DNA from: Gammaproteobacteria bacterium | GTDB lineage: Bacteria > Pseudomonadota > Gammaproteobacteria > Burkholderiales > SG8-41 | Direction: 5' to 3' | Assembly (NCBI GenBank): GCA_041497655.1 | Contig: JBGQGU010000001.1 | Span: forward strand, 1 to 42,217 | Length of the DNA stretch: 42,217 bases | In this document: one piece after another, positions 1-42,217 of the stretch | Layout of the letters: every line of letters begins with the position of its first letter | How positions within the stretch are numbered: the stretch's first letter is position 1 | Position numbers and translations under genes: made by a program | The notes under the pieces: model-generated | Database searches by the model: none | Told to the model about the DNA's origin: nothing | What the model saw: the letters and a program-made list of their open reading frames with translations, nothing else

Positions 1-1619
1 CGCGCCCGGGCGATATTGCGCGAAATCGCAATCAGCGGGACGAGCCCCATGAAGACAATCGCGAGGGCCGCGGTGGAAGCTTCGGCCAGCCGCTCGTCCT
101 GTGCCAGGATATAAACCTGGGTCGCAAGCGTGTCGAAATTGAACGGTCTCATGACCAGGGTCGCGGGCAGCTCCTTCATGACCTCCACGAAGATGAGCAG
201 CGCGGCAGTAAACAGACCGCGCGCCATGATCGGCACGTGTATGCGGAGCAGCGATTCGACCGGGCCGCAGCCGAGGCTGCGCGCCGCATCCTCCATGCTC
301 GGCCGCACCTTCTCGAGGGAAGCGTCGACGGTCTGCAGCCCGATCGAGAAGAACCGCACGACGTAGGCCAGCACGAGGGCCACGATACCGCCCGTCAACA
401 GCAATCCCGTCGAGATCCCGAAGCTCATCCTCATCCACGCATCGAGCGCGTTGTCGAGTTGCGCGAGCGGTATCAACGTGCCCACCGCGATCACCAGGCC
501 CGGGACCGCGTAACCCAGGCCGGCCACGCGATTCAGATTGATGCTGAACACGCCCGGGTGCAGGCGGGCGTTGTAAGCCATCAGCAGCGCCAGCACCACC
601 AGCAGCGCGGAGGTGAGCGCGGCGAGCGTCACGCTGTTCGCCGCAAACTGCAGAAATCTCGGACCGAGCTGGGCACCGCCTTCGCCGATCGCCATCCGCA
701 GCAGCAGCCCTGCCGGCAACAGGAACCCGAGCGCAAAGGGGATCGCGCACACCGCGGTAGCGGCGGCGGCCGGCAATCCCGCGAGGCGCTGGCGCGACGG
801 GGCGCGCGTGCGCTGCGAGGTTTCGTGGAAGCGCTTGTGGCCGCGGCTCACGCGCTCGAGCAGCAAGACGAGCACCACGAAACCGAGCAGCGCTGCCGCG
901 AGCTGCGCGGCGACCACGCGCTCTCCCATCGAAAACCACGCCTGATAAATGCCGGTGGTGAAGGTCGGCACCCCGAAGTAGGACACCGTCCCGAAATCGG
1001 CGATCGTCTCCATCAGCGCGAGCGCCGTGCCGGCCACGACCGCCGGGCGCGCGAGAGGCAATGCCACGCGGAAAAAAACCGCAATGTTGCCCAGACCCAA
1101 TGTGCGTCCCGCTTCGAGCGGACTCGCCGAGCGCTCGAGAAATGCTCCGCGGGCGAGCAGGTACACATAGGGATAGAGGACGAAGATGAACATCGCTACC
1201 GCACCCCCGAGCGAACGCACGTCGGGGAACCAGTAGTCGGCCTTCGACCATCCGGTCAGTTCGCGCAACCACGTCTGCACCGGGCCCACGAACTGCAACA
1301 GATCCGTATAGACGAACGCGATAACATAGGCGGGCATCGCAAGCGGCAGGATCAGGGCCCATTCGAACGCACGCCTGCCGGGAAATTCGTGCATGGCCGT
1401 AAGCCAGGCAGTGGACACACCCACCGTGATCACGCCGACACCGACGCCCGCCAGCAACCAGAATGTATTCGCCGCGTACTCCGGCAGGACCGTCTGCGCG
1501 AGGTGTTGCCACACCCCGGGCGTGCCCGTGGCGAACAGGTGGAAGAACACGCTCGCCACCGGCAGCGCGCACAATGTTCCGATCAGCGTCGCAATCGCAG
1601 TAAGTCGTCCGACTCGCAT
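1..1619 (-). CDS. ABC transporter permease, Fe(3+)/thiamine-type double permease; C-terminus runs off the window start
   Basis: Not in the supplied ORF track because it is open at the window edge. Manual minus-strand translation from the ATG ending at 1619 gives MRVGRLTAIATLIGTLCALPVASVFFHLF... with no stop down to nt 1. It has two EAA-loop motifs (EAGRTLGLGNIAVFFRVALPLARPAV and EDAARSLGCGPVESLLRIHVPIMARG), typical of FbpB/HitB-like fused permeases. The + strand ORF 237..1682 is its Arg/His-rich antisense shadow. Confidence 0.85.
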   Translation of the reverse strand, partial: MRVGRLTAIATLIGTLCALPVASVFFHLFATGTPGVWQHLAQTVLPEYAANTFWLLAGVGVGVITVGVSTAWLTAMHEFPGRRAFEWALILPLAMPAYVIAFVYTDLLQFVGPVQTWLRELTGWSKADYWFPDVRSLGGAVAMFIFVLYPYVYLLARGAFLERSASPLEAGRTLGLGNIAVFFRVALPLARPAVVAGTALALMETIADFGTVSYFGVPTFTTGIYQAWFSMGERVVAAQLAAALLGFVVLVLLLERVSRGHKRFHETSQRTRAPSRQRLAGLPAAAATAVCAIPFALGFLLPAGLLLRMAIGEGGAQLGPRFLQFAANSVTLAALTSALLVVLALLMAYNARLHPGVFSINLNRVAGLGYAVPGLVIAVGTLIPLAQLDNALDAWMRMSFGISTGLLLTGGIVALVLAYVVRFFSIGLQTVDASLEKVRPSMEDAARSLGCGPVESLLRIHVPIMARGLFTAALLIFVEVMKELPATLVMRPFNFDTLATQVYILAQDERLAEASTAALAIVFMGLVPLIAISRNIARA

Positions 1620-1652
1620 CGCTCTTTGGGATCGCGCCCGGCAAGAATGGTC

Positions 1653-1668
1653 AATGAGCTATCATTAT
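1653..1668. promoter_or_regulatory. Fur-box-like AT-rich element in the 53-bp divergent promoter region of the iron ABC genes
   Basis: AATGAGCTATCATTAT shares the AATGA and ATCATTAT halves of the Fur consensus GATAATGATAATCATTATC, with one extra base between them. It lies between the permease start (1619, minus) and the ATPase start (1673, plus). Confidence 0.3.
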
Positions 1669-1672
1669 ACGT

Positions 1673-2800
1673 ATGTCTTTGAATTTACGTGAATCCGGCA
1701 ATGGCGTCGCGGGCGATCATTGCCTCGTCGCCGACCCGCTCAGCTTGCCGCTCCTCGCGATCCGCGCGTTGCGCCACGCCTACGGGTCAAACGAGGTGAT
1801 CAAGGGCCTGTCGCTGAGCCTGAACAAGGGCACGATCGGCTGTCTGCTCGGCGCGAGTGGTTGCGGCAAGACCACGGTGCTGCGCTGTATCGCAGGTTTC
1901 GACCCGGCTCAGGGGGGCGAGATCTGGCTGAACGGCCAGCTTGTGAGCGGGCGCGGCGTGCTGCTTCCGACCGAAGCGCGCCATGTCGGCATGGTGTTCC
2001 AGGATTACGCGCTCTTCCCGCACCTCACGGTGGCGGAGAACATCGCCTTCGGACTGCGTGACGGGGACCGCGCCGCGCGCGCGCGCCGGGTAGATGAAGT
2101 GCTGGAGACGGTCAGGCTGACCGGGCTACGGGACAAGTATCCCGACGAGCTTTCCGGGGGCCAGCAGCAGCGCATCGCACTCGCGCGTGCCCTGGCGCCG
2201 CGCCCCGATCTGCTGCTGCTCGACGAACCGTTTTCCAACCTCGACGTGGAGTTTCGCACGCAGTTGAGCGTCGAGGTGCGGGAGATCCTCAAGCAGCAGA
2301 ACACCACCGCAATCCTCGTCACGCATGACCAGCATGAAGCGTTCAACCTGGCCGATGAAATAGGGATCATGCGTAACGGAGCGATCGAGCAGTGGGACAC
2401 GCCGTACCGCCTGTACCACGAGCCGGTGAGCCGCTATATCGCGGATTTCATCGGACAGGGTGTATTCCTGCCGGGCACGGTGCTGGCGGATGCCCGCATC
2501 AGGCTCGAGCTGGGCGTGTTCCAGGCCAATACTTCCGAATGGCCACGGGGCACGGAGGTCGATGTCCTGCTACGGCCGGATGACATCCTGCACGACGACG
2601 CCAGCCCGCTGCAGGCCCAGGTGCTGCACAAGGCGTTCCGCGGCGCACAGTTCCTCTATACGCTGCAGCTACCCGCCGGCGGGCGCGTGGTGTCGCTCGT
2701 GCCAAGCCACCACAACCACGCGATCGGAGAGAGAATCGGCATCCGCCTGGAGATCGACCACCTGGTGGCGTTCCGCCGGGAAGCGGCGCCGGCGCGCTAG
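1673..2800 (+). CDS. ABC transporter ATP-binding protein (FbpC/PotA-like, with C-terminal TOBE-like extension)
   Basis: Walker A GASGCGKTT, signature LSGGQQQRIALARAL, Walker B LLLLDEPFSNLD and H-loop VTHDQ. The start is uncertain; an in-frame TTG at 1745 would give a more typical N-terminus. Confidence 0.9.
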   Translation: MSLNLRESGNGVAGDHCLVADPLSLPLLAIRALRHAYGSNEVIKGLSLSLNKGTIGCLLGASGCGKTTVLRCIAGFDPAQGGEIWLNGQLVSGRGVLLPTEARHVGMVFQDYALFPHLTVAENIAFGLRDGDRAARARRVDEVLETVRLTGLRDKYPDELSGGQQQRIALARALAPRPDLLLLDEPFSNLDVEFRTQLSVEVREILKQQNTTAILVTHDQHEAFNLADEIGIMRNGAIEQWDTPYRLYHEPVSRYIADFIGQGVFLPGTVLADARIRLELGVFQANTSEWPRGTEVDVLLRPDDILHDDASPLQAQVLHKAFRGAQFLYTLQLPAGGRVVSLVPSHHNHAIGERIGIRLEIDHLVAFRREAAPAR

Positions 2801-2882
2801 AACCGGTCTAAAAAAACAAAAACCTAGCCGCAGATAAACGCCGATATAAAAGCGGAAACAGTCCAGCAGCCCAATCGTGACT

Positions 2883-3986
2883 TTATCTGCGTTCACCTGC
2901 GTCCATCGGCGGCTCGATGGCTTTTGAATTGTTTTTGAGACCGCCTCTATCGTCTTCAGCCCGGAATTGCGCGTGCAGTTCCCGCGCCAGTTCGTGAACC
3001 GCGAGCGCGTAATTGATGTTGCGGTTGTAGCGCGTGATCACGTAGAAGTTATTGAGCCCCAGCCAGTAGCTGGGCCCGGTTTCGGATTCCACCATTATCA
3101 GTGCCGCCTCGCGCCCCTCCTCGACCGGCGCAGCCGGCGACACGCCGCGCCGCTTCAGTTCGCCCACCTTGAGCTGCGGCTTGACGCCCAGCTCAAGCAG
3201 CGCGGAGGCGCTTCCGGGATCTACCTCGACCGGCACCGCGATGGTTTCGCCCGCGCGCCAGCCGTGCGACTTATAGTAGTTTGCTACGCTGCCGATTGCG
3301 TCTGCAGGAGACTTGACAAGGTCACGCTTGCCGTCGCCGTCGAAATCCACGGCGTAGCGGCGGTAACTGCTCGGCAGGAATTGCGGTATGCCGATTGCGC
3401 CGGCGTAGGAGCCCTTCATGCTCGTTGCATCAATCCGCGCCTCGCGCGCGAGCAACAGATACTGCACGAGCTCGGACCGGAACAGCTCGGCGCGTGGCGG
3501 ATAGTGGAACGCCAGCATGGTCAGCGCTTCCAGGACCCCGAATCTGCCGGTGTGACGGCCATAGGTCGTCTCCACGCCGATGGTCGCGACGATAATTTCC
3601 TCGGGGACGCCGAATTCGCGGCTTGCTTTTTCGAGCGTCGTCGCGTGCTCGCGCCAGAACCGGACGCCGCCGTTGATGCGCGCGGCATCCACGAACCGGC
3701 TGCGGAATTCGTACCACGGCAGCGCGGTAATGGGCGCCGATATCGCGCTGATTACGGCGGGATTAGGCTCCACCCTGGCGAACAGCCGGCGCAGCGAAAC
3801 GTCACTGAACTGGTGCTTTTGCACCATTTCCTGGATGAACGATTCGATTTCCGGCGAGAGGTCTTGGGCGGCAGGGGCGGAAGCCGCGTCCATCAGGGGC
3901 AACATCGCCACCCACAACAGGAGCGGTCGCAAGCGGGAAATCAGTTTGGCGGAGAGGGCGCTTTTAAACTTGTTGTCCGTGGACAT
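2883..3986 (-). CDS. mltB: lytic murein transglycosylase B
   Basis: ATIGVETTYGRHTGRFGVLEALTMLAFHYPPRAELF and GSYAGAIGIPQFLPSSYRRYAVDFDGDGKRDL are classic MltB/Slt35 blocks. I placed the start at the internal ATG (3986), giving MSTDNKFKSALSAKLISRLRPLLLWVAMLPLMDAASAPA, which looks like a signal peptide. Confidence 0.85.
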   Translation of the reverse strand: MSTDNKFKSALSAKLISRLRPLLLWVAMLPLMDAASAPAAQDLSPEIESFIQEMVQKHQFSDVSLRRLFARVEPNPAVISAISAPITALPWYEFRSRFVDAARINGGVRFWREHATTLEKASREFGVPEEIIVATIGVETTYGRHTGRFGVLEALTMLAFHYPPRAELFRSELVQYLLLAREARIDATSMKGSYAGAIGIPQFLPSSYRRYAVDFDGDGKRDLVKSPADAIGSVANYYKSHGWRAGETIAVPVEVDPGSASALLELGVKPQLKVGELKRRGVSPAAPVEEGREAALIMVESETGPSYWLGLNNFYVITRYNRNINYALAVHELARELHAQFRAEDDRGGLKNNSKAIEPPMDAGERR

Positions 3987-4297
3987 TCGCCATCGTCCGA
4001 AATTTGCCCAAAGCGGAAGCGGGGCGTAATCAGCAATGCCGAATGATACTCCGTGAGCGTCCGGCACGCCGATCGAATCATGGCCGTGCGCAGCAAGCGG
4101 AACATCTGTAGACAACTGGCGCGGTCCCGGCAAATTGCGCCCCCGACTGCACCCGCGTATTATCAAAACGAGCGGGCATGCGGGTCACCGCTTCCAAATT
4201 GTGGAACGAAGCTGATTTCTCCGCGTTTACATTCTTCAGGCCGGAAAAGTTCCAGGTCTCGGACCGCAAAGCTCGGTCAACGAGGGAGTCAGATAAC

Positions 4298-5278
4298 TTG
4301 AATATCGACATGCATGCTCACTTCGTTCCGGAGGCGTTGCTTGACGACCTCGCAGCGAAGCGCCATTCATTCCCGTCGATCTCGGCCACGGGCAGGAAGG
4401 ACGCCGTGCGCATCGCCTTCGGCAGCCAGGAACCCAAACGTCCGATGCCGGCTGCAATGAGCGACGTGGATCGGCGCCGCCGCCGTCTCGCGGAACAGCG
4501 CATCGAAAAGCAGGTCGTGGCCGGCTGGCTCGACATATTCGGCTACGACCTGCCGCCCGACGAGGGCGCCGATTGGAGCCGCTTCGTGAACGAGCATATG
4601 CTCAAGGGTGTCGCGCAGCTCGAGGCATTCGTGCCGCTGGCCACCGTTCCCATGCAGTCGGGGAAGCTCGCCGCGCAGGTTCTCGAGGAGGCTCTGGCCG
4701 CGGGTTTTCACGGCGCGATGATCGGGACGCAGCCCAAGGGAATGGGTAGCGTGCTCGATGACCCCGACCTCGATCCTTTCTGGGAAGCGGCTGCTTCCCG
4801 CAAAGCCACGATAATCGTTCATCCGACGTTCGGCGCCCACGACAACCGGCTCAAGGCTTACGGTCTCGTCAACACGGTAGGCCGCATAACCGACAGCACC
4901 ATAGCGGTCTCCCGGCTGCTGCTCTCGGGTCATCTGCTGCGATATCCCGGCGTCAATCTCGTGGTAGCGCACGGCGGAGGCGCTCTGCCGATGGTGCTGG
5001 GGCGATTGAAGAACAGCTTCGCCAATGATCCTGCGGGCAATGCCGATCCTGGCGAGGGGTTCAGCCGGCTCTATTTCGACACGGTGGTATACGACCCGCG
5101 GGCAATCCGTTTCCTGTGCGACGTAGCCGGTCCATCGAAACTGATGATGGGTACCGACCAGCCGTTCCCGAACGCCGAGGCGAAGCCGCAAGAACTGATT
5201 CAGTGCTGCGGCCTGGAAGCCAAAGATCAGGCAGCGGTCCTCGGCGGCACGGCGGCCAAGCTCTTTGGCATTTCGTAG
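4298..5278 (+). CDS. amidohydrolase-2 family protein (ACMSD-like; possible non-oxidative decarboxylase or hydrolase)
   Basis: N-terminal [13 protein letters not shown] metal-binding motif, later [10 protein letters not shown] and a C-terminal GTDQPF block, as in the ACMSD/PicC/LigW-type amidohydrolase_2 family. Start chosen at TTG 4298 after GGGAG; ATG 4310 is an alternative. Confidence 0.75.
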
Positions 5279-5316
5279 GACCGGGAAAAACCGCCCCCTG
5301 CGTTGGAGGATTGCAG

Positions 5317-5790
5317 ATGCCAGTCCTTTCCATGACGGTCAACGGAAAACTCGTCAGTGCCGAGGTTGAAGGACGGACGCTGCTGGTCCAGTTTCTGCGC
5401 GAGATCCTGAATTTGACCGGAACGCACGAGGGCTGTGATACGAGCCAGTGCGGATGCTGCACCGTGCAGTTCAACGGCAAGGGGGTCAAGTCTTGCACCG
5501 TGCTCGCGTTGGGGTGCAACGGCGGGACTGTTACGACTATCGAAGGGCTCGCAACAGACGGGAAACTGCATCCGATGCAGGCGGCCTTTCAGGAACATCA
5601 CGGGCTGCAGTGCGGATTCTGCACCCCGGGCATGATCATGTCGGCGGTGGACATGGTAAACCGCATGGGCAATGACCTGAGCGATCATACGATCCGCGAG
5701 CAGCTCGAGGGGAACATCTGCCGCTGCACGGGCTATCACAACATCGTCAAGGCCATTCAGGCCGGCGCCGCTGCCATGAAGGGGTCGTGA
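5317..5790 (+). CDS. (2Fe-2S)-binding small subunit of a xanthine dehydrogenase/CoxSML-family molybdenum hydroxylase
   Basis: Plant-type cluster [11 protein letters not shown] and second cluster CGFCTPGM...CRCTGY. RBS GGAGGA lies 6 nt upstream of ATG 5317. Confidence 0.9.
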
Positions 5791-5872
5791 CACAGCGTTC
5801 TGCCGAGTGCCCCGCTGCACGTTACGAACAGACAATTGTGCCCCTGAAGGCGCCTTAGGAGGACATCACGAA

Positions 5873-6679
5873 ATGTACGATTTCGACTATCACAGGCCGG
5901 CCAGCCTGGATGATGTGGCCGCCATCATTTCGGCGCACGGCGACTTCAAAGTCCTGGCCGGAGGCATGAGCCTCATCCCAACTTTGAAGTTGCGCCTGGC
6001 CCGCTACTCCGGCTTGGTAGACCTTGGAGGTGTCGAAAGCCTCAAGGGCATCACGCGCGACGGCAATGCCCTCGTGATCGGCGCCATGACGCCTCATGCA
6101 ACTGTTGCCACCTCCCCTGAAGTCGAGCGCGCCATCCCCGCCTTGGCAGATCTGGCCCGCGGCATCGGTGACCCGCTCGTGCGCAATCGCGGAACGATCG
6201 GAGGTTCGATCGCGAACGCGGATCCTGCCGCCGACTATCCCGCGGGCGTGCTCGGTCTGGGCGCAACGGTTTGGACCAACAAGCGCAAGATTGCTGCCGA
6301 CGACTTCTTCGTCGGCCTGTTCGAGACCGCGTTGCGGCCGGACGAGATCATCACCGCGGTGAGCTTCCCGCTCGCGAAGGCTGCGGGGTACGCCAAGCTT
6401 CGCCAGTCTGCCTCGCGCTTTGCGCTGGTAGGTGTGTTCGTGGCGAAGACCGCCAGGGGCGTGCGCGTCGCGGTGACCGGCGCAGGTCCTTCGGTGTTCC
6501 GGTTCAGGGATGCCGAGGCAGCCCTCGAAAAGCGCTTCGAAACCTCGGCCCTCGACGGAATCAGGGTCGAGGCCGATGGCCTCAACTCCGATATCCACGC
6601 GAGCGCCGAATACCGGGCGCACTGCGTGGGCGTGTTGACGAAACGCGCTGTATGGGCGGCTCGCTCGAATCCGGCATAG
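5873..6679 (+). CDS. FAD-binding medium subunit (CoxM-like) of molybdenum hydroxylase
   Basis: KVLAGGMSLIPTLKLR and RNRGTIGGSIANADPAADYP are the FAD_binding_5 motifs of CoxM/XdhB-type subunits. RBS AGGAGG precedes ATG 5873. Confidence 0.85.
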   Translation: MYDFDYHRPASLDDVAAIISAHGDFKVLAGGMSLIPTLKLRLARYSGLVDLGGVESLKGITRDGNALVIGAMTPHATVATSPEVERAIPALADLARGIGDPLVRNRGTIGGSIANADPAADYPAGVLGLGATVWTNKRKIAADDFFVGLFETALRPDEIITAVSFPLAKAAGYAKLRQSASRFALVGVFVAKTARGVRVAVTGAGPSVFRFRDAEAALEKRFETSALDGIRVEADGLNSDIHASAEYRAHCVGVLTKRAVWAARSNPA

Positions 6680-6710
6680 ACAGTTGCCCATGAGTGGGAG
6701 GGAAGCCGAA

Positions 6711-9086
6711 ATGTCTCAGACCGCCAGGAGCTCCCGTATCGGAGAGCCCGTACGGCGCAAGGAAGACCTGCGCCTCGTTACCGGCAAGGGTTGCTTCAGC
6801 GACGACGTCAGTCTGCCGCGGCAGGTATTTGCCGTGATGGTGCGCTCCACACACGCGCACGCGCGCATTCTCGATGTCGATACCCGGAAGGCGCTCGCGA
6901 GTCCTGGCGTGCTCGCCGTGCTGACCGGGCGCGACCTGCTTGCCGACGGCTTGAAGCCCTTCCCGCACAAGCCTTTCACTTCGCATCCCGCCGATATCGC
7001 CATGGTGAACAGCGACGGCACCCCGCTCTTCTCCGCGCCGCAATACCCGCTGGCCCTTGGCAAGGTGCGCTACGTCGGTGAAATCGTCGCCATGGTGGTC
7101 GCAACGACGGTTGCGGCAGCAAAGGACGGGGCGGAGCTCGTCGACATCGGCTACGCGGAACTGCCTGCGGTCACCAACACGGTCGCCGCAGCGCGGCCGG
7201 ATGCGACGCGCCTGTGGGATGAAGCGCGCTCCAACGTCTGCCTGGATGCAGACACGGGCGACCGCAAGGGAACCGAGGCCGGCTTCGCGCGCGCGGCACA
7301 TGTCGTGAGGTTCGAGACGTGGGTCCAGCGCGTCACCGGCGTTCCGATGGAACCCCGCGCCGCGGTCTGTGAATACGACGCGGTAACGCAGCGCTACACG
7401 CTTCACGCCGGAAGCGGCGGCGCGGTTCGCCTGAAACAGGAGCTCGCTGCGATTCTCGACGTCCCTGCGGAGAACGTGCGGGTCCTCATGCAGGACGTCG
7501 GCGGCAATTTCGGCACGCGCGGGTTTATCTATCCCGAGTTCGCCCTGGTGGCGTGGGCGGCGCGCCGCGTCGGGCGCCCGGTCAAATGGACGTGCACGCG
7601 GCAGGAGTCGTTCCTCAGCGATTACCAAGGCCGCGATCTCGCGGTGGAAGCGGAACTGGCGCTGGACGCGGACGGCAACTTCCTCGCGATGCGCGGATCG
7701 AATATCGGCAACGCGGGAGCGCACACCGCGAATTTCTCGCCGCTGCGCAAAGGCGTCGAGATCATGTCCAGCATCTACCGCATGCCGGCCGCCAATTTCC
7801 GGGCGCGCACCGTCCTCAGCAACACGATGATGACCCGGCCCTACCGCAGCGCGGGCCGCCCGGAGGTCATGTACGTCATGGAGCGGCTCATCGACCTGGC
7901 CGCCCGCGAGTGCGGGTTCGACCGCATCGAGTTGAGGCGGCGCAACCTCCTCTCGCAAGCGGAACTGCCCTATACCAATCCCTGGGGCATGATCTACGAC
8001 AGCGGCGCCTATCACGAGGTCATGGAGAAGGCGCTCAAGCTCGGCGACTGGGCGGGCTTCGCCGAACGCCGCGCCGAGGCGCGCAGCCGCGGCAAATGCC
8101 GCGGGATCGGCGTTGCCAACTACGTTGACACGGCGACCGGGGTTCCCCGGGAGCGGGGCGAGGTCACGGTGCATCCCGACGGCCGGGTTGATGTCGTCAT
8201 CGGGATCGTCTCGAACGGGCAAGGCCACGAGACGAGCTTCGCCCAGCTGGTGACGGAGTGGCTGGGAGTACCCTTCGAAAACGTGCGGATCATTGCCGGA
8301 GACACCGACATCGTGAAAGTCGGCGGCGGCACGCACGGCGGGCGCGGCATGCGCCTTGCCAGCATCGTCATCTGGAACTCCTCCCGGCAGATCATCGAGA
8401 AGGGAACGCGCCTCGCGGCATTACTGTTGAATTCCGAGCCGAGCGAGATTGAATTCAAGGATGGCCGATTCCTCCTGAACGGGACAGGCCGCTCGATTGG
8501 TCTGTTCGAGGTCGCGGCCGCAGGGACGCAGCTGAAAGACTTGCCCGACGATCTGCGCGGGCCGCTGGCGGCATTCTCGGATGAGACCGTCAACGTCGCG
8601 GGCTTTCCCTACGGCTGCCATGTCTGCGAAGTCGAGATCGATCCTGAACTGGGGACAGTGGAAATCGTGCGGTATTCGGCCGTGGATGACGTAGGCCGCG
8701 CGGTGAATCCGATGATAGTTCATGGCCAAATTCACGGTGGCATCGCGCAAGGCGTCGGGCAAGCGCTTCTTGAACAGTGCTTTTACGACGCCGCCACCGG
8801 GCAACTACTCTCGGGCTCGTTCATGGATTATGCGATGCCCCGGGCGGACTCGCTTCCATTCTTCAAGACGGAGATCAGCGAGGTGCCTTCGCCGACGCAC
8901 CCGCTGGGCATGCGCCCGGCCGGCGAGGGTGGCACGACTCCGGCCCTTGGCGTGGTTATTAACGCGGTCGTCGATGCGCTCGCCGGGTATGGCGTGAAGC
9001 ACGTCGAGATGCCGGCAACCCCGGAACGCATCTGGCGCGCGATCCGCGAGGCGCAAACGCCCTCCCCGGCCGCCGCGAATCGATAG
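6711..9086 (+). CDS. molybdopterin-binding large subunit (CoxL-like, not a form I CO dehydrogenase)
   Basis: About 790 aa aldehyde oxidase/xanthine dehydrogenase a/b-hammerhead plus Mo-binding architecture (GNFGTRG, GGTHGGRG, PAGEGGTTP). The active-site loop reads PYRSAGR (7839-7859), closer to the form II AYRGAGR type than to the form I AYXCSFR of true CODH. Confidence 0.9.
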   Translation: MSQTARSSRIGEPVRRKEDLRLVTGKGCFSDDVSLPRQVFAVMVRSTHAHARILDVDTRKALASPGVLAVLTGRDLLADGLKPFPHKPFTSHPADIAMVNSDGTPLFSAPQYPLALGKVRYVGEIVAMVVATTVAAAKDGAELVDIGYAELPAVTNTVAAARPDATRLWDEARSNVCLDADTGDRKGTEAGFARAAHVVRFETWVQRVTGVPMEPRAAVCEYDAVTQRYTLHAGSGGAVRLKQELAAILDVPAENVRVLMQDVGGNFGTRGFIYPEFALVAWAARRVGRPVKWTCTRQESFLSDYQGRDLAVEAELALDADGNFLAMRGSNIGNAGAHTANFSPLRKGVEIMSSIYRMPAANFRARTVLSNTMMTRPYRSAGRPEVMYVMERLIDLAARECGFDRIELRRRNLLSQAELPYTNPWGMIYDSGAYHEVMEKALKLGDWAGFAERRAEARSRGKCRGIGVANYVDTATGVPRERGEVTVHPDGRVDVVIGIVSNGQGHETSFAQLVTEWLGVPFENVRIIAGDTDIVKVGGGTHGGRGMRLASIVIWNSSRQIIEKGTRLAALLLNSEPSEIEFKDGRFLLNGTGRSIGLFEVAAAGTQLKDLPDDLRGPLAAFSDETVNVAGFPYGCHVCEVEIDPELGTVEIVRYSAVDDVGRAVNPMIVHGQIHGGIAQGVGQALLEQCFYDAATGQLLSGSFMDYAMPRADSLPFFKTEISEVPSPTHPLGMRPAGEGGTTPALGVVINAVVDALAGYGVKHVEMPATPERIWRAIREAQTPSPAAANR

Positions 9087-9105
9087 CTCATTTCGACGAA
9101 GGGAC

Positions 9106-10077
9106 ATGAACACGGGAACCGCATTGGCCTGGCTCGTTGCGTCGGCGGCGACCGCGCTCGTATCGAACACCGCGCTCGCGCAGGCGTACCCGGCCAAGCC
9201 GATCCGGTTGATCGTGCCCTTTACTCCATCCGGCGGGACGGACGCGTCCGCGCGCATCATGGCGCAGGCGCTCACCGACGATGCGGGCTGGCGGTTCGTG
9301 GTGGAGAACCGCCCGGGCGCGAGCGGCCGCATCGGCACCGAGCTCGCGGCGAAAGCGCCAGCCGACGGCTACACCCTGCTGTTGGGCAGCGTCGCGCCGA
9401 ATGCGATCATCCCGAGCGCCGTATCGAACCTGCCGTACGACGCGGTGAAGGACTTCACGCCGATCAGCCTCCTTGCCACCTCCGATTTCGTCCTCGCCGT
9501 GCATCCGTCACTGCCGGCGAGATCGGTCAAGGACCTGATTGCGCTCGCCAAAAGCAAACCGGGGCAGCTCAACTTCTCTTCCGTCGGCAACATTTCCGGA
9601 GCGCACATGACGGGCGAGCTCCTGAAGCAGCTTGCAAAAATCAACATAGTGCACGTGGCGTACAAGGGGCCGGGCGCTGCTGTCATCGCGGTATTGAGCG
9701 GTGAAGCGTCGTTTTACTTTGGCAGCGGCCCCACACTGACGCCCCACGCAAATGCGGGCAGACTGAGACTACTGGCCAGCACCGGCTCGAAGCGCTCTCA
9801 ATTCAATCCGGGTCTGCCAACGGTCAGCGAGACCGTGCCCGGCCACGAGTCGACGCAGTGGTTTGGCATTCTGGCTCCCGCGGGAATTTCGAAGGATATC
9901 GTTTCGAAGCTGCACGCCGCGATCGCGACGGCGGCGAGGACGCCTAAAGTCGTCGATCAATTCGCGGCCGTCGGGTCGGAATCCATCGGCAGTTCTCCGG
10001 GGGAATTCGCCGCGTTCATCAAGTCGGAGATTACCAAATGGGGCAAGGTGGTTCACTCCGGGGTATCGCTCGAATAA
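9106..10077 (+). CDS. Bug-family (TctC-like) tripartite tricarboxylate transporter substrate-binding protein
   Basis: Signal peptide, then AQAYPAKPIRLIVPFTPSGGTDASARIMAQ, DGYTLLLG, PYDAVKDFTPIS and a C-terminal SSPGEFAAFIKSEITKWGKVV block. These are Bug family hallmarks. Confidence 0.9.
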   Translation: MNTGTALAWLVASAATALVSNTALAQAYPAKPIRLIVPFTPSGGTDASARIMAQALTDDAGWRFVVENRPGASGRIGTELAAKAPADGYTLLLGSVAPNAIIPSAVSNLPYDAVKDFTPISLLATSDFVLAVHPSLPARSVKDLIALAKSKPGQLNFSSVGNISGAHMTGELLKQLAKINIVHVAYKGPGAAVIAVLSGEASFYFGSGPTLTPHANAGRLRLLASTGSKRSQFNPGLPTVSETVPGHESTQWFGILAPAGISKDIVSKLHAAIATAARTPKVVDQFAAVGSESIGSSPGEFAAFIKSEITKWGKVVHSGVSLE

Positions 10078-10120
10078 CGAACGCGCCTTGCGCCAATGTG
10101 GTCATACCGGTGGGGAAAAC

Positions 10121-11110
10121 ATGAAAACCGTTACCAGGACAAGCCACTTCGCGCTGTGCGCATTGACCGCGCACCTCATCACGGCTTCAAGCGCCGCTTA
10201 TGCGCAGGACTACCCCACCAGACCGGTGCGGCTCGTCGTGCCCACGGCGCCAGGCGGTGGCACCGACATCTCGGCGCGCCTGATTGCGCCCAAGCTCTCC
10301 GAGTATCTCGGACAGCCGGTCGTGGTCGAGGACCGCGCCGGGGGAAACACCAGCGTCGGCGTAGAGTTCGTCGCCAAGTCGCCGCCCGACGGCTACACGC
10401 TGCTGATGGGCATCAGCTCGCTCGCCATCAACCCCCATACCCAGTCCAAGGTCCCTTACGACCCCGTGAAGGACTTCGCACCGGTCTCGCAGGTGGTGGT
10501 AGTGCCTCTCATCCTGGTCTCGCATCCCTCGCTGCCGACCCGATCGGTAAAGGAACTGGTCGCGTTCGCCAGGACGCGCCCCGGGCAGCTCAACTACGGC
10601 ACCGGCTCCGTCGGCAGCAACCCGCACCTCGCGATGGAGCTGTTCCTGTCCATGACCGGGCTGAAAGTAGTCCACGTGCCGTACCGGGGCCAGGGACCCG
10701 CCATGATCGATCTGGTGGCCGGTCACCTGCACCTGATGATGGCCAACCTCCTCACCGCACTGCCTCACGTCAGGAACGGCCGGGCTCGCGCATACGGCGT
10801 GAGCAGCATCAAACGCTCGAACGTGGCTCCCGACATTCCGACCATCGCCGAAGCGGGCGTACCGGGCTACGAGGTCGTGCAGTGGTTCGGCGTGCTCGCC
10901 CCGGCGAACACGCCGCGTGACATCATTACCAAGCTCCATGCGGCCACGGTGCGCGTGCTGCAGGATCCCACGATCAAGGAGCGCTTCATCAGCGACGGCG
11001 CCGAGACGATCGGCAACACGCCGGAGGAATTCGCGGCCATTATCCGCGCCGATCTCAAGAAGTGGGGCAAGATGGTCAAGGATGTGGGGATCAAACCCGA
11101 TCAACGCTGA
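10121..11110 (+). CDS. Bug-family substrate-binding protein
   Basis: AQDYPTRPVRLVVPTAPGGGTDISARLIAPKL..., DGYTLLMG and a C-terminal TPEEFAAIIRADLKKWGKMV block. Start moved to ATG 10121 (MKTVTRTSHFALCALTAHLITASSAAYA signal peptide). Confidence 0.9.
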   Translation: MKTVTRTSHFALCALTAHLITASSAAYAQDYPTRPVRLVVPTAPGGGTDISARLIAPKLSEYLGQPVVVEDRAGGNTSVGVEFVAKSPPDGYTLLMGISSLAINPHTQSKVPYDPVKDFAPVSQVVVVPLILVSHPSLPTRSVKELVAFARTRPGQLNYGTGSVGSNPHLAMELFLSMTGLKVVHVPYRGQGPAMIDLVAGHLHLMMANLLTALPHVRNGRARAYGVSSIKRSNVAPDIPTIAEAGVPGYEVVQWFGVLAPANTPRDIITKLHAATVRVLQDPTIKERFISDGAETIGNTPEEFAAIIRADLKKWGKMVKDVGIKPDQR

Positions 11111-11116
11111 ATAAAC

Positions 11117-12106
11117 ATGAAAATCGTACCCTCGGAAAATCGACTCGCGCACTATGCATTGAGCGCCTGCCTCATCGCGGCATCAACCGCCGCTGATGCG
11201 CAGGACTACCCCACCAGACCGGTGCGACTCGTCGTGGCCTCGACTCCGGGCGGCGGCACCGACATCTCGGCGCGCATGATTGCGCCCAAGCTCTCAGAGT
11301 ATCTCGGCCAGCAGGTCGTCATCGAGAACCGCGCCGGGGCGACCACGACGATCGGCGTGAATTTCGTTGCGCGCGCGGCGCCCGACGGCTACACGCTGCT
11401 GATGGGCGTCAGCTCGCTCACCATCAACCCTCATATCCTGAAGAATGTCCCTTACGATGCCGTGAAGGACCTGGCGCCGGTCTCGCAGGTGGTGGTGGCG
11501 CCCAACATTATGGTCTCGCATCCCTCGCTGCCGGTGCGATCGGTGAAGGAACTGATCGCGTTCGCCAGGGCGCGTCCCGGGCAGCTCAACTTCGCCGCCG
11601 GCGGTGCCGGTTCCAGCCAGCACCTGGCAATAGAGCTGTTCCTCTCCATGACCGGGCTGAAAATAGTCCACGTGCCGTACAAAGGCCAGGGCCCCGCCCT
11701 GCTCGATGTAACGGCGGGTCACGTTTCCCTGATGATGGCCAACGTCATAAGCGCGTTGCCTCAAGTCAAGAACGGCAGGATCCGCGCAATCGGCGTGACC
11801 GGCCTCAAACGCTCAGCCGTTGCTCCCGACATTCCGACCATCGCCGAAGCCGGCGTGCCGGGCTACGAGGTCGTGCAGTGGTACGGCGTCCTGGCGCCGG
11901 CGATGACGCCGCGCGACATCATCGCCAAGCTCCATGCGGGCACGGTGCGCGCGTTGCAGGATCCCGCGATCAAGGAGCGCTTCACCAGCGACGGCGGCGA
12001 GACGGTCGGCAGCACGCCGGAGGAATTCGCGGCCGTCATCCGCGCCGATCTCAAGAAGTGGGGCAAGGTGGTCAAGGACGCGGGGATCAAGCTGGATCAA
12101 CGCTGA
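11117..12106 (+). CDS. Bug-family substrate-binding protein, tandem paralog of 10121..11110
   Basis: Collinear with the preceding gene at roughly three-quarters amino-acid identity by eye, with long identical stretches such as APDIPTIAEAGVPGYEVVQW. Confidence 0.9.
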   Translation: MKIVPSENRLAHYALSACLIAASTAADAQDYPTRPVRLVVASTPGGGTDISARMIAPKLSEYLGQQVVIENRAGATTTIGVNFVARAAPDGYTLLMGVSSLTINPHILKNVPYDAVKDLAPVSQVVVAPNIMVSHPSLPVRSVKELIAFARARPGQLNFAAGGAGSSQHLAIELFLSMTGLKIVHVPYKGQGPALLDVTAGHVSLMMANVISALPQVKNGRIRAIGVTGLKRSAVAPDIPTIAEAGVPGYEVVQWYGVLAPAMTPRDIIAKLHAGTVRALQDPAIKERFTSDGGETVGSTPEEFAAVIRADLKKWGKVVKDAGIKLDQR

Positions 12107-12184
12107 ATCATCTGCGCTTGCCCACGCCCGAGGCGCCCCACGAACGCGACCACGACGCCGCAGGTCGTGACCGATCTCGATCGA

Positions 12185-12340
12185 TCAGTCTGCGTGCCGT
12201 TCGTCGATAGCGGCCGACTCGTCGGGTAAGTAGCGGTGGCTGCAATACGGGCAGATAAGCTGACGGCCGGCGTGGCGCAGCGCCCACTCCACCACGAACG
12301 CTTTCATGCATTTCGGGCAGGTCGACCAGAAGAGCCTCAT
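12185..12340 (-). CDS. 51-aa zinc-ribbon protein, translationally coupled to the UbiD-family gene (candidate small subunit)
   Basis: Not in the ORF track (under 60 aa). Manual translation gives MRLFWSTCPKCMKAFVVEWALRHAGRQLICPYCSHRYLPDESAAIDERHAD, with CPKC...CPYC as two CxxC knuckles. Its ATG (12338-12340) overlaps the UbiD stop TGA (12337-12339) in an ATGA arrangement. Confidence 0.5.
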   Translation of the reverse strand: MRLFWSTCPKCMKAFVVEWALRHAGRQLICPYCSHRYLPDESAAIDERHAD

Positions 12341-13785
12341 CGCGCACCCCTTCCCGCCGGGTCAAGCCATTCCTCCAGCCGCACCCGCTCCATGTCCTCC
12401 GGCGGCACCCGCAACCGCGTCGGGAAAGCGATGTGGGTGGGACGGGTGGCGTCGATGATCACCCTGCTCGAACCGATTCCCCGCGGGTCGCTCCCGGGGC
12501 GCAGGTTCTTGATCAGGTCGATGTCCCGGCGGGGATCAACCTGGAAGTTGACCGCCCACAGCACCTGTTCTTCGTTGAACACGTCGATGTCCTCATCGAC
12601 CACGACGGCAACGTGCAGGTTCGGCACGTGCGCTATCGCCTGGAGGCCGGCCTGCTTCGCCTGGCCTTCCTCGGTCTTCCTGATGGAGATGTAGGTCGTG
12701 TAACGTCCACACGCGGAGAACGGCATGTGCACCGCGACGACGTTGCCGAGCTTCTGCTGGAGGTGGTTGAAGATCGCGCCCTCGCGGGCAATGCTGCCCA
12801 ACAGCATGTGGTCGCGGTGGCCGGAGAAGACGTCCTGGAACAGGGCCCCGTCGCGATGGGTGATCGCAGTCACTTCCATCACGGGCGCGAGTTGCTGCGC
12901 CTGGTACTGGCGGCTGATATCCCCGAAGGGGTTGACGATGGTCCGCTCGCCGGGGACGATCTCGCCTTCGATGACGATCTCGGCGTCGGCCGGCACCAGG
13001 AAATCCTTCCCCCACGTAACGGAGGGGGCCAGGCGGACGGGCTCCTGGAGAAAACCCCCGGCGGTTGCGTACTCGTTGTCGCCCCAGGGCGTGTTGTTGA
13101 GAGTCCCGAGCCAGAAGCCGGGATGGTGCCCGAGGACGTTCACCACCGGGCAGCGCTCGCCCCGACCCTCCCAGGCCTTGGTCATCCGGATCATATGGGG
13201 CGTATGGATGGTGAAGCCGCCGCGATGGCCGGACTCGGGGAAGGTCTTCGTGAACGTGATGTTGTAGAAGTCCTCTCCCGGGGCACGCGCGACCAGGCCC
13301 ATCGTGAGCACGGCGCCGAGGTCCATCTCGAAGTGGCGCACGGCGGGCAGCATCCACATGTCGGCCTTCTCGCCCTGGTACACGTTCGCGTGCACGGGCG
13401 CGTTGTCACTGGACACGACCACGGGCTCGCGCTTTCGGCCGACGAGCTTGGCGAAACGGGAGCCGAGCTGCTTGCCGGCCTCGCTGCGCGGTAACCCGAC
13501 CGCTTCAGCACAACGTTCCCGGGTGGCCCATACGTTGGTGACGATCGGGAACTTGGACGGCTCTCCGTGCAGGTTGAGCGGGTTCTCGAACTGCACGGTG
13601 GGGTACTCGCCTCGCCGATCGAGATGTCCCATCACGGCGGTCACGTCGAACTTCAACGGGTTCACGGTGCGGCTCACCGTCCGGAACTCGGCCGGGTCGT
13701 CGCGAATCTGGTCGAGGTACGAGCCAAGGCTCTTGGGCGCGCTTCTGCCGCCGGCCTGCCGACTCATCCTCTTCGCTTCCGACAT
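12337..13785 (-). CDS. UbiD-family (prFMN-dependent) decarboxylase
   Basis: About 480 aa with the UbiD layout: N-terminal DQIRDDPAEFRTVSRTVNPLKFDVTAVM and central blocks including VIEGEIVPGERTIVNPFGD (EGPFGE-like region). Start placed at ATG 13785 (MSEAKR...) after GAGGGGA. Confidence 0.85.
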   Translation of the reverse strand: MSEAKRMSRQAGGRSAPKSLGSYLDQIRDDPAEFRTVSRTVNPLKFDVTAVMGHLDRRGEYPTVQFENPLNLHGEPSKFPIVTNVWATRERCAEAVGLPRSEAGKQLGSRFAKLVGRKREPVVVSSDNAPVHANVYQGEKADMWMLPAVRHFEMDLGAVLTMGLVARAPGEDFYNITFTKTFPESGHRGGFTIHTPHMIRMTKAWEGRGERCPVVNVLGHHPGFWLGTLNNTPWGDNEYATAGGFLQEPVRLAPSVTWGKDFLVPADAEIVIEGEIVPGERTIVNPFGDISRQYQAQQLAPVMEVTAITHRDGALFQDVFSGHRDHMLLGSIAREGAIFNHLQQKLGNVVAVHMPFSACGRYTTYISIRKTEEGQAKQAGLQAIAHVPNLHVAVVVDEDIDVFNEEQVLWAVNFQVDPRRDIDLIKNLRPGSDPRGIGSSRVIIDATRPTHIAFPTRLRVPPEDMERVRLEEWLDPAGRGAR

Positions 13786-13952
13786 GCGTGTCCCCTCATT
13801 GACGCGGCTTTGTGCGAATCGTGAATAGTTGATCGCGACTGTTCGGACTCTACGAGCAAGGGGGGGGTGTGTCAACGCACCCGCGACGAGGACGCTGGTG
13901 CAAAACACTTCTCAATCACTTTTCGCCCCACTGTCCCTCAACCGACGCATGA

Positions 13953-14927
13953 CTACTCGAGCGGCACGTTGGAACCCTTCAACACTTTTCTCCATTTGGC
14001 GATTTCCGCCTTGATGTGCGCGGCGAATTCTTCCGGCGAGCTGCCGATGAGCTCGGAGCCTGCGGTCGCGAACTGTTGAGCGACCTTGGTCGTGCCAACC
14101 GCTTTGGCGATCGTGGTGTGCAAACTCGAGACGATGTCCTTCGGCGCGCCCGCCGGCGCGAGAACCCCGACCCACTGGGCTATCTCGTAGCCCGGCAGGG
14201 TCTCGGCGATGGCTGGCAGATCCGGGAATATTTTGGAGCGCTTCGCGCCGGTGCTGGCGATCGCCCGCAGCTTGCCCGCCTTCGCCTGTTGAACCACGCT
14301 CGGACCGCCGAAATACAGCGCCGTCTCGCCGCTCATGGTCGCGATGACGGCGGGGCCGCCGCCCTTGTATGCTACGTGCACCATGTCGACTTTCGCGAAC
14401 TGCTTGAAAAACTCCCCCGCAACGTGCCCCACGGAGAGATTGCCGGCGGAAGCGAAGGTGATCTGCCCCGGTTTGCTCCTGGCAAGCGCGATCAAGTCCT
14501 TGACGGACCTAACCGGCACCGACGGATGCACGACGAGGTTGTATGCCGCGGAGTCTATCAGGCTGATCGGCGCGAAATCCTTCACTGCATCGTACGGCAG
14601 GTTCGAATAAGCGCCGGGGAGAATCGCGTTCGGCCCGGCGGTGCCTAGCAGCAGTGTGTAGCCATCGGGTGGTGCTTTCGCCGCGAGCTCGGTGCCGATG
14701 CGGCCGGTCGCGCCCGGCCGGTTTTCAACAACGACCTGCCAGCCCGGGCCATCGGACAGCGCCTGCGTCAGGATGCGCGCGGTTACGTCCGTCCCTCCAC
14801 CTGGAGGAAAAGGCACAATCAACCGGATCGGCTTGCTGGGATAGGTCTGGGCCGGCGCGGAACTCGAAACGAGTGCCAGCGCCACGGATGCAACAAGTGA
14901 CGCAAATGCGATGACTCCCGTCTTCAT
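13953..14927 (-). CDS. Bug-family substrate-binding protein
   Basis: Signal peptide, then AQTYPSKPIRLIVPFPPGGGTDVTARILTQ, DGYTLLLG and SSPEEFAAHIKAEIAKWRKV. Confidence 0.9.
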   Translation of the reverse strand: MKTGVIAFASLVASVALALVSSSAPAQTYPSKPIRLIVPFPPGGGTDVTARILTQALSDGPGWQVVVENRPGATGRIGTELAAKAPPDGYTLLLGTAGPNAILPGAYSNLPYDAVKDFAPISLIDSAAYNLVVHPSVPVRSVKDLIALARSKPGQITFASAGNLSVGHVAGEFFKQFAKVDMVHVAYKGGGPAVIATMSGETALYFGGPSVVQQAKAGKLRAIASTGAKRSKIFPDLPAIAETLPGYEIAQWVGVLAPAGAPKDIVSSLHTTIAKAVGTTKVAQQFATAGSELIGSSPEEFAAHIKAEIAKWRKVLKGSNVPLE

Positions 14928-14958
14928 GGTCCCTTTCCTCGGATGGCGCGCCGGATTC

Positions 14959-15930
14959 TCAGTCGATTCTCAATCCACTGCTCGTCACCAGCTTCCCCCA
15001 CTTGACGATCTCGCTCTTTATGTAATCGCCAAACTGCTCCGGCGTGCTCCCGATCGGCTCGATCGCCTCCTTCTCAAAAGCCTGGCGCAGGTCGGGGGCG
15101 GCAAGCGCGCGCAGAATCCCCGTGTTGAGCCTGGCGACGATTGCTTTCTGTATTCCCGCCGGCCCTGCCACTCCATACCAATTGGTGATGTCGTACCCTG
15201 GTAACGTTTCAGAGATCGAAGGCAAATCGGGTAGCGCAGTAGCCCGTTTTGCCGATGTCACTCCCAGAGCGCGCAGCCTGCCGGTTCTTACGTAACCACC
15301 GGCTGTGCTCCATGCGAGGAAAGAAAGCTGCGCATGTCCTGCGATCAAGTCGATCATCGATGGCGCGGCCCCCTTATATGGCACGTGCAAAATATCTACG
15401 CCAGCCATGGTTTTGAACATCTCAAGACTGAGGTGCCCCGCGGAGCCAGTGCCTGCCGACGCCAGCACGAGTTTCCCGCCTCCTGCCTTTGCCAGCGTGA
15501 TCAATTCCCTGGTCGACTTCACCGGCACTGACGGATGCGTGAACAGCACTAACGGGGTGCTTACCACCAGCATGATTGGGTCAAAATCTCTTACCGGGTC
15601 GTACGGAAGTCTTGGATACAAGGCCGGGTTGACCGCAAATTGAGCGGGAAGCGCGTAAACGAGCGTGTAGCCGTCAGGCGCGCTTTTCGCTACGAACTCC
15701 ATCGCGAGAGTGCCGTTGGCGCCAGCGCGATTGTCGACGATCACAGTCTGCCCGAGGTTTTCCGTCAACTTCTGCGCGAGTGCGCGCGCATGGAGATCGG
15801 CACCGGCACCCGGAGAATAAGGAACCACCACCCGTATCACCTTGGCAGGATAGGCGGGTGCCGAGCCCACCTGCGCAGCAACGTACGGGCTGGTAACGGC
15901 AAGCAAAGCCACGAACATCACTCTATACAT
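14959..15930 (-). CDS. Bug-family substrate-binding protein
   Basis: AYPAKVIRVVVPYSPGAGADLHARALAQKL, DGYTLVYA and STPEQFGDYIKSEIVKWGKLV. Confidence 0.9.
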   Translation of the reverse strand: MYRVMFVALLAVTSPYVAAQVGSAPAYPAKVIRVVVPYSPGAGADLHARALAQKLTENLGQTVIVDNRAGANGTLAMEFVAKSAPDGYTLVYALPAQFAVNPALYPRLPYDPVRDFDPIMLVVSTPLVLFTHPSVPVKSTRELITLAKAGGGKLVLASAGTGSAGHLSLEMFKTMAGVDILHVPYKGAAPSMIDLIAGHAQLSFLAWSTAGGYVRTGRLRALGVTSAKRATALPDLPSISETLPGYDITNWYGVAGPAGIQKAIVARLNTGILRALAAPDLRQAFEKEAIEPIGSTPEQFGDYIKSEIVKWGKLVTSSGLRID

Positions 15931-15933
15931 GGA

Positions 15934-16821
15934 TCAGAAGCCGTAGAGTCGCGCCGGGTTGGCGGCCAGAATCTTGTTGCGCTGAGCCTCGTCGGGGATC
16001 CAGTCGAGCAGCATGTCGGCGAGATCCCCGTCATTGGGCATGAACCGCGTGTTCGGATGCGGCCAATCGGTTCCCCACACGCAGCGCTCGGGCGCCGCTT
16101 GCACCAGCGCGCGCGCGAACGGCGTCACGTCCGGAAACATTGGCGGCTGCGCGGAGATCCGGTAAGGCCCGATCAGCTTGAACCAGCAGCGCTCGTGGCG
16201 TGCCAGCCTGAGCAGCGTCTGAAAACCCGGTGCCTGAATTCCGTGCGCAGTTTCGATGTGACCGAAGTGATCGATGACGATATCAACGGGCAGCTTCGTC
16301 ATTTCACGGTCGATGTCGGGCATGGCATGGGTATCGAGGAAAAACTGGATATGCCAGCCGCGCGCCTTGATGCGCTCGGCCAGGCGCGGCGCGGCATCAA
16401 ATGCCACGACGGCGCCTTTCGATTTGAGATTGATCCGTACGCCACGCACACCCGCCCGGTGCATATCCTCAAGCTGGGAATCGGTGGTTTTTTCGTTGAT
16501 CACCACGACGCCCCGGAATTGGAACTTGCCTGAGCGCAAGGCATCCACCGTGCAGCGGTTGTCGGTGCCGTAGACGCTGGGGTGCACGATAACCGCGCGC
16601 TCGCAGCCGATGGCGCGCAGCATGCGCACGTAGTCGTCGGTTGATGCTTCCGGCGGCACGTAGCCGCCGCCGGGCGCGAACGGATACTTTTGCTGCGGCC
16701 CGAACACATGCGCATGGCAATCGCAGGCGCCGGCGGGGAATTTGATGCGCGGGCGGCGGGTGTCCGCAACCGGGCCGGGAATGGTCGCGGCGGCAGGAAC
16801 GAATGAGGTCGTATTGGGCAT
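15934..16821 (-). CDS. amidohydrolase family protein (LigI / 2-pyrone-4,6-dicarboxylate lactonase-like)
   Basis: ACDCHAHVFGPQQKYPF near the N-terminus, VIVHPSVYGTDN, HIQFF, VIDHFGH and WGTDWPHP. This is the amidohydrolase_2 pattern seen in LigI-like lactonases. First gene of the minus-strand operon ending at 12185. Confidence 0.8.
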   Translation of the reverse strand: MPNTTSFVPAAATIPGPVADTRRPRIKFPAGACDCHAHVFGPQQKYPFAPGGGYVPPEASTDDYVRMLRAIGCERAVIVHPSVYGTDNRCTVDALRSGKFQFRGVVVINEKTTDSQLEDMHRAGVRGVRINLKSKGAVVAFDAAPRLAERIKARGWHIQFFLDTHAMPDIDREMTKLPVDIVIDHFGHIETAHGIQAPGFQTLLRLARHERCWFKLIGPYRISAQPPMFPDVTPFARALVQAAPERCVWGTDWPHPNTRFMPNDGDLADMLLDWIPDEAQRNKILAANPARLYGF

Positions 16822-17043
16822 GATTTTCCTGATGATAGCGCGGTTATTCGATACGCACGTCCCGTCGGCAGCGATGGGTAATGTGCCAGAACCGGCTGGG
16901 TAGAAAGTAACGGCTGGCGCGGGGTATGGCTTCGCTCCCTTAGAGCATCGATATTGCCCCCAATAACGTGCGTCTAAGCCTCTCCGCCGACCTTATTTGA
17001 CCTTCTTACTTCCCCGAATCAAGGCGATGCGCTGGTCCGACCC

Positions 17044-17097
17044 GGTGAGGGGGTCGATTTCCCTCACCCCTCAAGAAATCGACCCCCGGTCGATTTC
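17044..17097. repeat. nested inverted/direct repeat cluster at the core-island junction
   Basis: GGGGTCGATTTC (17050-17061) and its perfect reverse complement GAAATCGACCCC (17075-17086) are followed by a third copy, GGTCGATTTC (17088-17097). GGTGAGGG (17044-17051) pairs with CCCTCACC (17061-17068). No U-tract follows, so it is not a canonical terminator. Confidence 0.6.
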
Positions 17098-17183
17098 TTT
17101 GCGACTGCTCGCCGGTAAATAAGGGCCCCAGGAAATTCGAGTCTGACCCCGAGGCCCGGTGCGGCTTTGAACTGGAGAGGAAA

Positions 17184-17384
17184 TCAGGCCGCGTGCAACC
17201 GAACGTCCTTGATCTGCGCTCGCGCGAACTCATCCGGCACTTCGATTTCTTCGGCGTTGAACACCACAACGTCTTTCAGTTCTCGTCCGTCGACGAGCCG
17301 GATGTCTACGCGCTGGTAGCCCATTCCTGATTCGGGGAGTTCGAGTAACCGCTTAGTCCAACGTGGTTCGAGTCTGATACGCAT
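17184..17384 (-). CDS. 66-aa protein, paralog of the N-terminal domain of the upstream TNT-like protein
   Basis: MRIRLEPRWTKRLLELPESGMGYQRVDIRLVDGRELKDVVVFNAEEIEVPDEFARAQIKDVRLHAA. It shares LL..PESGMGYQ.V...L.D.......V.FNAE with residues 1-55 of 17386..18054. Alternative start ATG 17393 (MHEM...). Either start abuts or overlaps the upstream stop at 17386-17388. Confidence 0.6.
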   Translation of the reverse strand: MRIRLEPRWTKRLLELPESGMGYQRVDIRLVDGRELKDVVVFNAEEIEVPDEFARAQIKDVRLHAA

Positions 17385-17385
17385 C

Positions 17386-18054
17386 TCATGCATCCGGGAT
17401 CTTCGTTGGTCCGGTGACGGTCTTTGGCTGCGTGCCATTTGTGAAAATCACTTCGACGCCGCCGCCCGGCTGACCGAAGGCGGGTTCGACGATTCCCCGC
17501 TGAATGTCGGTATCTTTGTTCGGGCGGACGGTAAACACGTTGGACGCGGGCGCGGGGTTTGGCAAGGCGTAGCGGGCCACGGCATCCGTTCCAGTCTTGA
17601 CGTTTTTTGCGTCTTCTTCAGTTGTCGCATACGTTCCTGCGAGCAAGCTTCCATCTGAGGCGACACGTCGATCATTCGGGTAGGCCGAGAATCGCTTGAA
17701 CACTTCATCGGCCTTCGTTTTTTCCTTCGGACCATCCTTTGCCGATCCCGCCTTCTTCTGAACTTCTGCGCCGGAAGGCTCCCGCGCCGAAAGTGTAATG
17801 ACGGTCGCACGCGAGATGACTCGGAGCGATTTGATTTCTCCGGTCGCACTTCTTGCTGACTCCAAGAGTCTGAGGTAGGGCGTTGACAACATGATGCGGC
17901 GCGGCTCTTCATCAAACAACAACAATTCCGCGTTGAAGGCAACGCCGCGCTTCGTCTTGTTGTCGGACAAAGTCGCCTCGACGAATTGGTAGCCCATCCC
18001 CGATTCCGGCTGTGCCAGCAAGGCACGGGTATTCGAGTCGGTGAGTCTCAGCAT
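17386..18054 (-). CDS. two-domain protein: PESGMGYQ N-domain, Lys/Glu-rich linker and a C-terminal TNT/DUF4237-like putative NAD+ glycohydrolase domain
   Basis: The C-terminus FKRFSAY...GTYATT...ARYALPNPAPASNVFTVRPNKDTDIQRGIVEPAFGQPGGGVEVIF follows the TNT-family skeleton as I remember it (R.LPP...Y.V.kp..v..G.iaP.FGQPGGG.Q). Start set at ATG 18054 by alignment with the small paralog; the ORF track begins at GTG 18087. No signal peptide or toxin-delivery domain. Confidence 0.5.
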   Translation of the reverse strand: MLRLTDSNTRALLAQPESGMGYQFVEATLSDNKTKRGVAFNAELLLFDEEPRRIMLSTPYLRLLESARSATGEIKSLRVISRATVITLSAREPSGAEVQKKAGSAKDGPKEKTKADEVFKRFSAYPNDRRVASDGSLLAGTYATTEEDAKNVKTGTDAVARYALPNPAPASNVFTVRPNKDTDIQRGIVEPAFGQPGGGVEVIFTNGTQPKTVTGPTKIPDA

Positions 18055-18226
18055 TTGATAAGGATATCTGAATGCACGCCTTGGCACTACAATTCGCCGC
18101 TTCGCTCGCGCACGAAGCCTTTCAGATCACGCACGGCCCGGCCGAAGGTGTCCTGCGTGCCGCGCCAAGAACCGGGCCATCGATCGGGCCTGGCGCAATA
18201 ACGGTTGGCGACGTGCTTCCTCCTTT

Positions 18227-18254
18227 CGCCTTCCGCCTTCCGCCTTCCGCCTTC
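18227..18254. repeat. heptanucleotide microsatellite (CGCCTTC)x4
   Basis: Four perfect tandem copies at 18227-18254, read directly. It sits in the 315-bp spacer between the DUF45 gene end (18370) and the TNT-like gene start (18054). Confidence 0.95.
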
Positions 18255-18369
18255 CGGGCCCTCCTGGCCGGTGCATGGAGCGGATTCGACACAGCCGTCA
18301 GAACCGCTTTTCTCACTCAGCTTAGCGGTCTGTCCCCAAGCAGTTCGTTTTCAAGCTTGCGCTAAATAC

Positions 18370-19086
18370 TCAATATCCCCAAGTCTCGTGCCGGACTGGC
18401 AGCCGGTTCAGCTCGTCACGGTAGAACTGCCATTTAGGCATGAACTGGTCCATCAATATGATGAAGCGCCGACTATGGGTTGATTCCAGCAAGTGCACCA
18501 TCTCGTGCACAGCGATGTATTCGAGGCATTCTGGTGGTTTCTTTGCGAGTTCCGTATTGAGCCTAATATTCCTGGAGCGCACGTTGCAGCTACCCCATAA
18601 CGTTTTCATTCTTTGCACGAAGAACCTCTCGACCCTCACATCCATGAGTGGCTCCCATTTCGCTATCAATCGTGGAACAGCCTCTTTTAGCTTTTCGCGA
18701 TACCACTCTTCAAGGATGGCTTGCTTCTTTTCGTCATTTGTACCAGGTCGAATCTGCAGGACCATCTTGTTGTGCTTCAGCTCCACTCCCGGCGCCGCAT
18801 CCATTCCGCTCACCATGAGCAAGTAGCGTTTCCCCCAGAGATAATGGCTTTCGCGGTCGAGGTACTCGCGCGGGGTTTCGCGTTGCTGCTCACGCAGTTT
18901 TTGCTGTTGCTTCTTGACCCATCCGAGCTTGGAGATAGCAAATACGCGGATCGTGTCGATGTCCATCCGCAAGGGGGCTGAAATTCGGACCCTACCCGCT
19001 GGCGGGTAAACACTCAGATGGACGTTCTTGATGTCCTTTTTCACCACATCCACGGCGATATCGCCCAAGTCGATTCGCGTAACCAT
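18370..19086 (-). CDS. DUF45/YgjP-like (M48/SprT-like) zinc metallopeptidase
   Basis: HEMVHLLE zincin motif near the C-terminus in a protein of about 238 aa. The start ATG overlaps the hsdR stop (TGATG at 19084-19088). Confidence 0.75.
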   Translation of the reverse strand: MVTRIDLGDIAVDVVKKDIKNVHLSVYPPAGRVRISAPLRMDIDTIRVFAISKLGWVKKQQQKLREQQRETPREYLDRESHYLWGKRYLLMVSGMDAAPGVELKHNKMVLQIRPGTNDEKKQAILEEWYREKLKEAVPRLIAKWEPLMDVRVERFFVQRMKTLWGSCNVRSRNIRLNTELAKKPPECLEYIAVHEMVHLLESTHSRRFIILMDQFMPKWQFYRDELNRLPVRHETWGY

Positions 19087-22000
19087 CAGTATTCTCTTTG
19101 TTGCTTGATGATAAGGAAGATGCGCTCGACCTCGGCTATATCTTGCAAGACTCCATACAAGGCGGACTTAATAACTTGCTCGCGTGCCTGCACGCCGCGC
19201 CAACCGTCGGGCCGGACATGCTTGATGGCCGCATCAATCCTTATCGCAAGATCGAGAGCATGGTCTGCCGCAGGTGCGGCTGCAACGTTTACGCCGGTCG
19301 GAGCTGAGCGCCCCTTGAGGTTGTTGTATAGCGCACGCCGACCCGGTGTATTGAGTTGCTTGGGCGTGTCCTCGGCCTGACCTGCCTCCACCTTCTTGAC
19401 AAGTTCGGCGTAGCGCTTCAGAAGTTCCTCATACGCAATGGCTTTGGCTTTGCGGGCGGCGATGATCTCATCCAGGAGTGCCGACATCGTCTCGTAAAAA
19501 GCGGGATCGTTCAGGTGCTCTTTTATAATCTTGCTGCGAACGTTGTTCTCAATAGTTTCCGCCACGGCGTCCTTGTTGCCCTTCAGTCCGCCAAGCTGCT
19601 GGGAAATCGCGTTAGCAATACCAGTCTTCACGATCAGTTCCAGCAGACTCATGTCGTCAAAGGGCGAGATCTTCCTCGGCTCATCGGCCTCGATGTAGGT
19701 ATCGATGAGGTGCCGCATGTCGGCCTCGTAGGCTTTGAGGTCGAGCGTCTCGCCGCTGGCCTTGCGGATGATCTCGCGGATGTTCAGGTAGTGGTCGAGC
19801 TGCTTCTTGATGCGGCTGATGTCGACGGCGCTGTAGCCGGCGGGCTCCAGTTCGTCGGCGATGTTGGCATACGCGCGCGCCAGCGCAACGGCCGCCTTGT
19901 AGAGCGCGGCACGCTGCGGTTCGCGGCCCTTCAAGTCGGCAGCGATCTCGGTGTTGCCGCAGAAGTAATGGATGTGCTCCAGCTCGCCATTAGGCGGCTC
20001 GACTGGCTCGCAGAGCAGGGCAAGCGCTTCAATGGCGTTGTCGAGGCGCTCCTTGCCCTTCTTCAGCCGATCTTGCAGCAGCACCTCGGGCTCTGCCCCG
20101 CCAGCACTGTGGTCCAGCTCGGAGGTGTAGACCGCGATGGCGTTCTCGACCTTCTTGAAGAGGTCCTTGTAGTCCACGATGTAGCCGAAGTCCTTGTCCT
20201 CCCCATCCAGGCGGTTGACGCGGCAGATCGCCTGGAACAGGCCGTGGTCCTGCATGGACTTGTCGATGTAGAGATAGGTGCAGGGGGGTGCGTCGAAGCC
20301 GGTGAGGAGCTTGTCTACCACCACCAGCAGCTTCATGTTGGCCGGCTCCTTTGTGAAGAGCGCCTTGGCCCAGTCCTCGTAGGTCTCCGTCTTGGTCATG
20401 CCCGGCTTGGCGTCAACGTCCTTCAGCAGTTCGGTGTAGGTGTTGTAGATGAACTGCTTGTCAGTCTCGGTGTTGGCGCCGGTTTCCTCCAGCGTCACAT
20501 CCTTCGCCAATGGGTTGTAGGAAGTCACCACTGCGCACTTGCCCTTGAACGGCGTCTTCTGAAAGAGCACGAAGTACTTGCACGCCTCGTAGATGCTGGA
20601 GGCCACCAGGATGGCGTTGCCGCGGCCATTGCTAAGTCGAGGACGCTTCTTGAAGTCGCGGATGATGTCTTGAATCACCTTCCTCATTCGGGATTCGGAG
20701 CTGAGGACCGACTGCAATGTGCCCCACTGTTTCTTAAGCTCATCCTTCTGCCAGTCGTTAAGGTCTTTGGAGACCAGCTCAAACCATTCATCCACGCTTT
20801 CCTGGGAGGTGAGCCGCTGTTCGATGTCTCGCGCTTCGTAGACGAGGTCGAGCACAACTCCGTCCTCAACGCCCTCGCTGAACTTGTAGGTGTGGATGTA
20901 GCCGCCGAAGACCTCCAGGCTCGTTGCCCTGTCCTGCACCAGCAGCGGTGTGCCGGTGAAGCCGATGAACACCGCGTTGGGCATCATCGCCTTCATCACG
21001 CGGTGCAGCTTGCCGCTTTGCGTGCGGTGGCACTCGTCCACGAAGACGAAGACCTCGCCCACAGTCGGGCTGGGCTGGGCTTCCAGCTCCCTGATGAAGG
21101 CGTCGAAATCGTCTACGTCCCTGCGACCGAACTTGTGCACCAGTGAGCAAAGCAGCCGCGGCTTGGCCTGGCCGAGTTGGTTCATGAGGTCGCGGCCGCT
21201 GCTGGTGCGCTTGATCGCTTCGCCCGTCTCGGTGAAGACGCGCTCGATCTGCTTGTCCAGCTCGTCGCGGTCGGTAATGATCGCGACGCGGGCGTTGGGG
21301 TTGTTCTCCAGAATCCACTTCGCGAGCAGCACCATCACGATGCTCTTGCCGCTGCCCTGCGTGTGCCAGATGATGCCGCCCTTCTTCTCGCGCGCGTGCG
21401 CCTGCGCGGCCTTGACGCCGAAATACTGGTGCGCCCGCGGCAGCTTCTTTACTCCGCCGTCGAAGAGCACAAAATCGTGCATCAGCTCGATGAGCCGCCG
21501 CTTCTCGCACAGCTTGAGCAGATACTTGTCCAGCTTGAAGCGGCTGTCATCTGCTTCGTCTTCCTTCCACTTGAGGAAATACTTCTCCGGCGTGCCGATG
21601 GCGCCGTATTGCAGCCCCTCGGAGTCGTTGCCGGCGAATACGATCTGGACGGTCGAGAAGAACCACTCGTTGAACTCCTTCTGCTGGTTGGAGAGCAACT
21701 GGCGGATGCCGTCGCCGATGGAGACGCGGCTGTTCTTCAGTTCCAGCACGCCGATAGCGATGCCGTTCACATGCAGCACCAGATCGGGCCGCCGCTCGTG
21801 GTTGCCCTTGAGAGTCACCTCCTCGGCGATGGCGAAGTCGTTCTTCTCCGGCTCGCGCCAGTTGATGAGGCGCACGGTTTCCGTGACCTTGCCCGCCTCG
21901 ATTTTCACCGGCACGCCGTAGCGCAGCAGGGCGTAGACGGCCTGGTTGTTGCCGTAGAGCGTGCGACTGTGGTTGTCCGCCTCGGTGCGCAGTTTGTGCA

Positions 22001-22187
22001 GAGCCACGCTGATCTGCGCCGGGGCGTAGCCGCTTTTCGTGAGCCACGCGCTAAGTAGCCGCTCCTCGATGTTGCTATTGCCGTCGCGGTCGGTCCAGTC
22101 ACCAAGGTAGCGGTAGCCGAGCTCGTCGCGAAACAAGGTAATGACCCGATTCTGCGTGGCGCGCTCGGGTTGGCCAACGGTGCTCAT
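19086..22187 (-). CDS. hsdR: type I restriction endonuclease subunit R
   Basis: 1033 aa. N-terminal nuclease region (PDLVLHVNGIAIGVLELK, a PD-(D/E)xK-like D...ELK), SF2 helicase motifs HTQGSGKS, DECHRTQ and FTGTP, and a C-terminal HsdR domain. Confidence 0.95.
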   Translation of the reverse strand: MSTVGQPERATQNRVITLFRDELGYRYLGDWTDRDGNSNIEERLLSAWLTKSGYAPAQISVALHKLRTEADNHSRTLYGNNQAVYALLRYGVPVKIEAGKVTETVRLINWREPEKNDFAIAEEVTLKGNHERRPDLVLHVNGIAIGVLELKNSRVSIGDGIRQLLSNQQKEFNEWFFSTVQIVFAGNDSEGLQYGAIGTPEKYFLKWKEDEADDSRFKLDKYLLKLCEKRRLIELMHDFVLFDGGVKKLPRAHQYFGVKAAQAHAREKKGGIIWHTQGSGKSIVMVLLAKWILENNPNARVAIITDRDELDKQIERVFTETGEAIKRTSSGRDLMNQLGQAKPRLLCSLVHKFGRRDVDDFDAFIRELEAQPSPTVGEVFVFVDECHRTQSGKLHRVMKAMMPNAVFIGFTGTPLLVQDRATSLEVFGGYIHTYKFSEGVEDGVVLDLVYEARDIEQRLTSQESVDEWFELVSKDLNDWQKDELKKQWGTLQSVLSSESRMRKVIQDIIRDFKKRPRLSNGRGNAILVASSIYEACKYFVLFQKTPFKGKCAVVTSYNPLAKDVTLEETGANTETDKQFIYNTYTELLKDVDAKPGMTKTETYEDWAKALFTKEPANMKLLVVVDKLLTGFDAPPCTYLYIDKSMQDHGLFQAICRVNRLDGEDKDFGYIVDYKDLFKKVENAIAVYTSELDHSAGGAEPEVLLQDRLKKGKERLDNAIEALALLCEPVEPPNGELEHIHYFCGNTEIAADLKGREPQRAALYKAAVALARAYANIADELEPAGYSAVDISRIKKQLDHYLNIREIIRKASGETLDLKAYEADMRHLIDTYIEADEPRKISPFDDMSLLELIVKTGIANAISQQLGGLKGNKDAVAETIENNVRSKIIKEHLNDPAFYETMSALLDEIIAARKAKAIAYEELLKRYAELVKKVEAGQAEDTPKQLNTPGRRALYNNLKGRSAPTGVNVAAAPAADHALDLAIRIDAAIKHVRPDGWRGVQAREQVIKSALYGVLQDIAEVERIFLIIKQQREY

Positions 22188-23467
22188 ACCAGCCGAATCC
22201 TCCCCGTCAGCAATTCCTGCATTATGCCCTGCTTGAGCTGGCGCGCCTTGGTGAGCTTGGCTTCCAGCGCGGCGATCTCGGCGTCCATGTCGGAAAGGAC
22301 GGCGGCGATAGCGAATTGCTCGGGCAGTGCGGGGATTGGAAATTGCAGCTTGTTCAGCGCGGCAAGATTGACGACCTGCTGCGCGGAACCGGCACTTGGT
22401 GCTAATACCATTCGTCTTCCATCGGGTGAGTTGAGAAGGCAGACCATGTAGTCGGCCGAGACCTTGCTGTTCAGTCGAAGAAGTCCGACGGCGCGTGAAA
22501 TATTCGCCCCAATGAGGTCGTCAGGAATCCTGGCAGATGCCCCCGGATATCCGACCAAAGCAATCACAACATCGTTCTTCACAAGAGCTGTCCTGCTGTA
22601 TTCGGCAGCTTTCTCTCGCGAGACCATCGGCAGATCGGCTTTCACGCGCCCATCAATAATGTCTCCGCCGCGTAGCATCTTGACGCCGTTCTGGACAAAC
22701 GTCCCCGCCGTCACAATGCCGTAAGTCGCGTTCTGCGTTAGGACAACTCTCATACAAACCGTAGACCACTCTCCGCTGAACCCCGGCAGGCGCTTCTTGC
22801 CGGTGAGCAATTCTTGCATGGCGCCTTGCTTGAGCTGACGCTTCTTGGCGAGGAGTTGCTTCAGGGATTCGATGAGGGCATCCGCATCGCTCAATGCCTC
22901 GGCGATTGCTTCTTGTTCGGCTTTGGTAGGCGGAAGGGAAACCTCAAAGACTCTGAGTTGAGTCTTGCCAATTTCGAGGAAAGTGCTGCCACCACACAGA
23001 CTGATGAAGCCCTGCTTCTGCGCAAGTAAAAGATAATAGAGGAACTCGACATCGATGCTCTCGAACGGCACGAAGTTCTTGAAACCCTGGTTGGTGGAAA
23101 CAGGGACTCGGTTGATAGCGCACTCTCCGATCGTGGCTCTTGAAGTCATCACAACCGAGTTGGTAGGAATGATTTCAGCCGAACTGCTTTTTAGCCCTTG
23201 GAGCGAGATTTTTCGGCTGGTATCAGTAAGGTATTTGCCTCCATTCAAACCCGTAATGTCTGTAGGCGTGCACCAAAGTACATCTCCATCCCAGAACTGC
23301 GGTTGTGTAGTGCTTGGGGTACCTCCACTGCGAATGTCCGCAAGCTGATCCAATCGCTTAACCTCCCAATCGTCCGGTATCACCCCCACCTCGGTCTGCT
23401 TGAACCCGTCCGGCACGCGCTGATCCGCCGCTACCAAATAACCATTCTTGGCCTCTCTCACTTCCAT
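22184..23467 (-). CDS. hsdS: type I restriction-modification specificity subunit S
   Basis: Two target-recognition domains are separated and followed by conserved helices: LPPTKAEQEAIAEALSDADALIESLKQLLAKKRQLKQGAMQELLTGKKRL and IPALPEQFAIAAVLSDMDAEIAALEAKLTKARQLKQGIMQELLTGRIRL. Start ATG 23467 overlaps the hsdM end by 10 nt; the stop overlaps the hsdR ATG (ATGA at 22184-22187). Confidence 0.9.
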   Translation of the reverse strand: MEVREAKNGYLVAADQRVPDGFKQTEVGVIPDDWEVKRLDQLADIRSGGTPSTTQPQFWDGDVLWCTPTDITGLNGGKYLTDTSRKISLQGLKSSSAEIIPTNSVVMTSRATIGECAINRVPVSTNQGFKNFVPFESIDVEFLYYLLLAQKQGFISLCGGSTFLEIGKTQLRVFEVSLPPTKAEQEAIAEALSDADALIESLKQLLAKKRQLKQGAMQELLTGKKRLPGFSGEWSTVCMRVVLTQNATYGIVTAGTFVQNGVKMLRGGDIIDGRVKADLPMVSREKAAEYSRTALVKNDVVIALVGYPGASARIPDDLIGANISRAVGLLRLNSKVSADYMVCLLNSPDGRRMVLAPSAGSAQQVVNLAALNKLQFPIPALPEQFAIAAVLSDMDAEIAALEAKLTKARQLKQGIMQELLTGRIRLV

Positions 23468-25860
23468 GAGAACCCCATCTTTTCCAGGTGCCGATTCACC
23501 TTCGCCTCCATCTCGGCCACGCGGCTTTGCATTCGCGGTAACGGGGTTTCGTAGCGTTCGGCTAGCTCTTTCACGCGCTGGGTCAGTTGCTGGCTTACGC
23601 GGTCCATCTCGCCTTGGATAGCGGCATCGAGCGCGGCGAGCCACTTGTCGTCCGCCACCAGCGTTTTGATCTCGGACTCGGTTAGCTTCGGATACCTGGC
23701 GTAGGCCTGGGCGTCGAGCGTGGCCTCAGCCTCCTTGAGGCGCTTCTTAAGGTCGGCTTCTTCGCCGTTGAGTTTCAGCCAGTCGTTCAGCACGGTGGAT
23801 TCGTCCTTCGCGTCCTTGTCGCCTTCGATCTCGTTCAGCCGGGCGGCGACGTTGGCTTTGTTCACTTTGTCGAGTTCAGCAAACACCCCGTCCTCGCCGC
23901 CATGTTCTTCCTCCATCTCGGTGAGGCGGGCGGTGACGCCCTCCAGTTCGGCGGCTAGTTGGTCAATGGCCGCCTGTTCCTTGGCGAAATAGCGGGCGAC
24001 GATGAGGGCCTTGGGGATGAGGTCGCAGGTCCAGCCCTTGTCCTTCTCTTTGCCCTTCTTGTCCTTCTCGATGATGCGGGTGGTCTCTGCCTTCCAGCCG
24101 TCGGCGGCGATCAGGTAGCAGTCGTCCTGCATCGTCTCAGCCCAGTAGTCCATGAGGTGCTGGTAGATGTCGTAGGGGTCGATGAGCGGCTTCCCAGTGT
24201 AGTGAGCGAGCAAATCCTCAGCCAGGGCGGCGATGACCTGCTTGGGGTGGCAGCCAGGCTGTAGCGCCTTGAGTGTTGCGGCGCTGGTTTTCCGCCAGGC
24301 AGTGAAGTGGACGTTCATGCCGGCGATGAAGGCGGCGAACTCGGGGTGCTCGTAGATCGTGGATTTGACGACCGCCTTGTCCACGGCCAGATCAAGGTAC
24401 CCAGGACGCCTGTCTTTGAACAACGTCTTCCGAAGTCTCGGGCAAACTGCCCAATAGCGCTGGAGGGCATCCGCGTCAGCCGCAGGAATCCCTCCTTTCA
24501 GATGCCCCTCGATATCCTGGTTGTCTTCAGGCGTTTGGCTGTCGATGTAGCGCGAAAGGTTGAGGTTGAACTCGTTCTTCTCGATCTCTTCGAAGCTCAC
24601 CATGCGCGCATATTTTGGATCGCTTTCGTCCCGCCTGTTGAATACGTCCACGATCTTGTGGATGTCCTGGGCGCGCAGGCGGTTCTTGGGGCCGTCCTTC
24701 ATGAAGCCGCCGCTGGCATCGATCATGAAGATGCCTTTGCGGGCGTGGGCGTCCTCCTTGTCAATGACGACGATGCAGGCGGGGATGCCGGTGCCGTAGA
24801 AGAGGTTGGCTGGCAAGCCGATGATGCCCTTGATATAGCCCTTGCGAACGAGGTTGCGGCGGATGTCGGCCTCGACATTGCCGCGGAACAGCACGCCGTG
24901 CGGTAGGATGCACGCGCCTTTGCCGGTGCTCTTGAGCGAGCGGACTATGTGCAGCAGGTAAGCGTAGTCGCCCTGCTTGGCTGGCGGTGTGCCGAACGGC
25001 TGGAAGCGCTGGTAGGGGTCATTTAGCGGGTCGATCCCGGTGCTCCAGCGCTTGTCGGAAAACGGCGGATTAGCGACGACGTAATCGAAGGTCTTGAGCG
25101 TGTCGCCGTCCTTGTACTTGGGGTCGGCCAGCGTGTTGCCCTGCACGATGAGCGCGGTGGGGTAGTTGTGCAGAATCATATTCATGCGGGCGAGGCCGCT
25201 GGTGGCGGCGTCCTTTTCCTGCCCGTAGACCGTGAGGGAAGTGCCGGCCTCGTCGCCCACCTTCAGGAGCAGCGAGCCCGAGCCGCAGGTGGGGTCGTAG
25301 ACTGTGGTGGCGGCGCTGGTCTTCGCGTCTCGGATGCCGATGACCTGCGCCATGATGCGGCTGACCTCGGCGGGCGTGTAGAACTGGCCCTTGCTCTTGC
25401 CACTTTGGGTGGCGAAGTGCCGCATCAGGTATTCGTAGGCGTCGCCGAGGATGTCGTCGCCCTCGGCGCGGTTCTTGGAAAAGTCGAGCGCCTTGTTCTC
25501 GAAGATAGCGATCAGGTTGGTGAGCCGGTCCACCATCGCCTTGTCGGTGCCGAGCTTCGAGGCGTCGTTGAAGTCCGGCATGTCGGACAGCTTGTTGGCG
25601 TTGGCCAACGGGGCGATGATCTTCTTGTTGATCTGGTCGCCGATGTCGCTCTTGCCCTTGAGGGCGACCATGTCCTTGAAGCTGGCCCCCTTGGGAATGA
25701 CGATCGGCGCGTAGGGCACACCGGCGTATTTGTCGCTGACATACTTGATGAACAGCAGCACCAGGACATAGTCCTTGTACTGGCTCGCATCCATGCCGCC
25801 GCGCAGTTCGTCGCAGCTGGACCAGAGCGAGCTGTAGAGTTCTGATTTCTTGATTGCCAT
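23458..25860 (-). CDS. hsdM: type I restriction-modification methyltransferase subunit M (long form with about 350-aa coiled-coil C-terminal extension)
   Basis: HsdM_N-like N-terminus (LWSSCDELRGGMDASQYKDYVLVLLFIKYVSDK), SAM motif DPTCGSGSLL and catalytic NPPF (VVANPPFSDKRW). A Lys/Glu-rich extension ends in ERYETPLPRMQSRVAEMEAKVNRHLEKMG. Confidence 0.95.
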   Translation of the reverse strand: MAIKKSELYSSLWSSCDELRGGMDASQYKDYVLVLLFIKYVSDKYAGVPYAPIVIPKGASFKDMVALKGKSDIGDQINKKIIAPLANANKLSDMPDFNDASKLGTDKAMVDRLTNLIAIFENKALDFSKNRAEGDDILGDAYEYLMRHFATQSGKSKGQFYTPAEVSRIMAQVIGIRDAKTSAATTVYDPTCGSGSLLLKVGDEAGTSLTVYGQEKDAATSGLARMNMILHNYPTALIVQGNTLADPKYKDGDTLKTFDYVVANPPFSDKRWSTGIDPLNDPYQRFQPFGTPPAKQGDYAYLLHIVRSLKSTGKGACILPHGVLFRGNVEADIRRNLVRKGYIKGIIGLPANLFYGTGIPACIVVIDKEDAHARKGIFMIDASGGFMKDGPKNRLRAQDIHKIVDVFNRRDESDPKYARMVSFEEIEKNEFNLNLSRYIDSQTPEDNQDIEGHLKGGIPAADADALQRYWAVCPRLRKTLFKDRRPGYLDLAVDKAVVKSTIYEHPEFAAFIAGMNVHFTAWRKTSAATLKALQPGCHPKQVIAALAEDLLAHYTGKPLIDPYDIYQHLMDYWAETMQDDCYLIAADGWKAETTRIIEKDKKGKEKDKGWTCDLIPKALIVARYFAKEQAAIDQLAAELEGVTARLTEMEEEHGGEDGVFAELDKVNKANVAARLNEIEGDKDAKDESTVLNDWLKLNGEEADLKKRLKEAEATLDAQAYARYPKLTESEIKTLVADDKWLAALDAAIQGEMDRVSQQLTQRVKELAERYETPLPRMQSRVAEMEAKVNRHLEKMGFSWK

Positions 25861-25873
25861 TAATTACGGGTTC

Positions 25874-26170
25874 TCAGAGCGCGCATTGAATCCGGTGAAA
25901 AGACCTTCCGCCATCTGCTTGGTAGTCTGGTCTAGGCCCACCAAACGTCTTGTCTGAGACTGTTAGCCGCGAAATCTCATCCATAGCATAGGTTCGCCAG
26001 CCCGGGCCCTCTTTGGACTCGCTCCCACCATGGAGAAACCAAGCATTTAAAACGAGCTTCCCAGTCTTGCTAAAAGCAACCATGTGCGGCTCAACAGTAC
26101 GTTCGCCACCCTTGTACGAAAATGAAATTAGTCGCCGCCCAGCGATTGCGTGACAGATCTCATTCTGCAT
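25874..26170 (-). CDS. 98-aa stand-alone WYL-like domain protein (no HTH)
   Basis: RRLISFSYKGGERTVEPHMVAFSKTGKLVLNAWFLHGGSESKEGPGWRTYAMDEISRLTVSDKTF matches the WYL pattern (l.f.Y...R.veP..l....g.w.l.a......W+.f.ld.I..l......F). RBS GGAGGGGA. There are 13 nt to the hsdM start and 19 nt from the upstream gene stop. Confidence 0.5.
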   Translation of the reverse strand: MQNEICHAIAGRRLISFSYKGGERTVEPHMVAFSKTGKLVLNAWFLHGGSESKEGPGWRTYAMDEISRLTVSDKTFGGPRPDYQADGGRSFHRIQCAL

Positions 26171-26189
26171 ACCTTCGTCCCCTCCACTC

Positions 26190-28151
26190 TTAAATCAGGG
26201 CAGAGACAGCACCGACTATCTCCTCAAGTACAGGAACCCTATGACCTGCTTCATAAATGCTGTGTATTAACCGCGCCGCCGCTTCCGGATTTTTCAATGC
26301 CTTGGATGGTTCGCTATAGCCCAAATCGTCGGCAATCAATGCCCTTACCTCTTGGTAGTACTTCCCACCCACGGCGGCTTTGATTTCCATCTCCACATCA
26401 TCACCAAATACCGCCCATTCCTTGTTTACCTGAGTATTCGGAAAATCTACAACTGTAGCGTTCGCCAGTCTTTGCAATAATTGATTGGTTTGCGCCGTGG
26501 ACTTTTCATCTTTGTTTCCCTTCCCTTTGTGCTTGGAATCACCATCAAAGACAAAGTAAGTAGGAATCTCTAAACCACGGAACACAACAACTGGTCTATC
26601 AATCTTTGTCTTTCCTTCAGCCGGCACAATTACGATTCCGCGACGATCCCAGCCTTTCTTCATGATGTTCTGAAGGGCCCAGAAGATTCCAAACTCAGTT
26701 AACCCCTCCACAACAACAACAGAATCAGCGAAGAATCCTTCGTTAACAGTCGCATTCATTACCGGTATAGCATGAGCCAAGAAGGTATCGCCAGTGAATA
26801 GCTTTGGATCCTTTTGGCTGATAGCTGCCAGTCTTCCCGCTGCCTGATCTCTCGAGAACGCAGTAATCTTGCATTGGAGCGTCGGAACGTCCTTTGTGGG
26901 GATCTTGCGAGCAAGCCGCACTCGTTCAAAACGACCCAGATTGATGAAATACGGAGAGTGCGTCGCATAAAAGACTTGGGTACGAGCCTCCTCCGCCTTT
27001 GCAGACTTTATCGACAATTGGTCCAAGACAGAGGACAAGAATCTGCTTCGAGAAGGGTGTAGATAGAGTTCAGGCTCCTCGATTGCAAGGATGAGATCAG
27101 GCACACGAAACTTCTTGAGTTCCTCGACTTCGGCTTCGCCCTCAGCTTTCTGCTCCTTCTCGGGCGGTGATAAATCAGTCAGCGAAAGTTGTTGAAGCAA
27201 GGCGAGAACCAATGCCCTTTGCAATCCATGGCCAGAGTAGCTAATTGGAGATTTGAAATTGTCCTCGACTAGCGACGCGAGTGCCGTTGGCAATAAGATC
27301 TTGGGCGGAGTGACATCACCAAAGGCTAAATCAAGCTCAGCGCCTGGTGCGTATTGCGATAGTAACTTGGTGACCATCTTGGCAAGCTCTGTTAGTTCAG
27401 TGAGATTCTCTGCGCTGTATACGGCCTTTACTTTCTTTTCAAACTCTTCATTAAGCTCGCGTACGTCCTTTCTCGCATTCACGCTTCGTGCCACAAGGAC
27501 ATCAATCAGTTGAAGAATGACACCCTTTCTCTCGGTTTCCGACGTGGCATCACGAACGGCTGGAACTAATACAAATCTGGTGTAGTTATCAATCTTGCCT
27601 CCCCCAATATTCTTGGGCCCGAAGAATTGCTCCTCTCGTTGTGTTGGGACAAGCAATTGTGGATTCTTTTTCTCGAAGTCATCCATCAAAGCATTGGCTT
27701 CGGCGTCCGATTTTACGGTAGGCCCCAAGTCCGGATACTTCTTACTCTCGATGATCTCATTTAGTGCCTTGCGCTTTGGCAAGGCCGCCATCTTTCTGAG
27801 TTCGCTGAACTCCGCGATTTGTCCAGTAACCCCGAAATATTTTGCGCCGCCAGCATTTATCACCTTGGTTACCGTAAGCGTTTTTCCCGTCAAGTATGAC
27901 TTGAACTCGGCTAGCTCATCATCGCGCAATTCGCCGTAGGTAATCCGAATACTTATCTCCGACGTAGTGTCCTTGCCAAAGTAGTCGAATGCGTTCGCCA
28001 AGAAGCCAACGTCATAGAACGCCCCGATCGCCTTAAGTAGAGATGATTTGCCACTTCCATTTCGCCCCAGAATTGCAACAAGCTCATGACAATCAACGCC
28101 CACGTCCTTTAGTGAACGGAAATTTTTTACTTCAATGCGTTGAATAATCAA
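26190..28151 (-). CDS. ABC-type ATPase fused to a TOPRIM nuclease domain (OLD-family or fused PARIS AriA-AriB-like)
   Basis: N-terminal IEVKNFRSLKD...ILGRNGSGKSSLLKAI (Walker A), signature-like YSGHGLQRAL, Walker B/D-loop LILAIEEPELYLHP and H-loop FYATHSPYF. C-terminal TOPRIM: VVVVEGLTEFGIF (Glu) and YFVFDGDSKHKG (DxD). TTG start at 28151 is preceded by GAGGGAG. Visibly AT-richer than the neighbouring genes. Confidence 0.75.
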   Translation of the reverse strand: MIIQRIEVKNFRSLKDVGVDCHELVAILGRNGSGKSSLLKAIGAFYDVGFLANAFDYFGKDTTSEISIRITYGELRDDELAEFKSYLTGKTLTVTKVINAGGAKYFGVTGQIAEFSELRKMAALPKRKALNEIIESKKYPDLGPTVKSDAEANALMDDFEKKNPQLLVPTQREEQFFGPKNIGGGKIDNYTRFVLVPAVRDATSETERKGVILQLIDVLVARSVNARKDVRELNEEFEKKVKAVYSAENLTELTELAKMVTKLLSQYAPGAELDLAFGDVTPPKILLPTALASLVEDNFKSPISYSGHGLQRALVLALLQQLSLTDLSPPEKEQKAEGEAEVEELKKFRVPDLILAIEEPELYLHPSRSRFLSSVLDQLSIKSAKAEEARTQVFYATHSPYFINLGRFERVRLARKIPTKDVPTLQCKITAFSRDQAAGRLAAISQKDPKLFTGDTFLAHAIPVMNATVNEGFFADSVVVVEGLTEFGIFWALQNIMKKGWDRRGIVIVPAEGKTKIDRPVVVFRGLEIPTYFVFDGDSKHKGKGNKDEKSTAQTNQLLQRLANATVVDFPNTQVNKEWAVFGDDVEMEIKAAVGGKYYQEVRALIADDLGYSEPSKALKNPEAAARLIHSIYEAGHRVPVLEEIVGAVSALI

Positions 28152-28345
28152 GCGGTCACTCCCTCAGCCGCTTTAAACCGGTGTCAGACCACGGTATTGC
28201 CGCGTCCTTCGCGCTGCGTACTGAGCAAGCGGCGTCCCACAGGCGCTTTTCCAGTGTCTCGTTCGCAGCGTCTTTTCCGGTCGGAGCGACCCAGCGCATT
28301 TGCCTCCCCTTCCTCCCCTATTGTGAGCAAATTGTAGCGGACAAT

Positions 28346-28422
28346 CCTTAGGGGACAGCCACTAAGCCACGCGACGAACTGACGCGGACGACGCATTTTT
28401 TTGGATTCTTAGTCCCCTAAGG
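28346..28422. promoter_or_regulatory. 11-bp inverted repeat pair in the 320-bp leader upstream of the ATPase-TOPRIM gene
   Basis: CCTTAGGGGAC (28346-28356) and GTCCCCTAAGG (28412-28422) are perfect reverse complements 55 nt apart. A TACAAT hexamer on the minus strand (28331-28336) lies just downstream of the proximal arm in the direction of transcription. Confidence 0.35.
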
Positions 28423-28472
28423 GGAACTTCTACGGACCGCAATACGCAAAACCGGTCCAACACGTAGGCGGT

Positions 28473-29642
28473 TCAGTCCGCTTTCCGCTCTTCCTCGGTA
28501 TCGACTTGGTAGGCACGCCCAGGCTCGCCTTCAGAACTGCCGGCTGGGCCTGCGCCAACCCATACCGGACGAATCCGGATGAGCTTGCGCTCGGTGCGGC
28601 CGGGCCCGAAGGCCTGCCGCCGCCAGTGGCCGCGCCGCCAGTGCGCGGCAACGGTGCGGCCCGTGGCCGTTGCGCCTTCAAGCGGCGGCCGCTGGCCAAG
28701 CTCCTCGCCGAAAAGGCGTACGGGCGAATAGCCCATCGAGGATAGCTGCGAGAGCAGTTTTTTCTCCTGCTTTGAACCCTTCGCCGCACCTTCGAGCTTG
28801 GCCAGCATGCCTTTGGGGGCATCATCCGGCCATCGCGTCCTGCCTTGTCCGCCGGACTGGTCGATATAGATGAGCGCGTTGGCGACGATACGCAGGATCT
28901 GCGACGCCACCTCGCGCTGCCCACTGATGAGTTGCACGTTGCGCTCGATGTAATGCCTGTCGCTTTCGTCATCGGCCCGGGCGGTCTCCGGTGCGGTGTC
29001 GAGCTTGGAGAAATCCATCGATTGAGCGATTACGTCCTCAATTGGTAGTTCCTTTTGCCCCAATACCAGCGTCAGGCTCATGCCGCTAGCGCGTTCCTCG
29101 AGCCAGGCATGCCGGTACGGCGCGAAATCCGGCTGCGCGAGGCAGACGTTGACCTCGACCTGGCCCGGCTTGACCTCCTGCACGTACGCGCCCTCGGGAG
29201 AACCGTCCGGAAGCCGCAGCTCCGGCTGCGCACCCCAATGCAGGTAAATGACGGGAAACGGCAGCACGATGTCCCCGGCGAGAATCGCATCAACATCGGT
29301 ATGGAGAAATTCTTCGGCGAGCTCCGGGGTAAGCTCGAAAATCTGCTTGCCGTAGTACACGAAACGCGCATACCACGCGGCCATGGTCATCATGAGGCTG
29401 ACCTGGCGGTCGTAGCGGCGGGCTTCCGTCCTGCTCAATCCCATCTCGTCGAGCGCCTCGTCGTAATGCGCCATCGCCATCGGCCCCACGACCGGCACCA
29501 GGTTCTTGTAATGGAAAAAGACCGCGCCGCCCTCTTCCCTGCTCTTTTGCGCGTAGGCCTTGGTGAACTCCGACGCGAAAGGGCAGAGTTGCCGGAACCG
29601 CTCCGGGAAATACTTCGATTTGTCGTGACTCGCTTCGGCCAT
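28473..29642 (-). CDS. hypothetical protein, 389 aa, Arg-rich C-terminal motif
   Basis: Long ORF with coding-like composition and no family I recognise. The C-terminus reads TGRTVAAHWRRGHWRRQAFGPGRTERKLIRIRPVWVG, followed by an acidic tail. Confidence 0.55.
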   Translation of the reverse strand: MAEASHDKSKYFPERFRQLCPFASEFTKAYAQKSREEGGAVFFHYKNLVPVVGPMAMAHYDEALDEMGLSRTEARRYDRQVSLMMTMAAWYARFVYYGKQIFELTPELAEEFLHTDVDAILAGDIVLPFPVIYLHWGAQPELRLPDGSPEGAYVQEVKPGQVEVNVCLAQPDFAPYRHAWLEERASGMSLTLVLGQKELPIEDVIAQSMDFSKLDTAPETARADDESDRHYIERNVQLISGQREVASQILRIVANALIYIDQSGGQGRTRWPDDAPKGMLAKLEGAAKGSKQEKKLLSQLSSMGYSPVRLFGEELGQRPPLEGATATGRTVAAHWRRGHWRRQAFGPGRTERKLIRIRPVWVGAGPAGSSEGEPGRAYQVDTEEERKAD

Positions 29643-29843
29643 GCCGCCCAGTGTACATCCGACTCGCCCGCTGATGGGCGGCGCGGAATCCCTCTATTCG
29701 ACGCAGCCGTTCAAACCGGCGTGGACTTCGATAAGCGCCCCTAACAAAATGCCGTTTGCGTGCCCCCTCACCCTAACCCTCTCCCCCTGAACAGGGGGCG
29801 AGGGGATTTCATTTTGTTAGGCGCTCAAAGGGTATAGTTGGCC

Positions 29844-30365
29844 ATGGAGCTTCCAGCGAGTTACCGCAAGATCATCGATCCGCTGATAGCGACGGCCCGC
29901 GGATTTCTGGAGGCTGGACAATCCCTCGTGCCATTCGCTTTCGTGGGGAGCTTCTCGGCGGATCAGGCCATTCCGATAGAGATTAACACCAGGGACGATG
30001 AGTCGAAGGACCGATCGGCTCATGCGATCCGGACGGCCGCCGCCCAAGTAAACGCCGATTTCATTTTCACCATCATGGAAGCCTGGGGGCTGCCGAAGGA
30101 CAAGCTCCACCGTCATCAAGAGATCCTCGACCGCTACGGCGCGATCGCGAATTGCCCTTACAAGATCGATACCGTGAGCTTCGTCCTGGAAACCCGGCAC
30201 GGCATCTGGACAGCGCAGCTACCGATCACGCCGAAGGGCCCCGGCAAGAAGAAGCGGACGTTCGGCGCGCTGACGCTGCAATTCGTGGATGGCGCTGAAG
30301 GGCGATTCGCGGGATTGTTGTTGGTGCCAGATGACGCCCCATCAGGTGGTTCGCCGCTTCATTGA
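29844..30365 (+). CDS. hypothetical protein, about 173 aa
   Basis: ORF MELPASYRKIIDPLIATARGFLEAGQSLVPFAFVG...; no recognisable motif. It is followed 45 nt later by a strong intrinsic terminator. The ORF track starts at TTG 29838. Confidence 0.5.
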   Translation: MELPASYRKIIDPLIATARGFLEAGQSLVPFAFVGSFSADQAIPIEINTRDDESKDRSAHAIRTAAAQVNADFIFTIMEAWGLPKDKLHRHQEILDRYGAIANCPYKIDTVSFVLETRHGIWTAQLPITPKGPGKKKRTFGALTLQFVDGAEGRFAGLLLVPDDAPSGGSPLH

Positions 30366-30410
30366 ACGCAACGCAGCGTTCGCATCAAATGGGCCAGGCG
30401 CGAATTCCAT

Positions 30411-30445
30411 AATGAAAAAACGACCGCGAGGGTCGTTTTTTCATT
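30411..30445. terminator. bidirectional rho-independent terminator
   Basis: Perfect 15-bp inverted repeat AATGAAAAAACGACC / GGTCGTTTTTTCATT with a 5-nt loop (GCGAG). A GC core is flanked by an A6 run and a T6 run. Confidence 0.8.
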
Positions 30446-30458
30446 GGCGGAGAGGGTG
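30445..30458 (-). other. possible att remnant: tRNA-Ser-like 3' end fragment (CACCCTCTCCGCCA on the minus strand)
   Basis: TGGCGGAGAGGGTG reads on the minus strand as acceptor-stem 3' strand CCTCTCC + discriminator G + CCA, as in bacterial tRNA-Ser. The T-arm does not continue, so it is a fragment only. It sits between the terminator and the integrase promoter region. Confidence 0.3.
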
Positions 30459-30470
30459 TCCGTCATATCG

Positions 30471-30559
30471 AAGTGCCATGCCGTGCCGATAAGTGCCTAA
30501 CAGGTAGATTTCTCATAGGGAAAATGCGCCTACTGTATTGACAAGTGCCAGCAAGTGCC
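30471..30559 (+). repeat. four direct copies of AAGTGCC upstream of the integrase gene (candidate arm-type recombinase or Xis binding sites)
   Basis: AAGTGCC at 30471-30477, 30491-30497, 30543-30549 and 30553-30559, all in the same orientation. A perfect TTGACA at 30538-30543 overlaps the third copy. The palindrome CTCAGCAT-CCC-ATGCTGAG at 30559-30577 follows. Confidence 0.45.
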
Positions 30560-30608
30560 TCAGCATCCCATGCTGAGACGTGGGTAGAAACGTGGATAGG
30601 AGGTGAGC

Positions 30609-31820
30609 ATGGGACGTGAATTGCATCGGCTGTCAGCACGCAGGATAGCGAAGAAACAGCCGCGTGGGCAGTATTGCGACGGCGGGGGCCTTTATCTCCA
30701 AGTGAGCAAGTGGGGGACGAGATCCTGGTCCTTCCGCTACGGGGAAAAATACATGGGGCTCGGGCCTGTCCATACCGTGCCCCTCGTGAAAGCCCGAAAG
30801 CGCGCCGCCGAGTGCCGGGATCTGCTGCGTGATGGCATCGACCCCAAGGTCGCGCGCGATGCCAAGCTCAGCCAGGTAAAGCTCGATCAGGCCCACACGA
30901 TCAGCTTCCGCGAATCTGCCGAGAAGTATGTCGCGGCAAAGCGGGCGGGCTGGAAAAACGCAAAGCACGCCGAGCAGTGGAGCAACACCCTTGAGACCTA
31001 CTGCGGGCCCGTATTCGGAGCCCTGCCGGTTTCCGCTGTCGATAGCGCGCTTGTGCTGAAGGTCTTGGAGCCGATCTGGACCAGCAAACCCGAGACCGCG
31101 AGCCGGCTGCGCGCGCGAATCGAGAAAGTGCTTGATTGGGCGGCCGGCAGGAAATACCGTGCGGGCGAAAATCCGGCGCGCTGGCGCGGGCACCTGGAGC
31201 ACGAACTGGCCGCCCTCAACAAAAAACGGCGCGTGAAGCATCACCCCGCCCTGCCCTACGAGGAAATCGGCGCGTTCATGGAGCGGCTGCGCGCCCAGGA
31301 GGGCATCGCTGCACGTGCGTTGGAGTTCACGATCCTCAGCGCCGGGCGCACCGGAGAAGTGATCGGCGCGAAGCCGGGCGAGTTCGATCTGGCGAAAGCC
31401 GTCTGGACCGTCCCGGCCGAGCGCATGAAGGCCGGACACGAGCATCGTGTGCCGCTGTCGCCCCGTGCGGTGGCGATTGCCAAGGCACAGCCCGAGGGCG
31501 AGTACGTGTTCAGCGGCATGAAGGAAAAACAGCCGCTCTCGAACATGGCAATGCTGATGCTCTTGGAACGCATGAAGCGCGACGATCTGACCGTCCACGG
31601 CTTCCGCAGCTCATTCCGGGATTGGGCAGCCGAGCAGACCAACTATCCCCGCGAGGTCTGCGAAATGGCGCTGGCGCACGTCGTGCAGGGCGTCGAGGGC
31701 GACTACCGCCGCGGGGATTTATTCGAGAAGAGACGCCGGATGATGAACGAGTGGGCGAGATATTGCGAAACGCCAAAGCGCAGCGCGACTGTCACATCGA
31801 TCAGAAAGAAGAAAGCCTGA
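30609..31820 (+). CDS. tyrosine recombinase/integrase, P4-type (DUF4102 arm-binding N-domain)
   Basis: N-terminal GQYCDGGGLYLQVSKWGTRSWSFRY (DUF4102 pattern). Catalytic region has RTGEV, HEHRVPLS, HGFRSSFRDWAAE and LAHVV...YRRGD (R..H-x-x-R..Y). AGGAGG lies 5 nt before ATG 30609. Confidence 0.9.
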   Translation: MGRELHRLSARRIAKKQPRGQYCDGGGLYLQVSKWGTRSWSFRYGEKYMGLGPVHTVPLVKARKRAAECRDLLRDGIDPKVARDAKLSQVKLDQAHTISFRESAEKYVAAKRAGWKNAKHAEQWSNTLETYCGPVFGALPVSAVDSALVLKVLEPIWTSKPETASRLRARIEKVLDWAAGRKYRAGENPARWRGHLEHELAALNKKRRVKHHPALPYEEIGAFMERLRAQEGIAARALEFTILSAGRTGEVIGAKPGEFDLAKAVWTVPAERMKAGHEHRVPLSPRAVAIAKAQPEGEYVFSGMKEKQPLSNMAMLMLLERMKRDDLTVHGFRSSFRDWAAEQTNYPREVCEMALAHVVQGVEGDYRRGDLFEKRRRMMNEWARYCETPKRSATVTSIRKKKA

Positions 31821-31881
31821 GTCCGCAGCATCAGCCGCCTTTTTCCGGGCGGCTCTTAGTGTGGATTGAGTGGAGGGCGGG

Positions 31882-32262
31882 ATGAGCCAGGTAAAAAAGA
31901 TTTTGGAAAAGGCCAACAAGGCGCGGGTTGCGAGGGGGCTTGATCCCGTCAAGGGCGCTGGATTTGATTATCCGGCCGCCATTGAGAAACTTAAAAGTTT
32001 CGAGTACACGCCGAAAGAAATCGGGGATTGCATTGGCTGCAGTAAGCAGTACATCGGCAGGATCTGCAAGGGCGCGATCCCGAATCACATCATGGGCGAA
32101 CTGCTTTGTGGATTGATAAAAGAAGAATTCGGGCCGATCAGAGACAGGGATGGAAACCTCACGAACGCCCTGCCGTTGATCGAAGGCCAAGAGATCGGCG
32201 GGCGCGTCAGTTTAAAAAAGCCGGGCGTAAAGACGATTCGAGGAAAGGCCGGCGCTCGGTAA
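31882..32262 (+). CDS. hypothetical protein with probable helix-turn-helix
   Basis: YTPKEIGDCIGCSKQYIGRICKG resembles an HTH. RBS GGAGGGCGGG precedes ATG 31882. Confidence 0.45.
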   Translation: MSQVKKILEKANKARVARGLDPVKGAGFDYPAAIEKLKSFEYTPKEIGDCIGCSKQYIGRICKGAIPNHIMGELLCGLIKEEFGPIRDRDGNLTNALPLIEGQEIGGRVSLKKPGVKTIRGKAGAR

Positions 32263-32350
32263 ACTATAGTTACCGCGAGGTGCGCGCCACTGAATACGCA
32301 CCTATATTGCACTTCATTGGCACGCCTGTGCCGTTATCGTGGAGTGCGAA

Positions 32351-32632
32351 ATGCAAGCCTTGCCATTTCTATACCTCAGCATCATCGACATTCTCGCGGC
32401 GAGCCCGTACAAGTCGCGCTCGGGTCTCTACCGAGCAATTCGTACGGGCAAATTTCCCGCGCCCGACCATATCGAGGGAAAAGCGCGCTGGCGGTCTGAC
32501 CTCGTTTCGCAGCGATTAATCGAGATCGCGGCTCAAGCTGACGCCGAGCGCGAGCAGAACGCGAAGAAAGCCAGAGAACACGGGCAGATGATGCTGCGAG
32601 CCCGCCGGGATCACCAAGGCTACGCCGCATGA
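32351..32632 (+). CDS. AlpA-family transcriptional regulator/excisionase-like protein
   Basis: LSIIDILAASPYKSRSGLYRAIRTGKFPAPDHIEGKARWRSDLV matches the AlpA/phage_AlpA HTH pattern (tvyr.i..G.FP.P...g...v.W....v). Confidence 0.75.
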   Translation: MQALPFLYLSIIDILAASPYKSRSGLYRAIRTGKFPAPDHIEGKARWRSDLVSQRLIEIAAQADAEREQNAKKAREHGQMMLRARRDHQGYAA

Positions 32633-32765
32633 AATCGCTGACTGTCGGTGAGCCGCCGGGCGCTGACAAAAAAAATGGCGCCGCGGGGGAAACCGGGGCG
32701 CCCAAGGAATTCAGGCACAACTCGGATTCTACGCGCCGAGGGAGCTGCCCGCAACGGGGCCCGGC

Positions 32766-33170
32766 ATGAGCGCGTCGCAACCCAACAGCCCGCGGCTACG
32801 CCTTCCCGCCTTCGGGCGTGATTTGCTGGACCTCCGCGAGAAGGGCCTCGTGCCGAGGCCCGGTTGGTGCAACGCGAACGTCCTCATAGTTCTCGACTCC
32901 TGGACTATAGCCGCGGCGCGCTGGCACCTGGTCGTCAAACCAGATGACAATCCTGCGGAGTTGGATTTTCTCGGTTGCGCCGGCCTCGATTGCATCCTGA
33001 TTTACGATTCGCGGATCACGGACCGGCCGCGCCTGCGGGCGGCGGCGCGCTCAGTGCTGCGTCGCAAACCTTCGTCCTTGGCCGCTTTCGATGTGGTGGT
33101 CCCGCATCGCGTGGAACTTATCAAGTCGCACAAGGTGGGCGTCGAACTCGCGGAGTTCGCCGATGGCTAA
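32766..33170 (+). CDS. hypothetical protein coupled to the primase gene
   Basis: 134-aa ORF whose stop (33168-33170) overlaps the start of the next gene (ATG 33163). No recognisable motif. Confidence 0.45.
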   Translation: MSASQPNSPRLRLPAFGRDLLDLREKGLVPRPGWCNANVLIVLDSWTIAAARWHLVVKPDDNPAELDFLGCAGLDCILIYDSRITDRPRLRAAARSVLRRKPSSLAAFDVVVPHRVELIKSHKVGVELAEFADG

Positions 33171-34590
33171 AGGACCCGCAGCGGTTCCGGCGACAGCGCG
33201 CCCCGAGCAGGCTACGAGCTTCTGCGACCTGAAGCAAACCGTGCCACCCGCACGGAAGAACGAGAAACCCGACGGACTCGTGGTGGCCGGGCAGGAAGGG
33301 ACAGCGGTCTATGCACTCAGCGAGGACGCCCTGGCGCGGGCCTTCGCCGACCAGCACGGTGCAGTATTGCGCTTTTCGCATGATCGGGGACGCTGGTTGC
33401 TGTGGGACGACACTCGCTGGCGCGAGGACACAACGGACATTGCCTTCGAATGGTGCCGGCAGTTATGCCGAAACCTTAATATCGAGGGCAAGAGAAACTG
33501 GTCGAAAGCGGCCGTGGCTTCGGCCGTGGAACGCTTCTGTCGGGCAGACCGTGCGTTTGCCGTGCGCGGCGATGAGTGGGATACCGGTCCGTGGTTGCTG
33601 GGCACTCCGGGTGGGACCGTGGACCTGTGCACGGGCGAGCTACGTCCAGCCGACCCTGCTGATCTCATTACCCGCTCGACGCTGGTTGCGCCAGCCGAGG
33701 GTGAGCCGCGGCTGTGGCGTCAGTTCCTCGCGCAAGTGACGCAGGGCGACGAGGAGCTGGAACTCTTCCTGCGGCAGATCGCCGGCTACGCGCTCACCGG
33801 AGACACTCGCGAAGAGTGCCTGTTCTTCATCTATGGCCTAGGTGGCAATGGTAAAGGAACCTTCATCGGCGCCCTGCACGAGATCCTGGGCGACTACGCC
33901 GCTAGCGCCGCAATGGACACGTTTCTTGCATCGCGCTTCGCTCGGCATTCAACCGACGTTGCGATGCTCCGTGGCGCGCGCCTCGTGATCGCCTCCGAGA
34001 CCCAAGAGGGCCGATCTTGGGACGAGCAACGGGTAAAGGCCATGACCGGAGGCGACGTACTCACCGCGCGCTTCATGCACATGGACAACTTCAGCTATCG
34101 ACCGACGTTCAAGTTGTTGCTGTGGGGAAACCATAAGCCCGTACTCAAGACCGTGGACGATGCCTGGCGGCGGCGCTTTCATATCGTGCCATTTACCTAC
34201 AAGCCAGAGAAACGGGACGGCACCCTCAAGGAACGCCTACGGCAAGAATACCCGCAGATTCTGCGCTGGGCGATAGATGGCAGTCTCGACTGGCAGCAGC
34301 ACGGCCTAACCGTGCCAGCTCGCGTCAAGGCCGAAACCTCCAACTACTTCTCGGCACAGGACACATTCACCGCCTGGATCGAGGACCGCTGCGAAAGCAG
34401 CCGACTAGGCGCGGAGACCAATGCCGCCCTGTTCAGTTCGTGGCATAAATTCGCCGAGGACGCGGGCGAAAACGCCGGCTCATCCCGCTCTATGGCCGAC
34501 CGGATCGAGGCGCATGGCTTCCGACGTATCAAAGACGAGTCCGGCATCCGAGGCCGTGGCTTCGCCGGAATTCGACTCAAAGTATTATGA
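33163..34590 (+). CDS. phage/plasmid primase, P4 family C-terminal domain / D5-like SF3 NTPase
   Basis: D5_N-like WLLGTPGGTVDLCTGELRPADPADLITR, Walker A YGLGGNGKGTF, Walker B ARLVIASE and FKLLLWGNHKP...RRRFHIVPF, as in the TIGR01613-type primase/helicase of P4-like elements. Confidence 0.8.
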   Translation: MAKGPAAVPATARPEQATSFCDLKQTVPPARKNEKPDGLVVAGQEGTAVYALSEDALARAFADQHGAVLRFSHDRGRWLLWDDTRWREDTTDIAFEWCRQLCRNLNIEGKRNWSKAAVASAVERFCRADRAFAVRGDEWDTGPWLLGTPGGTVDLCTGELRPADPADLITRSTLVAPAEGEPRLWRQFLAQVTQGDEELELFLRQIAGYALTGDTREECLFFIYGLGGNGKGTFIGALHEILGDYAASAAMDTFLASRFARHSTDVAMLRGARLVIASETQEGRSWDEQRVKAMTGGDVLTARFMHMDNFSYRPTFKLLLWGNHKPVLKTVDDAWRRRFHIVPFTYKPEKRDGTLKERLRQEYPQILRWAIDGSLDWQQHGLTVPARVKAETSNYFSAQDTFTAWIEDRCESSRLGAETNAALFSSWHKFAEDAGENAGSSRSMADRIEAHGFRRIKDESGIRGRGFAGIRLKVL

Positions 34591-34594
34591 CCGC

Positions 34595-34692
34595 TGCGAC
34601 GAATGCGACGAATGCGACGCAGTTGCTATATAGATACATTCCCGCGCGCGCTAATGACACTCCACATAGCAGTGCGTCGCAACCGTCGCAAC
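34595..34692. repeat. iteron-like repeat cluster (candidate replication origin or packaging site)
   Basis: TGCGACGAA, TGCGACGAA, TGCGACGCA in tandem (34595-34621), then an AT-rich spacer (TATATAGATACATT), then CGTCGCAAC x2 in tandem (34675-34692). The second set carries the reverse complement of the TGCGACG core. Confidence 0.6.
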
Positions 34693-34722
34693 TCCTGACA
34701 CCAGACTCACCACGGAGACCTT

Positions 34723-35478
34723 GTGACCAAAACCAAACCCGCTAAGAGAAAACCCGGCCGACCCCCGCTCGAATACGACCAGAAGATCGGGGATGCAATC
34801 TGCGTACACCTCGTCAATGGCAAGTCGTTGAGCGAAATCTGCAGGCGGAAAGGCATGCCGTCGAAAGACACCGTCTACAAGTGGATTCGGCAGCACCCCT
34901 CGTTTGCCGACGTTTCCGCGCGCGCACGCGAGGACCAAGGCGATACCTATGCTGATCGCGTCCTGGAGCTGGAAAAGAGAGTAACCGCGGCGAACGCGCA
35001 GGCGATGAAGGTCAGGATCGACGCCTTGAAATGGGCTGCGGGCGTCCGCAGGCCCCGGCGCTACGGCGCGGCTGCGCACGTAACCGTTGATGCCGACGTG
35101 CGCGTTGAGCGCGGCGAGGTGGACCGCGATCACATGTTGATCGAAACCGGTCGCTCGGTTGGTCTAATCATGGAAATGGCGCGCGAGGCGGTCGAACGCC
35201 AGAGCGTACCGCGGCTTGCCGCGCCCGCTGAGCCCCGCCAGGACGGTGCAGCCGAGGCGCTAGAGGCTGGCGCTGCTGCTGGTGGCCCGGCTGGCGTCGA
35301 GGAAAGCGAGGTCGCGCGACAGCTCGAAGCCGAAGCCGCCGCCAAGCGCGAGGAGGCAAACGCGCGCTCGACGGAACGGCTGTTCGAAAAAGAGGTCGGC
35401 ATGCAGATTCGTTCGCGCAACAGCCTCCCGAGTTCTGCTCACTCGGGCAGAGTGCCGTTCACCGCGAGGCGGCGATGA
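34723..35478 (+). CDS. terminase small subunit-like DNA-binding protein
   Basis: KPGRPPLEYDQKIGDAICVHLVNGKSLSEICRRKGMPSKDTVYKWIRQHPSFADVSARAREDQGDTYADRVLEL...RIDALKWAAGVRRPRRYG matches the GRP.kY...HTH...F...Y.rA+..qAd...deil.i...R..id.rKW...K..PkkYG pattern of proteobacterial phage TerS proteins as I remember it. GTG start after GGAGA. Confidence 0.55.
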   Translation: MTKTKPAKRKPGRPPLEYDQKIGDAICVHLVNGKSLSEICRRKGMPSKDTVYKWIRQHPSFADVSARAREDQGDTYADRVLELEKRVTAANAQAMKVRIDALKWAAGVRRPRRYGAAAHVTVDADVRVERGEVDRDHMLIETGRSVGLIMEMAREAVERQSVPRLAAPAEPRQDGAAEALEAGAAAGGPAGVEESEVARQLEAEAAAKREEANARSTERLFEKEVGMQIRSRNSLPSSAHSGRVPFTARRR

Positions 35479-35601
35479 AGATGGCAGTGATCGAGTGGCA
35501 CGCGCAGGCGATGAAAGCGGAGCATTTGTCCGCCATACTCCATAGCTATTTTGTCGCCTTGCGCGGTCCTACCCACGTATCTACCCACGCTGGAGATAAC
35601 G

Positions 35602-35898
35602 ATGATTGATCCCGCCGACCCGCGGCTCGGACCCGCCATCTTGGCGGCCGTGGCCGCAGCCGAGAAGGCGGTCGATGACGGCAACCGTGACCTATTCCGC
35701 CGTGCTGTAACCGTTATGTTTGAGTTCTTTGAGCGTTGCGAGGACCAGTCGGCCATGCGTAATGACTCCCGGCATGGGGGGTTTGGCAGCGGGCAAGTTA
35801 TACGGGGGGTCTCAGTTTTTAGCAACACTTCCAAAAATCCGCCTTTTTCTGCTTTCACGCTCGCGGTCGGTGTCTTTTTGAAAAATAATTCCTGGTGA
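35602..35898 (+). CDS. hypothetical protein
   Basis: 98-aa ORF after RBS GGAGA; its stop overlaps the next start (GTGA at 35895-35898). Confidence 0.4.
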   Translation: MIDPADPRLGPAILAAVAAAEKAVDDGNRDLFRRAVTVMFEFFERCEDQSAMRNDSRHGGFGSGQVIRGVSVFSNTSKNPPFSAFTLAVGVFLKNNSW

Positions 35899-36287
35899 GC
35901 GACTTAAGCCTACTGCTGCAGCATCGGGCGCGGATCTTGAGCGCGATTTTCTCCTCGACGGCCTTTGCGCCGTGCGCTGGCGAGCTGGTCGCATTCCTTG
36001 AACATCATCTGGATGCGGCGCAGGGCCGCGCTGAAGCCGCGCCCGAACGCAGCCATGCGCGCTCTGCGACGATTCGGGCCGGCATCCGGCAAGCGGTAGC
36101 TGCGCTGCCGCTTGACGTCTCGGGCTTGGCCGGTGTCGTGCTGCGGCGCATCGCGAACAAGGGTCCGGCGTTCTACGGGCTGCAGCGCGTTCCCGACATC
36201 GAGACGATCCGCGCCGTGCTGCGCTCAATGAGGGACGAAAGAAAGTCGAAGGTTTCGGAACCGAACTCCACCCATTCGCACGGATGA
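35895..36287 (+). CDS. hypothetical protein
   Basis: 130-aa ORF with a GTG start, coupled to the preceding gene. No motif recognised. Confidence 0.4.
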   Translation: MSDLSLLLQHRARILSAIFSSTAFAPCAGELVAFLEHHLDAAQGRAEAAPERSHARSATIRAGIRQAVAALPLDVSGLAGVVLRRIANKGPAFYGLQRVPDIETIRAVLRSMRDERKSKVSEPNSTHSHG

Positions 36288-36330
36288 GGCTGCTACTGTG
36301 CAGGCAACCGACACCCCAAGGGGGATTTGC

Positions 36331-36903
36331 ATGGCAAACGAAGCGAAGGCAGCAGCAGCGACAGCAGCAACCGTGAAGCCGATCAGCTCGGCGCCGTCAC
36401 AGGGCAAGGCGGCGAAGCCGGAACTCAAACCGCTCAAGCGCGGGGACGCGTCCTTACGGGAAATTGTCAATAACGTGTGGACCGTCTGGGTCGAGGCGGG
36501 CATGAGCGCGGCGGAGCTGGACATGCACGCCGTGTACTGGAATGGGCTCTCGGACGACGTTCGACGAGGCGACTCGATCGAGGCCGGCGCGAAGGATGGT
36601 TCCTGGTATGCGGATTTCAAGGTGGTGGATGCGAACGTGGGCCGCGTCTGGGCGCGGCTCAAGTGGGCGGGCGAAGGCGCACCCCGTCTGTCCGCAGCGG
36701 GCGAACCCAAGCCGGTGCCGGGGGGCTTTCACATTGAACGCACGAAGCCGGGAGAGCCTGACGGCTACATCGTGATTCGCGAGTCCGACGGGTTTAAATT
36801 CATGGACTCCGGGATGCCGTGGAAAACCTATCAGGAATGTTACGAAGCTTTTCTGAAGCACGCGATTTTCGCGGGAGATCAACCGACCAAATACGTATCG
36901 TAG
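36331..36903 (+). CDS. hypothetical protein
   Basis: ATG 36331 is preceded by AAGGGGGA; the ORF track begins at GTG 36298. It has an Ala/Lys-rich N-terminus followed by a globular part. Confidence 0.45.
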   Translation: MANEAKAAAATAATVKPISSAPSQGKAAKPELKPLKRGDASLREIVNNVWTVWVEAGMSAAELDMHAVYWNGLSDDVRRGDSIEAGAKDGSWYADFKVVDANVGRVWARLKWAGEGAPRLSAAGEPKPVPGGFHIERTKPGEPDGYIVIRESDGFKFMDSGMPWKTYQECYEAFLKHAIFAGDQPTKYVS

Positions 36904-36916
36904 CGAAAGGGCGCAC

Positions 36917-37279
36917 ATGGCATACGGCGGATCATCTGAAATTAAGCTTATTGCAGGTGACCCGGCATGGGCGCCCGGCAGCGCGATTTTTTCGCGCGTG
37001 TCGAGTGATGTAAGCACCGATTTCGCAGGAATCACTGGATACCTGACGGGCGCAGGCGCGACCCCATTTCGTCAGGGCGTGTCGCTCAACGCAGGCCCGA
37101 CGCTAGGGATGCGGGTCGGGGATTTGCTTGTCCACATTCAAACCACTGCCGCTCCCCGGCCGGGTGTCGTGTCGTGGCACTCCGTCGTCAGCTCAACCGC
37201 GAATTTCAGCACGGCGTCGGCATCATATTTCAGCACCGGATCGTACGACGTGACTCTCTCGTCGGCCTCCACCGCGTGA
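36917..37279 (+). CDS. hypothetical protein (Ser/Thr/Ala-rich, possibly structural)
   Basis: 120-aa ORF starting 14 nt after the previous stop. No motif recognised. Confidence 0.4.
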   Translation: MAYGGSSEIKLIAGDPAWAPGSAIFSRVSSDVSTDFAGITGYLTGAGATPFRQGVSLNAGPTLGMRVGDLLVHIQTTAAPRPGVVSWHSVVSSTANFSTASASYFSTGSYDVTLSSASTA

Positions 37280-37414
37280 TGGATTCGATGGATTCAAGAG
37301 TTGTAGGTGGTGTCATGGTAGTGCCATGTTGTGCTCCTCCTGCGCCCCGCCGGTTTCCGGGATTCTCCTCCCCCGGATTCCGGCGGCAAGCGCGATTGAA
37401 CAAATGAGCGCAGC

Positions 37415-38080
37415 GTGAGCGACGAAACCAAAACCGCAACCGGCGCCGCAGATCAACCGGCTCCGCCTGAATTTCGGACCGATTGGGAACGCGTGACCGG
37501 CGTTAAATCGCCCACCCGCGATGCGGAATACCGCGATTTCCGGGATGCTCAACGCGCGGAAGTGGGACTCTCCGACTGGCACGATAGCGGAGAAGAAAAC
37601 GCGAACGTCAGGCTTATAAACAACCGTCTGAACCGCATGCCGCCGGAGGAACGCGCCGCATACGAAAGCGGAGTCACGGCGGACGGCACGCGCTTACTTA
37701 ACGACCCTGCGACGTTGAGGAAGCTTGCCGCGGAGGCGCGACAGTCTCCGGCCGTGCTCACGGAGGCCGCGAAAAAGCACAACGGGAACGAACGGGCCGC
37801 GATTGAATCGTTGATGGCGGACCGGAATTCGATTTATTGGAAATCTGCCGATTCGGAAAACCTCCAGGCGCGCTACAGAGATTTAATCAGGGAATCGGAG
37901 GTCGTCCACGACACCATCGCCGCGAGCCCGAAGGAGGACCTGGATCGCCTATGGGCCTTCGTGCGTGAGCACGCGAACGAGACAGGGTTCGAGCGGACAT
38001 TCGTTTCGGAATTTGTCGCGAAGGGTTTGAGTGTGAACGAGGCGCATGCCGCCGCGCTTTTTTTCATGGAAAAACTGTGA
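37415..38080 (+). CDS. hypothetical protein
   Basis: 221-aa ORF with a GTG start; its stop overlaps the next start (GTGA at 38077-38080). Confidence 0.4.
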   Translation: MSDETKTATGAADQPAPPEFRTDWERVTGVKSPTRDAEYRDFRDAQRAEVGLSDWHDSGEENANVRLINNRLNRMPPEERAAYESGVTADGTRLLNDPATLRKLAAEARQSPAVLTEAAKKHNGNERAAIESLMADRNSIYWKSADSENLQARYRDLIRESEVVHDTIAASPKEDLDRLWAFVREHANETGFERTFVSEFVAKGLSVNEAHAAALFFMEKL

Positions 38081-38712
38081 GCTGGCTATCCCGCAAAGTT
38101 CTCAACCTCTCGGACCCGTTCGGTATCGAGCGGAAGATTCCCGGCTCACCCGCGGCGTTGAACGTCGCTATTGATTATGGCAAGTGGGGCAAACCGTACG
38201 GTAAGGATCGGAGTTTTGGCGACATCGCAGGAGGCGGGACCGTACTCTCGCAGAATCCGCGCTACCGCGACATCGGGCGGGCGATCGGCACGGCGTTCGC
38301 CATCTACGGCGGATACAGCGCAATGGGCGCTGGTGGCGCTACAGGTGGAGCTGCGGCTGGAACTGCGGCCGGCGGGGCAAGCGCCGGCACGGCCGCTGGT
38401 GGTGGTACTGTCGCAGCGGGTGCCGGAGCGGGCGCGAGTTCGGCCCTGGCTACCGCGAAAACCCTCGCGACCCTCATCACGCCTATTGCCTCGCTCATCA
38501 GCGCAGCCAGTGCTGCCAGCACAGCAAAGAGCGCCCGCGAGTCGCTCGGGGCCGGCCCGCAGGTCTCGCCGCCCGTCACCATGCCGATCTTCGGTTCTCA
38601 GGACAATCTCGACGCGATGCGGGCAAGCATTCGCGAGCAACTGGTTCGGAGAGGCCGCGCTTCCACCATATTGACGAGCGAGGCTGCTACTGGCGATCGG
38701 TTGGGGGGGTAA
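38077..38712 (+). CDS. hypothetical Gly/Ala-rich protein
   Basis: Central low-complexity tract GAGGATGGAAAGTAAGGASAGTAAGGGTVAAGAGAGASSALATAKTLATLITPIASLISAASAAS and a C-terminal RRGRASTILT motif. Its stop overlaps the next ATG (TAATG at 38710-38714). Confidence 0.45.
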   Translation: MSWLSRKVLNLSDPFGIERKIPGSPAALNVAIDYGKWGKPYGKDRSFGDIAGGGTVLSQNPRYRDIGRAIGTAFAIYGGYSAMGAGGATGGAAAGTAAGGASAGTAAGGGTVAAGAGAGASSALATAKTLATLITPIASLISAASAASTAKSARESLGAGPQVSPPVTMPIFGSQDNLDAMRASIREQLVRRGRASTILTSEAATGDRLGG

Positions 38713-39596
38713 TGATCTCGGCTACGGAGGCTGGCCTGCAGCGAGTGCGCGAGCAGCTCGACCGACTGCAGACTGAACGCAGGCAATTCGAGGAACGCGA
38801 CGCCGTTGCTCGGGCCGAGCGGCTGGCTACCGATCGCCCGCCTGCGGCAACGGCGGAGGAGTCGTTATCTCGATTACGGCGGAAGCTTGATGCGCTGCGG
38901 CGGGAGCGCGCCACCCTCGACGAAGCGTCCACGCGCGCAGCCGTGGAGCGGCGCGGGCAGCTCGATGTCGATTTCGAGGCTAGGGGAGAGGCGCGGCTGG
39001 CCCGCGTACGTGGTGAAATTGGAGTCCTTAGCGATCAACGTGCGCAACTAGAGGAAACGCGGCGCATCGAGGCCGAGCGACCCTTACGCGAGCGGCTCGA
39101 AGCGGAGTACCGGGAAAATGCGGCGCAGGATAAAGCGATTGTCGAGCTGCGGGCGGCCCTCCAAGCGGAGTATAAGACGCGCAAGGAACTCGATGCGAGG
39201 CAGTGGCGCAAGACCGAGTTGGCGCTTCTCGATCAGCTTGAGGCCGAGACGAAGCCAAAGCTGGATGAGGCCGAAGCTCGGGTGATTGAGGCTGAAGAAC
39301 GGCTCGCGGATCAGTTCAAGCAACGATCCGAGGCCGAGCGTCGAGCAACTGAAGCAGAGCAAAGCCTCGCGGGAGAGCGCGAGCGGCAGCAATCCACCGC
39401 GCCCCAGGCGGTTCAGTCTGCTGACATCGGCCCGGAGCCTGAGTGGGATTTCTACTTCGAGCGCGGTGGCGATGATCTAATCCGTAGCATCAGAATTTCC
39501 GAAAAAGCGGGCGGCCGCAGCTATACGGTAGACGTTCACCGCAATCCAGACAGCATGATTCGCGGCGCGACGGTACGTGGAGAAACCGTCCATTAG
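38712..39596 (+). CDS. hypothetical Arg/Glu-rich coiled-coil protein (scaffold-like)
   Basis: Long heptad-like charged repeats (LQRVREQLDRLQTERRQFEERD..., RLEAEYRENAAQDKAIVELRAALQAEYKTRKELDARQWRK...). Confidence 0.45.
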   Translation: MISATEAGLQRVREQLDRLQTERRQFEERDAVARAERLATDRPPAATAEESLSRLRRKLDALRRERATLDEASTRAAVERRGQLDVDFEARGEARLARVRGEIGVLSDQRAQLEETRRIEAERPLRERLEAEYRENAAQDKAIVELRAALQAEYKTRKELDARQWRKTELALLDQLEAETKPKLDEAEARVIEAEERLADQFKQRSEAERRATEAEQSLAGERERQQSTAPQAVQSADIGPEPEWDFYFERGGDDLIRSIRISEKAGGRSYTVDVHRNPDSMIRGATVRGETVH

Positions 39597-39600
39597 CCCG

Positions 39601-42217
39601 ATGAACGGGTCCGAGCAAATACAGCAATTCGAGCGCGCTGGGTTTTCTCCAGAGGAGATCAGCCAGTGGGCCACGCAGCAGCGCGAACAGCTTGCCTCCG
39701 CTGGCTTTCAGCCTGGTGAGATCACCGCCTGGTTCGGTGAACCTGATACGGCGGCAGCGAACGCGAGTCTTGCCAAATACACGGTCTCGACGCTTGAGAA
39801 CCTGGGCCACACCGTCAAGAGTATCGCCACCGTCTATGGTCCCATCGAGGCTGCGTTGAACGTGGCGACTGGCATCACCTTTGGCTTTCCAACCTATCTC
39901 GGTACAGGGGCTGGAACGCTAATCGCGCGCGGCCTGGGACTCAGCAAGGACGATCCGAAGGAAATCGCTTCCAAGTTCAGCCACTACATGACCTATCAGC
40001 CACAGACCGAAGCCGGGCAATGGCTATCACCTATCGTGAACCTGCCATTTACGAAGCTGATGGAAGTCTCGGAAACTGCCGGGCAGAAAGTAACCGACAT
40101 AACCGGAAGCCCGACTGCTGGGGCTTTGACAGAAGCGACCATCCAGATGCTGCCAGCGCCGCTCATCGGCGCGCTTGGTCGTCGGATCGCAGGCGAGGCT
40201 CCCACGAAGAACACATTTGACACTACCGCTCAGGCAATGGCTGGAGGTGATGCAGAAGTTGCGGCAGTTCTATCGGAGAAAATGAAATCGGTCTACAAAA
40301 AAACCGGCCTCGATCCGCAAGCGTTATTTGAGGCCGCCGAGAAAGACCCGAGCATCCTGCAGGATCTGGCTTCCGACAATTTGCCTGTGCCGCGGGCATT
40401 CCGAGTGCCGCCGGAGAAACCGCCTGAACCACTTGCGGCGACCGTTGCGAGAGAAGGGCCGCCTCGTTCGGAGGCCGCGAACAAGGTGCTTGCGCGGATC
40501 GTGACTGATGAGACAGCGCCCGCCCGTGGCGTGATGCAGACCCTGCACGACTGGTACACAGAATACGTCGATCGCCTTCATCCCATAAAACTGGCGCAGA
40601 CCGAGGCCGGCTTAAAGACTGGCGAGATCGGCCCGTACGAGGTTCAGCGTCTCACGGCCGGGATCGCGGGCAAGGCCAAGCAGTTCATTGAGTTTGGCGC
40701 GTTCGATGCCGAGACTTACCAGAACGTCGGGCCAAGTTACAAAGCTGTGCTCAATATGGCTGGCGAGGACCCGCAAGGATTCACGGCCTACATCGTTGCC
40801 AAGCACGCGATCGAACGAGAAGCCGCGGGCAAGGCTACCGGCATCGACCTGGAGGCCGCAAGGCAGGTGGTCGATGAGGGCGCGGCGAAGTTCGAGAGTG
40901 CTTCGGTTGCCAGGGTCCGGTACAAAAATGCGCTCCTCGATTACGCTCAGAAAAGCGGCATCCTGTCAGAAGATGCGGTCTCCGCGATGCACGAAGCGTA
41001 TCAGGCGCACGTGCCGTTCTATCGTTTCTTCGAGGGAGAGCCGCGTACAGCCGGCGGAGCCGAGCCGCGCAGTCCGGTCAAGCGCGCAATTGGCAGCGAG
41101 CGCCTGATCCTCGATCCGATCAAGAGCGACATCCTCGACACCTATTTATTCCTGTCGCTGTCGGAGCACAACATGGCGCGGCAGGCGCTCGTCGGGCAGT
41201 TGCCGCAATTCGTGGAAAAGCTCAAGACGGCCATCCGGCCGATTGGCATCACGGAAGATGAGGTCGCGCGCTTCTTCAAGGAAAACGGCATCCAGGCCGA
41301 TCCTGCCGCGTTCACCGCCTTCAGGCCATCATCCCATATTGCAGGACGCGGCGAGCTGGCGGTGTTCGAGGACGGCAAGCGCGTGCTCTACCAGCTCGAT
41401 CCCGAGCTGGCGCGGGCCTACGAAGGATTGGATGCGGCCCAAGCGAGCGCGCTGTCCTCGATGCTGCGATCGACGGCGAACTGGCTGCGGGCCGGGGTCA
41501 CGCTGTCGCCTGATTTCTCGTTACGCAATATCGTGCGGGATGCTATGTCAGCTTTCATCTATGCGGGCTCGCACCCGATCAAGACCGCGCGCGGCGCGAT
41601 AGCCTTGTGGCAGGAGAGCGAGCCCTATCAGAGTTGGCTCAAGGGCGGAGGGGGGAACGCCGCGATGGTGTCGATCCAGCGGCGCTATATCGACCAGCAC
41701 TTGTACGCGATTGAGCCCGAGACTCACTTGATGGAAAAAGCGTGGAACGTCGCAAAGTCGCCATTCGAGGCGCTGGCGATCCTCTCCGAGACGCTGGAGA
41801 ACGTGACCCGCCTCGGAATCGCCGTGGATGAGTTGGCTACCGCGAAAACCAAGGCGCAGATTCAGGCCCTTTCGATGTTGACCCGCGAGGGAACCGTTGA
41901 CTTCGCGCGCCACGGTGCCGATCCGTTCTTCTATAACTGGACGCGCGCGACCGCGTTCATGAATCCCGCGCTGCAGGGTGTGGACCGCATGATGCGGGCC
42001 TTCCAGGATAATCCGGTCGGGACCACGGCAAAGGCTTTGGCTGCGATAACCCTGCCCTCGGTATTGCTGTGGTGGGCGAACAAGGACGACCCGCGCTGGA
42101 AGGAGATCCCGGACTGGGAACGCGATCTCTTCTGGATCGTGATGACGCAGGATCACATCTACCGCATTCCGAAGCCGTTTGAGTTAGGCGTCTTATTCGG
42201 CAGTCTGCCCGAGCGCA
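39601..42217 (+). CDS. large hypothetical protein (over 872 aa, open at the window end), probably virion- or element-associated
   Basis: Not in the ORF track because it has no stop in the window. Manual translation from ATG 39601 (MNGSEQIQQFERAGFSPEEISQWATQQREQLASAGFQPGEITAWFGEP...) runs without a stop to nt 42217. The start lies 4 nt after the previous stop. Confidence 0.7.
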   Translation, partial: MNGSEQIQQFERAGFSPEEISQWATQQREQLASAGFQPGEITAWFGEPDTAAANASLAKYTVSTLENLGHTVKSIATVYGPIEAALNVATGITFGFPTYLGTGAGTLIARGLGLSKDDPKEIASKFSHYMTYQPQTEAGQWLSPIVNLPFTKLMEVSETAGQKVTDITGSPTAGALTEATIQMLPAPLIGALGRRIAGEAPTKNTFDTTAQAMAGGDAEVAAVLSEKMKSVYKKTGLDPQALFEAAEKDPSILQDLASDNLPVPRAFRVPPEKPPEPLAATVAREGPPRSEAANKVLARIVTDETAPARGVMQTLHDWYTEYVDRLHPIKLAQTEAGLKTGEIGPYEVQRLTAGIAGKAKQFIEFGAFDAETYQNVGPSYKAVLNMAGEDPQGFTAYIVAKHAIEREAAGKATGIDLEAARQVVDEGAAKFESASVARVRYKNALLDYAQKSGILSEDAVSAMHEAYQAHVPFYRFFEGEPRTAGGAEPRSPVKRAIGSERLILDPIKSDILDTYLFLSLSEHNMARQALVGQLPQFVEKLKTAIRPIGITEDEVARFFKENGIQADPAAFTAFRPSSHIAGRGELAVFEDGKRVLYQLDPELARAYEGLDAAQASALSSMLRSTANWLRAGVTLSPDFSLRNIVRDAMSAFIYAGSHPIKTARGAIALWQESEPYQSWLKGGGGNAAMVSIQRRYIDQHLYAIEPETHLMEKAWNVAKSPFEALAILSETLENVTRLGIAVDELATAKTKAQIQALSMLTREGTVDFARHGADPFFYNWTRATAFMNPALQGVDRMMRAFQDNPVGTTAKALAAITLPSVLLWWANKDDPRWKEIPDWERDLFWIVMTQDHIYRIPKPFELGVLFGSLPER

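Follow-up and report, generated by a model that had tools for sequence, protein, structure and literature searches.

What do two short, unnamed genes do at the border of a bacterial defence island? On the minus strand of the window (the whole stretch of 42,217 nucleotides that was analysed), gene A (17386..18054) is followed by gene B (17184..17384), and the original prediction had made of them an intracellular NAD+-depleting effector and a small paralog of its own N-terminal domain. Gene A, as given by the ORF list and the sequence, starts with ATG and codes for a two-domain protein of 222 aa (MLRLTDS...), ending with the stop codon TGA at 17386-17388; translation could also begin from a GTG at 18087, but the homologs begin at MLKL. 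Gene B codes for 66 aa (MRIRLEPRW..., stop at 17184-17186) and consists of a stand-alone PESGMGYQ domain. A single nucleotide lies between the stop of A and the ATG of B. An in-frame ATG at 17393, the one used by gene callers, gives a B of 69 aa and an 8-nt overlap with A. Throughout the family it is the 66-aa form that is conserved, and the stop codons of A and B are 193-243 nt apart (mode 203 nt) and B starts from -8 to about +10 nt relative to the end of A in nearly all loci. The coordinates of the A stop and of both candidate B starts (17384 and 17393) check out, so that the two genes indeed abut or overlap, and the peptides quoted with the prediction are correct.

Upstream of the pair lies an intergenic region, presumed to hold the promoter (18055..18369, minus strand), in which TRF identifies a heptamer tandem repeat, CTTCCGC x5.9, at 18216-18256. 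About 85 nt downstream of B, an inverted repeat search finds two overlapping perfect hairpins (17049..17099), with stems of 12 and 13 nt that have GAAATCGACC in common. They have no T-run and the terminator scan made no call there; they are possibly a transcript end or a repeat element. The genes adjoining the pair form a defence island on the minus strand (18370..28151). It starts with a YgjP-like metallopeptidase (18370-19086, Pfam) and continues with a Type I restriction-modification (RM) system, identified both by Pfam and by PADLOC: hsdR (19086-22187, REase_I), hsdS (22184-23644, Specificity_I), and hsdM (23458-25860, MTase_I). An Old-family ATPase-TOPRIM nuclease closes it (26190-28151, Pfam and PADLOC Old). 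At 17 kb of the window the GC fraction, about 0.64 before, falls to about 0.57. The pair sits at the GC-shifted border of a Type I RM and Old island, a position at the edge of a defence island having been proposed for it.

The C-terminal block of A (residues about 105-222; 17389..17742, minus strand) had been said to follow the skeleton of the TNT NAD+ glycohydrolases, a claim that stands for the fold and falls short at the Pfam threshold. In the AF2 model of A (pLDDT 89.6, pTM 0.84), residues ~105-222 carry a TNT-type NADase fold of the ART superfamily. Ranks 1-15 of the Foldseek search of this model against PDB are all TNT-family NADases, the best being 6b12_A (Tne2; E 3e-4, probability 1.00, TM 0.68 normalised to the target), with further matches to 8pms, 6yge, 8r17, and 8r15, and then to 4qlp_B (TNT, E 0.04). 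The Pfam TNT model (PF14021, formerly DUF4237) matches residues 158-205 at model positions 25-72 of 88, with E 3.5e-4 and 21.4 bits, less than the gathering threshold of 27 bits. Weak matches to the same model are found in 32 of 38 homologs (E up to 0.1), the best E, 3.5e-4, being no better than that of the query. Sequence-profile searches of PDB, made with the full-length alignment and with that of the C-terminal domain, found no TNT protein; hence, the link between A and TNT needed structure prediction. The predicted fold and one motif are what would tie A to this family, and the fold result rules out a chance low-complexity match to the GGG motif.

The conserved motifs of the catalytic domain are F119-x-R121-F122, D128-x-R130, Y-A-T144-T145, A-R161-Y-A-L-P, and G-Q-P-G197-G-G-V-E201-V. 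Among them R121, R130, R161, and E201 are invariant in the family alignments, R161 lying within the stretch matched by Pfam. The Arg residues taken to mark a TNT pocket are those of DRXG (R757/R129) and QRXL (R780/R148), which line the NAD pocket. The hhalign comparison with fungal NADases concerns C-terminal exon fragments, so that it spans the Gln/Glu position and leaves the upstream Arg motifs outside. At that position, 'GPIAPWFEQPGMGTQF' (A. fumigatus Q194) aligns with 'IVEPAFGQPGGGVEV' (E201), both in the motif alignment to 6yge/8r17/8r15 and in hhalign to the fungal TNT exons, and QPGGG-x-E of A is placed on the QPG(M/G)G-x-Q of the solved fungal NADases. A Glu (codon GAA, 17452..17454, minus strand) thus replaces the Gln that follows GGG in TNT, as had been noticed from the letters, and this Glu201 is invariant in 74/74 aligned family members, none of which has the catalytic Gln of TNT. 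In AfNADase the Q194A/K substitutions are inactivating (PMC7955114), and Gln822 of TNT, Gln387 of Tne2, and Gln413 of Tse6 are described as similarly positioned (PMC6398120). The Gln is said to explain why AfNADase lacks cyclase and base-exchange activity, and ARTs, other NADases, and cyclases have Glu or Asp at the equivalent position (PMC7955114). Pure NAD+ hydrolysis is therefore not assured for A, whose chemistry could be that of a hydrolase, an ADP-ribosyltransferase, or a cyclase.

This substitution is an argument for an alternative that keeps the toxin and its paralogous neutraliser and changes the reaction: A would be an ADP-ribosyltransferase acting on protein or nucleic acid, an ADP-ribosyl cyclase, or a generator of a signal. 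With Glu201 as catalytic acid, oxocarbenium chemistry that Gln-type TNT enzymes lack would be permitted. In the model, R121 (strand 119-123), T144/T145 (strand 141-145, then a helix), and E201 (strand 200-204) form an R...T-T...E arrangement on three strands that may resemble the R-S-E motif of ARTs, and toxins of the DarT and ParT types are known ARTs of toxin-antitoxin and defence systems. Nevertheless, the assignment of R121 and T144 to ART regions 1 and 2 is tentative, the E/Q-x-E dyad is absent, A having G-V-E instead, and the closest structures to A are all pure NADases. We consider this alternative unlikely, if the strongest of those discussed here, and prefer the reading in which A consumes NAD+, by glycohydrolase activity or by chemistry closely related to it.

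The N-terminal domain of A (17815..18054, minus strand) is separated from the catalytic one by a linker predicted to be disordered (residues 88-100; 17755..17793, minus strand; pLDDT below 50), which is also the most variable and most gapped region of the alignment. Residues 2-53 of A and 3-55 of B have 45% identity (BLASTP, E 5e-9), and the profiles align over residues 2-50 of A and 3-52 of B with a probability of 98.8% and E 9.5e-17 (hhalign). Both values are well past chance, and the paralogy of B with the N-terminal domain of A, already suspected, is therefore firm. In the model this domain has a helix (6-13), the conserved loop P16-E-S-G-M-G-Y-Q23, three strands, a helical insert (52-66), and a strand (74-79); E17, G19, M20, G21, Q23, and N41 are invariant. 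It probably reaches about residue 80, beyond the span aligned by hhalign, because past the helical insertion 52-66 the IKSLRV strand in the model of A matches IKDVRL in B. The AF2 model of B (pLDDT 85) consists of one helix and a small beta sheet. Foldseek finds nothing significant for it in PDB or BFVD, so that the PESGMGYQ domain is without known fold relative and B is neither IFT-like, Tni2-like, nor like a known antitoxin in these databases. No DNA-binding domain (HTH, RHH, or AbrB) was detected in B, which has no Pfam, NCBIfam, or PADLOC match. B is not a mis-called ORF, as it is more conserved than A and is present in 76/82 loci.

Homologs of A are numerous and patchily distributed. There are 1106 of them, of about 220 aa, all unnamed and with a blank precomputed Pfam field in all those listed; they form about 925 clusters at 50% identity and occur in about 175/185,579 species genomes. 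Among 82 non-redundant loci, B is directly downstream of A in 76, and the loci span Verrucomicrobiota, Acidobacteriota, Bacteroidota, Omnitrophota, Gemmatimonadota, and Proteobacteria; the expectation that the two genes are kept as neighbours thus holds across several phyla. A without B is rare (3/82), and B beside a decayed A is found in 2/82. Clustering of the neighbouring ORFs of the 82 loci gave no third conserved component, which rules out a three-gene system; only an N6_N4 methyltransferase recurs, at 5 loci. In PLSDB plasmids there is one distant match, in Rhizobium, without the GMGYQ motif and without B, and hence uninformative.

Several natural variants bear on the role of B. Fusions of A with B exist (P0378 and L070, the latter being 1 of the 82 loci). 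In two loci (L044 and L054) an A reduced to its TNT domain is accompanied by B, which argues for B acting on the catalytic domain. One haplotype (L097) has lost the coding region of A by a clean deletion that spared B and the upstream region; intact A and B are also present in its sample, ERZ27267604. Such fusions, the toxin-deleted haplotype, the TNT-only A with B, and the solo phage copies of B (see below) make B a candidate antitoxin or cap. The loss of A with retention of B, together with the occurrence of solo B and the rarity of A without B, is the asymmetry expected of a toxin and its antidote. The fusions fit poorly with an antitoxin that is degraded separately; they would fit an inhibitory domain fused to its toxin as a sensor. 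The pair has the features of type II toxin-antitoxin gene pairs in being small, co-directional, translationally coupled, paired, and on mobile DNA, this last because the neighbourhoods are variable and contain transposases and integrases.

What the analysis shows is the fold of A, its paralogy with B, the coupling and conserved synteny of the two genes, their natural variants, and their genomic surroundings; we infer NAD+ as the substrate, toxicity of A, direct binding between A and B, a trigger, and an anti-phage role. A and B would then be an autonomous, horizontally mobile two-gene cassette of toxin and neutraliser, working as a toxin-antitoxin or abortive-infection module with A as the NAD-consuming toxin and B as its paralogous cap, a reading to which we give an even chance. 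A would be cytoplasmic and its TNT/ART-fold domain would most likely consume NAD+, with Glu201 as catalytic residue. B, a free copy of the N-terminal domain made by translational coupling, would bind A and keep it inactive. If this hold were lost, for example through titration of B by a phage product or its depletion by host shut-off, A would become active, NAD+ would be depleted, and the cell would stop, giving abortive-infection or addiction behaviour.

The strict co-occurrence and the fusions would likewise be shown by an obligate two-subunit enzyme without any role in conflict, in which A, under regulation, would metabolise NAD in a housekeeping or accessory role, with B as the structural or regulatory subunit on which its activity or folding depends. 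The neighbourhoods speak mostly against it. RM, defence, or mobile genes are found within 10 kb in 7/9 inspected loci (a plain count), with examples including Type I RM and Old, an N6_N4 MTase, Eco57I, GmrSD_C, TIR_2, SAVED, and MNT/HEPN, and only the two others (L114 and L115) have mostly housekeeping contexts. The patchy distribution, the high variability of the neighbourhoods, and the GC shift at the copy in the window also disagree with such a role, as do the haplotype that kept B without A and the solo phage B, both unexpected for an activating subunit. We regard it as very improbable.

A second alternative, more probable than the previous one and still rather improbable, takes A for an interbacterial toxin that leaves the cell by a route not yet recognised, and B for its immunity protein, solo B being orphan immunity. 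B is immediately downstream of a toxin domain, the order of toxin and then immunity gene being that of polymorphic toxin loci, and all characterised bacterial TNT-family proteins are secreted effectors with a downstream immunity gene (TNT-IFT, Tne2-Tni2). However, A has no signal peptide and a non-hydrophobic N-terminus, and Pfam reveals no delivery domain in it (Rhs, PAAR, LXG, WXG, MIX-type, or other), in agreement with the original prediction. No secretion-system gene recurs among the neighbours of the 82 loci, and a single compact architecture of 220 aa is maintained across phyla with very different secretion machinery. Furthermore, trafficking domains are not known to have immunity proteins paralogous to them, and neither Tni2 nor IFT resembles B in fold.

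The distribution of solo B adds to the evidence on both sides. Solo B-like ORFs, 64-84 aa long and free of any TNT ORF for 6 kb around, are present on at least 8 distinct IMG/VR contigs, and the genes near them include those for DNA polymerase, helicase, and UvsX; A is present on just 2 viral contigs. Among phage-type B loci in metagenomes, 14/80 are solo. Examples of phage solo B genes are those at 5995-6207 of L100, 6001-6195 of L105, and 6004-6207 of L099. One viral contig has NMNAT-like and NAMPT genes at a distance of about 2.7-3.6 kb from its solo B, a combination that corresponds to the NARP2-type counter to NAD depletion (bioRxiv 10.1101/2024.02.11.579819). These NAD-salvage genes fit NAD depletion by A better than another chemistry, and their occurrence beside solo B on lytic-looking phage contigs fits an intracellular conflict better than an interbacterial one. 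Some solo B are chromosomal and, in Bacteroidota-like contigs, adjoin small immunity-like genes, one of which codes for a Barstar-domain protein; for these the interbacterial-immunity reading fits too. As a tBLASTn search with A and two phage-type B proteins gave no match in 50,697 GenBank phage genomes, the phage evidence comes from metagenomic viral contigs. Under the toxin and cap reading, the solo B-like genes would provide the phages that carry them with mimics of the antitoxin. A wider version of it, possible but doubtful in our view, sees in the cassette a widespread immune module, based on NAD, in phyla that have received little study (Verrucomicrobiota, Acidobacteriota, Bacteroidota, and Omnitrophota). 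The catalytic Glu would have been re-acquired, so that a product other than plain ADP-ribose, or ADP-ribosylation of a target, may follow. The N-terminal domain as a cap in cis and B as a cap in trans would together form a lock and a phage sensor, to which phages would answer with free cap mimics, sometimes accompanied by NAD+ salvage genes.

The module appears to have been described by nobody, as had been supposed. A and B have no match in PADLOC-DB v2.0.0 at E up to 1, where their neighbours do match, and none in NCBIfam or PHROGs. A search of the literature on TNT, DUF4237, or PF14021 with defence or toxin-antitoxin gave nothing describing the pair. A family of about 925 clusters, now annotated as "hypothetical protein" without Pfam domain, would thus gain a name.

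To our knowledge, every TNT-fold NADase described so far is a secreted weapon, whether of M. tuberculosis, of T6SS bacteria, or of fungi. Compared with these toxins and their immunity proteins (CpnT-TNT/IFT of M. tuberculosis, 4QLP; Tne2/Tni2 of P. protegens, 6B12; the fungal AfNADase, 6YGE), A has in common the catalytic fold, as matched by Foldseek in the predicted model, the C-terminal signature G-Q-P-G-G-G-x-[Q/E], and the Arg-containing motif region (ARYALP, in the Pfam-matched stretch), and B is the candidate counterpart of the small neutraliser gene immediately downstream. A differs from them in remaining below the Pfam TNT threshold, in the invariant Glu at the place of the catalytic Gln, and in having the PESGMGYQ domain where a secretion or delivery domain would be. 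B, unlike IFT and Tni2, is a paralog of the N-terminal domain of A, unrelated in fold to either, and the pair is surrounded by RM, defence, and mobile genes instead of T6SS or ESX genes. The invariant change from Gln to Glu amounts to a natural experiment on hydrolase versus transferase or cyclase activity within one fold.

The proposed logic of the pair, an intracellular NAD+ consumer inactive until infection, is that of Xre-RES/MbcTA, aRES, Thoeris, and the TIR and SIR2 effectors (DSR2, SpbK). NAD+-targeting toxin-antitoxin and abortive-infection cassettes are likewise small, mobile, and found in defence islands, and phages counter NAD+-targeting systems with NAD+ reconstitution pathways and inhibitors. 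The fold predicted for A is TNT/ART-like, however, and not RES, TIR, or SIR2. B is not an HTH antitoxin and, in contrast to classical type II antitoxins, has no recognisable DNA-binding domain; no PADLOC model matches the pair. If A is intracellular and self-contained, TNT would add an enzyme fold to the effectors of NAD-targeting defence and toxin-antitoxin systems, beside TIR, SIR2, and RES.

A precedent for the proposed role of B is the "gene-within-gene" defence system Rpn_L/Rpn_S, in which the small antidote also matches one domain of the toxin: a small copy of the toxin's own domain, Rpn_S, acts as antitoxin (bioRxiv 10.1101/2023.05.02.539157). The differences are that B, a paralog diverged to 45% identity, has a gene of its own and is not translated from within that of the toxin, and that it corresponds to the N-terminal domain of the toxin, not the C-terminal one. 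As a diverged copy of a toxin domain, B would illustrate how control of a toxin can evolve in a simple way, through duplication and fission of a domain. Single-chain fusions comparable to those of A with B exist among CapRel-type systems, CapRel being a fused toxin-antitoxin sensor, and the inhibitory domain of the fusions could likewise double as sensor. A differs from Rpn and CapRel in that it is predicted to use NAD and to be neither a nuclease nor a tRNA pyrophosphokinase.

With a neutraliser that is a paralog of its toxin, one expects the interface to be compact and open to mimicry. Phage antitoxin mimics are described as acting against DarTG (PMC11481870, PMC11825919), and here, too, phage contigs that lack the toxin gene have solo homologs of a putative antidote. 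The likeness is one of analogy, as the phage copies of B are from uncultured viral contigs only, with none in GenBank phage genomes. That phages seem to carry mimics of B points to an anti-defence protein family that has so far gone unrecognised.

Gene A lies on the minus strand of the window from 18054 to 17389, with its stop codon at 17386–17388, and codes for a protein of 222 aa beginning MLRLTDSNTRALLAQPESGMGYQ. A GTG at 18087 offers an alternative start that would add 11 residues; because homologs start at the MLKL position, the start is probably 18054. Gene B follows on the minus strand, from an ATG at 17384 to 17184, and codes for 66 aa. A single nucleotide separates the stop of A from this ATG (TGA-G-ATG), and an alternative in-frame ATG at 17393, the start chosen by gene callers, gives a protein of 69 aa and an 8-nt overlap with A, so that the genes abut or overlap as had been predicted. 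Across the family it is the 66-aa form that is conserved, with stop-to-stop distances grouped around 203 nt. A and B are translationally coupled whichever start of B is used. Neither a sigma-70-like promoter nor a canonical terminator was called in scans around the pair. About 85 nt 3′ of B, at 17049–17099, there are two overlapping perfect hairpins, whose 12- and 13-nt stems have GAAATCGACC in common; they are devoid of a T-run, lie at the edge of the island where GC shifts, and may mark the end of a transcript or be a REP-like element or the remnant of an insertion site. A heptamer tandem repeat (CTTCCGC, 5.9 copies with 91% matches, 18216–18256) lies between A and the YgjP-like gene and might serve in regulation or be prone to slippage.

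The proposed paralogy between the N-terminus of A and B is real as judged by two sequence comparisons: residues 2–53 of A are 45% identical to residues 3–55 of B (BLASTP, E = 5e-9), and the profile of the A N-domain (n = 38) matches that of B (n = 28) over A 2–50 and B 3–52 (hhalign, probability 98.8%, E = 9.5e-17). Both share a helix (W/T..LL), an invariant loop P-E-[ST]-G-M-G-Y-Q, a beta hairpin, and the motif [FY]-N-A-E. The AF2 models of A (pLDDT 89.6, pTM 0.84) and B (pLDDT 85.3) suggest that the N-domain of A extends to about residue 80. From the order of secondary structures, strand 74–79 of A (IKSLRV) would be the counterpart of the last strand of B (IKDVRL), with a helical insertion at 52–66 between. 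No structure similar to B is found in PDB or BFVD (best E of 2 and 0.26, respectively), and hence its domain has no recognised fold relative in either.

The assignment of the C-terminus of A to the TNT family stands at the level of the fold, but not at that of the Pfam threshold. The sole Pfam match of A is TNT (PF14021; residues 158–205, E = 3.5e-4), with 21.4 bits, below the gathering score of 27 bits, and the same weak match is found in 32 of 38 homologs. Profile searches of PDB sequences did not recover TNT proteins. Yet the best fifteen PDB fold matches of the A model (Foldseek) are all TNT-family NADases: Tne2 (6b12_A; E = 3e-4, probability 1.00, TM 0.68 on the target, 121 columns), the enzymes of A. 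fumigatus, N. crassa, and F. oxysporum among ranks 2–14 (8pms, 6yge, 6ygf, 6ygg, 8pmr, 8r17, 8r15; E = 0.002–0.02), and TNT itself (4qlp_B; E = 0.04). After rank 15, E leaps to at least 0.3 and the folds are unrelated. In solved structures, the motif of fungal NADases is ...GPIAPWF(E/G)QPG(M/Q/L)G(T/V/A)Q(F/Y), and its counterpart in A reads IVEPAFGQPGGGVEV; the motif stretches also align between a divergent family profile and fungal TNT exon fragments (hhalign, E = 7e-4, 23 columns).

The Gln of this motif is Q194 of AfNADase, which touches the 2′′-OH of the nicotinamide ribose and whose Q194A/K mutants are inactive (PMC7955114); similar positions are described for the Gln residues of TNT (Q822), Tne2 (Q387), and Tse6 (Q413) (PMC6398120). 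In ARTs, other NADases, and cyclases, this place is taken by Glu or Asp (PMC7955114). Glu201 of A occupies the Q194 position and is invariant in both the close alignment (n = 38) and the divergent one (n = 36, 27–50% identity), which bears out the Glu-for-Gln exchange after GGG noticed in the original prediction. On the model, the A family is thus best described as a TNT fold with an ART-like catalytic acid. The same Glu201 speaks for the same architecture with A as an ADP-ribosyltransferase or cyclase, which we consider unlikely. Other invariant residues are R121 (F-x-R-F), D128-x-R130, T144-T145, D148, R161-Y162 (A-R-Y-A-L-P), and G197–G199, plausibly all pocket residues. R161 lies within the Pfam-matched stretch and may be the counterpart of the QRXL arginine, and R121-F122 seems to resemble R129-F130 of AfNADase.

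The family is large. A 90%-clustered protein collection holds 1106 relatives of A at E ≤ 1e-3; among the 120 matches listed, nearly all are 198–243 aa long, the Pfam field is empty in every one, and about 50 are called "hypothetical protein" by a source, the others being nameless. Clustered at 50% identity, the matches of an exhaustive profile search form 925 clusters, and E is ≤ 1e-10 for 637. The GTDB species set contains 175 stretches with a gene for a relative, mostly in MAGs of Verrucomicrobiota, Acidobacteriota, Omnitrophota, Gemmatimonadota, and Bacteroidota, with a few in Proteobacteria; the only cultured isolate among the best 80 is Geminisphaera colitermitum TAV2. A 238-aa hypothetical protein of the Rhizobium leguminosarum plasmid CP050566.1 (L112, 5602–6318) is the sole match in 72,556 plasmids; it has the C-terminal family motifs (VGRYALP, FGQAGGGVEV), a degenerate N-terminus lacking PESGMGYQ, and no B downstream.

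The two genes were expected to be conserved neighbors, and they are. When each ORF of 82 non-redundant loci was scored with the HMMs of A and B, a B-type ORF was found directly 3′ of A on the same strand in 76 loci. The others are a 302-aa A–B fusion in Ekhidna (L070), two loci with a frameshifted or split A and B retained (L041, L084), and three with A alone (L052, L064, L067). Beyond A and B, all-against-all clustering of neighbor ORFs shows no conserved gene: 5 loci have an N6_N4 DNA methyltransferase, and the remaining "conserved" clusters only mirror A on the opposite strand. Therefore, A–B is an autonomous two-gene cassette moving among very different genomes. N6_N4 methyltransferases of about 400–550 aa adjoin the pair or a solo B (a B-type gene without TNT-type A nearby) at loci L001, L006, L070, L173, and L193; in L006, the methyltransferase ends 25 nt upstream of A on the same strand, and in L001 and L006 an unannotated ORF of 263–270 aa stands beside it.

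Natural variants bear on the relation between the two proteins. In the Ekhidna sp. MAG (L070, 9983–10891) and in a second fusion found among the representatives (P0378, 317 aa), a B-type domain is fused to the C-terminus of A. These single chains (N-domain–TNT–B) argue for a physical 1:1 association. An N6_N4-type methyltransferase (SPPY motif) begins just 3′ of the L070 fusion. In two Acidobacteria MAGs (L044, 9995–10556; L054, 9989–10549), A is a 117-aa TNT domain alone, preceded by an unrelated ORF and followed by a normal B; since TNT-only A is still accompanied by B, the partner of B would be the catalytic domain and not the N-domain alone. Compared with window positions 17154–18346, a metagenome contig (L097; ENA ERZ27267604 k141_170027) cleanly lacks the coding region of A (18043→17402) and retains B and the upstream region, the latter only 85% identical to the stretch that holds the heptamer repeat in the window; an intact A+B contig (L096) comes from the same sample. 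Allowing for a possible assembly error, such asymmetry is what one would expect if A were harmful and B its antidote.

Solo B genes are also found elsewhere. In IMG/VR, only two contigs have A, one with B (L089) and one without (L090), and at least 8 distinct viral contigs (47–186 kb, 23–44% GC) have a full-length B-type ORF of 64–84 aa and no TNT ORF within 6 kb; their neighbors match PHROG families of DNA polymerase, DNA helicase, UvsX-like recombinase, and endonuclease. In one phage (L105/L092; relative L106/L093), solo B lies 2.7–3.6 kb upstream of an NMNAT-type cytidylyltransferase-like ORF and a nicotinamide phosphoribosyltransferase (in L105, IMG/VR UViG_3300005914_000007, B is at 6001–6195 and the further ORFs at 8902–9807 and 9813–11408). 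Together, an NMNAT- and a NAMPT-type enzyme constitute NARP2, a pathway with which phages restore the NAD+ that defences deplete (bioRxiv 10.1101/2024.02.11.579819). The vicinity of solo B to what looks like a NARP2-type pair is pointed, but a single anecdotal case. With phage-type B as the seed, a scan of metagenomes yielded 80 loci, of which 57 have B paired with a TNT ORF and 14, in which no less than 800 nt upstream could be seen, have solo B; another 8 are undetermined, and in 1 no B-type ORF was scored.

In bacterial-looking contigs, some solo B copies adjoin IS200-type Y1 transposases, N6_N4 methyltransferases, a Barstar-domain protein, DUF433, or a DUF6978–DUF1828 pair. Two unrelated metagenome contigs (L149, 3627–5201; L153, 3670–5195) have a DUF6978-like gene (160–164 aa), a DUF1828 gene (257–259 aa), and solo B in the same order, so that B-type proteins may partner with modules beyond the TNT enzyme. 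RAYT-like IS200-type Y1 transposase genes lie directly beside solo B or A–B in L146 (4360–5201), L183 (4417–5201), L001, and L004, which hints at a route of cassette mobility. The orphan B near a Barstar-like gene, the gene order, and the precedent of TNT would suit a secreted interbacterial toxin with B as its immunity protein; as A has no delivery domain, no secretion gene recurs beside the pair in the 82 loci, and the architecture is constant across phyla, we find this quite improbable. That A and B are two subunits of an enzyme foreign to conflict is very improbable, given that the distribution is patchy and mobile and that variants exist with A deleted or with solo B.

The location at the edge of a defence island is confirmed by the surroundings. 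At the cassette, GC drops from about 0.64 to about 0.57. On the left side, the genes are metabolic and encode an Amidohydro_2 protein, two TctC receptors, and a UbiD-family protein. On the right side there are a YgjP-like metallopeptidase (18370–19086), joined end-to-start to hsdR (19086–22187), which with hsdS (22184–23644) and hsdM (23458–25860) forms a complete Type I RM system, and an Old-family ATPase-TOPRIM nuclease (26190–28151) with a GC of only 0.49. Beside the latter, a 389-aa ORF (28473–29642, minus strand), with no Pfam or PADLOC match and a weak PHROG match, may be its partner. Further right, a tyrosine integrase (30603–31820), a D5_N/DUF5906 primase-helicase (33091–34590), and an Sf6-type small terminase (34723–35478) together suggest a prophage or a phage satellite next to the island. 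RM, defence, or mobile genes occur within 10 kb in 6 of the 8 other loci with Pfam-annotated genes (N6_N4 MTase and Eco57I, each directly adjacent; GmrSD_C; TIR_2; SAVED with TIR_2; MNT/HEPN; SocA_Panacea; PLD-SNF2; and many transposases), and the other 2 have mostly housekeeping surroundings. Qualitatively, the window and these eight loci fit an association with defence and mobile elements.

We propose that A would be a cytoplasmic NAD-utilising toxin and B its dedicated protein inhibitor, kept in fixed ratio by translational coupling. Because of the paralogy, the retention of B by TNT-only A, and the position of the B domain after TNT in the fusions, the catalytic domain would sit between two paralogous caps, of which the N-domain works in cis and B in trans. 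If B were released or titrated, by a phage protein or by lack of its resynthesis after host shut-off, the enzyme would become free, use up NAD(P)+ or alter a target, and arrest growth; a phage that makes a B-like protein of its own would cap A again. Rpn_L/Rpn_S (bioRxiv 10.1101/2023.05.02.539157) is a precedent for dominant-negative control of a toxin by a copy of one of its domains, and DarTG (PMC11481870, PMC11825919) is one for phage antitoxin mimics. Fungal TNT NADases are obligate homodimers (PMC11187862), and by analogy B could alternatively block A–A assembly by heterodimerising with the N-domain; the TNT-only A variants with B argue against this as the sole mechanism. Beside the observed fold, motif, paralogy, coupling, synteny, variants, and context, on which all computable parts of the original interpretation held, its functional part (substrate, toxicity, binding, trigger, and defence) is what we infer, and we give the toxin–neutraliser picture as a whole about an even chance.

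No PADLOC (PADLOC-DB of 2023), NCBIfam, or PHROG model covers A or B, and a non-exhaustive full-text literature search on TNT/DUF4237/PF14021 in a defence or toxin–antitoxin setting found no description of the module, in line with the earlier statement that no described defence system with this architecture was known to its author. A resembles the TNT-family NADases in its modeled fold and proposed working and differs from them in its Pfam score, under threshold, and in its Glu in place of the catalytic Gln. The cassette would behave like toxin–antitoxin or Abi modules, but unlike classical type II antitoxins, B has no DNA-binding domain. A–B thus extends an established theme, that of NAD-targeting toxin–neutraliser or abortive-infection modules, and opens no new one. 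Within it, this large, unnamed, and tightly organised family holds some real surprises. Unusual are the apparent intracellular use of a Glu-type TNT fold, a putative neutraliser paralogous to a domain of the toxin itself, and mimics apparently carried by phages.

Follow-up and report, generated by a model that had tools for sequence, protein, structure and literature searches.

A class-1-type OLD nuclease and a stand-alone WYL protein form a mobile two-gene cassette beside a type I restriction-modification operon

Does a gene for an ABC-ATPase-TOPRIM nuclease, followed by a small WYL gene and then on the same strand by the type I restriction-modification (RM) genes, belong to the restriction system, or do the first two genes constitute a unit of their own? 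This question is raised by the window analysed here, by which we mean the whole stretch of 42,217 nt. An earlier note on this DNA had left the choice between a class-1-like OLD nuclease and a fused PARIS (AriA-AriB) type protein, and had read the gene as a backup tied to hsdMSR, with the WYL protein as a possible link between the two. The features on which the argument rests are the following.

18370..19086 (-), YgjP-like metallopeptidase (PF01863, 2.8e-60), which closes the co-directional run
19086..22187 (-), hsdR, 1033 aa (HSDR_N, SWI2_SNF2/ResIII and T1R_D3-like; Pfam)
22184..23467 (-), hsdS, 427 aa (Methylase_S 1.3e-40, two target-recognition stretches; gene call from the identical contig L116)
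23458..25860 (-), hsdM, 800 aa (N6_Mtase 2e-99 and HsdM_N; TIGR00497 above cut-off; PADLOC MTase_I 1277 bits)
25872..28190 (-), mobile cassette of old and the WYL gene (limits set by blastn matches to other contigs)
25874..26170 (-), stand-alone WYL protein ("WYL-mini"), 98 aa (Pfam WYL; ATG start, RBS GGAGG)
26190..28151 (-), old, 653-aa class-1-type OLD nuclease (ORF call, Pfam, PADLOC; TTG start, RBS GAGGGAG)
28156..28299 (-), 47-aa ORF, probably left over from the 5' end of a different hsdM (alignment to HsdM N-terminus)
28473..29642 (-), 389-aa protein between integrase and old (PF26125, AcrVA2-like, in the precomputed Pfam matches of the identical gene on L116)
30603..31820 (+), island-borne tyrosine integrase (Arm-DNA-bind_3, Phage_int_M, Phage_integrase)

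The gaps between old and the WYL gene and between the WYL gene and hsdM amount to 19 and 13 nt, respectively, and the end of hsdM is overlapped by hsdS over 10 nt. ORF coordinates and the Pfam WYL match thus agree with the arrangement described earlier, including the WYL protein's lack of a helix-turn-helix (HTH). The type I set is complete and of full length, with all domains of HsdM, HsdS and HsdR present (Pfam; TIGR00497 for HsdM). No predicted terminator lies ahead of hsdM, and with the same strand and the 13-nt gap this makes co-transcription of old and the WYL gene with hsdMSR plausible at this locus. A scan for sigma-70-like promoters, uninformative for a high-GC host, returned none in 25.5–30.7 kb. 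The immediate neighbours of old are the 47-aa ORF, the AcrVA2-like protein, the WYL protein and hsdM; a Pfam search of these neighbours found no helicase, HNH or reverse transcriptase gene adjoining old, as had been stated before, and HsdR represents the sole helicase family there. Profile searches of the window's own 389-aa gene with Pfam, PADLOC and NCBIfam gave no match. Beyond the tyrosine integrase follow a D5_N primase gene and a small-terminase-like gene. At the island borders, a direct-repeat search yielded no convincing flanking repeats and a tRNA search no tRNA gene.

In the large protein we recognise a class-1-like member of the OLD family, in which an ABC ATPase is joined to a TOPRIM nuclease. 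Pfam places AAA_15 at residues 1–403 (3.6e-33) and OLD-like_TOPRIM (PF20469) at 473–538 (3.6e-14), and every motif quoted in the earlier note is found in the translation, namely GRNGSGKSS at 29–37, EEPELYLHP at 358–366, ATHSPYF at 396–402, VVVEG with E482 and FVFDGD with D536 and D538. None of K35 (Walker A), E358/E359 (Walker B region), H398, E482 and D536/D538 varies across 17 homologues; as ABC ATPase motifs, GRNGSGKS, the signature-like SGHGLQR, the Walker B EEPE and H398 are unchanged in the same set. Purifying selection acts on the gene with a dN/dS of 0.10. In PADLOC the top profile is "Old" with 163 bits (2.3e-48), as compared to 118 bits for AriA, which refers to the ATPase part only, and 98 bits for GajA. 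Thermus scotoductus OLD (TsOLD, 6P74) is the best PDB match both by sequence (7.8e-19) and by fold (E 3.7e-22), with GajA and the retron-Eco8 OLD behind. Compared with TsOLD, the window protein has about 125 additional residues, most of them in a poorly modelled insert at 200–350. With P2 Old, TsOLD, Vibrio cholerae Vc OLD and E. coli YbjD, all class 1, it has in common that there is no helicase, no reverse transcriptase and an unsplit architecture. Gp28 of the P2-like Burkholderia phage KS5 shares 27% identity over 91% of the OLD protein; the viral contigs searched for OLD relatives gave just two, both weak, and the cassette is therefore not typically phage-borne.

Of the two alternatives left by the earlier note, the class-1-like OLD consequently holds and the fused PARIS protein falls. 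PARIS, a class 4 OLD system of an AriA ATPase and an AriB DUF4435-TOPRIM protein, shares the OLD-type ABC ATPase and the TOPRIM domain, and the present locus adjoins a restriction system of the Ocr-inhibitable type. However, DUF4435 was not matched in the window protein at E<=0.01 (Pfam), its TOPRIM belongs to the OLD-like Pfam family, the fused AriAB profile PDLC02981 reaches residues 1–46 alone, i.e. the P-loop end, the AriA profile covering only the ATPase is outscored by "Old", and PARIS structures are absent from the top 50 fold matches. Gabija (class 2 OLD) has the same two-domain nuclease, and GajA provides the second-best fold matches, but a UvrD-like GajB gene is missing from the neighbourhood and the GajA profiles score well under "Old". 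A retron-type system was likewise rejected, as no reverse transcriptase domain is adjacent and no Rfam RNA family was found across 17–33 kb; the retron Eco8 effector model gives 62.8 bits, far below its cut-off of 250.

Residues 3–71 of the small protein score 27.1 bits with WYL (PF13280; cut-off 21.8); the PADLOC WYL profile is matched as well (1.5e-8), and Pfam gives no HTH family. Its AF2 model (pLDDT 91.1, pTM 0.84) comprises one helix and six strands, the single helix of nine residues preceding the barrel, and the top fold matches in the PDB are the WYL domain of DriD with ssDNA (TMq 0.64–0.67) and PafBC, followed by Sm/LSm proteins. Identity to the WYL domains of DriD and PafBC is 27–31%, and the fold is demonstrable by structure comparison only, a PDB sequence search with WYL profiles having returned nothing except a spurious acetyltransferase. 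The model thus shows a genuine WYL fold and no HTH, in line with what had been read from the letters alone. The family to which it belongs counts 3920 representatives at E<=1e-3 and more than 1,300 cluster representatives at E<=1e-10, and Y19, R24, W58 and R59 are conserved within it. The WYL gene is under purifying selection (dN/dS 0.09–0.19); this, together with the selection on old and the conservation of both in other organisms, confirms that both genes are real.

DriD, PafBC, CapW and BrxR, WYL ssDNA sensors, have the same Sm-like barrel and are associated with defence, but carry winged HTH and WCX/dimerisation domains, whereas the protein studied here consists of nothing more than the barrel and a single N-terminal helix, 98 aa in all. 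Lacking a DNA-binding HTH, it is unlikely to be a transcription factor, and as a bare barrel it cannot be a sequence-specific one by itself. More generally, bare WYL barrels without DNA-binding domains form a large family, whose members must act through partner proteins and not through transcription. A precedent is reportedly given by WYL1, an accessory to Cas13d, in which a WYL protein modulates a nuclease directly rather than via transcription; WYL1 combines a ribbon-helix-helix domain with WYL, while the small protein consists of the barrel only. The WYL domains of DriD, PafBC and CapW bind ssDNA (PMC9186387, PMC11804915, PMC11662680). The ligand of the small protein is most likely a nucleic acid, with ssDNA as our best guess from the model, a comparison which concerns overall fold similarity (TMq ~0.65) and the four conserved residues and not a residue-by-residue superposition. 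Most likely, the protein is an accessory nucleic-acid-binding subunit of the class-1-type OLD.

Whether the two genes belong together can be judged from their occurrence elsewhere. Our survey covered 80 genome loci with OLD homologues, which over the whole set show 27–94% identity to the window OLD. A small WYL gene adjoins OLD in ten of them, scattered over the tree on at least seven separate branches and found in Pseudomonadota, Nitrospirota, Ignavibacteria and Asgard archaea; it also adjoins two very different OLD subfamilies (L104, L110). Intergenic distances are 13–30 nt. The WYL gene may lie downstream, upstream or divergent, the latter in two loci (L031, L085) with a layout more typical of a regulator, and in relatives the slot after OLD is taken by other tiny proteins, e.g. 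KTSC. In the reverse survey of about 22 informative small-WYL contexts, OLD was adjacent in eight and another ABC ATPase in four, and about ten had no ATPase nearby, the surroundings being instead a prophage lysis region or genes for a kinase, AlwI or a C5 methylase. About 88% of the OLD homologues are without a WYL gene, and close relatives differ in this respect, L043/L046 being without and L037/L038 with the partner. The WYL protein must therefore be dispensable for basic OLD activity. The linkage between OLD and WYL is recurrent but non-obligatory, and we found no description of an OLD plus stand-alone WYL pair in the literature.

The closest occurrences of the pair further show that it travels as such. 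The 2.3-kb cassette of old and WYL gene is found with 89–93% DNA identity (blastn) on four other contigs (L001, L002, L005, L009), so that the pair is conserved outside this locus, as had been required for the earlier reading to stand. Homology begins at 28169–28190 of the window, about 40 nt upstream of old, and ends at 25872–25876, the WYL stop codon, so that exactly two genes are taken in. The flanks differ, since on the four contigs the cassette follows a type III-like methylase in the gene order Res-AlbA_2-Mod-old-WYL, without type I genes alongside. Its GC content is 0.49, as compared to about 0.60 in the flanks of the window. The pair is a self-contained, horizontally mobile unit, and its adjacency to the type I system here is a chance of location.

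We therefore favour, as probable by a modest measure, an overall reading in which the locus is a mobile two-gene cassette of a class-1-type OLD and a WYL protein that acts on it, situated beside an unrelated type I operon. According to this model, the cassette would have been inserted or recombined directly upstream of an unrelated, complete type I operon, inside an integrase-bearing island, and would function independently of hsdMSR, although probably co-transcribed with it at this site. The ABC ATPase would drive or gate the two-metal TOPRIM DNA nuclease of OLD, and the WYL protein would act directly on OLD, licensing or targeting the nuclease upon build-up of ssDNA during phage replication or DNA damage. 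Regulation would thus take place between the two proteins, and the function of the cassette would be directed against phage. Class 1 OLD proteins can defend against phage alone, as exemplified by Vc OLD (PMC12392090).

A broader version of this model is possible, and we offer it tentatively. The WYL protein may define a fifth, hitherto unrecognised context class of OLD nucleases. As a free subunit sensing ssDNA or other nucleic acid, it would bind to OLD-type ABC ATPases and thereby turn nuclease activity on or off. It could then be part of a wider, unnamed group that accompanies OLD and other ABC-ATPase defence genes and comprises exchangeable mini-adaptors (WYL and KTSC) as well as small nucleases of GIY-YIG-like type, and could at this locus also guard the adjacent RM system.

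A partnership of the opposite sign is conceivable as well, in which the WYL protein restrains a potentially self-toxic OLD, as an inhibitor or in the manner of an antitoxin, until a ligand or a phage factor lifts the block. The compactness of the two-gene unit and the purifying selection that acts on either gene agree with such a role, as do the toxicity of P2 Old in recBC cells (PMC10568477), a weak match of the small protein to the PADLOC profile of AbiEii, from a toxin-antitoxin-type system (1.6e-4), and the other tiny proteins, such as KTSC, in the slot after OLD. However, most OLD homologues, close ones included, have no partner, and OLD therefore needs no antidote in general; in addition, a WYL gene that can stand before or after old is atypical of a fixed toxin-antitoxin layout. 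We consider this explanation unlikely.

Less probable still is the reading as a guard of restriction, in which OLD and WYL serve as a backup that is set off once an anti-restriction protein blocks the neighbouring RM system, comparable to PARIS with Ocr or to PrrC with Stp (EcoprrI). In PrrC/EcoprrI and in the OLD-ABC/TOPRIM modules embedded in BREX and related loci, which a 2026 survey proposes as backup effectors, an ABC-ATPase-linked nuclease is likewise co-directional with RM genes and is proposed to fire when restriction is blocked (PMC12839542). Apart from the shared strand, the short gaps and the missing terminator ahead of hsdM, this reading can draw on the type III-like Mod directly preceding the cassette elsewhere, both known contexts of the cassette thus abutting a DNA methyltransferase gene, and on the Mod/Res genes flanking more distant OLDs in L033, L072 and L028. 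It is opposed by the classification of the protein as "Old" instead of AriAB and by the survey, in which no more than one to two of the 80 OLD loci have type I genes within 8 kb and 11 have any RM-like gene, ordinary for defence islands; a phmmer search with the window HsdM, HsdS and HsdR across these loci found partners in L082 only and a weak match in L016. Conserved type I linkage of OLD is therefore absent. Embedding in RM loci is not conserved for this cassette or OLD family, in contrast to the PrrC and BREX-embedded effectors, and its effector is of the DNA-type TOPRIM kind and not an anticodon nuclease. The cassette is moreover unchanged between type I and type III-like contexts and therefore not tuned to one partner complex, and its differing GC content marks the juxtaposition as recent. 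Since the small WYL gene associates with OLD and other ABC ATPases and not with RM genes, it does not link old to hsdMSR. Both the backup tied to hsdMSR and the WYL link, as suggested by the earlier note, are thus not supported. The weak, recurrent adjacency of this OLD family to type III-like Mod/Res nevertheless makes a general role as guard of restriction conceivable, though unlikely.

That the small WYL protein is an independent island passenger hitch-hiking beside old without functional coupling, e.g. a free-standing nucleic-acid binder or an anti-defence gene, is very unlikely, since OLD adjacency recurs in at least seven independent OLD lineages and two very different subfamilies, with distances of 13–30 nt and cassette borders enclosing exactly two genes, even though the WYL family is large and promiscuous and about ten of the 22 small-WYL contexts have no ATPase nearby.

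Returning to the cassette as a coupled OLD and WYL unit, we see its relevance in the sensing step. Class 1 OLD systems are defined as single-gene (PMC10568477, PMC12392090), and here, as in about 12% of the relatives, a WYL gene is the neighbour, which suggests that part of this "single-gene" class may in fact be two-component. How class 1 OLD proteins sense infection and avoid self-damage is listed as an open question (PMC10568477), for which a detachable WYL partner akin to ssDNA sensors is a candidate sensing or regulatory step. We advise against annotating the locus as PARIS or as a restriction-coupled system, since conservation does not back the type I link.

The junction upstream of the cassette finally carries a probable trace of an earlier arrangement. 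Residues 6–34 of the 47-aa ORF, which stops 4 nt short of old, resemble residues 2–30 of a type I HsdM from a Citricoccus plasmid with 52% identity (E 0.1 in the database search, 3e-8 pairwise), and the same motif aligns with residues 8–26 of the resident HsdM. A remnant of the type III-like Mod that precedes the cassette elsewhere was considered and rejected, the ORF having no similarity to that Mod. Some 35 initial codons of an older hsdM are therefore probably still present at the insertion site; in the Citricoccus plasmid, hsdM is trailed by hsdS and hsdR.

The gene run containing old (the 653-aa OLD protein) and the 98-aa WYL gene lies on the minus strand of the window and is separated by very short gaps only, with no intrinsic terminator predicted between the WYL ORF and hsdM. 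In order of transcription, it comprises:

28156-28299, minus strand, 47-aa ORF, ending 4 nt before old
26190-28151, minus strand, old, 653-aa ORF, TTG start with GAGGGAG in front
25874-26170, minus strand, WYL gene, 98-aa ORF, ATG start with GGAGG in front, 19 nt after old
23458-25860, minus strand, hsdM, 13 nt past the 98-aa WYL ORF
minus strand, hsdS, overlapping the end of hsdM
19086-22187, minus strand, hsdR
18370-19086, minus strand, YgjP-like metallopeptidase gene, 1-base overlap with the end of hsdR

The coordinates and features that an earlier note had given for the ATPase-TOPRIM, WYL and hsdM genes proved correct, and every motif it quoted for the 653-aa protein was found in the translation. 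The WYL ORF (L116 7672-8000) has no entry in the gene table of the public contig L116, although this contig and the window share 100% DNA identity; a gene this small is easily overlooked in annotation tables. Further downstream of the YgjP-like gene (17386-19086 region, minus strand), a 233-aa protein gave a sub-threshold match to TNT, an NAD-glycohydrolase toxin.

For the 653-aa protein, the earlier note had left the choice between a class-1-like OLD nuclease and a fused PARIS (AriA-AriB) protein, of which only the former holds. Pfam places AAA_15 at residues 1-403 (3.6e-33) and OLD-like_TOPRIM at residues 473-538 (3.6e-14), and 'Old' ranks first among defence-system profiles with 163 bits. 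The sole strong match in a PDB sequence search was Thermus scotoductus OLD (6P74, class 1), which is also the top fold match (E 3.7e-22) of the AlphaFold model built with 17 homologues (pLDDT 72, insert 200-350 poorly defined), followed by GajA and the retron-Eco8 OLD. Positions that do not vary in the alignment of these homologues are the Walker A lysine, the signature-like SGHGLQR, the EEPE Walker B region, H398, E482 and D536/D538. From domains, profile ranking, the matches to 6P74 and the invariant catalytic residues, we therefore assign the protein to the OLD family as a class 1 type nuclease that is apparently active. A relative in the P2-like Burkholderia phage KS5 shares 27% identity across 91% of the protein. 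PARIS could be ruled out, since Pfam returned no DUF4435 (AriB-type domain), the fused AriAB profile (53 bits) covered residues 1-46 only, and no PARIS chain appeared among the top 50 fold matches; the AriA profile reached 118 bits, on the ATPase part only. Gabija and retron-type systems are likewise excluded by lower profile scores (98 bits for the best GajA profile, 67 bits for the retron-type ATPase-Toprim profile) and by their missing context, as the earlier note had recognised for Gabija, Septu and retrons: neither a gene for a helicase, HNH protein or reverse transcriptase nor an Rfam RNA was found near old, and the protein stays far under every cut-off of the NCBIfam retron Eco8 effector, MADS3 and PtuA models.

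The small protein matches Pfam WYL with 27.1 bits (threshold 21.8) as well as PADLOC WYL profiles. Its model, built with 47 family members (pLDDT 91.1, pTM 0.84), consists of one short N-terminal helix and six strands; this predicted WYL fold bears out the earlier reading of a WYL-like protein without HTH, for which it leaves no space. The closest solved structures are those of the DriD WYL domain with ssDNA (TMq 0.64-0.67, 27-31% identity) and also PafBC, with Sm/LSm proteins ranking after both. Residues conserved in the family (Y19, R24, the WFL triplet 44-46, W58 and R59) lie on barrel strands and would, by analogy, be equivalent to the ssDNA platform of DriD. Scanned against 1.84 billion representatives, the family profile matched 3,920 proteins at E<=1e-3, of which 1,370 reach E<=1e-10; almost all of the best 150 are 95-160 aa long. 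Bare WYL barrels thus form a sizeable unnamed family and are not peculiar to this locus.

Close homologues of the WYL protein (70-93% identity) are few, and on contigs of sufficient length they always follow, by 13-14 nt, an OLD gene 91-94% identical to old. The DNA identity of 89-93% between these contigs and the window extends from 20-40 nt upstream of old to the WYL stop codon (28190 to 25872 in the window), while the flanks are unrelated. The pair is therefore kept outside the window locus, as a cassette in other surroundings. On L001, a Burkholderiales MAG contig, it is preceded by a type III-like gene set (880-aa ResIII/TnsA-like protein, AlbA_2 protein, N6_N4 methylase with PKD-like tail), and behind it come an unknown gene and one for SocA_Panacea; two further contigs, L005 and L009, carry the same methylase tail at their ends. 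The GC content drops to 0.49 in the window cassette (26001-28000) from about 0.60 on either side, exactly at its borders, and selection on both genes is purifying (dN/dS 0.10 for old, 0.09-0.19 for WYL). Old and WYL are one mobile unit.

The OLD protein is one of a large family of proteins of about 650 aa across bacteria and archaea, with more than 1,500 matches to the window protein, the best 120 listed being 47-94% identical to it. In the co-occurrence survey that the earlier note had suggested, we fetched 80 genome loci with the OLD family alignment and searched them with an iterated profile of the small protein. A small WYL gene directly adjoins OLD in 10 of them, either downstream (L009, L010, L037, L038, L065, L075), upstream on the same strand (L051, L066) or divergent (L031, L085). 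In a neighbour-joining tree these loci fall on at least seven separate branches with sister OLDs lacking WYL, and the partner is therefore recurrent yet dispensable. Sampling in reverse from the small WYL (19 metagenome loci plus nine family-member look-ups, about 22 informative contexts), OLD was the neighbour in 8, among them L104 and L110, where WYL lies upstream of OLDs from two widely differing subfamilies. Another ABC-type ATPase took this place in 4 (AAA_13 in L100, SMC_N in L098, and a 719-aa SMC_N/AAA_15 ATPase in L114 and L120). The unrelated metagenome contigs L114 (3906-7187) and L120 (4001-7242) share a conserved module of WYL, a 66-aa protein, this ATPase and a 172-aa protein. 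The remaining contexts, about 10, contain neither; examples are genes for an AlwI endonuclease, C5 methylase, histidine kinase or protein kinase, and a prophage lysis region.

The slot after old seems to take interchangeable mini-domains. A 71-aa KTSC-domain protein (PF13619, ~1e-27) replaces WYL in loci L020 (10098-10313), L043 (2114-2329) and L046 (9804-10019), and L094 and L095 carry WYL followed by KTSC. Frequently, either is followed by a conserved protein of 153-155 aa, which has GIY...YIG-like motifs, matches GIY_YIG_2 weakly (0.0044) and occurs with or without an OLD gene (L037 10308-10775, L043 2331-2798, L092 4819-5280, L098 5354-5812, and L038, L046, L095, L097, L106). The window holds the minimal version, old and WYL only. 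In several loci (L112 1-3967, L113 1-3958, L118 1-7028), OLD is directly preceded by SbcD/SbcC-like genes, annotated as Metallophos and SMC_N or as 'DNA repair exonuclease' and a 1160-aa AAA ATPase, a hint that these lineages have a larger system of several genes.

The earlier note had further proposed that the ATPase-TOPRIM protein acts as a backup for type I restriction-modification. Conservation does not support this: in phmmer searches with the window HsdM, HsdS and HsdR within 8 kb of OLD homologues in the 80 loci, type I genes were found only in L082 (Halanaerobium), with a 100-aa non-WYL gene between old and hsdM, and as a weak match in L016. With Mod, Res, C5-methylase and AlwI queries added, any restriction-like gene occurred in 11 of the 80. 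A Mod gene of one and the same family immediately precedes old in L009, L010 and L033, and in L072 and L028 Res/Mod genes are found on the downstream side. The type III-like set, with an inserted AlbA_2 or Bro-N gene, directly precedes OLD in L001 (1111-9987) and L033 (1441-9980), representing two OLD sub-clades, one with WYL and one without. The association is at ordinary defence-island level and type III-like rather than type I, and the juxtaposition of old and WYL with hsdMSR is therefore peculiar to the window locus. Since OLD-type modules embedded in BREX and related loci have already been proposed as backup effectors (PMC12839542), the backup reasoning is also not new.

A rearrangement history is supported by the 47-aa ORF: over its residues 6-34 it is 52% identical to an HsdM from a Citricoccus plasmid (residues 2-30), whose gene is followed by hsdS and hsdR; the shared motif can also be aligned with the HsdM of the window, at residues 8-26. 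The ORF resembles roughly the first 30 residues of a type I HsdM and is probably the scar of an earlier hsdM, cut off by the rearrangement that brought the cassette. In the simplest reading, this older hsdM would have been truncated as cassette and present hsdMSR came together, and its promoter region may now drive the whole gene run.

OLD classes are set by gene context, namely stand-alone, accompanied by GajB or by a retron, or split (PARIS); to our knowledge, none includes a WYL partner, and our literature search found no paper on an OLD paired with a stand-alone WYL. New here is a class-1-type OLD accompanied by a stand-alone WYL gene that is conserved, mobile and putatively accessory. OLD proteins are nucleases that bind ATP and cut DNA through a two-metal TOPRIM domain; members of class 1, P2 Old and Vc OLD among them, are able to defend alone (PMC10568477, PMC12392090). 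In DriD, PafBC and CapW, ssDNA bound by the WYL domain signals damage or infection (PMC9186387, PMC11804915, PMC11662680). Unlike such DNA-binding regulators, the small WYL protein of the window lacks any DNA-binding or dimerisation domain and, if tied to old, must therefore work via protein contacts. We propose that it could be an accessory subunit which binds ssDNA or a related ligand and would either license or target the OLD nuclease. Equally compatible with the data is a WYL protein that acts as a brake on OLD and is released by the ligand. The pairing offers a concrete entry point to how class 1 OLD nucleases are controlled.

Upstream of the run, at 30603-35478 on the plus strand, lie an integrase (Arm-DNA-bind_3/Phage_int_M), a D5_N/DUF5906 primase-helicase and an Sf6-type small-terminase-like gene; neither a tRNA gene nor flanking repeats were found for this element, and its gene content suggests a satellite-like or integrative element carrying the defence genes. 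Between integrase and old, a 389-aa protein (28473-29642, minus strand) had no match when searched against local copies of Pfam, PADLOC and NCBIfam; for the same protein on the identical contig L116, precomputed Pfam results give PF26125, the anti-CRISPR-related AcrVA2-like family.
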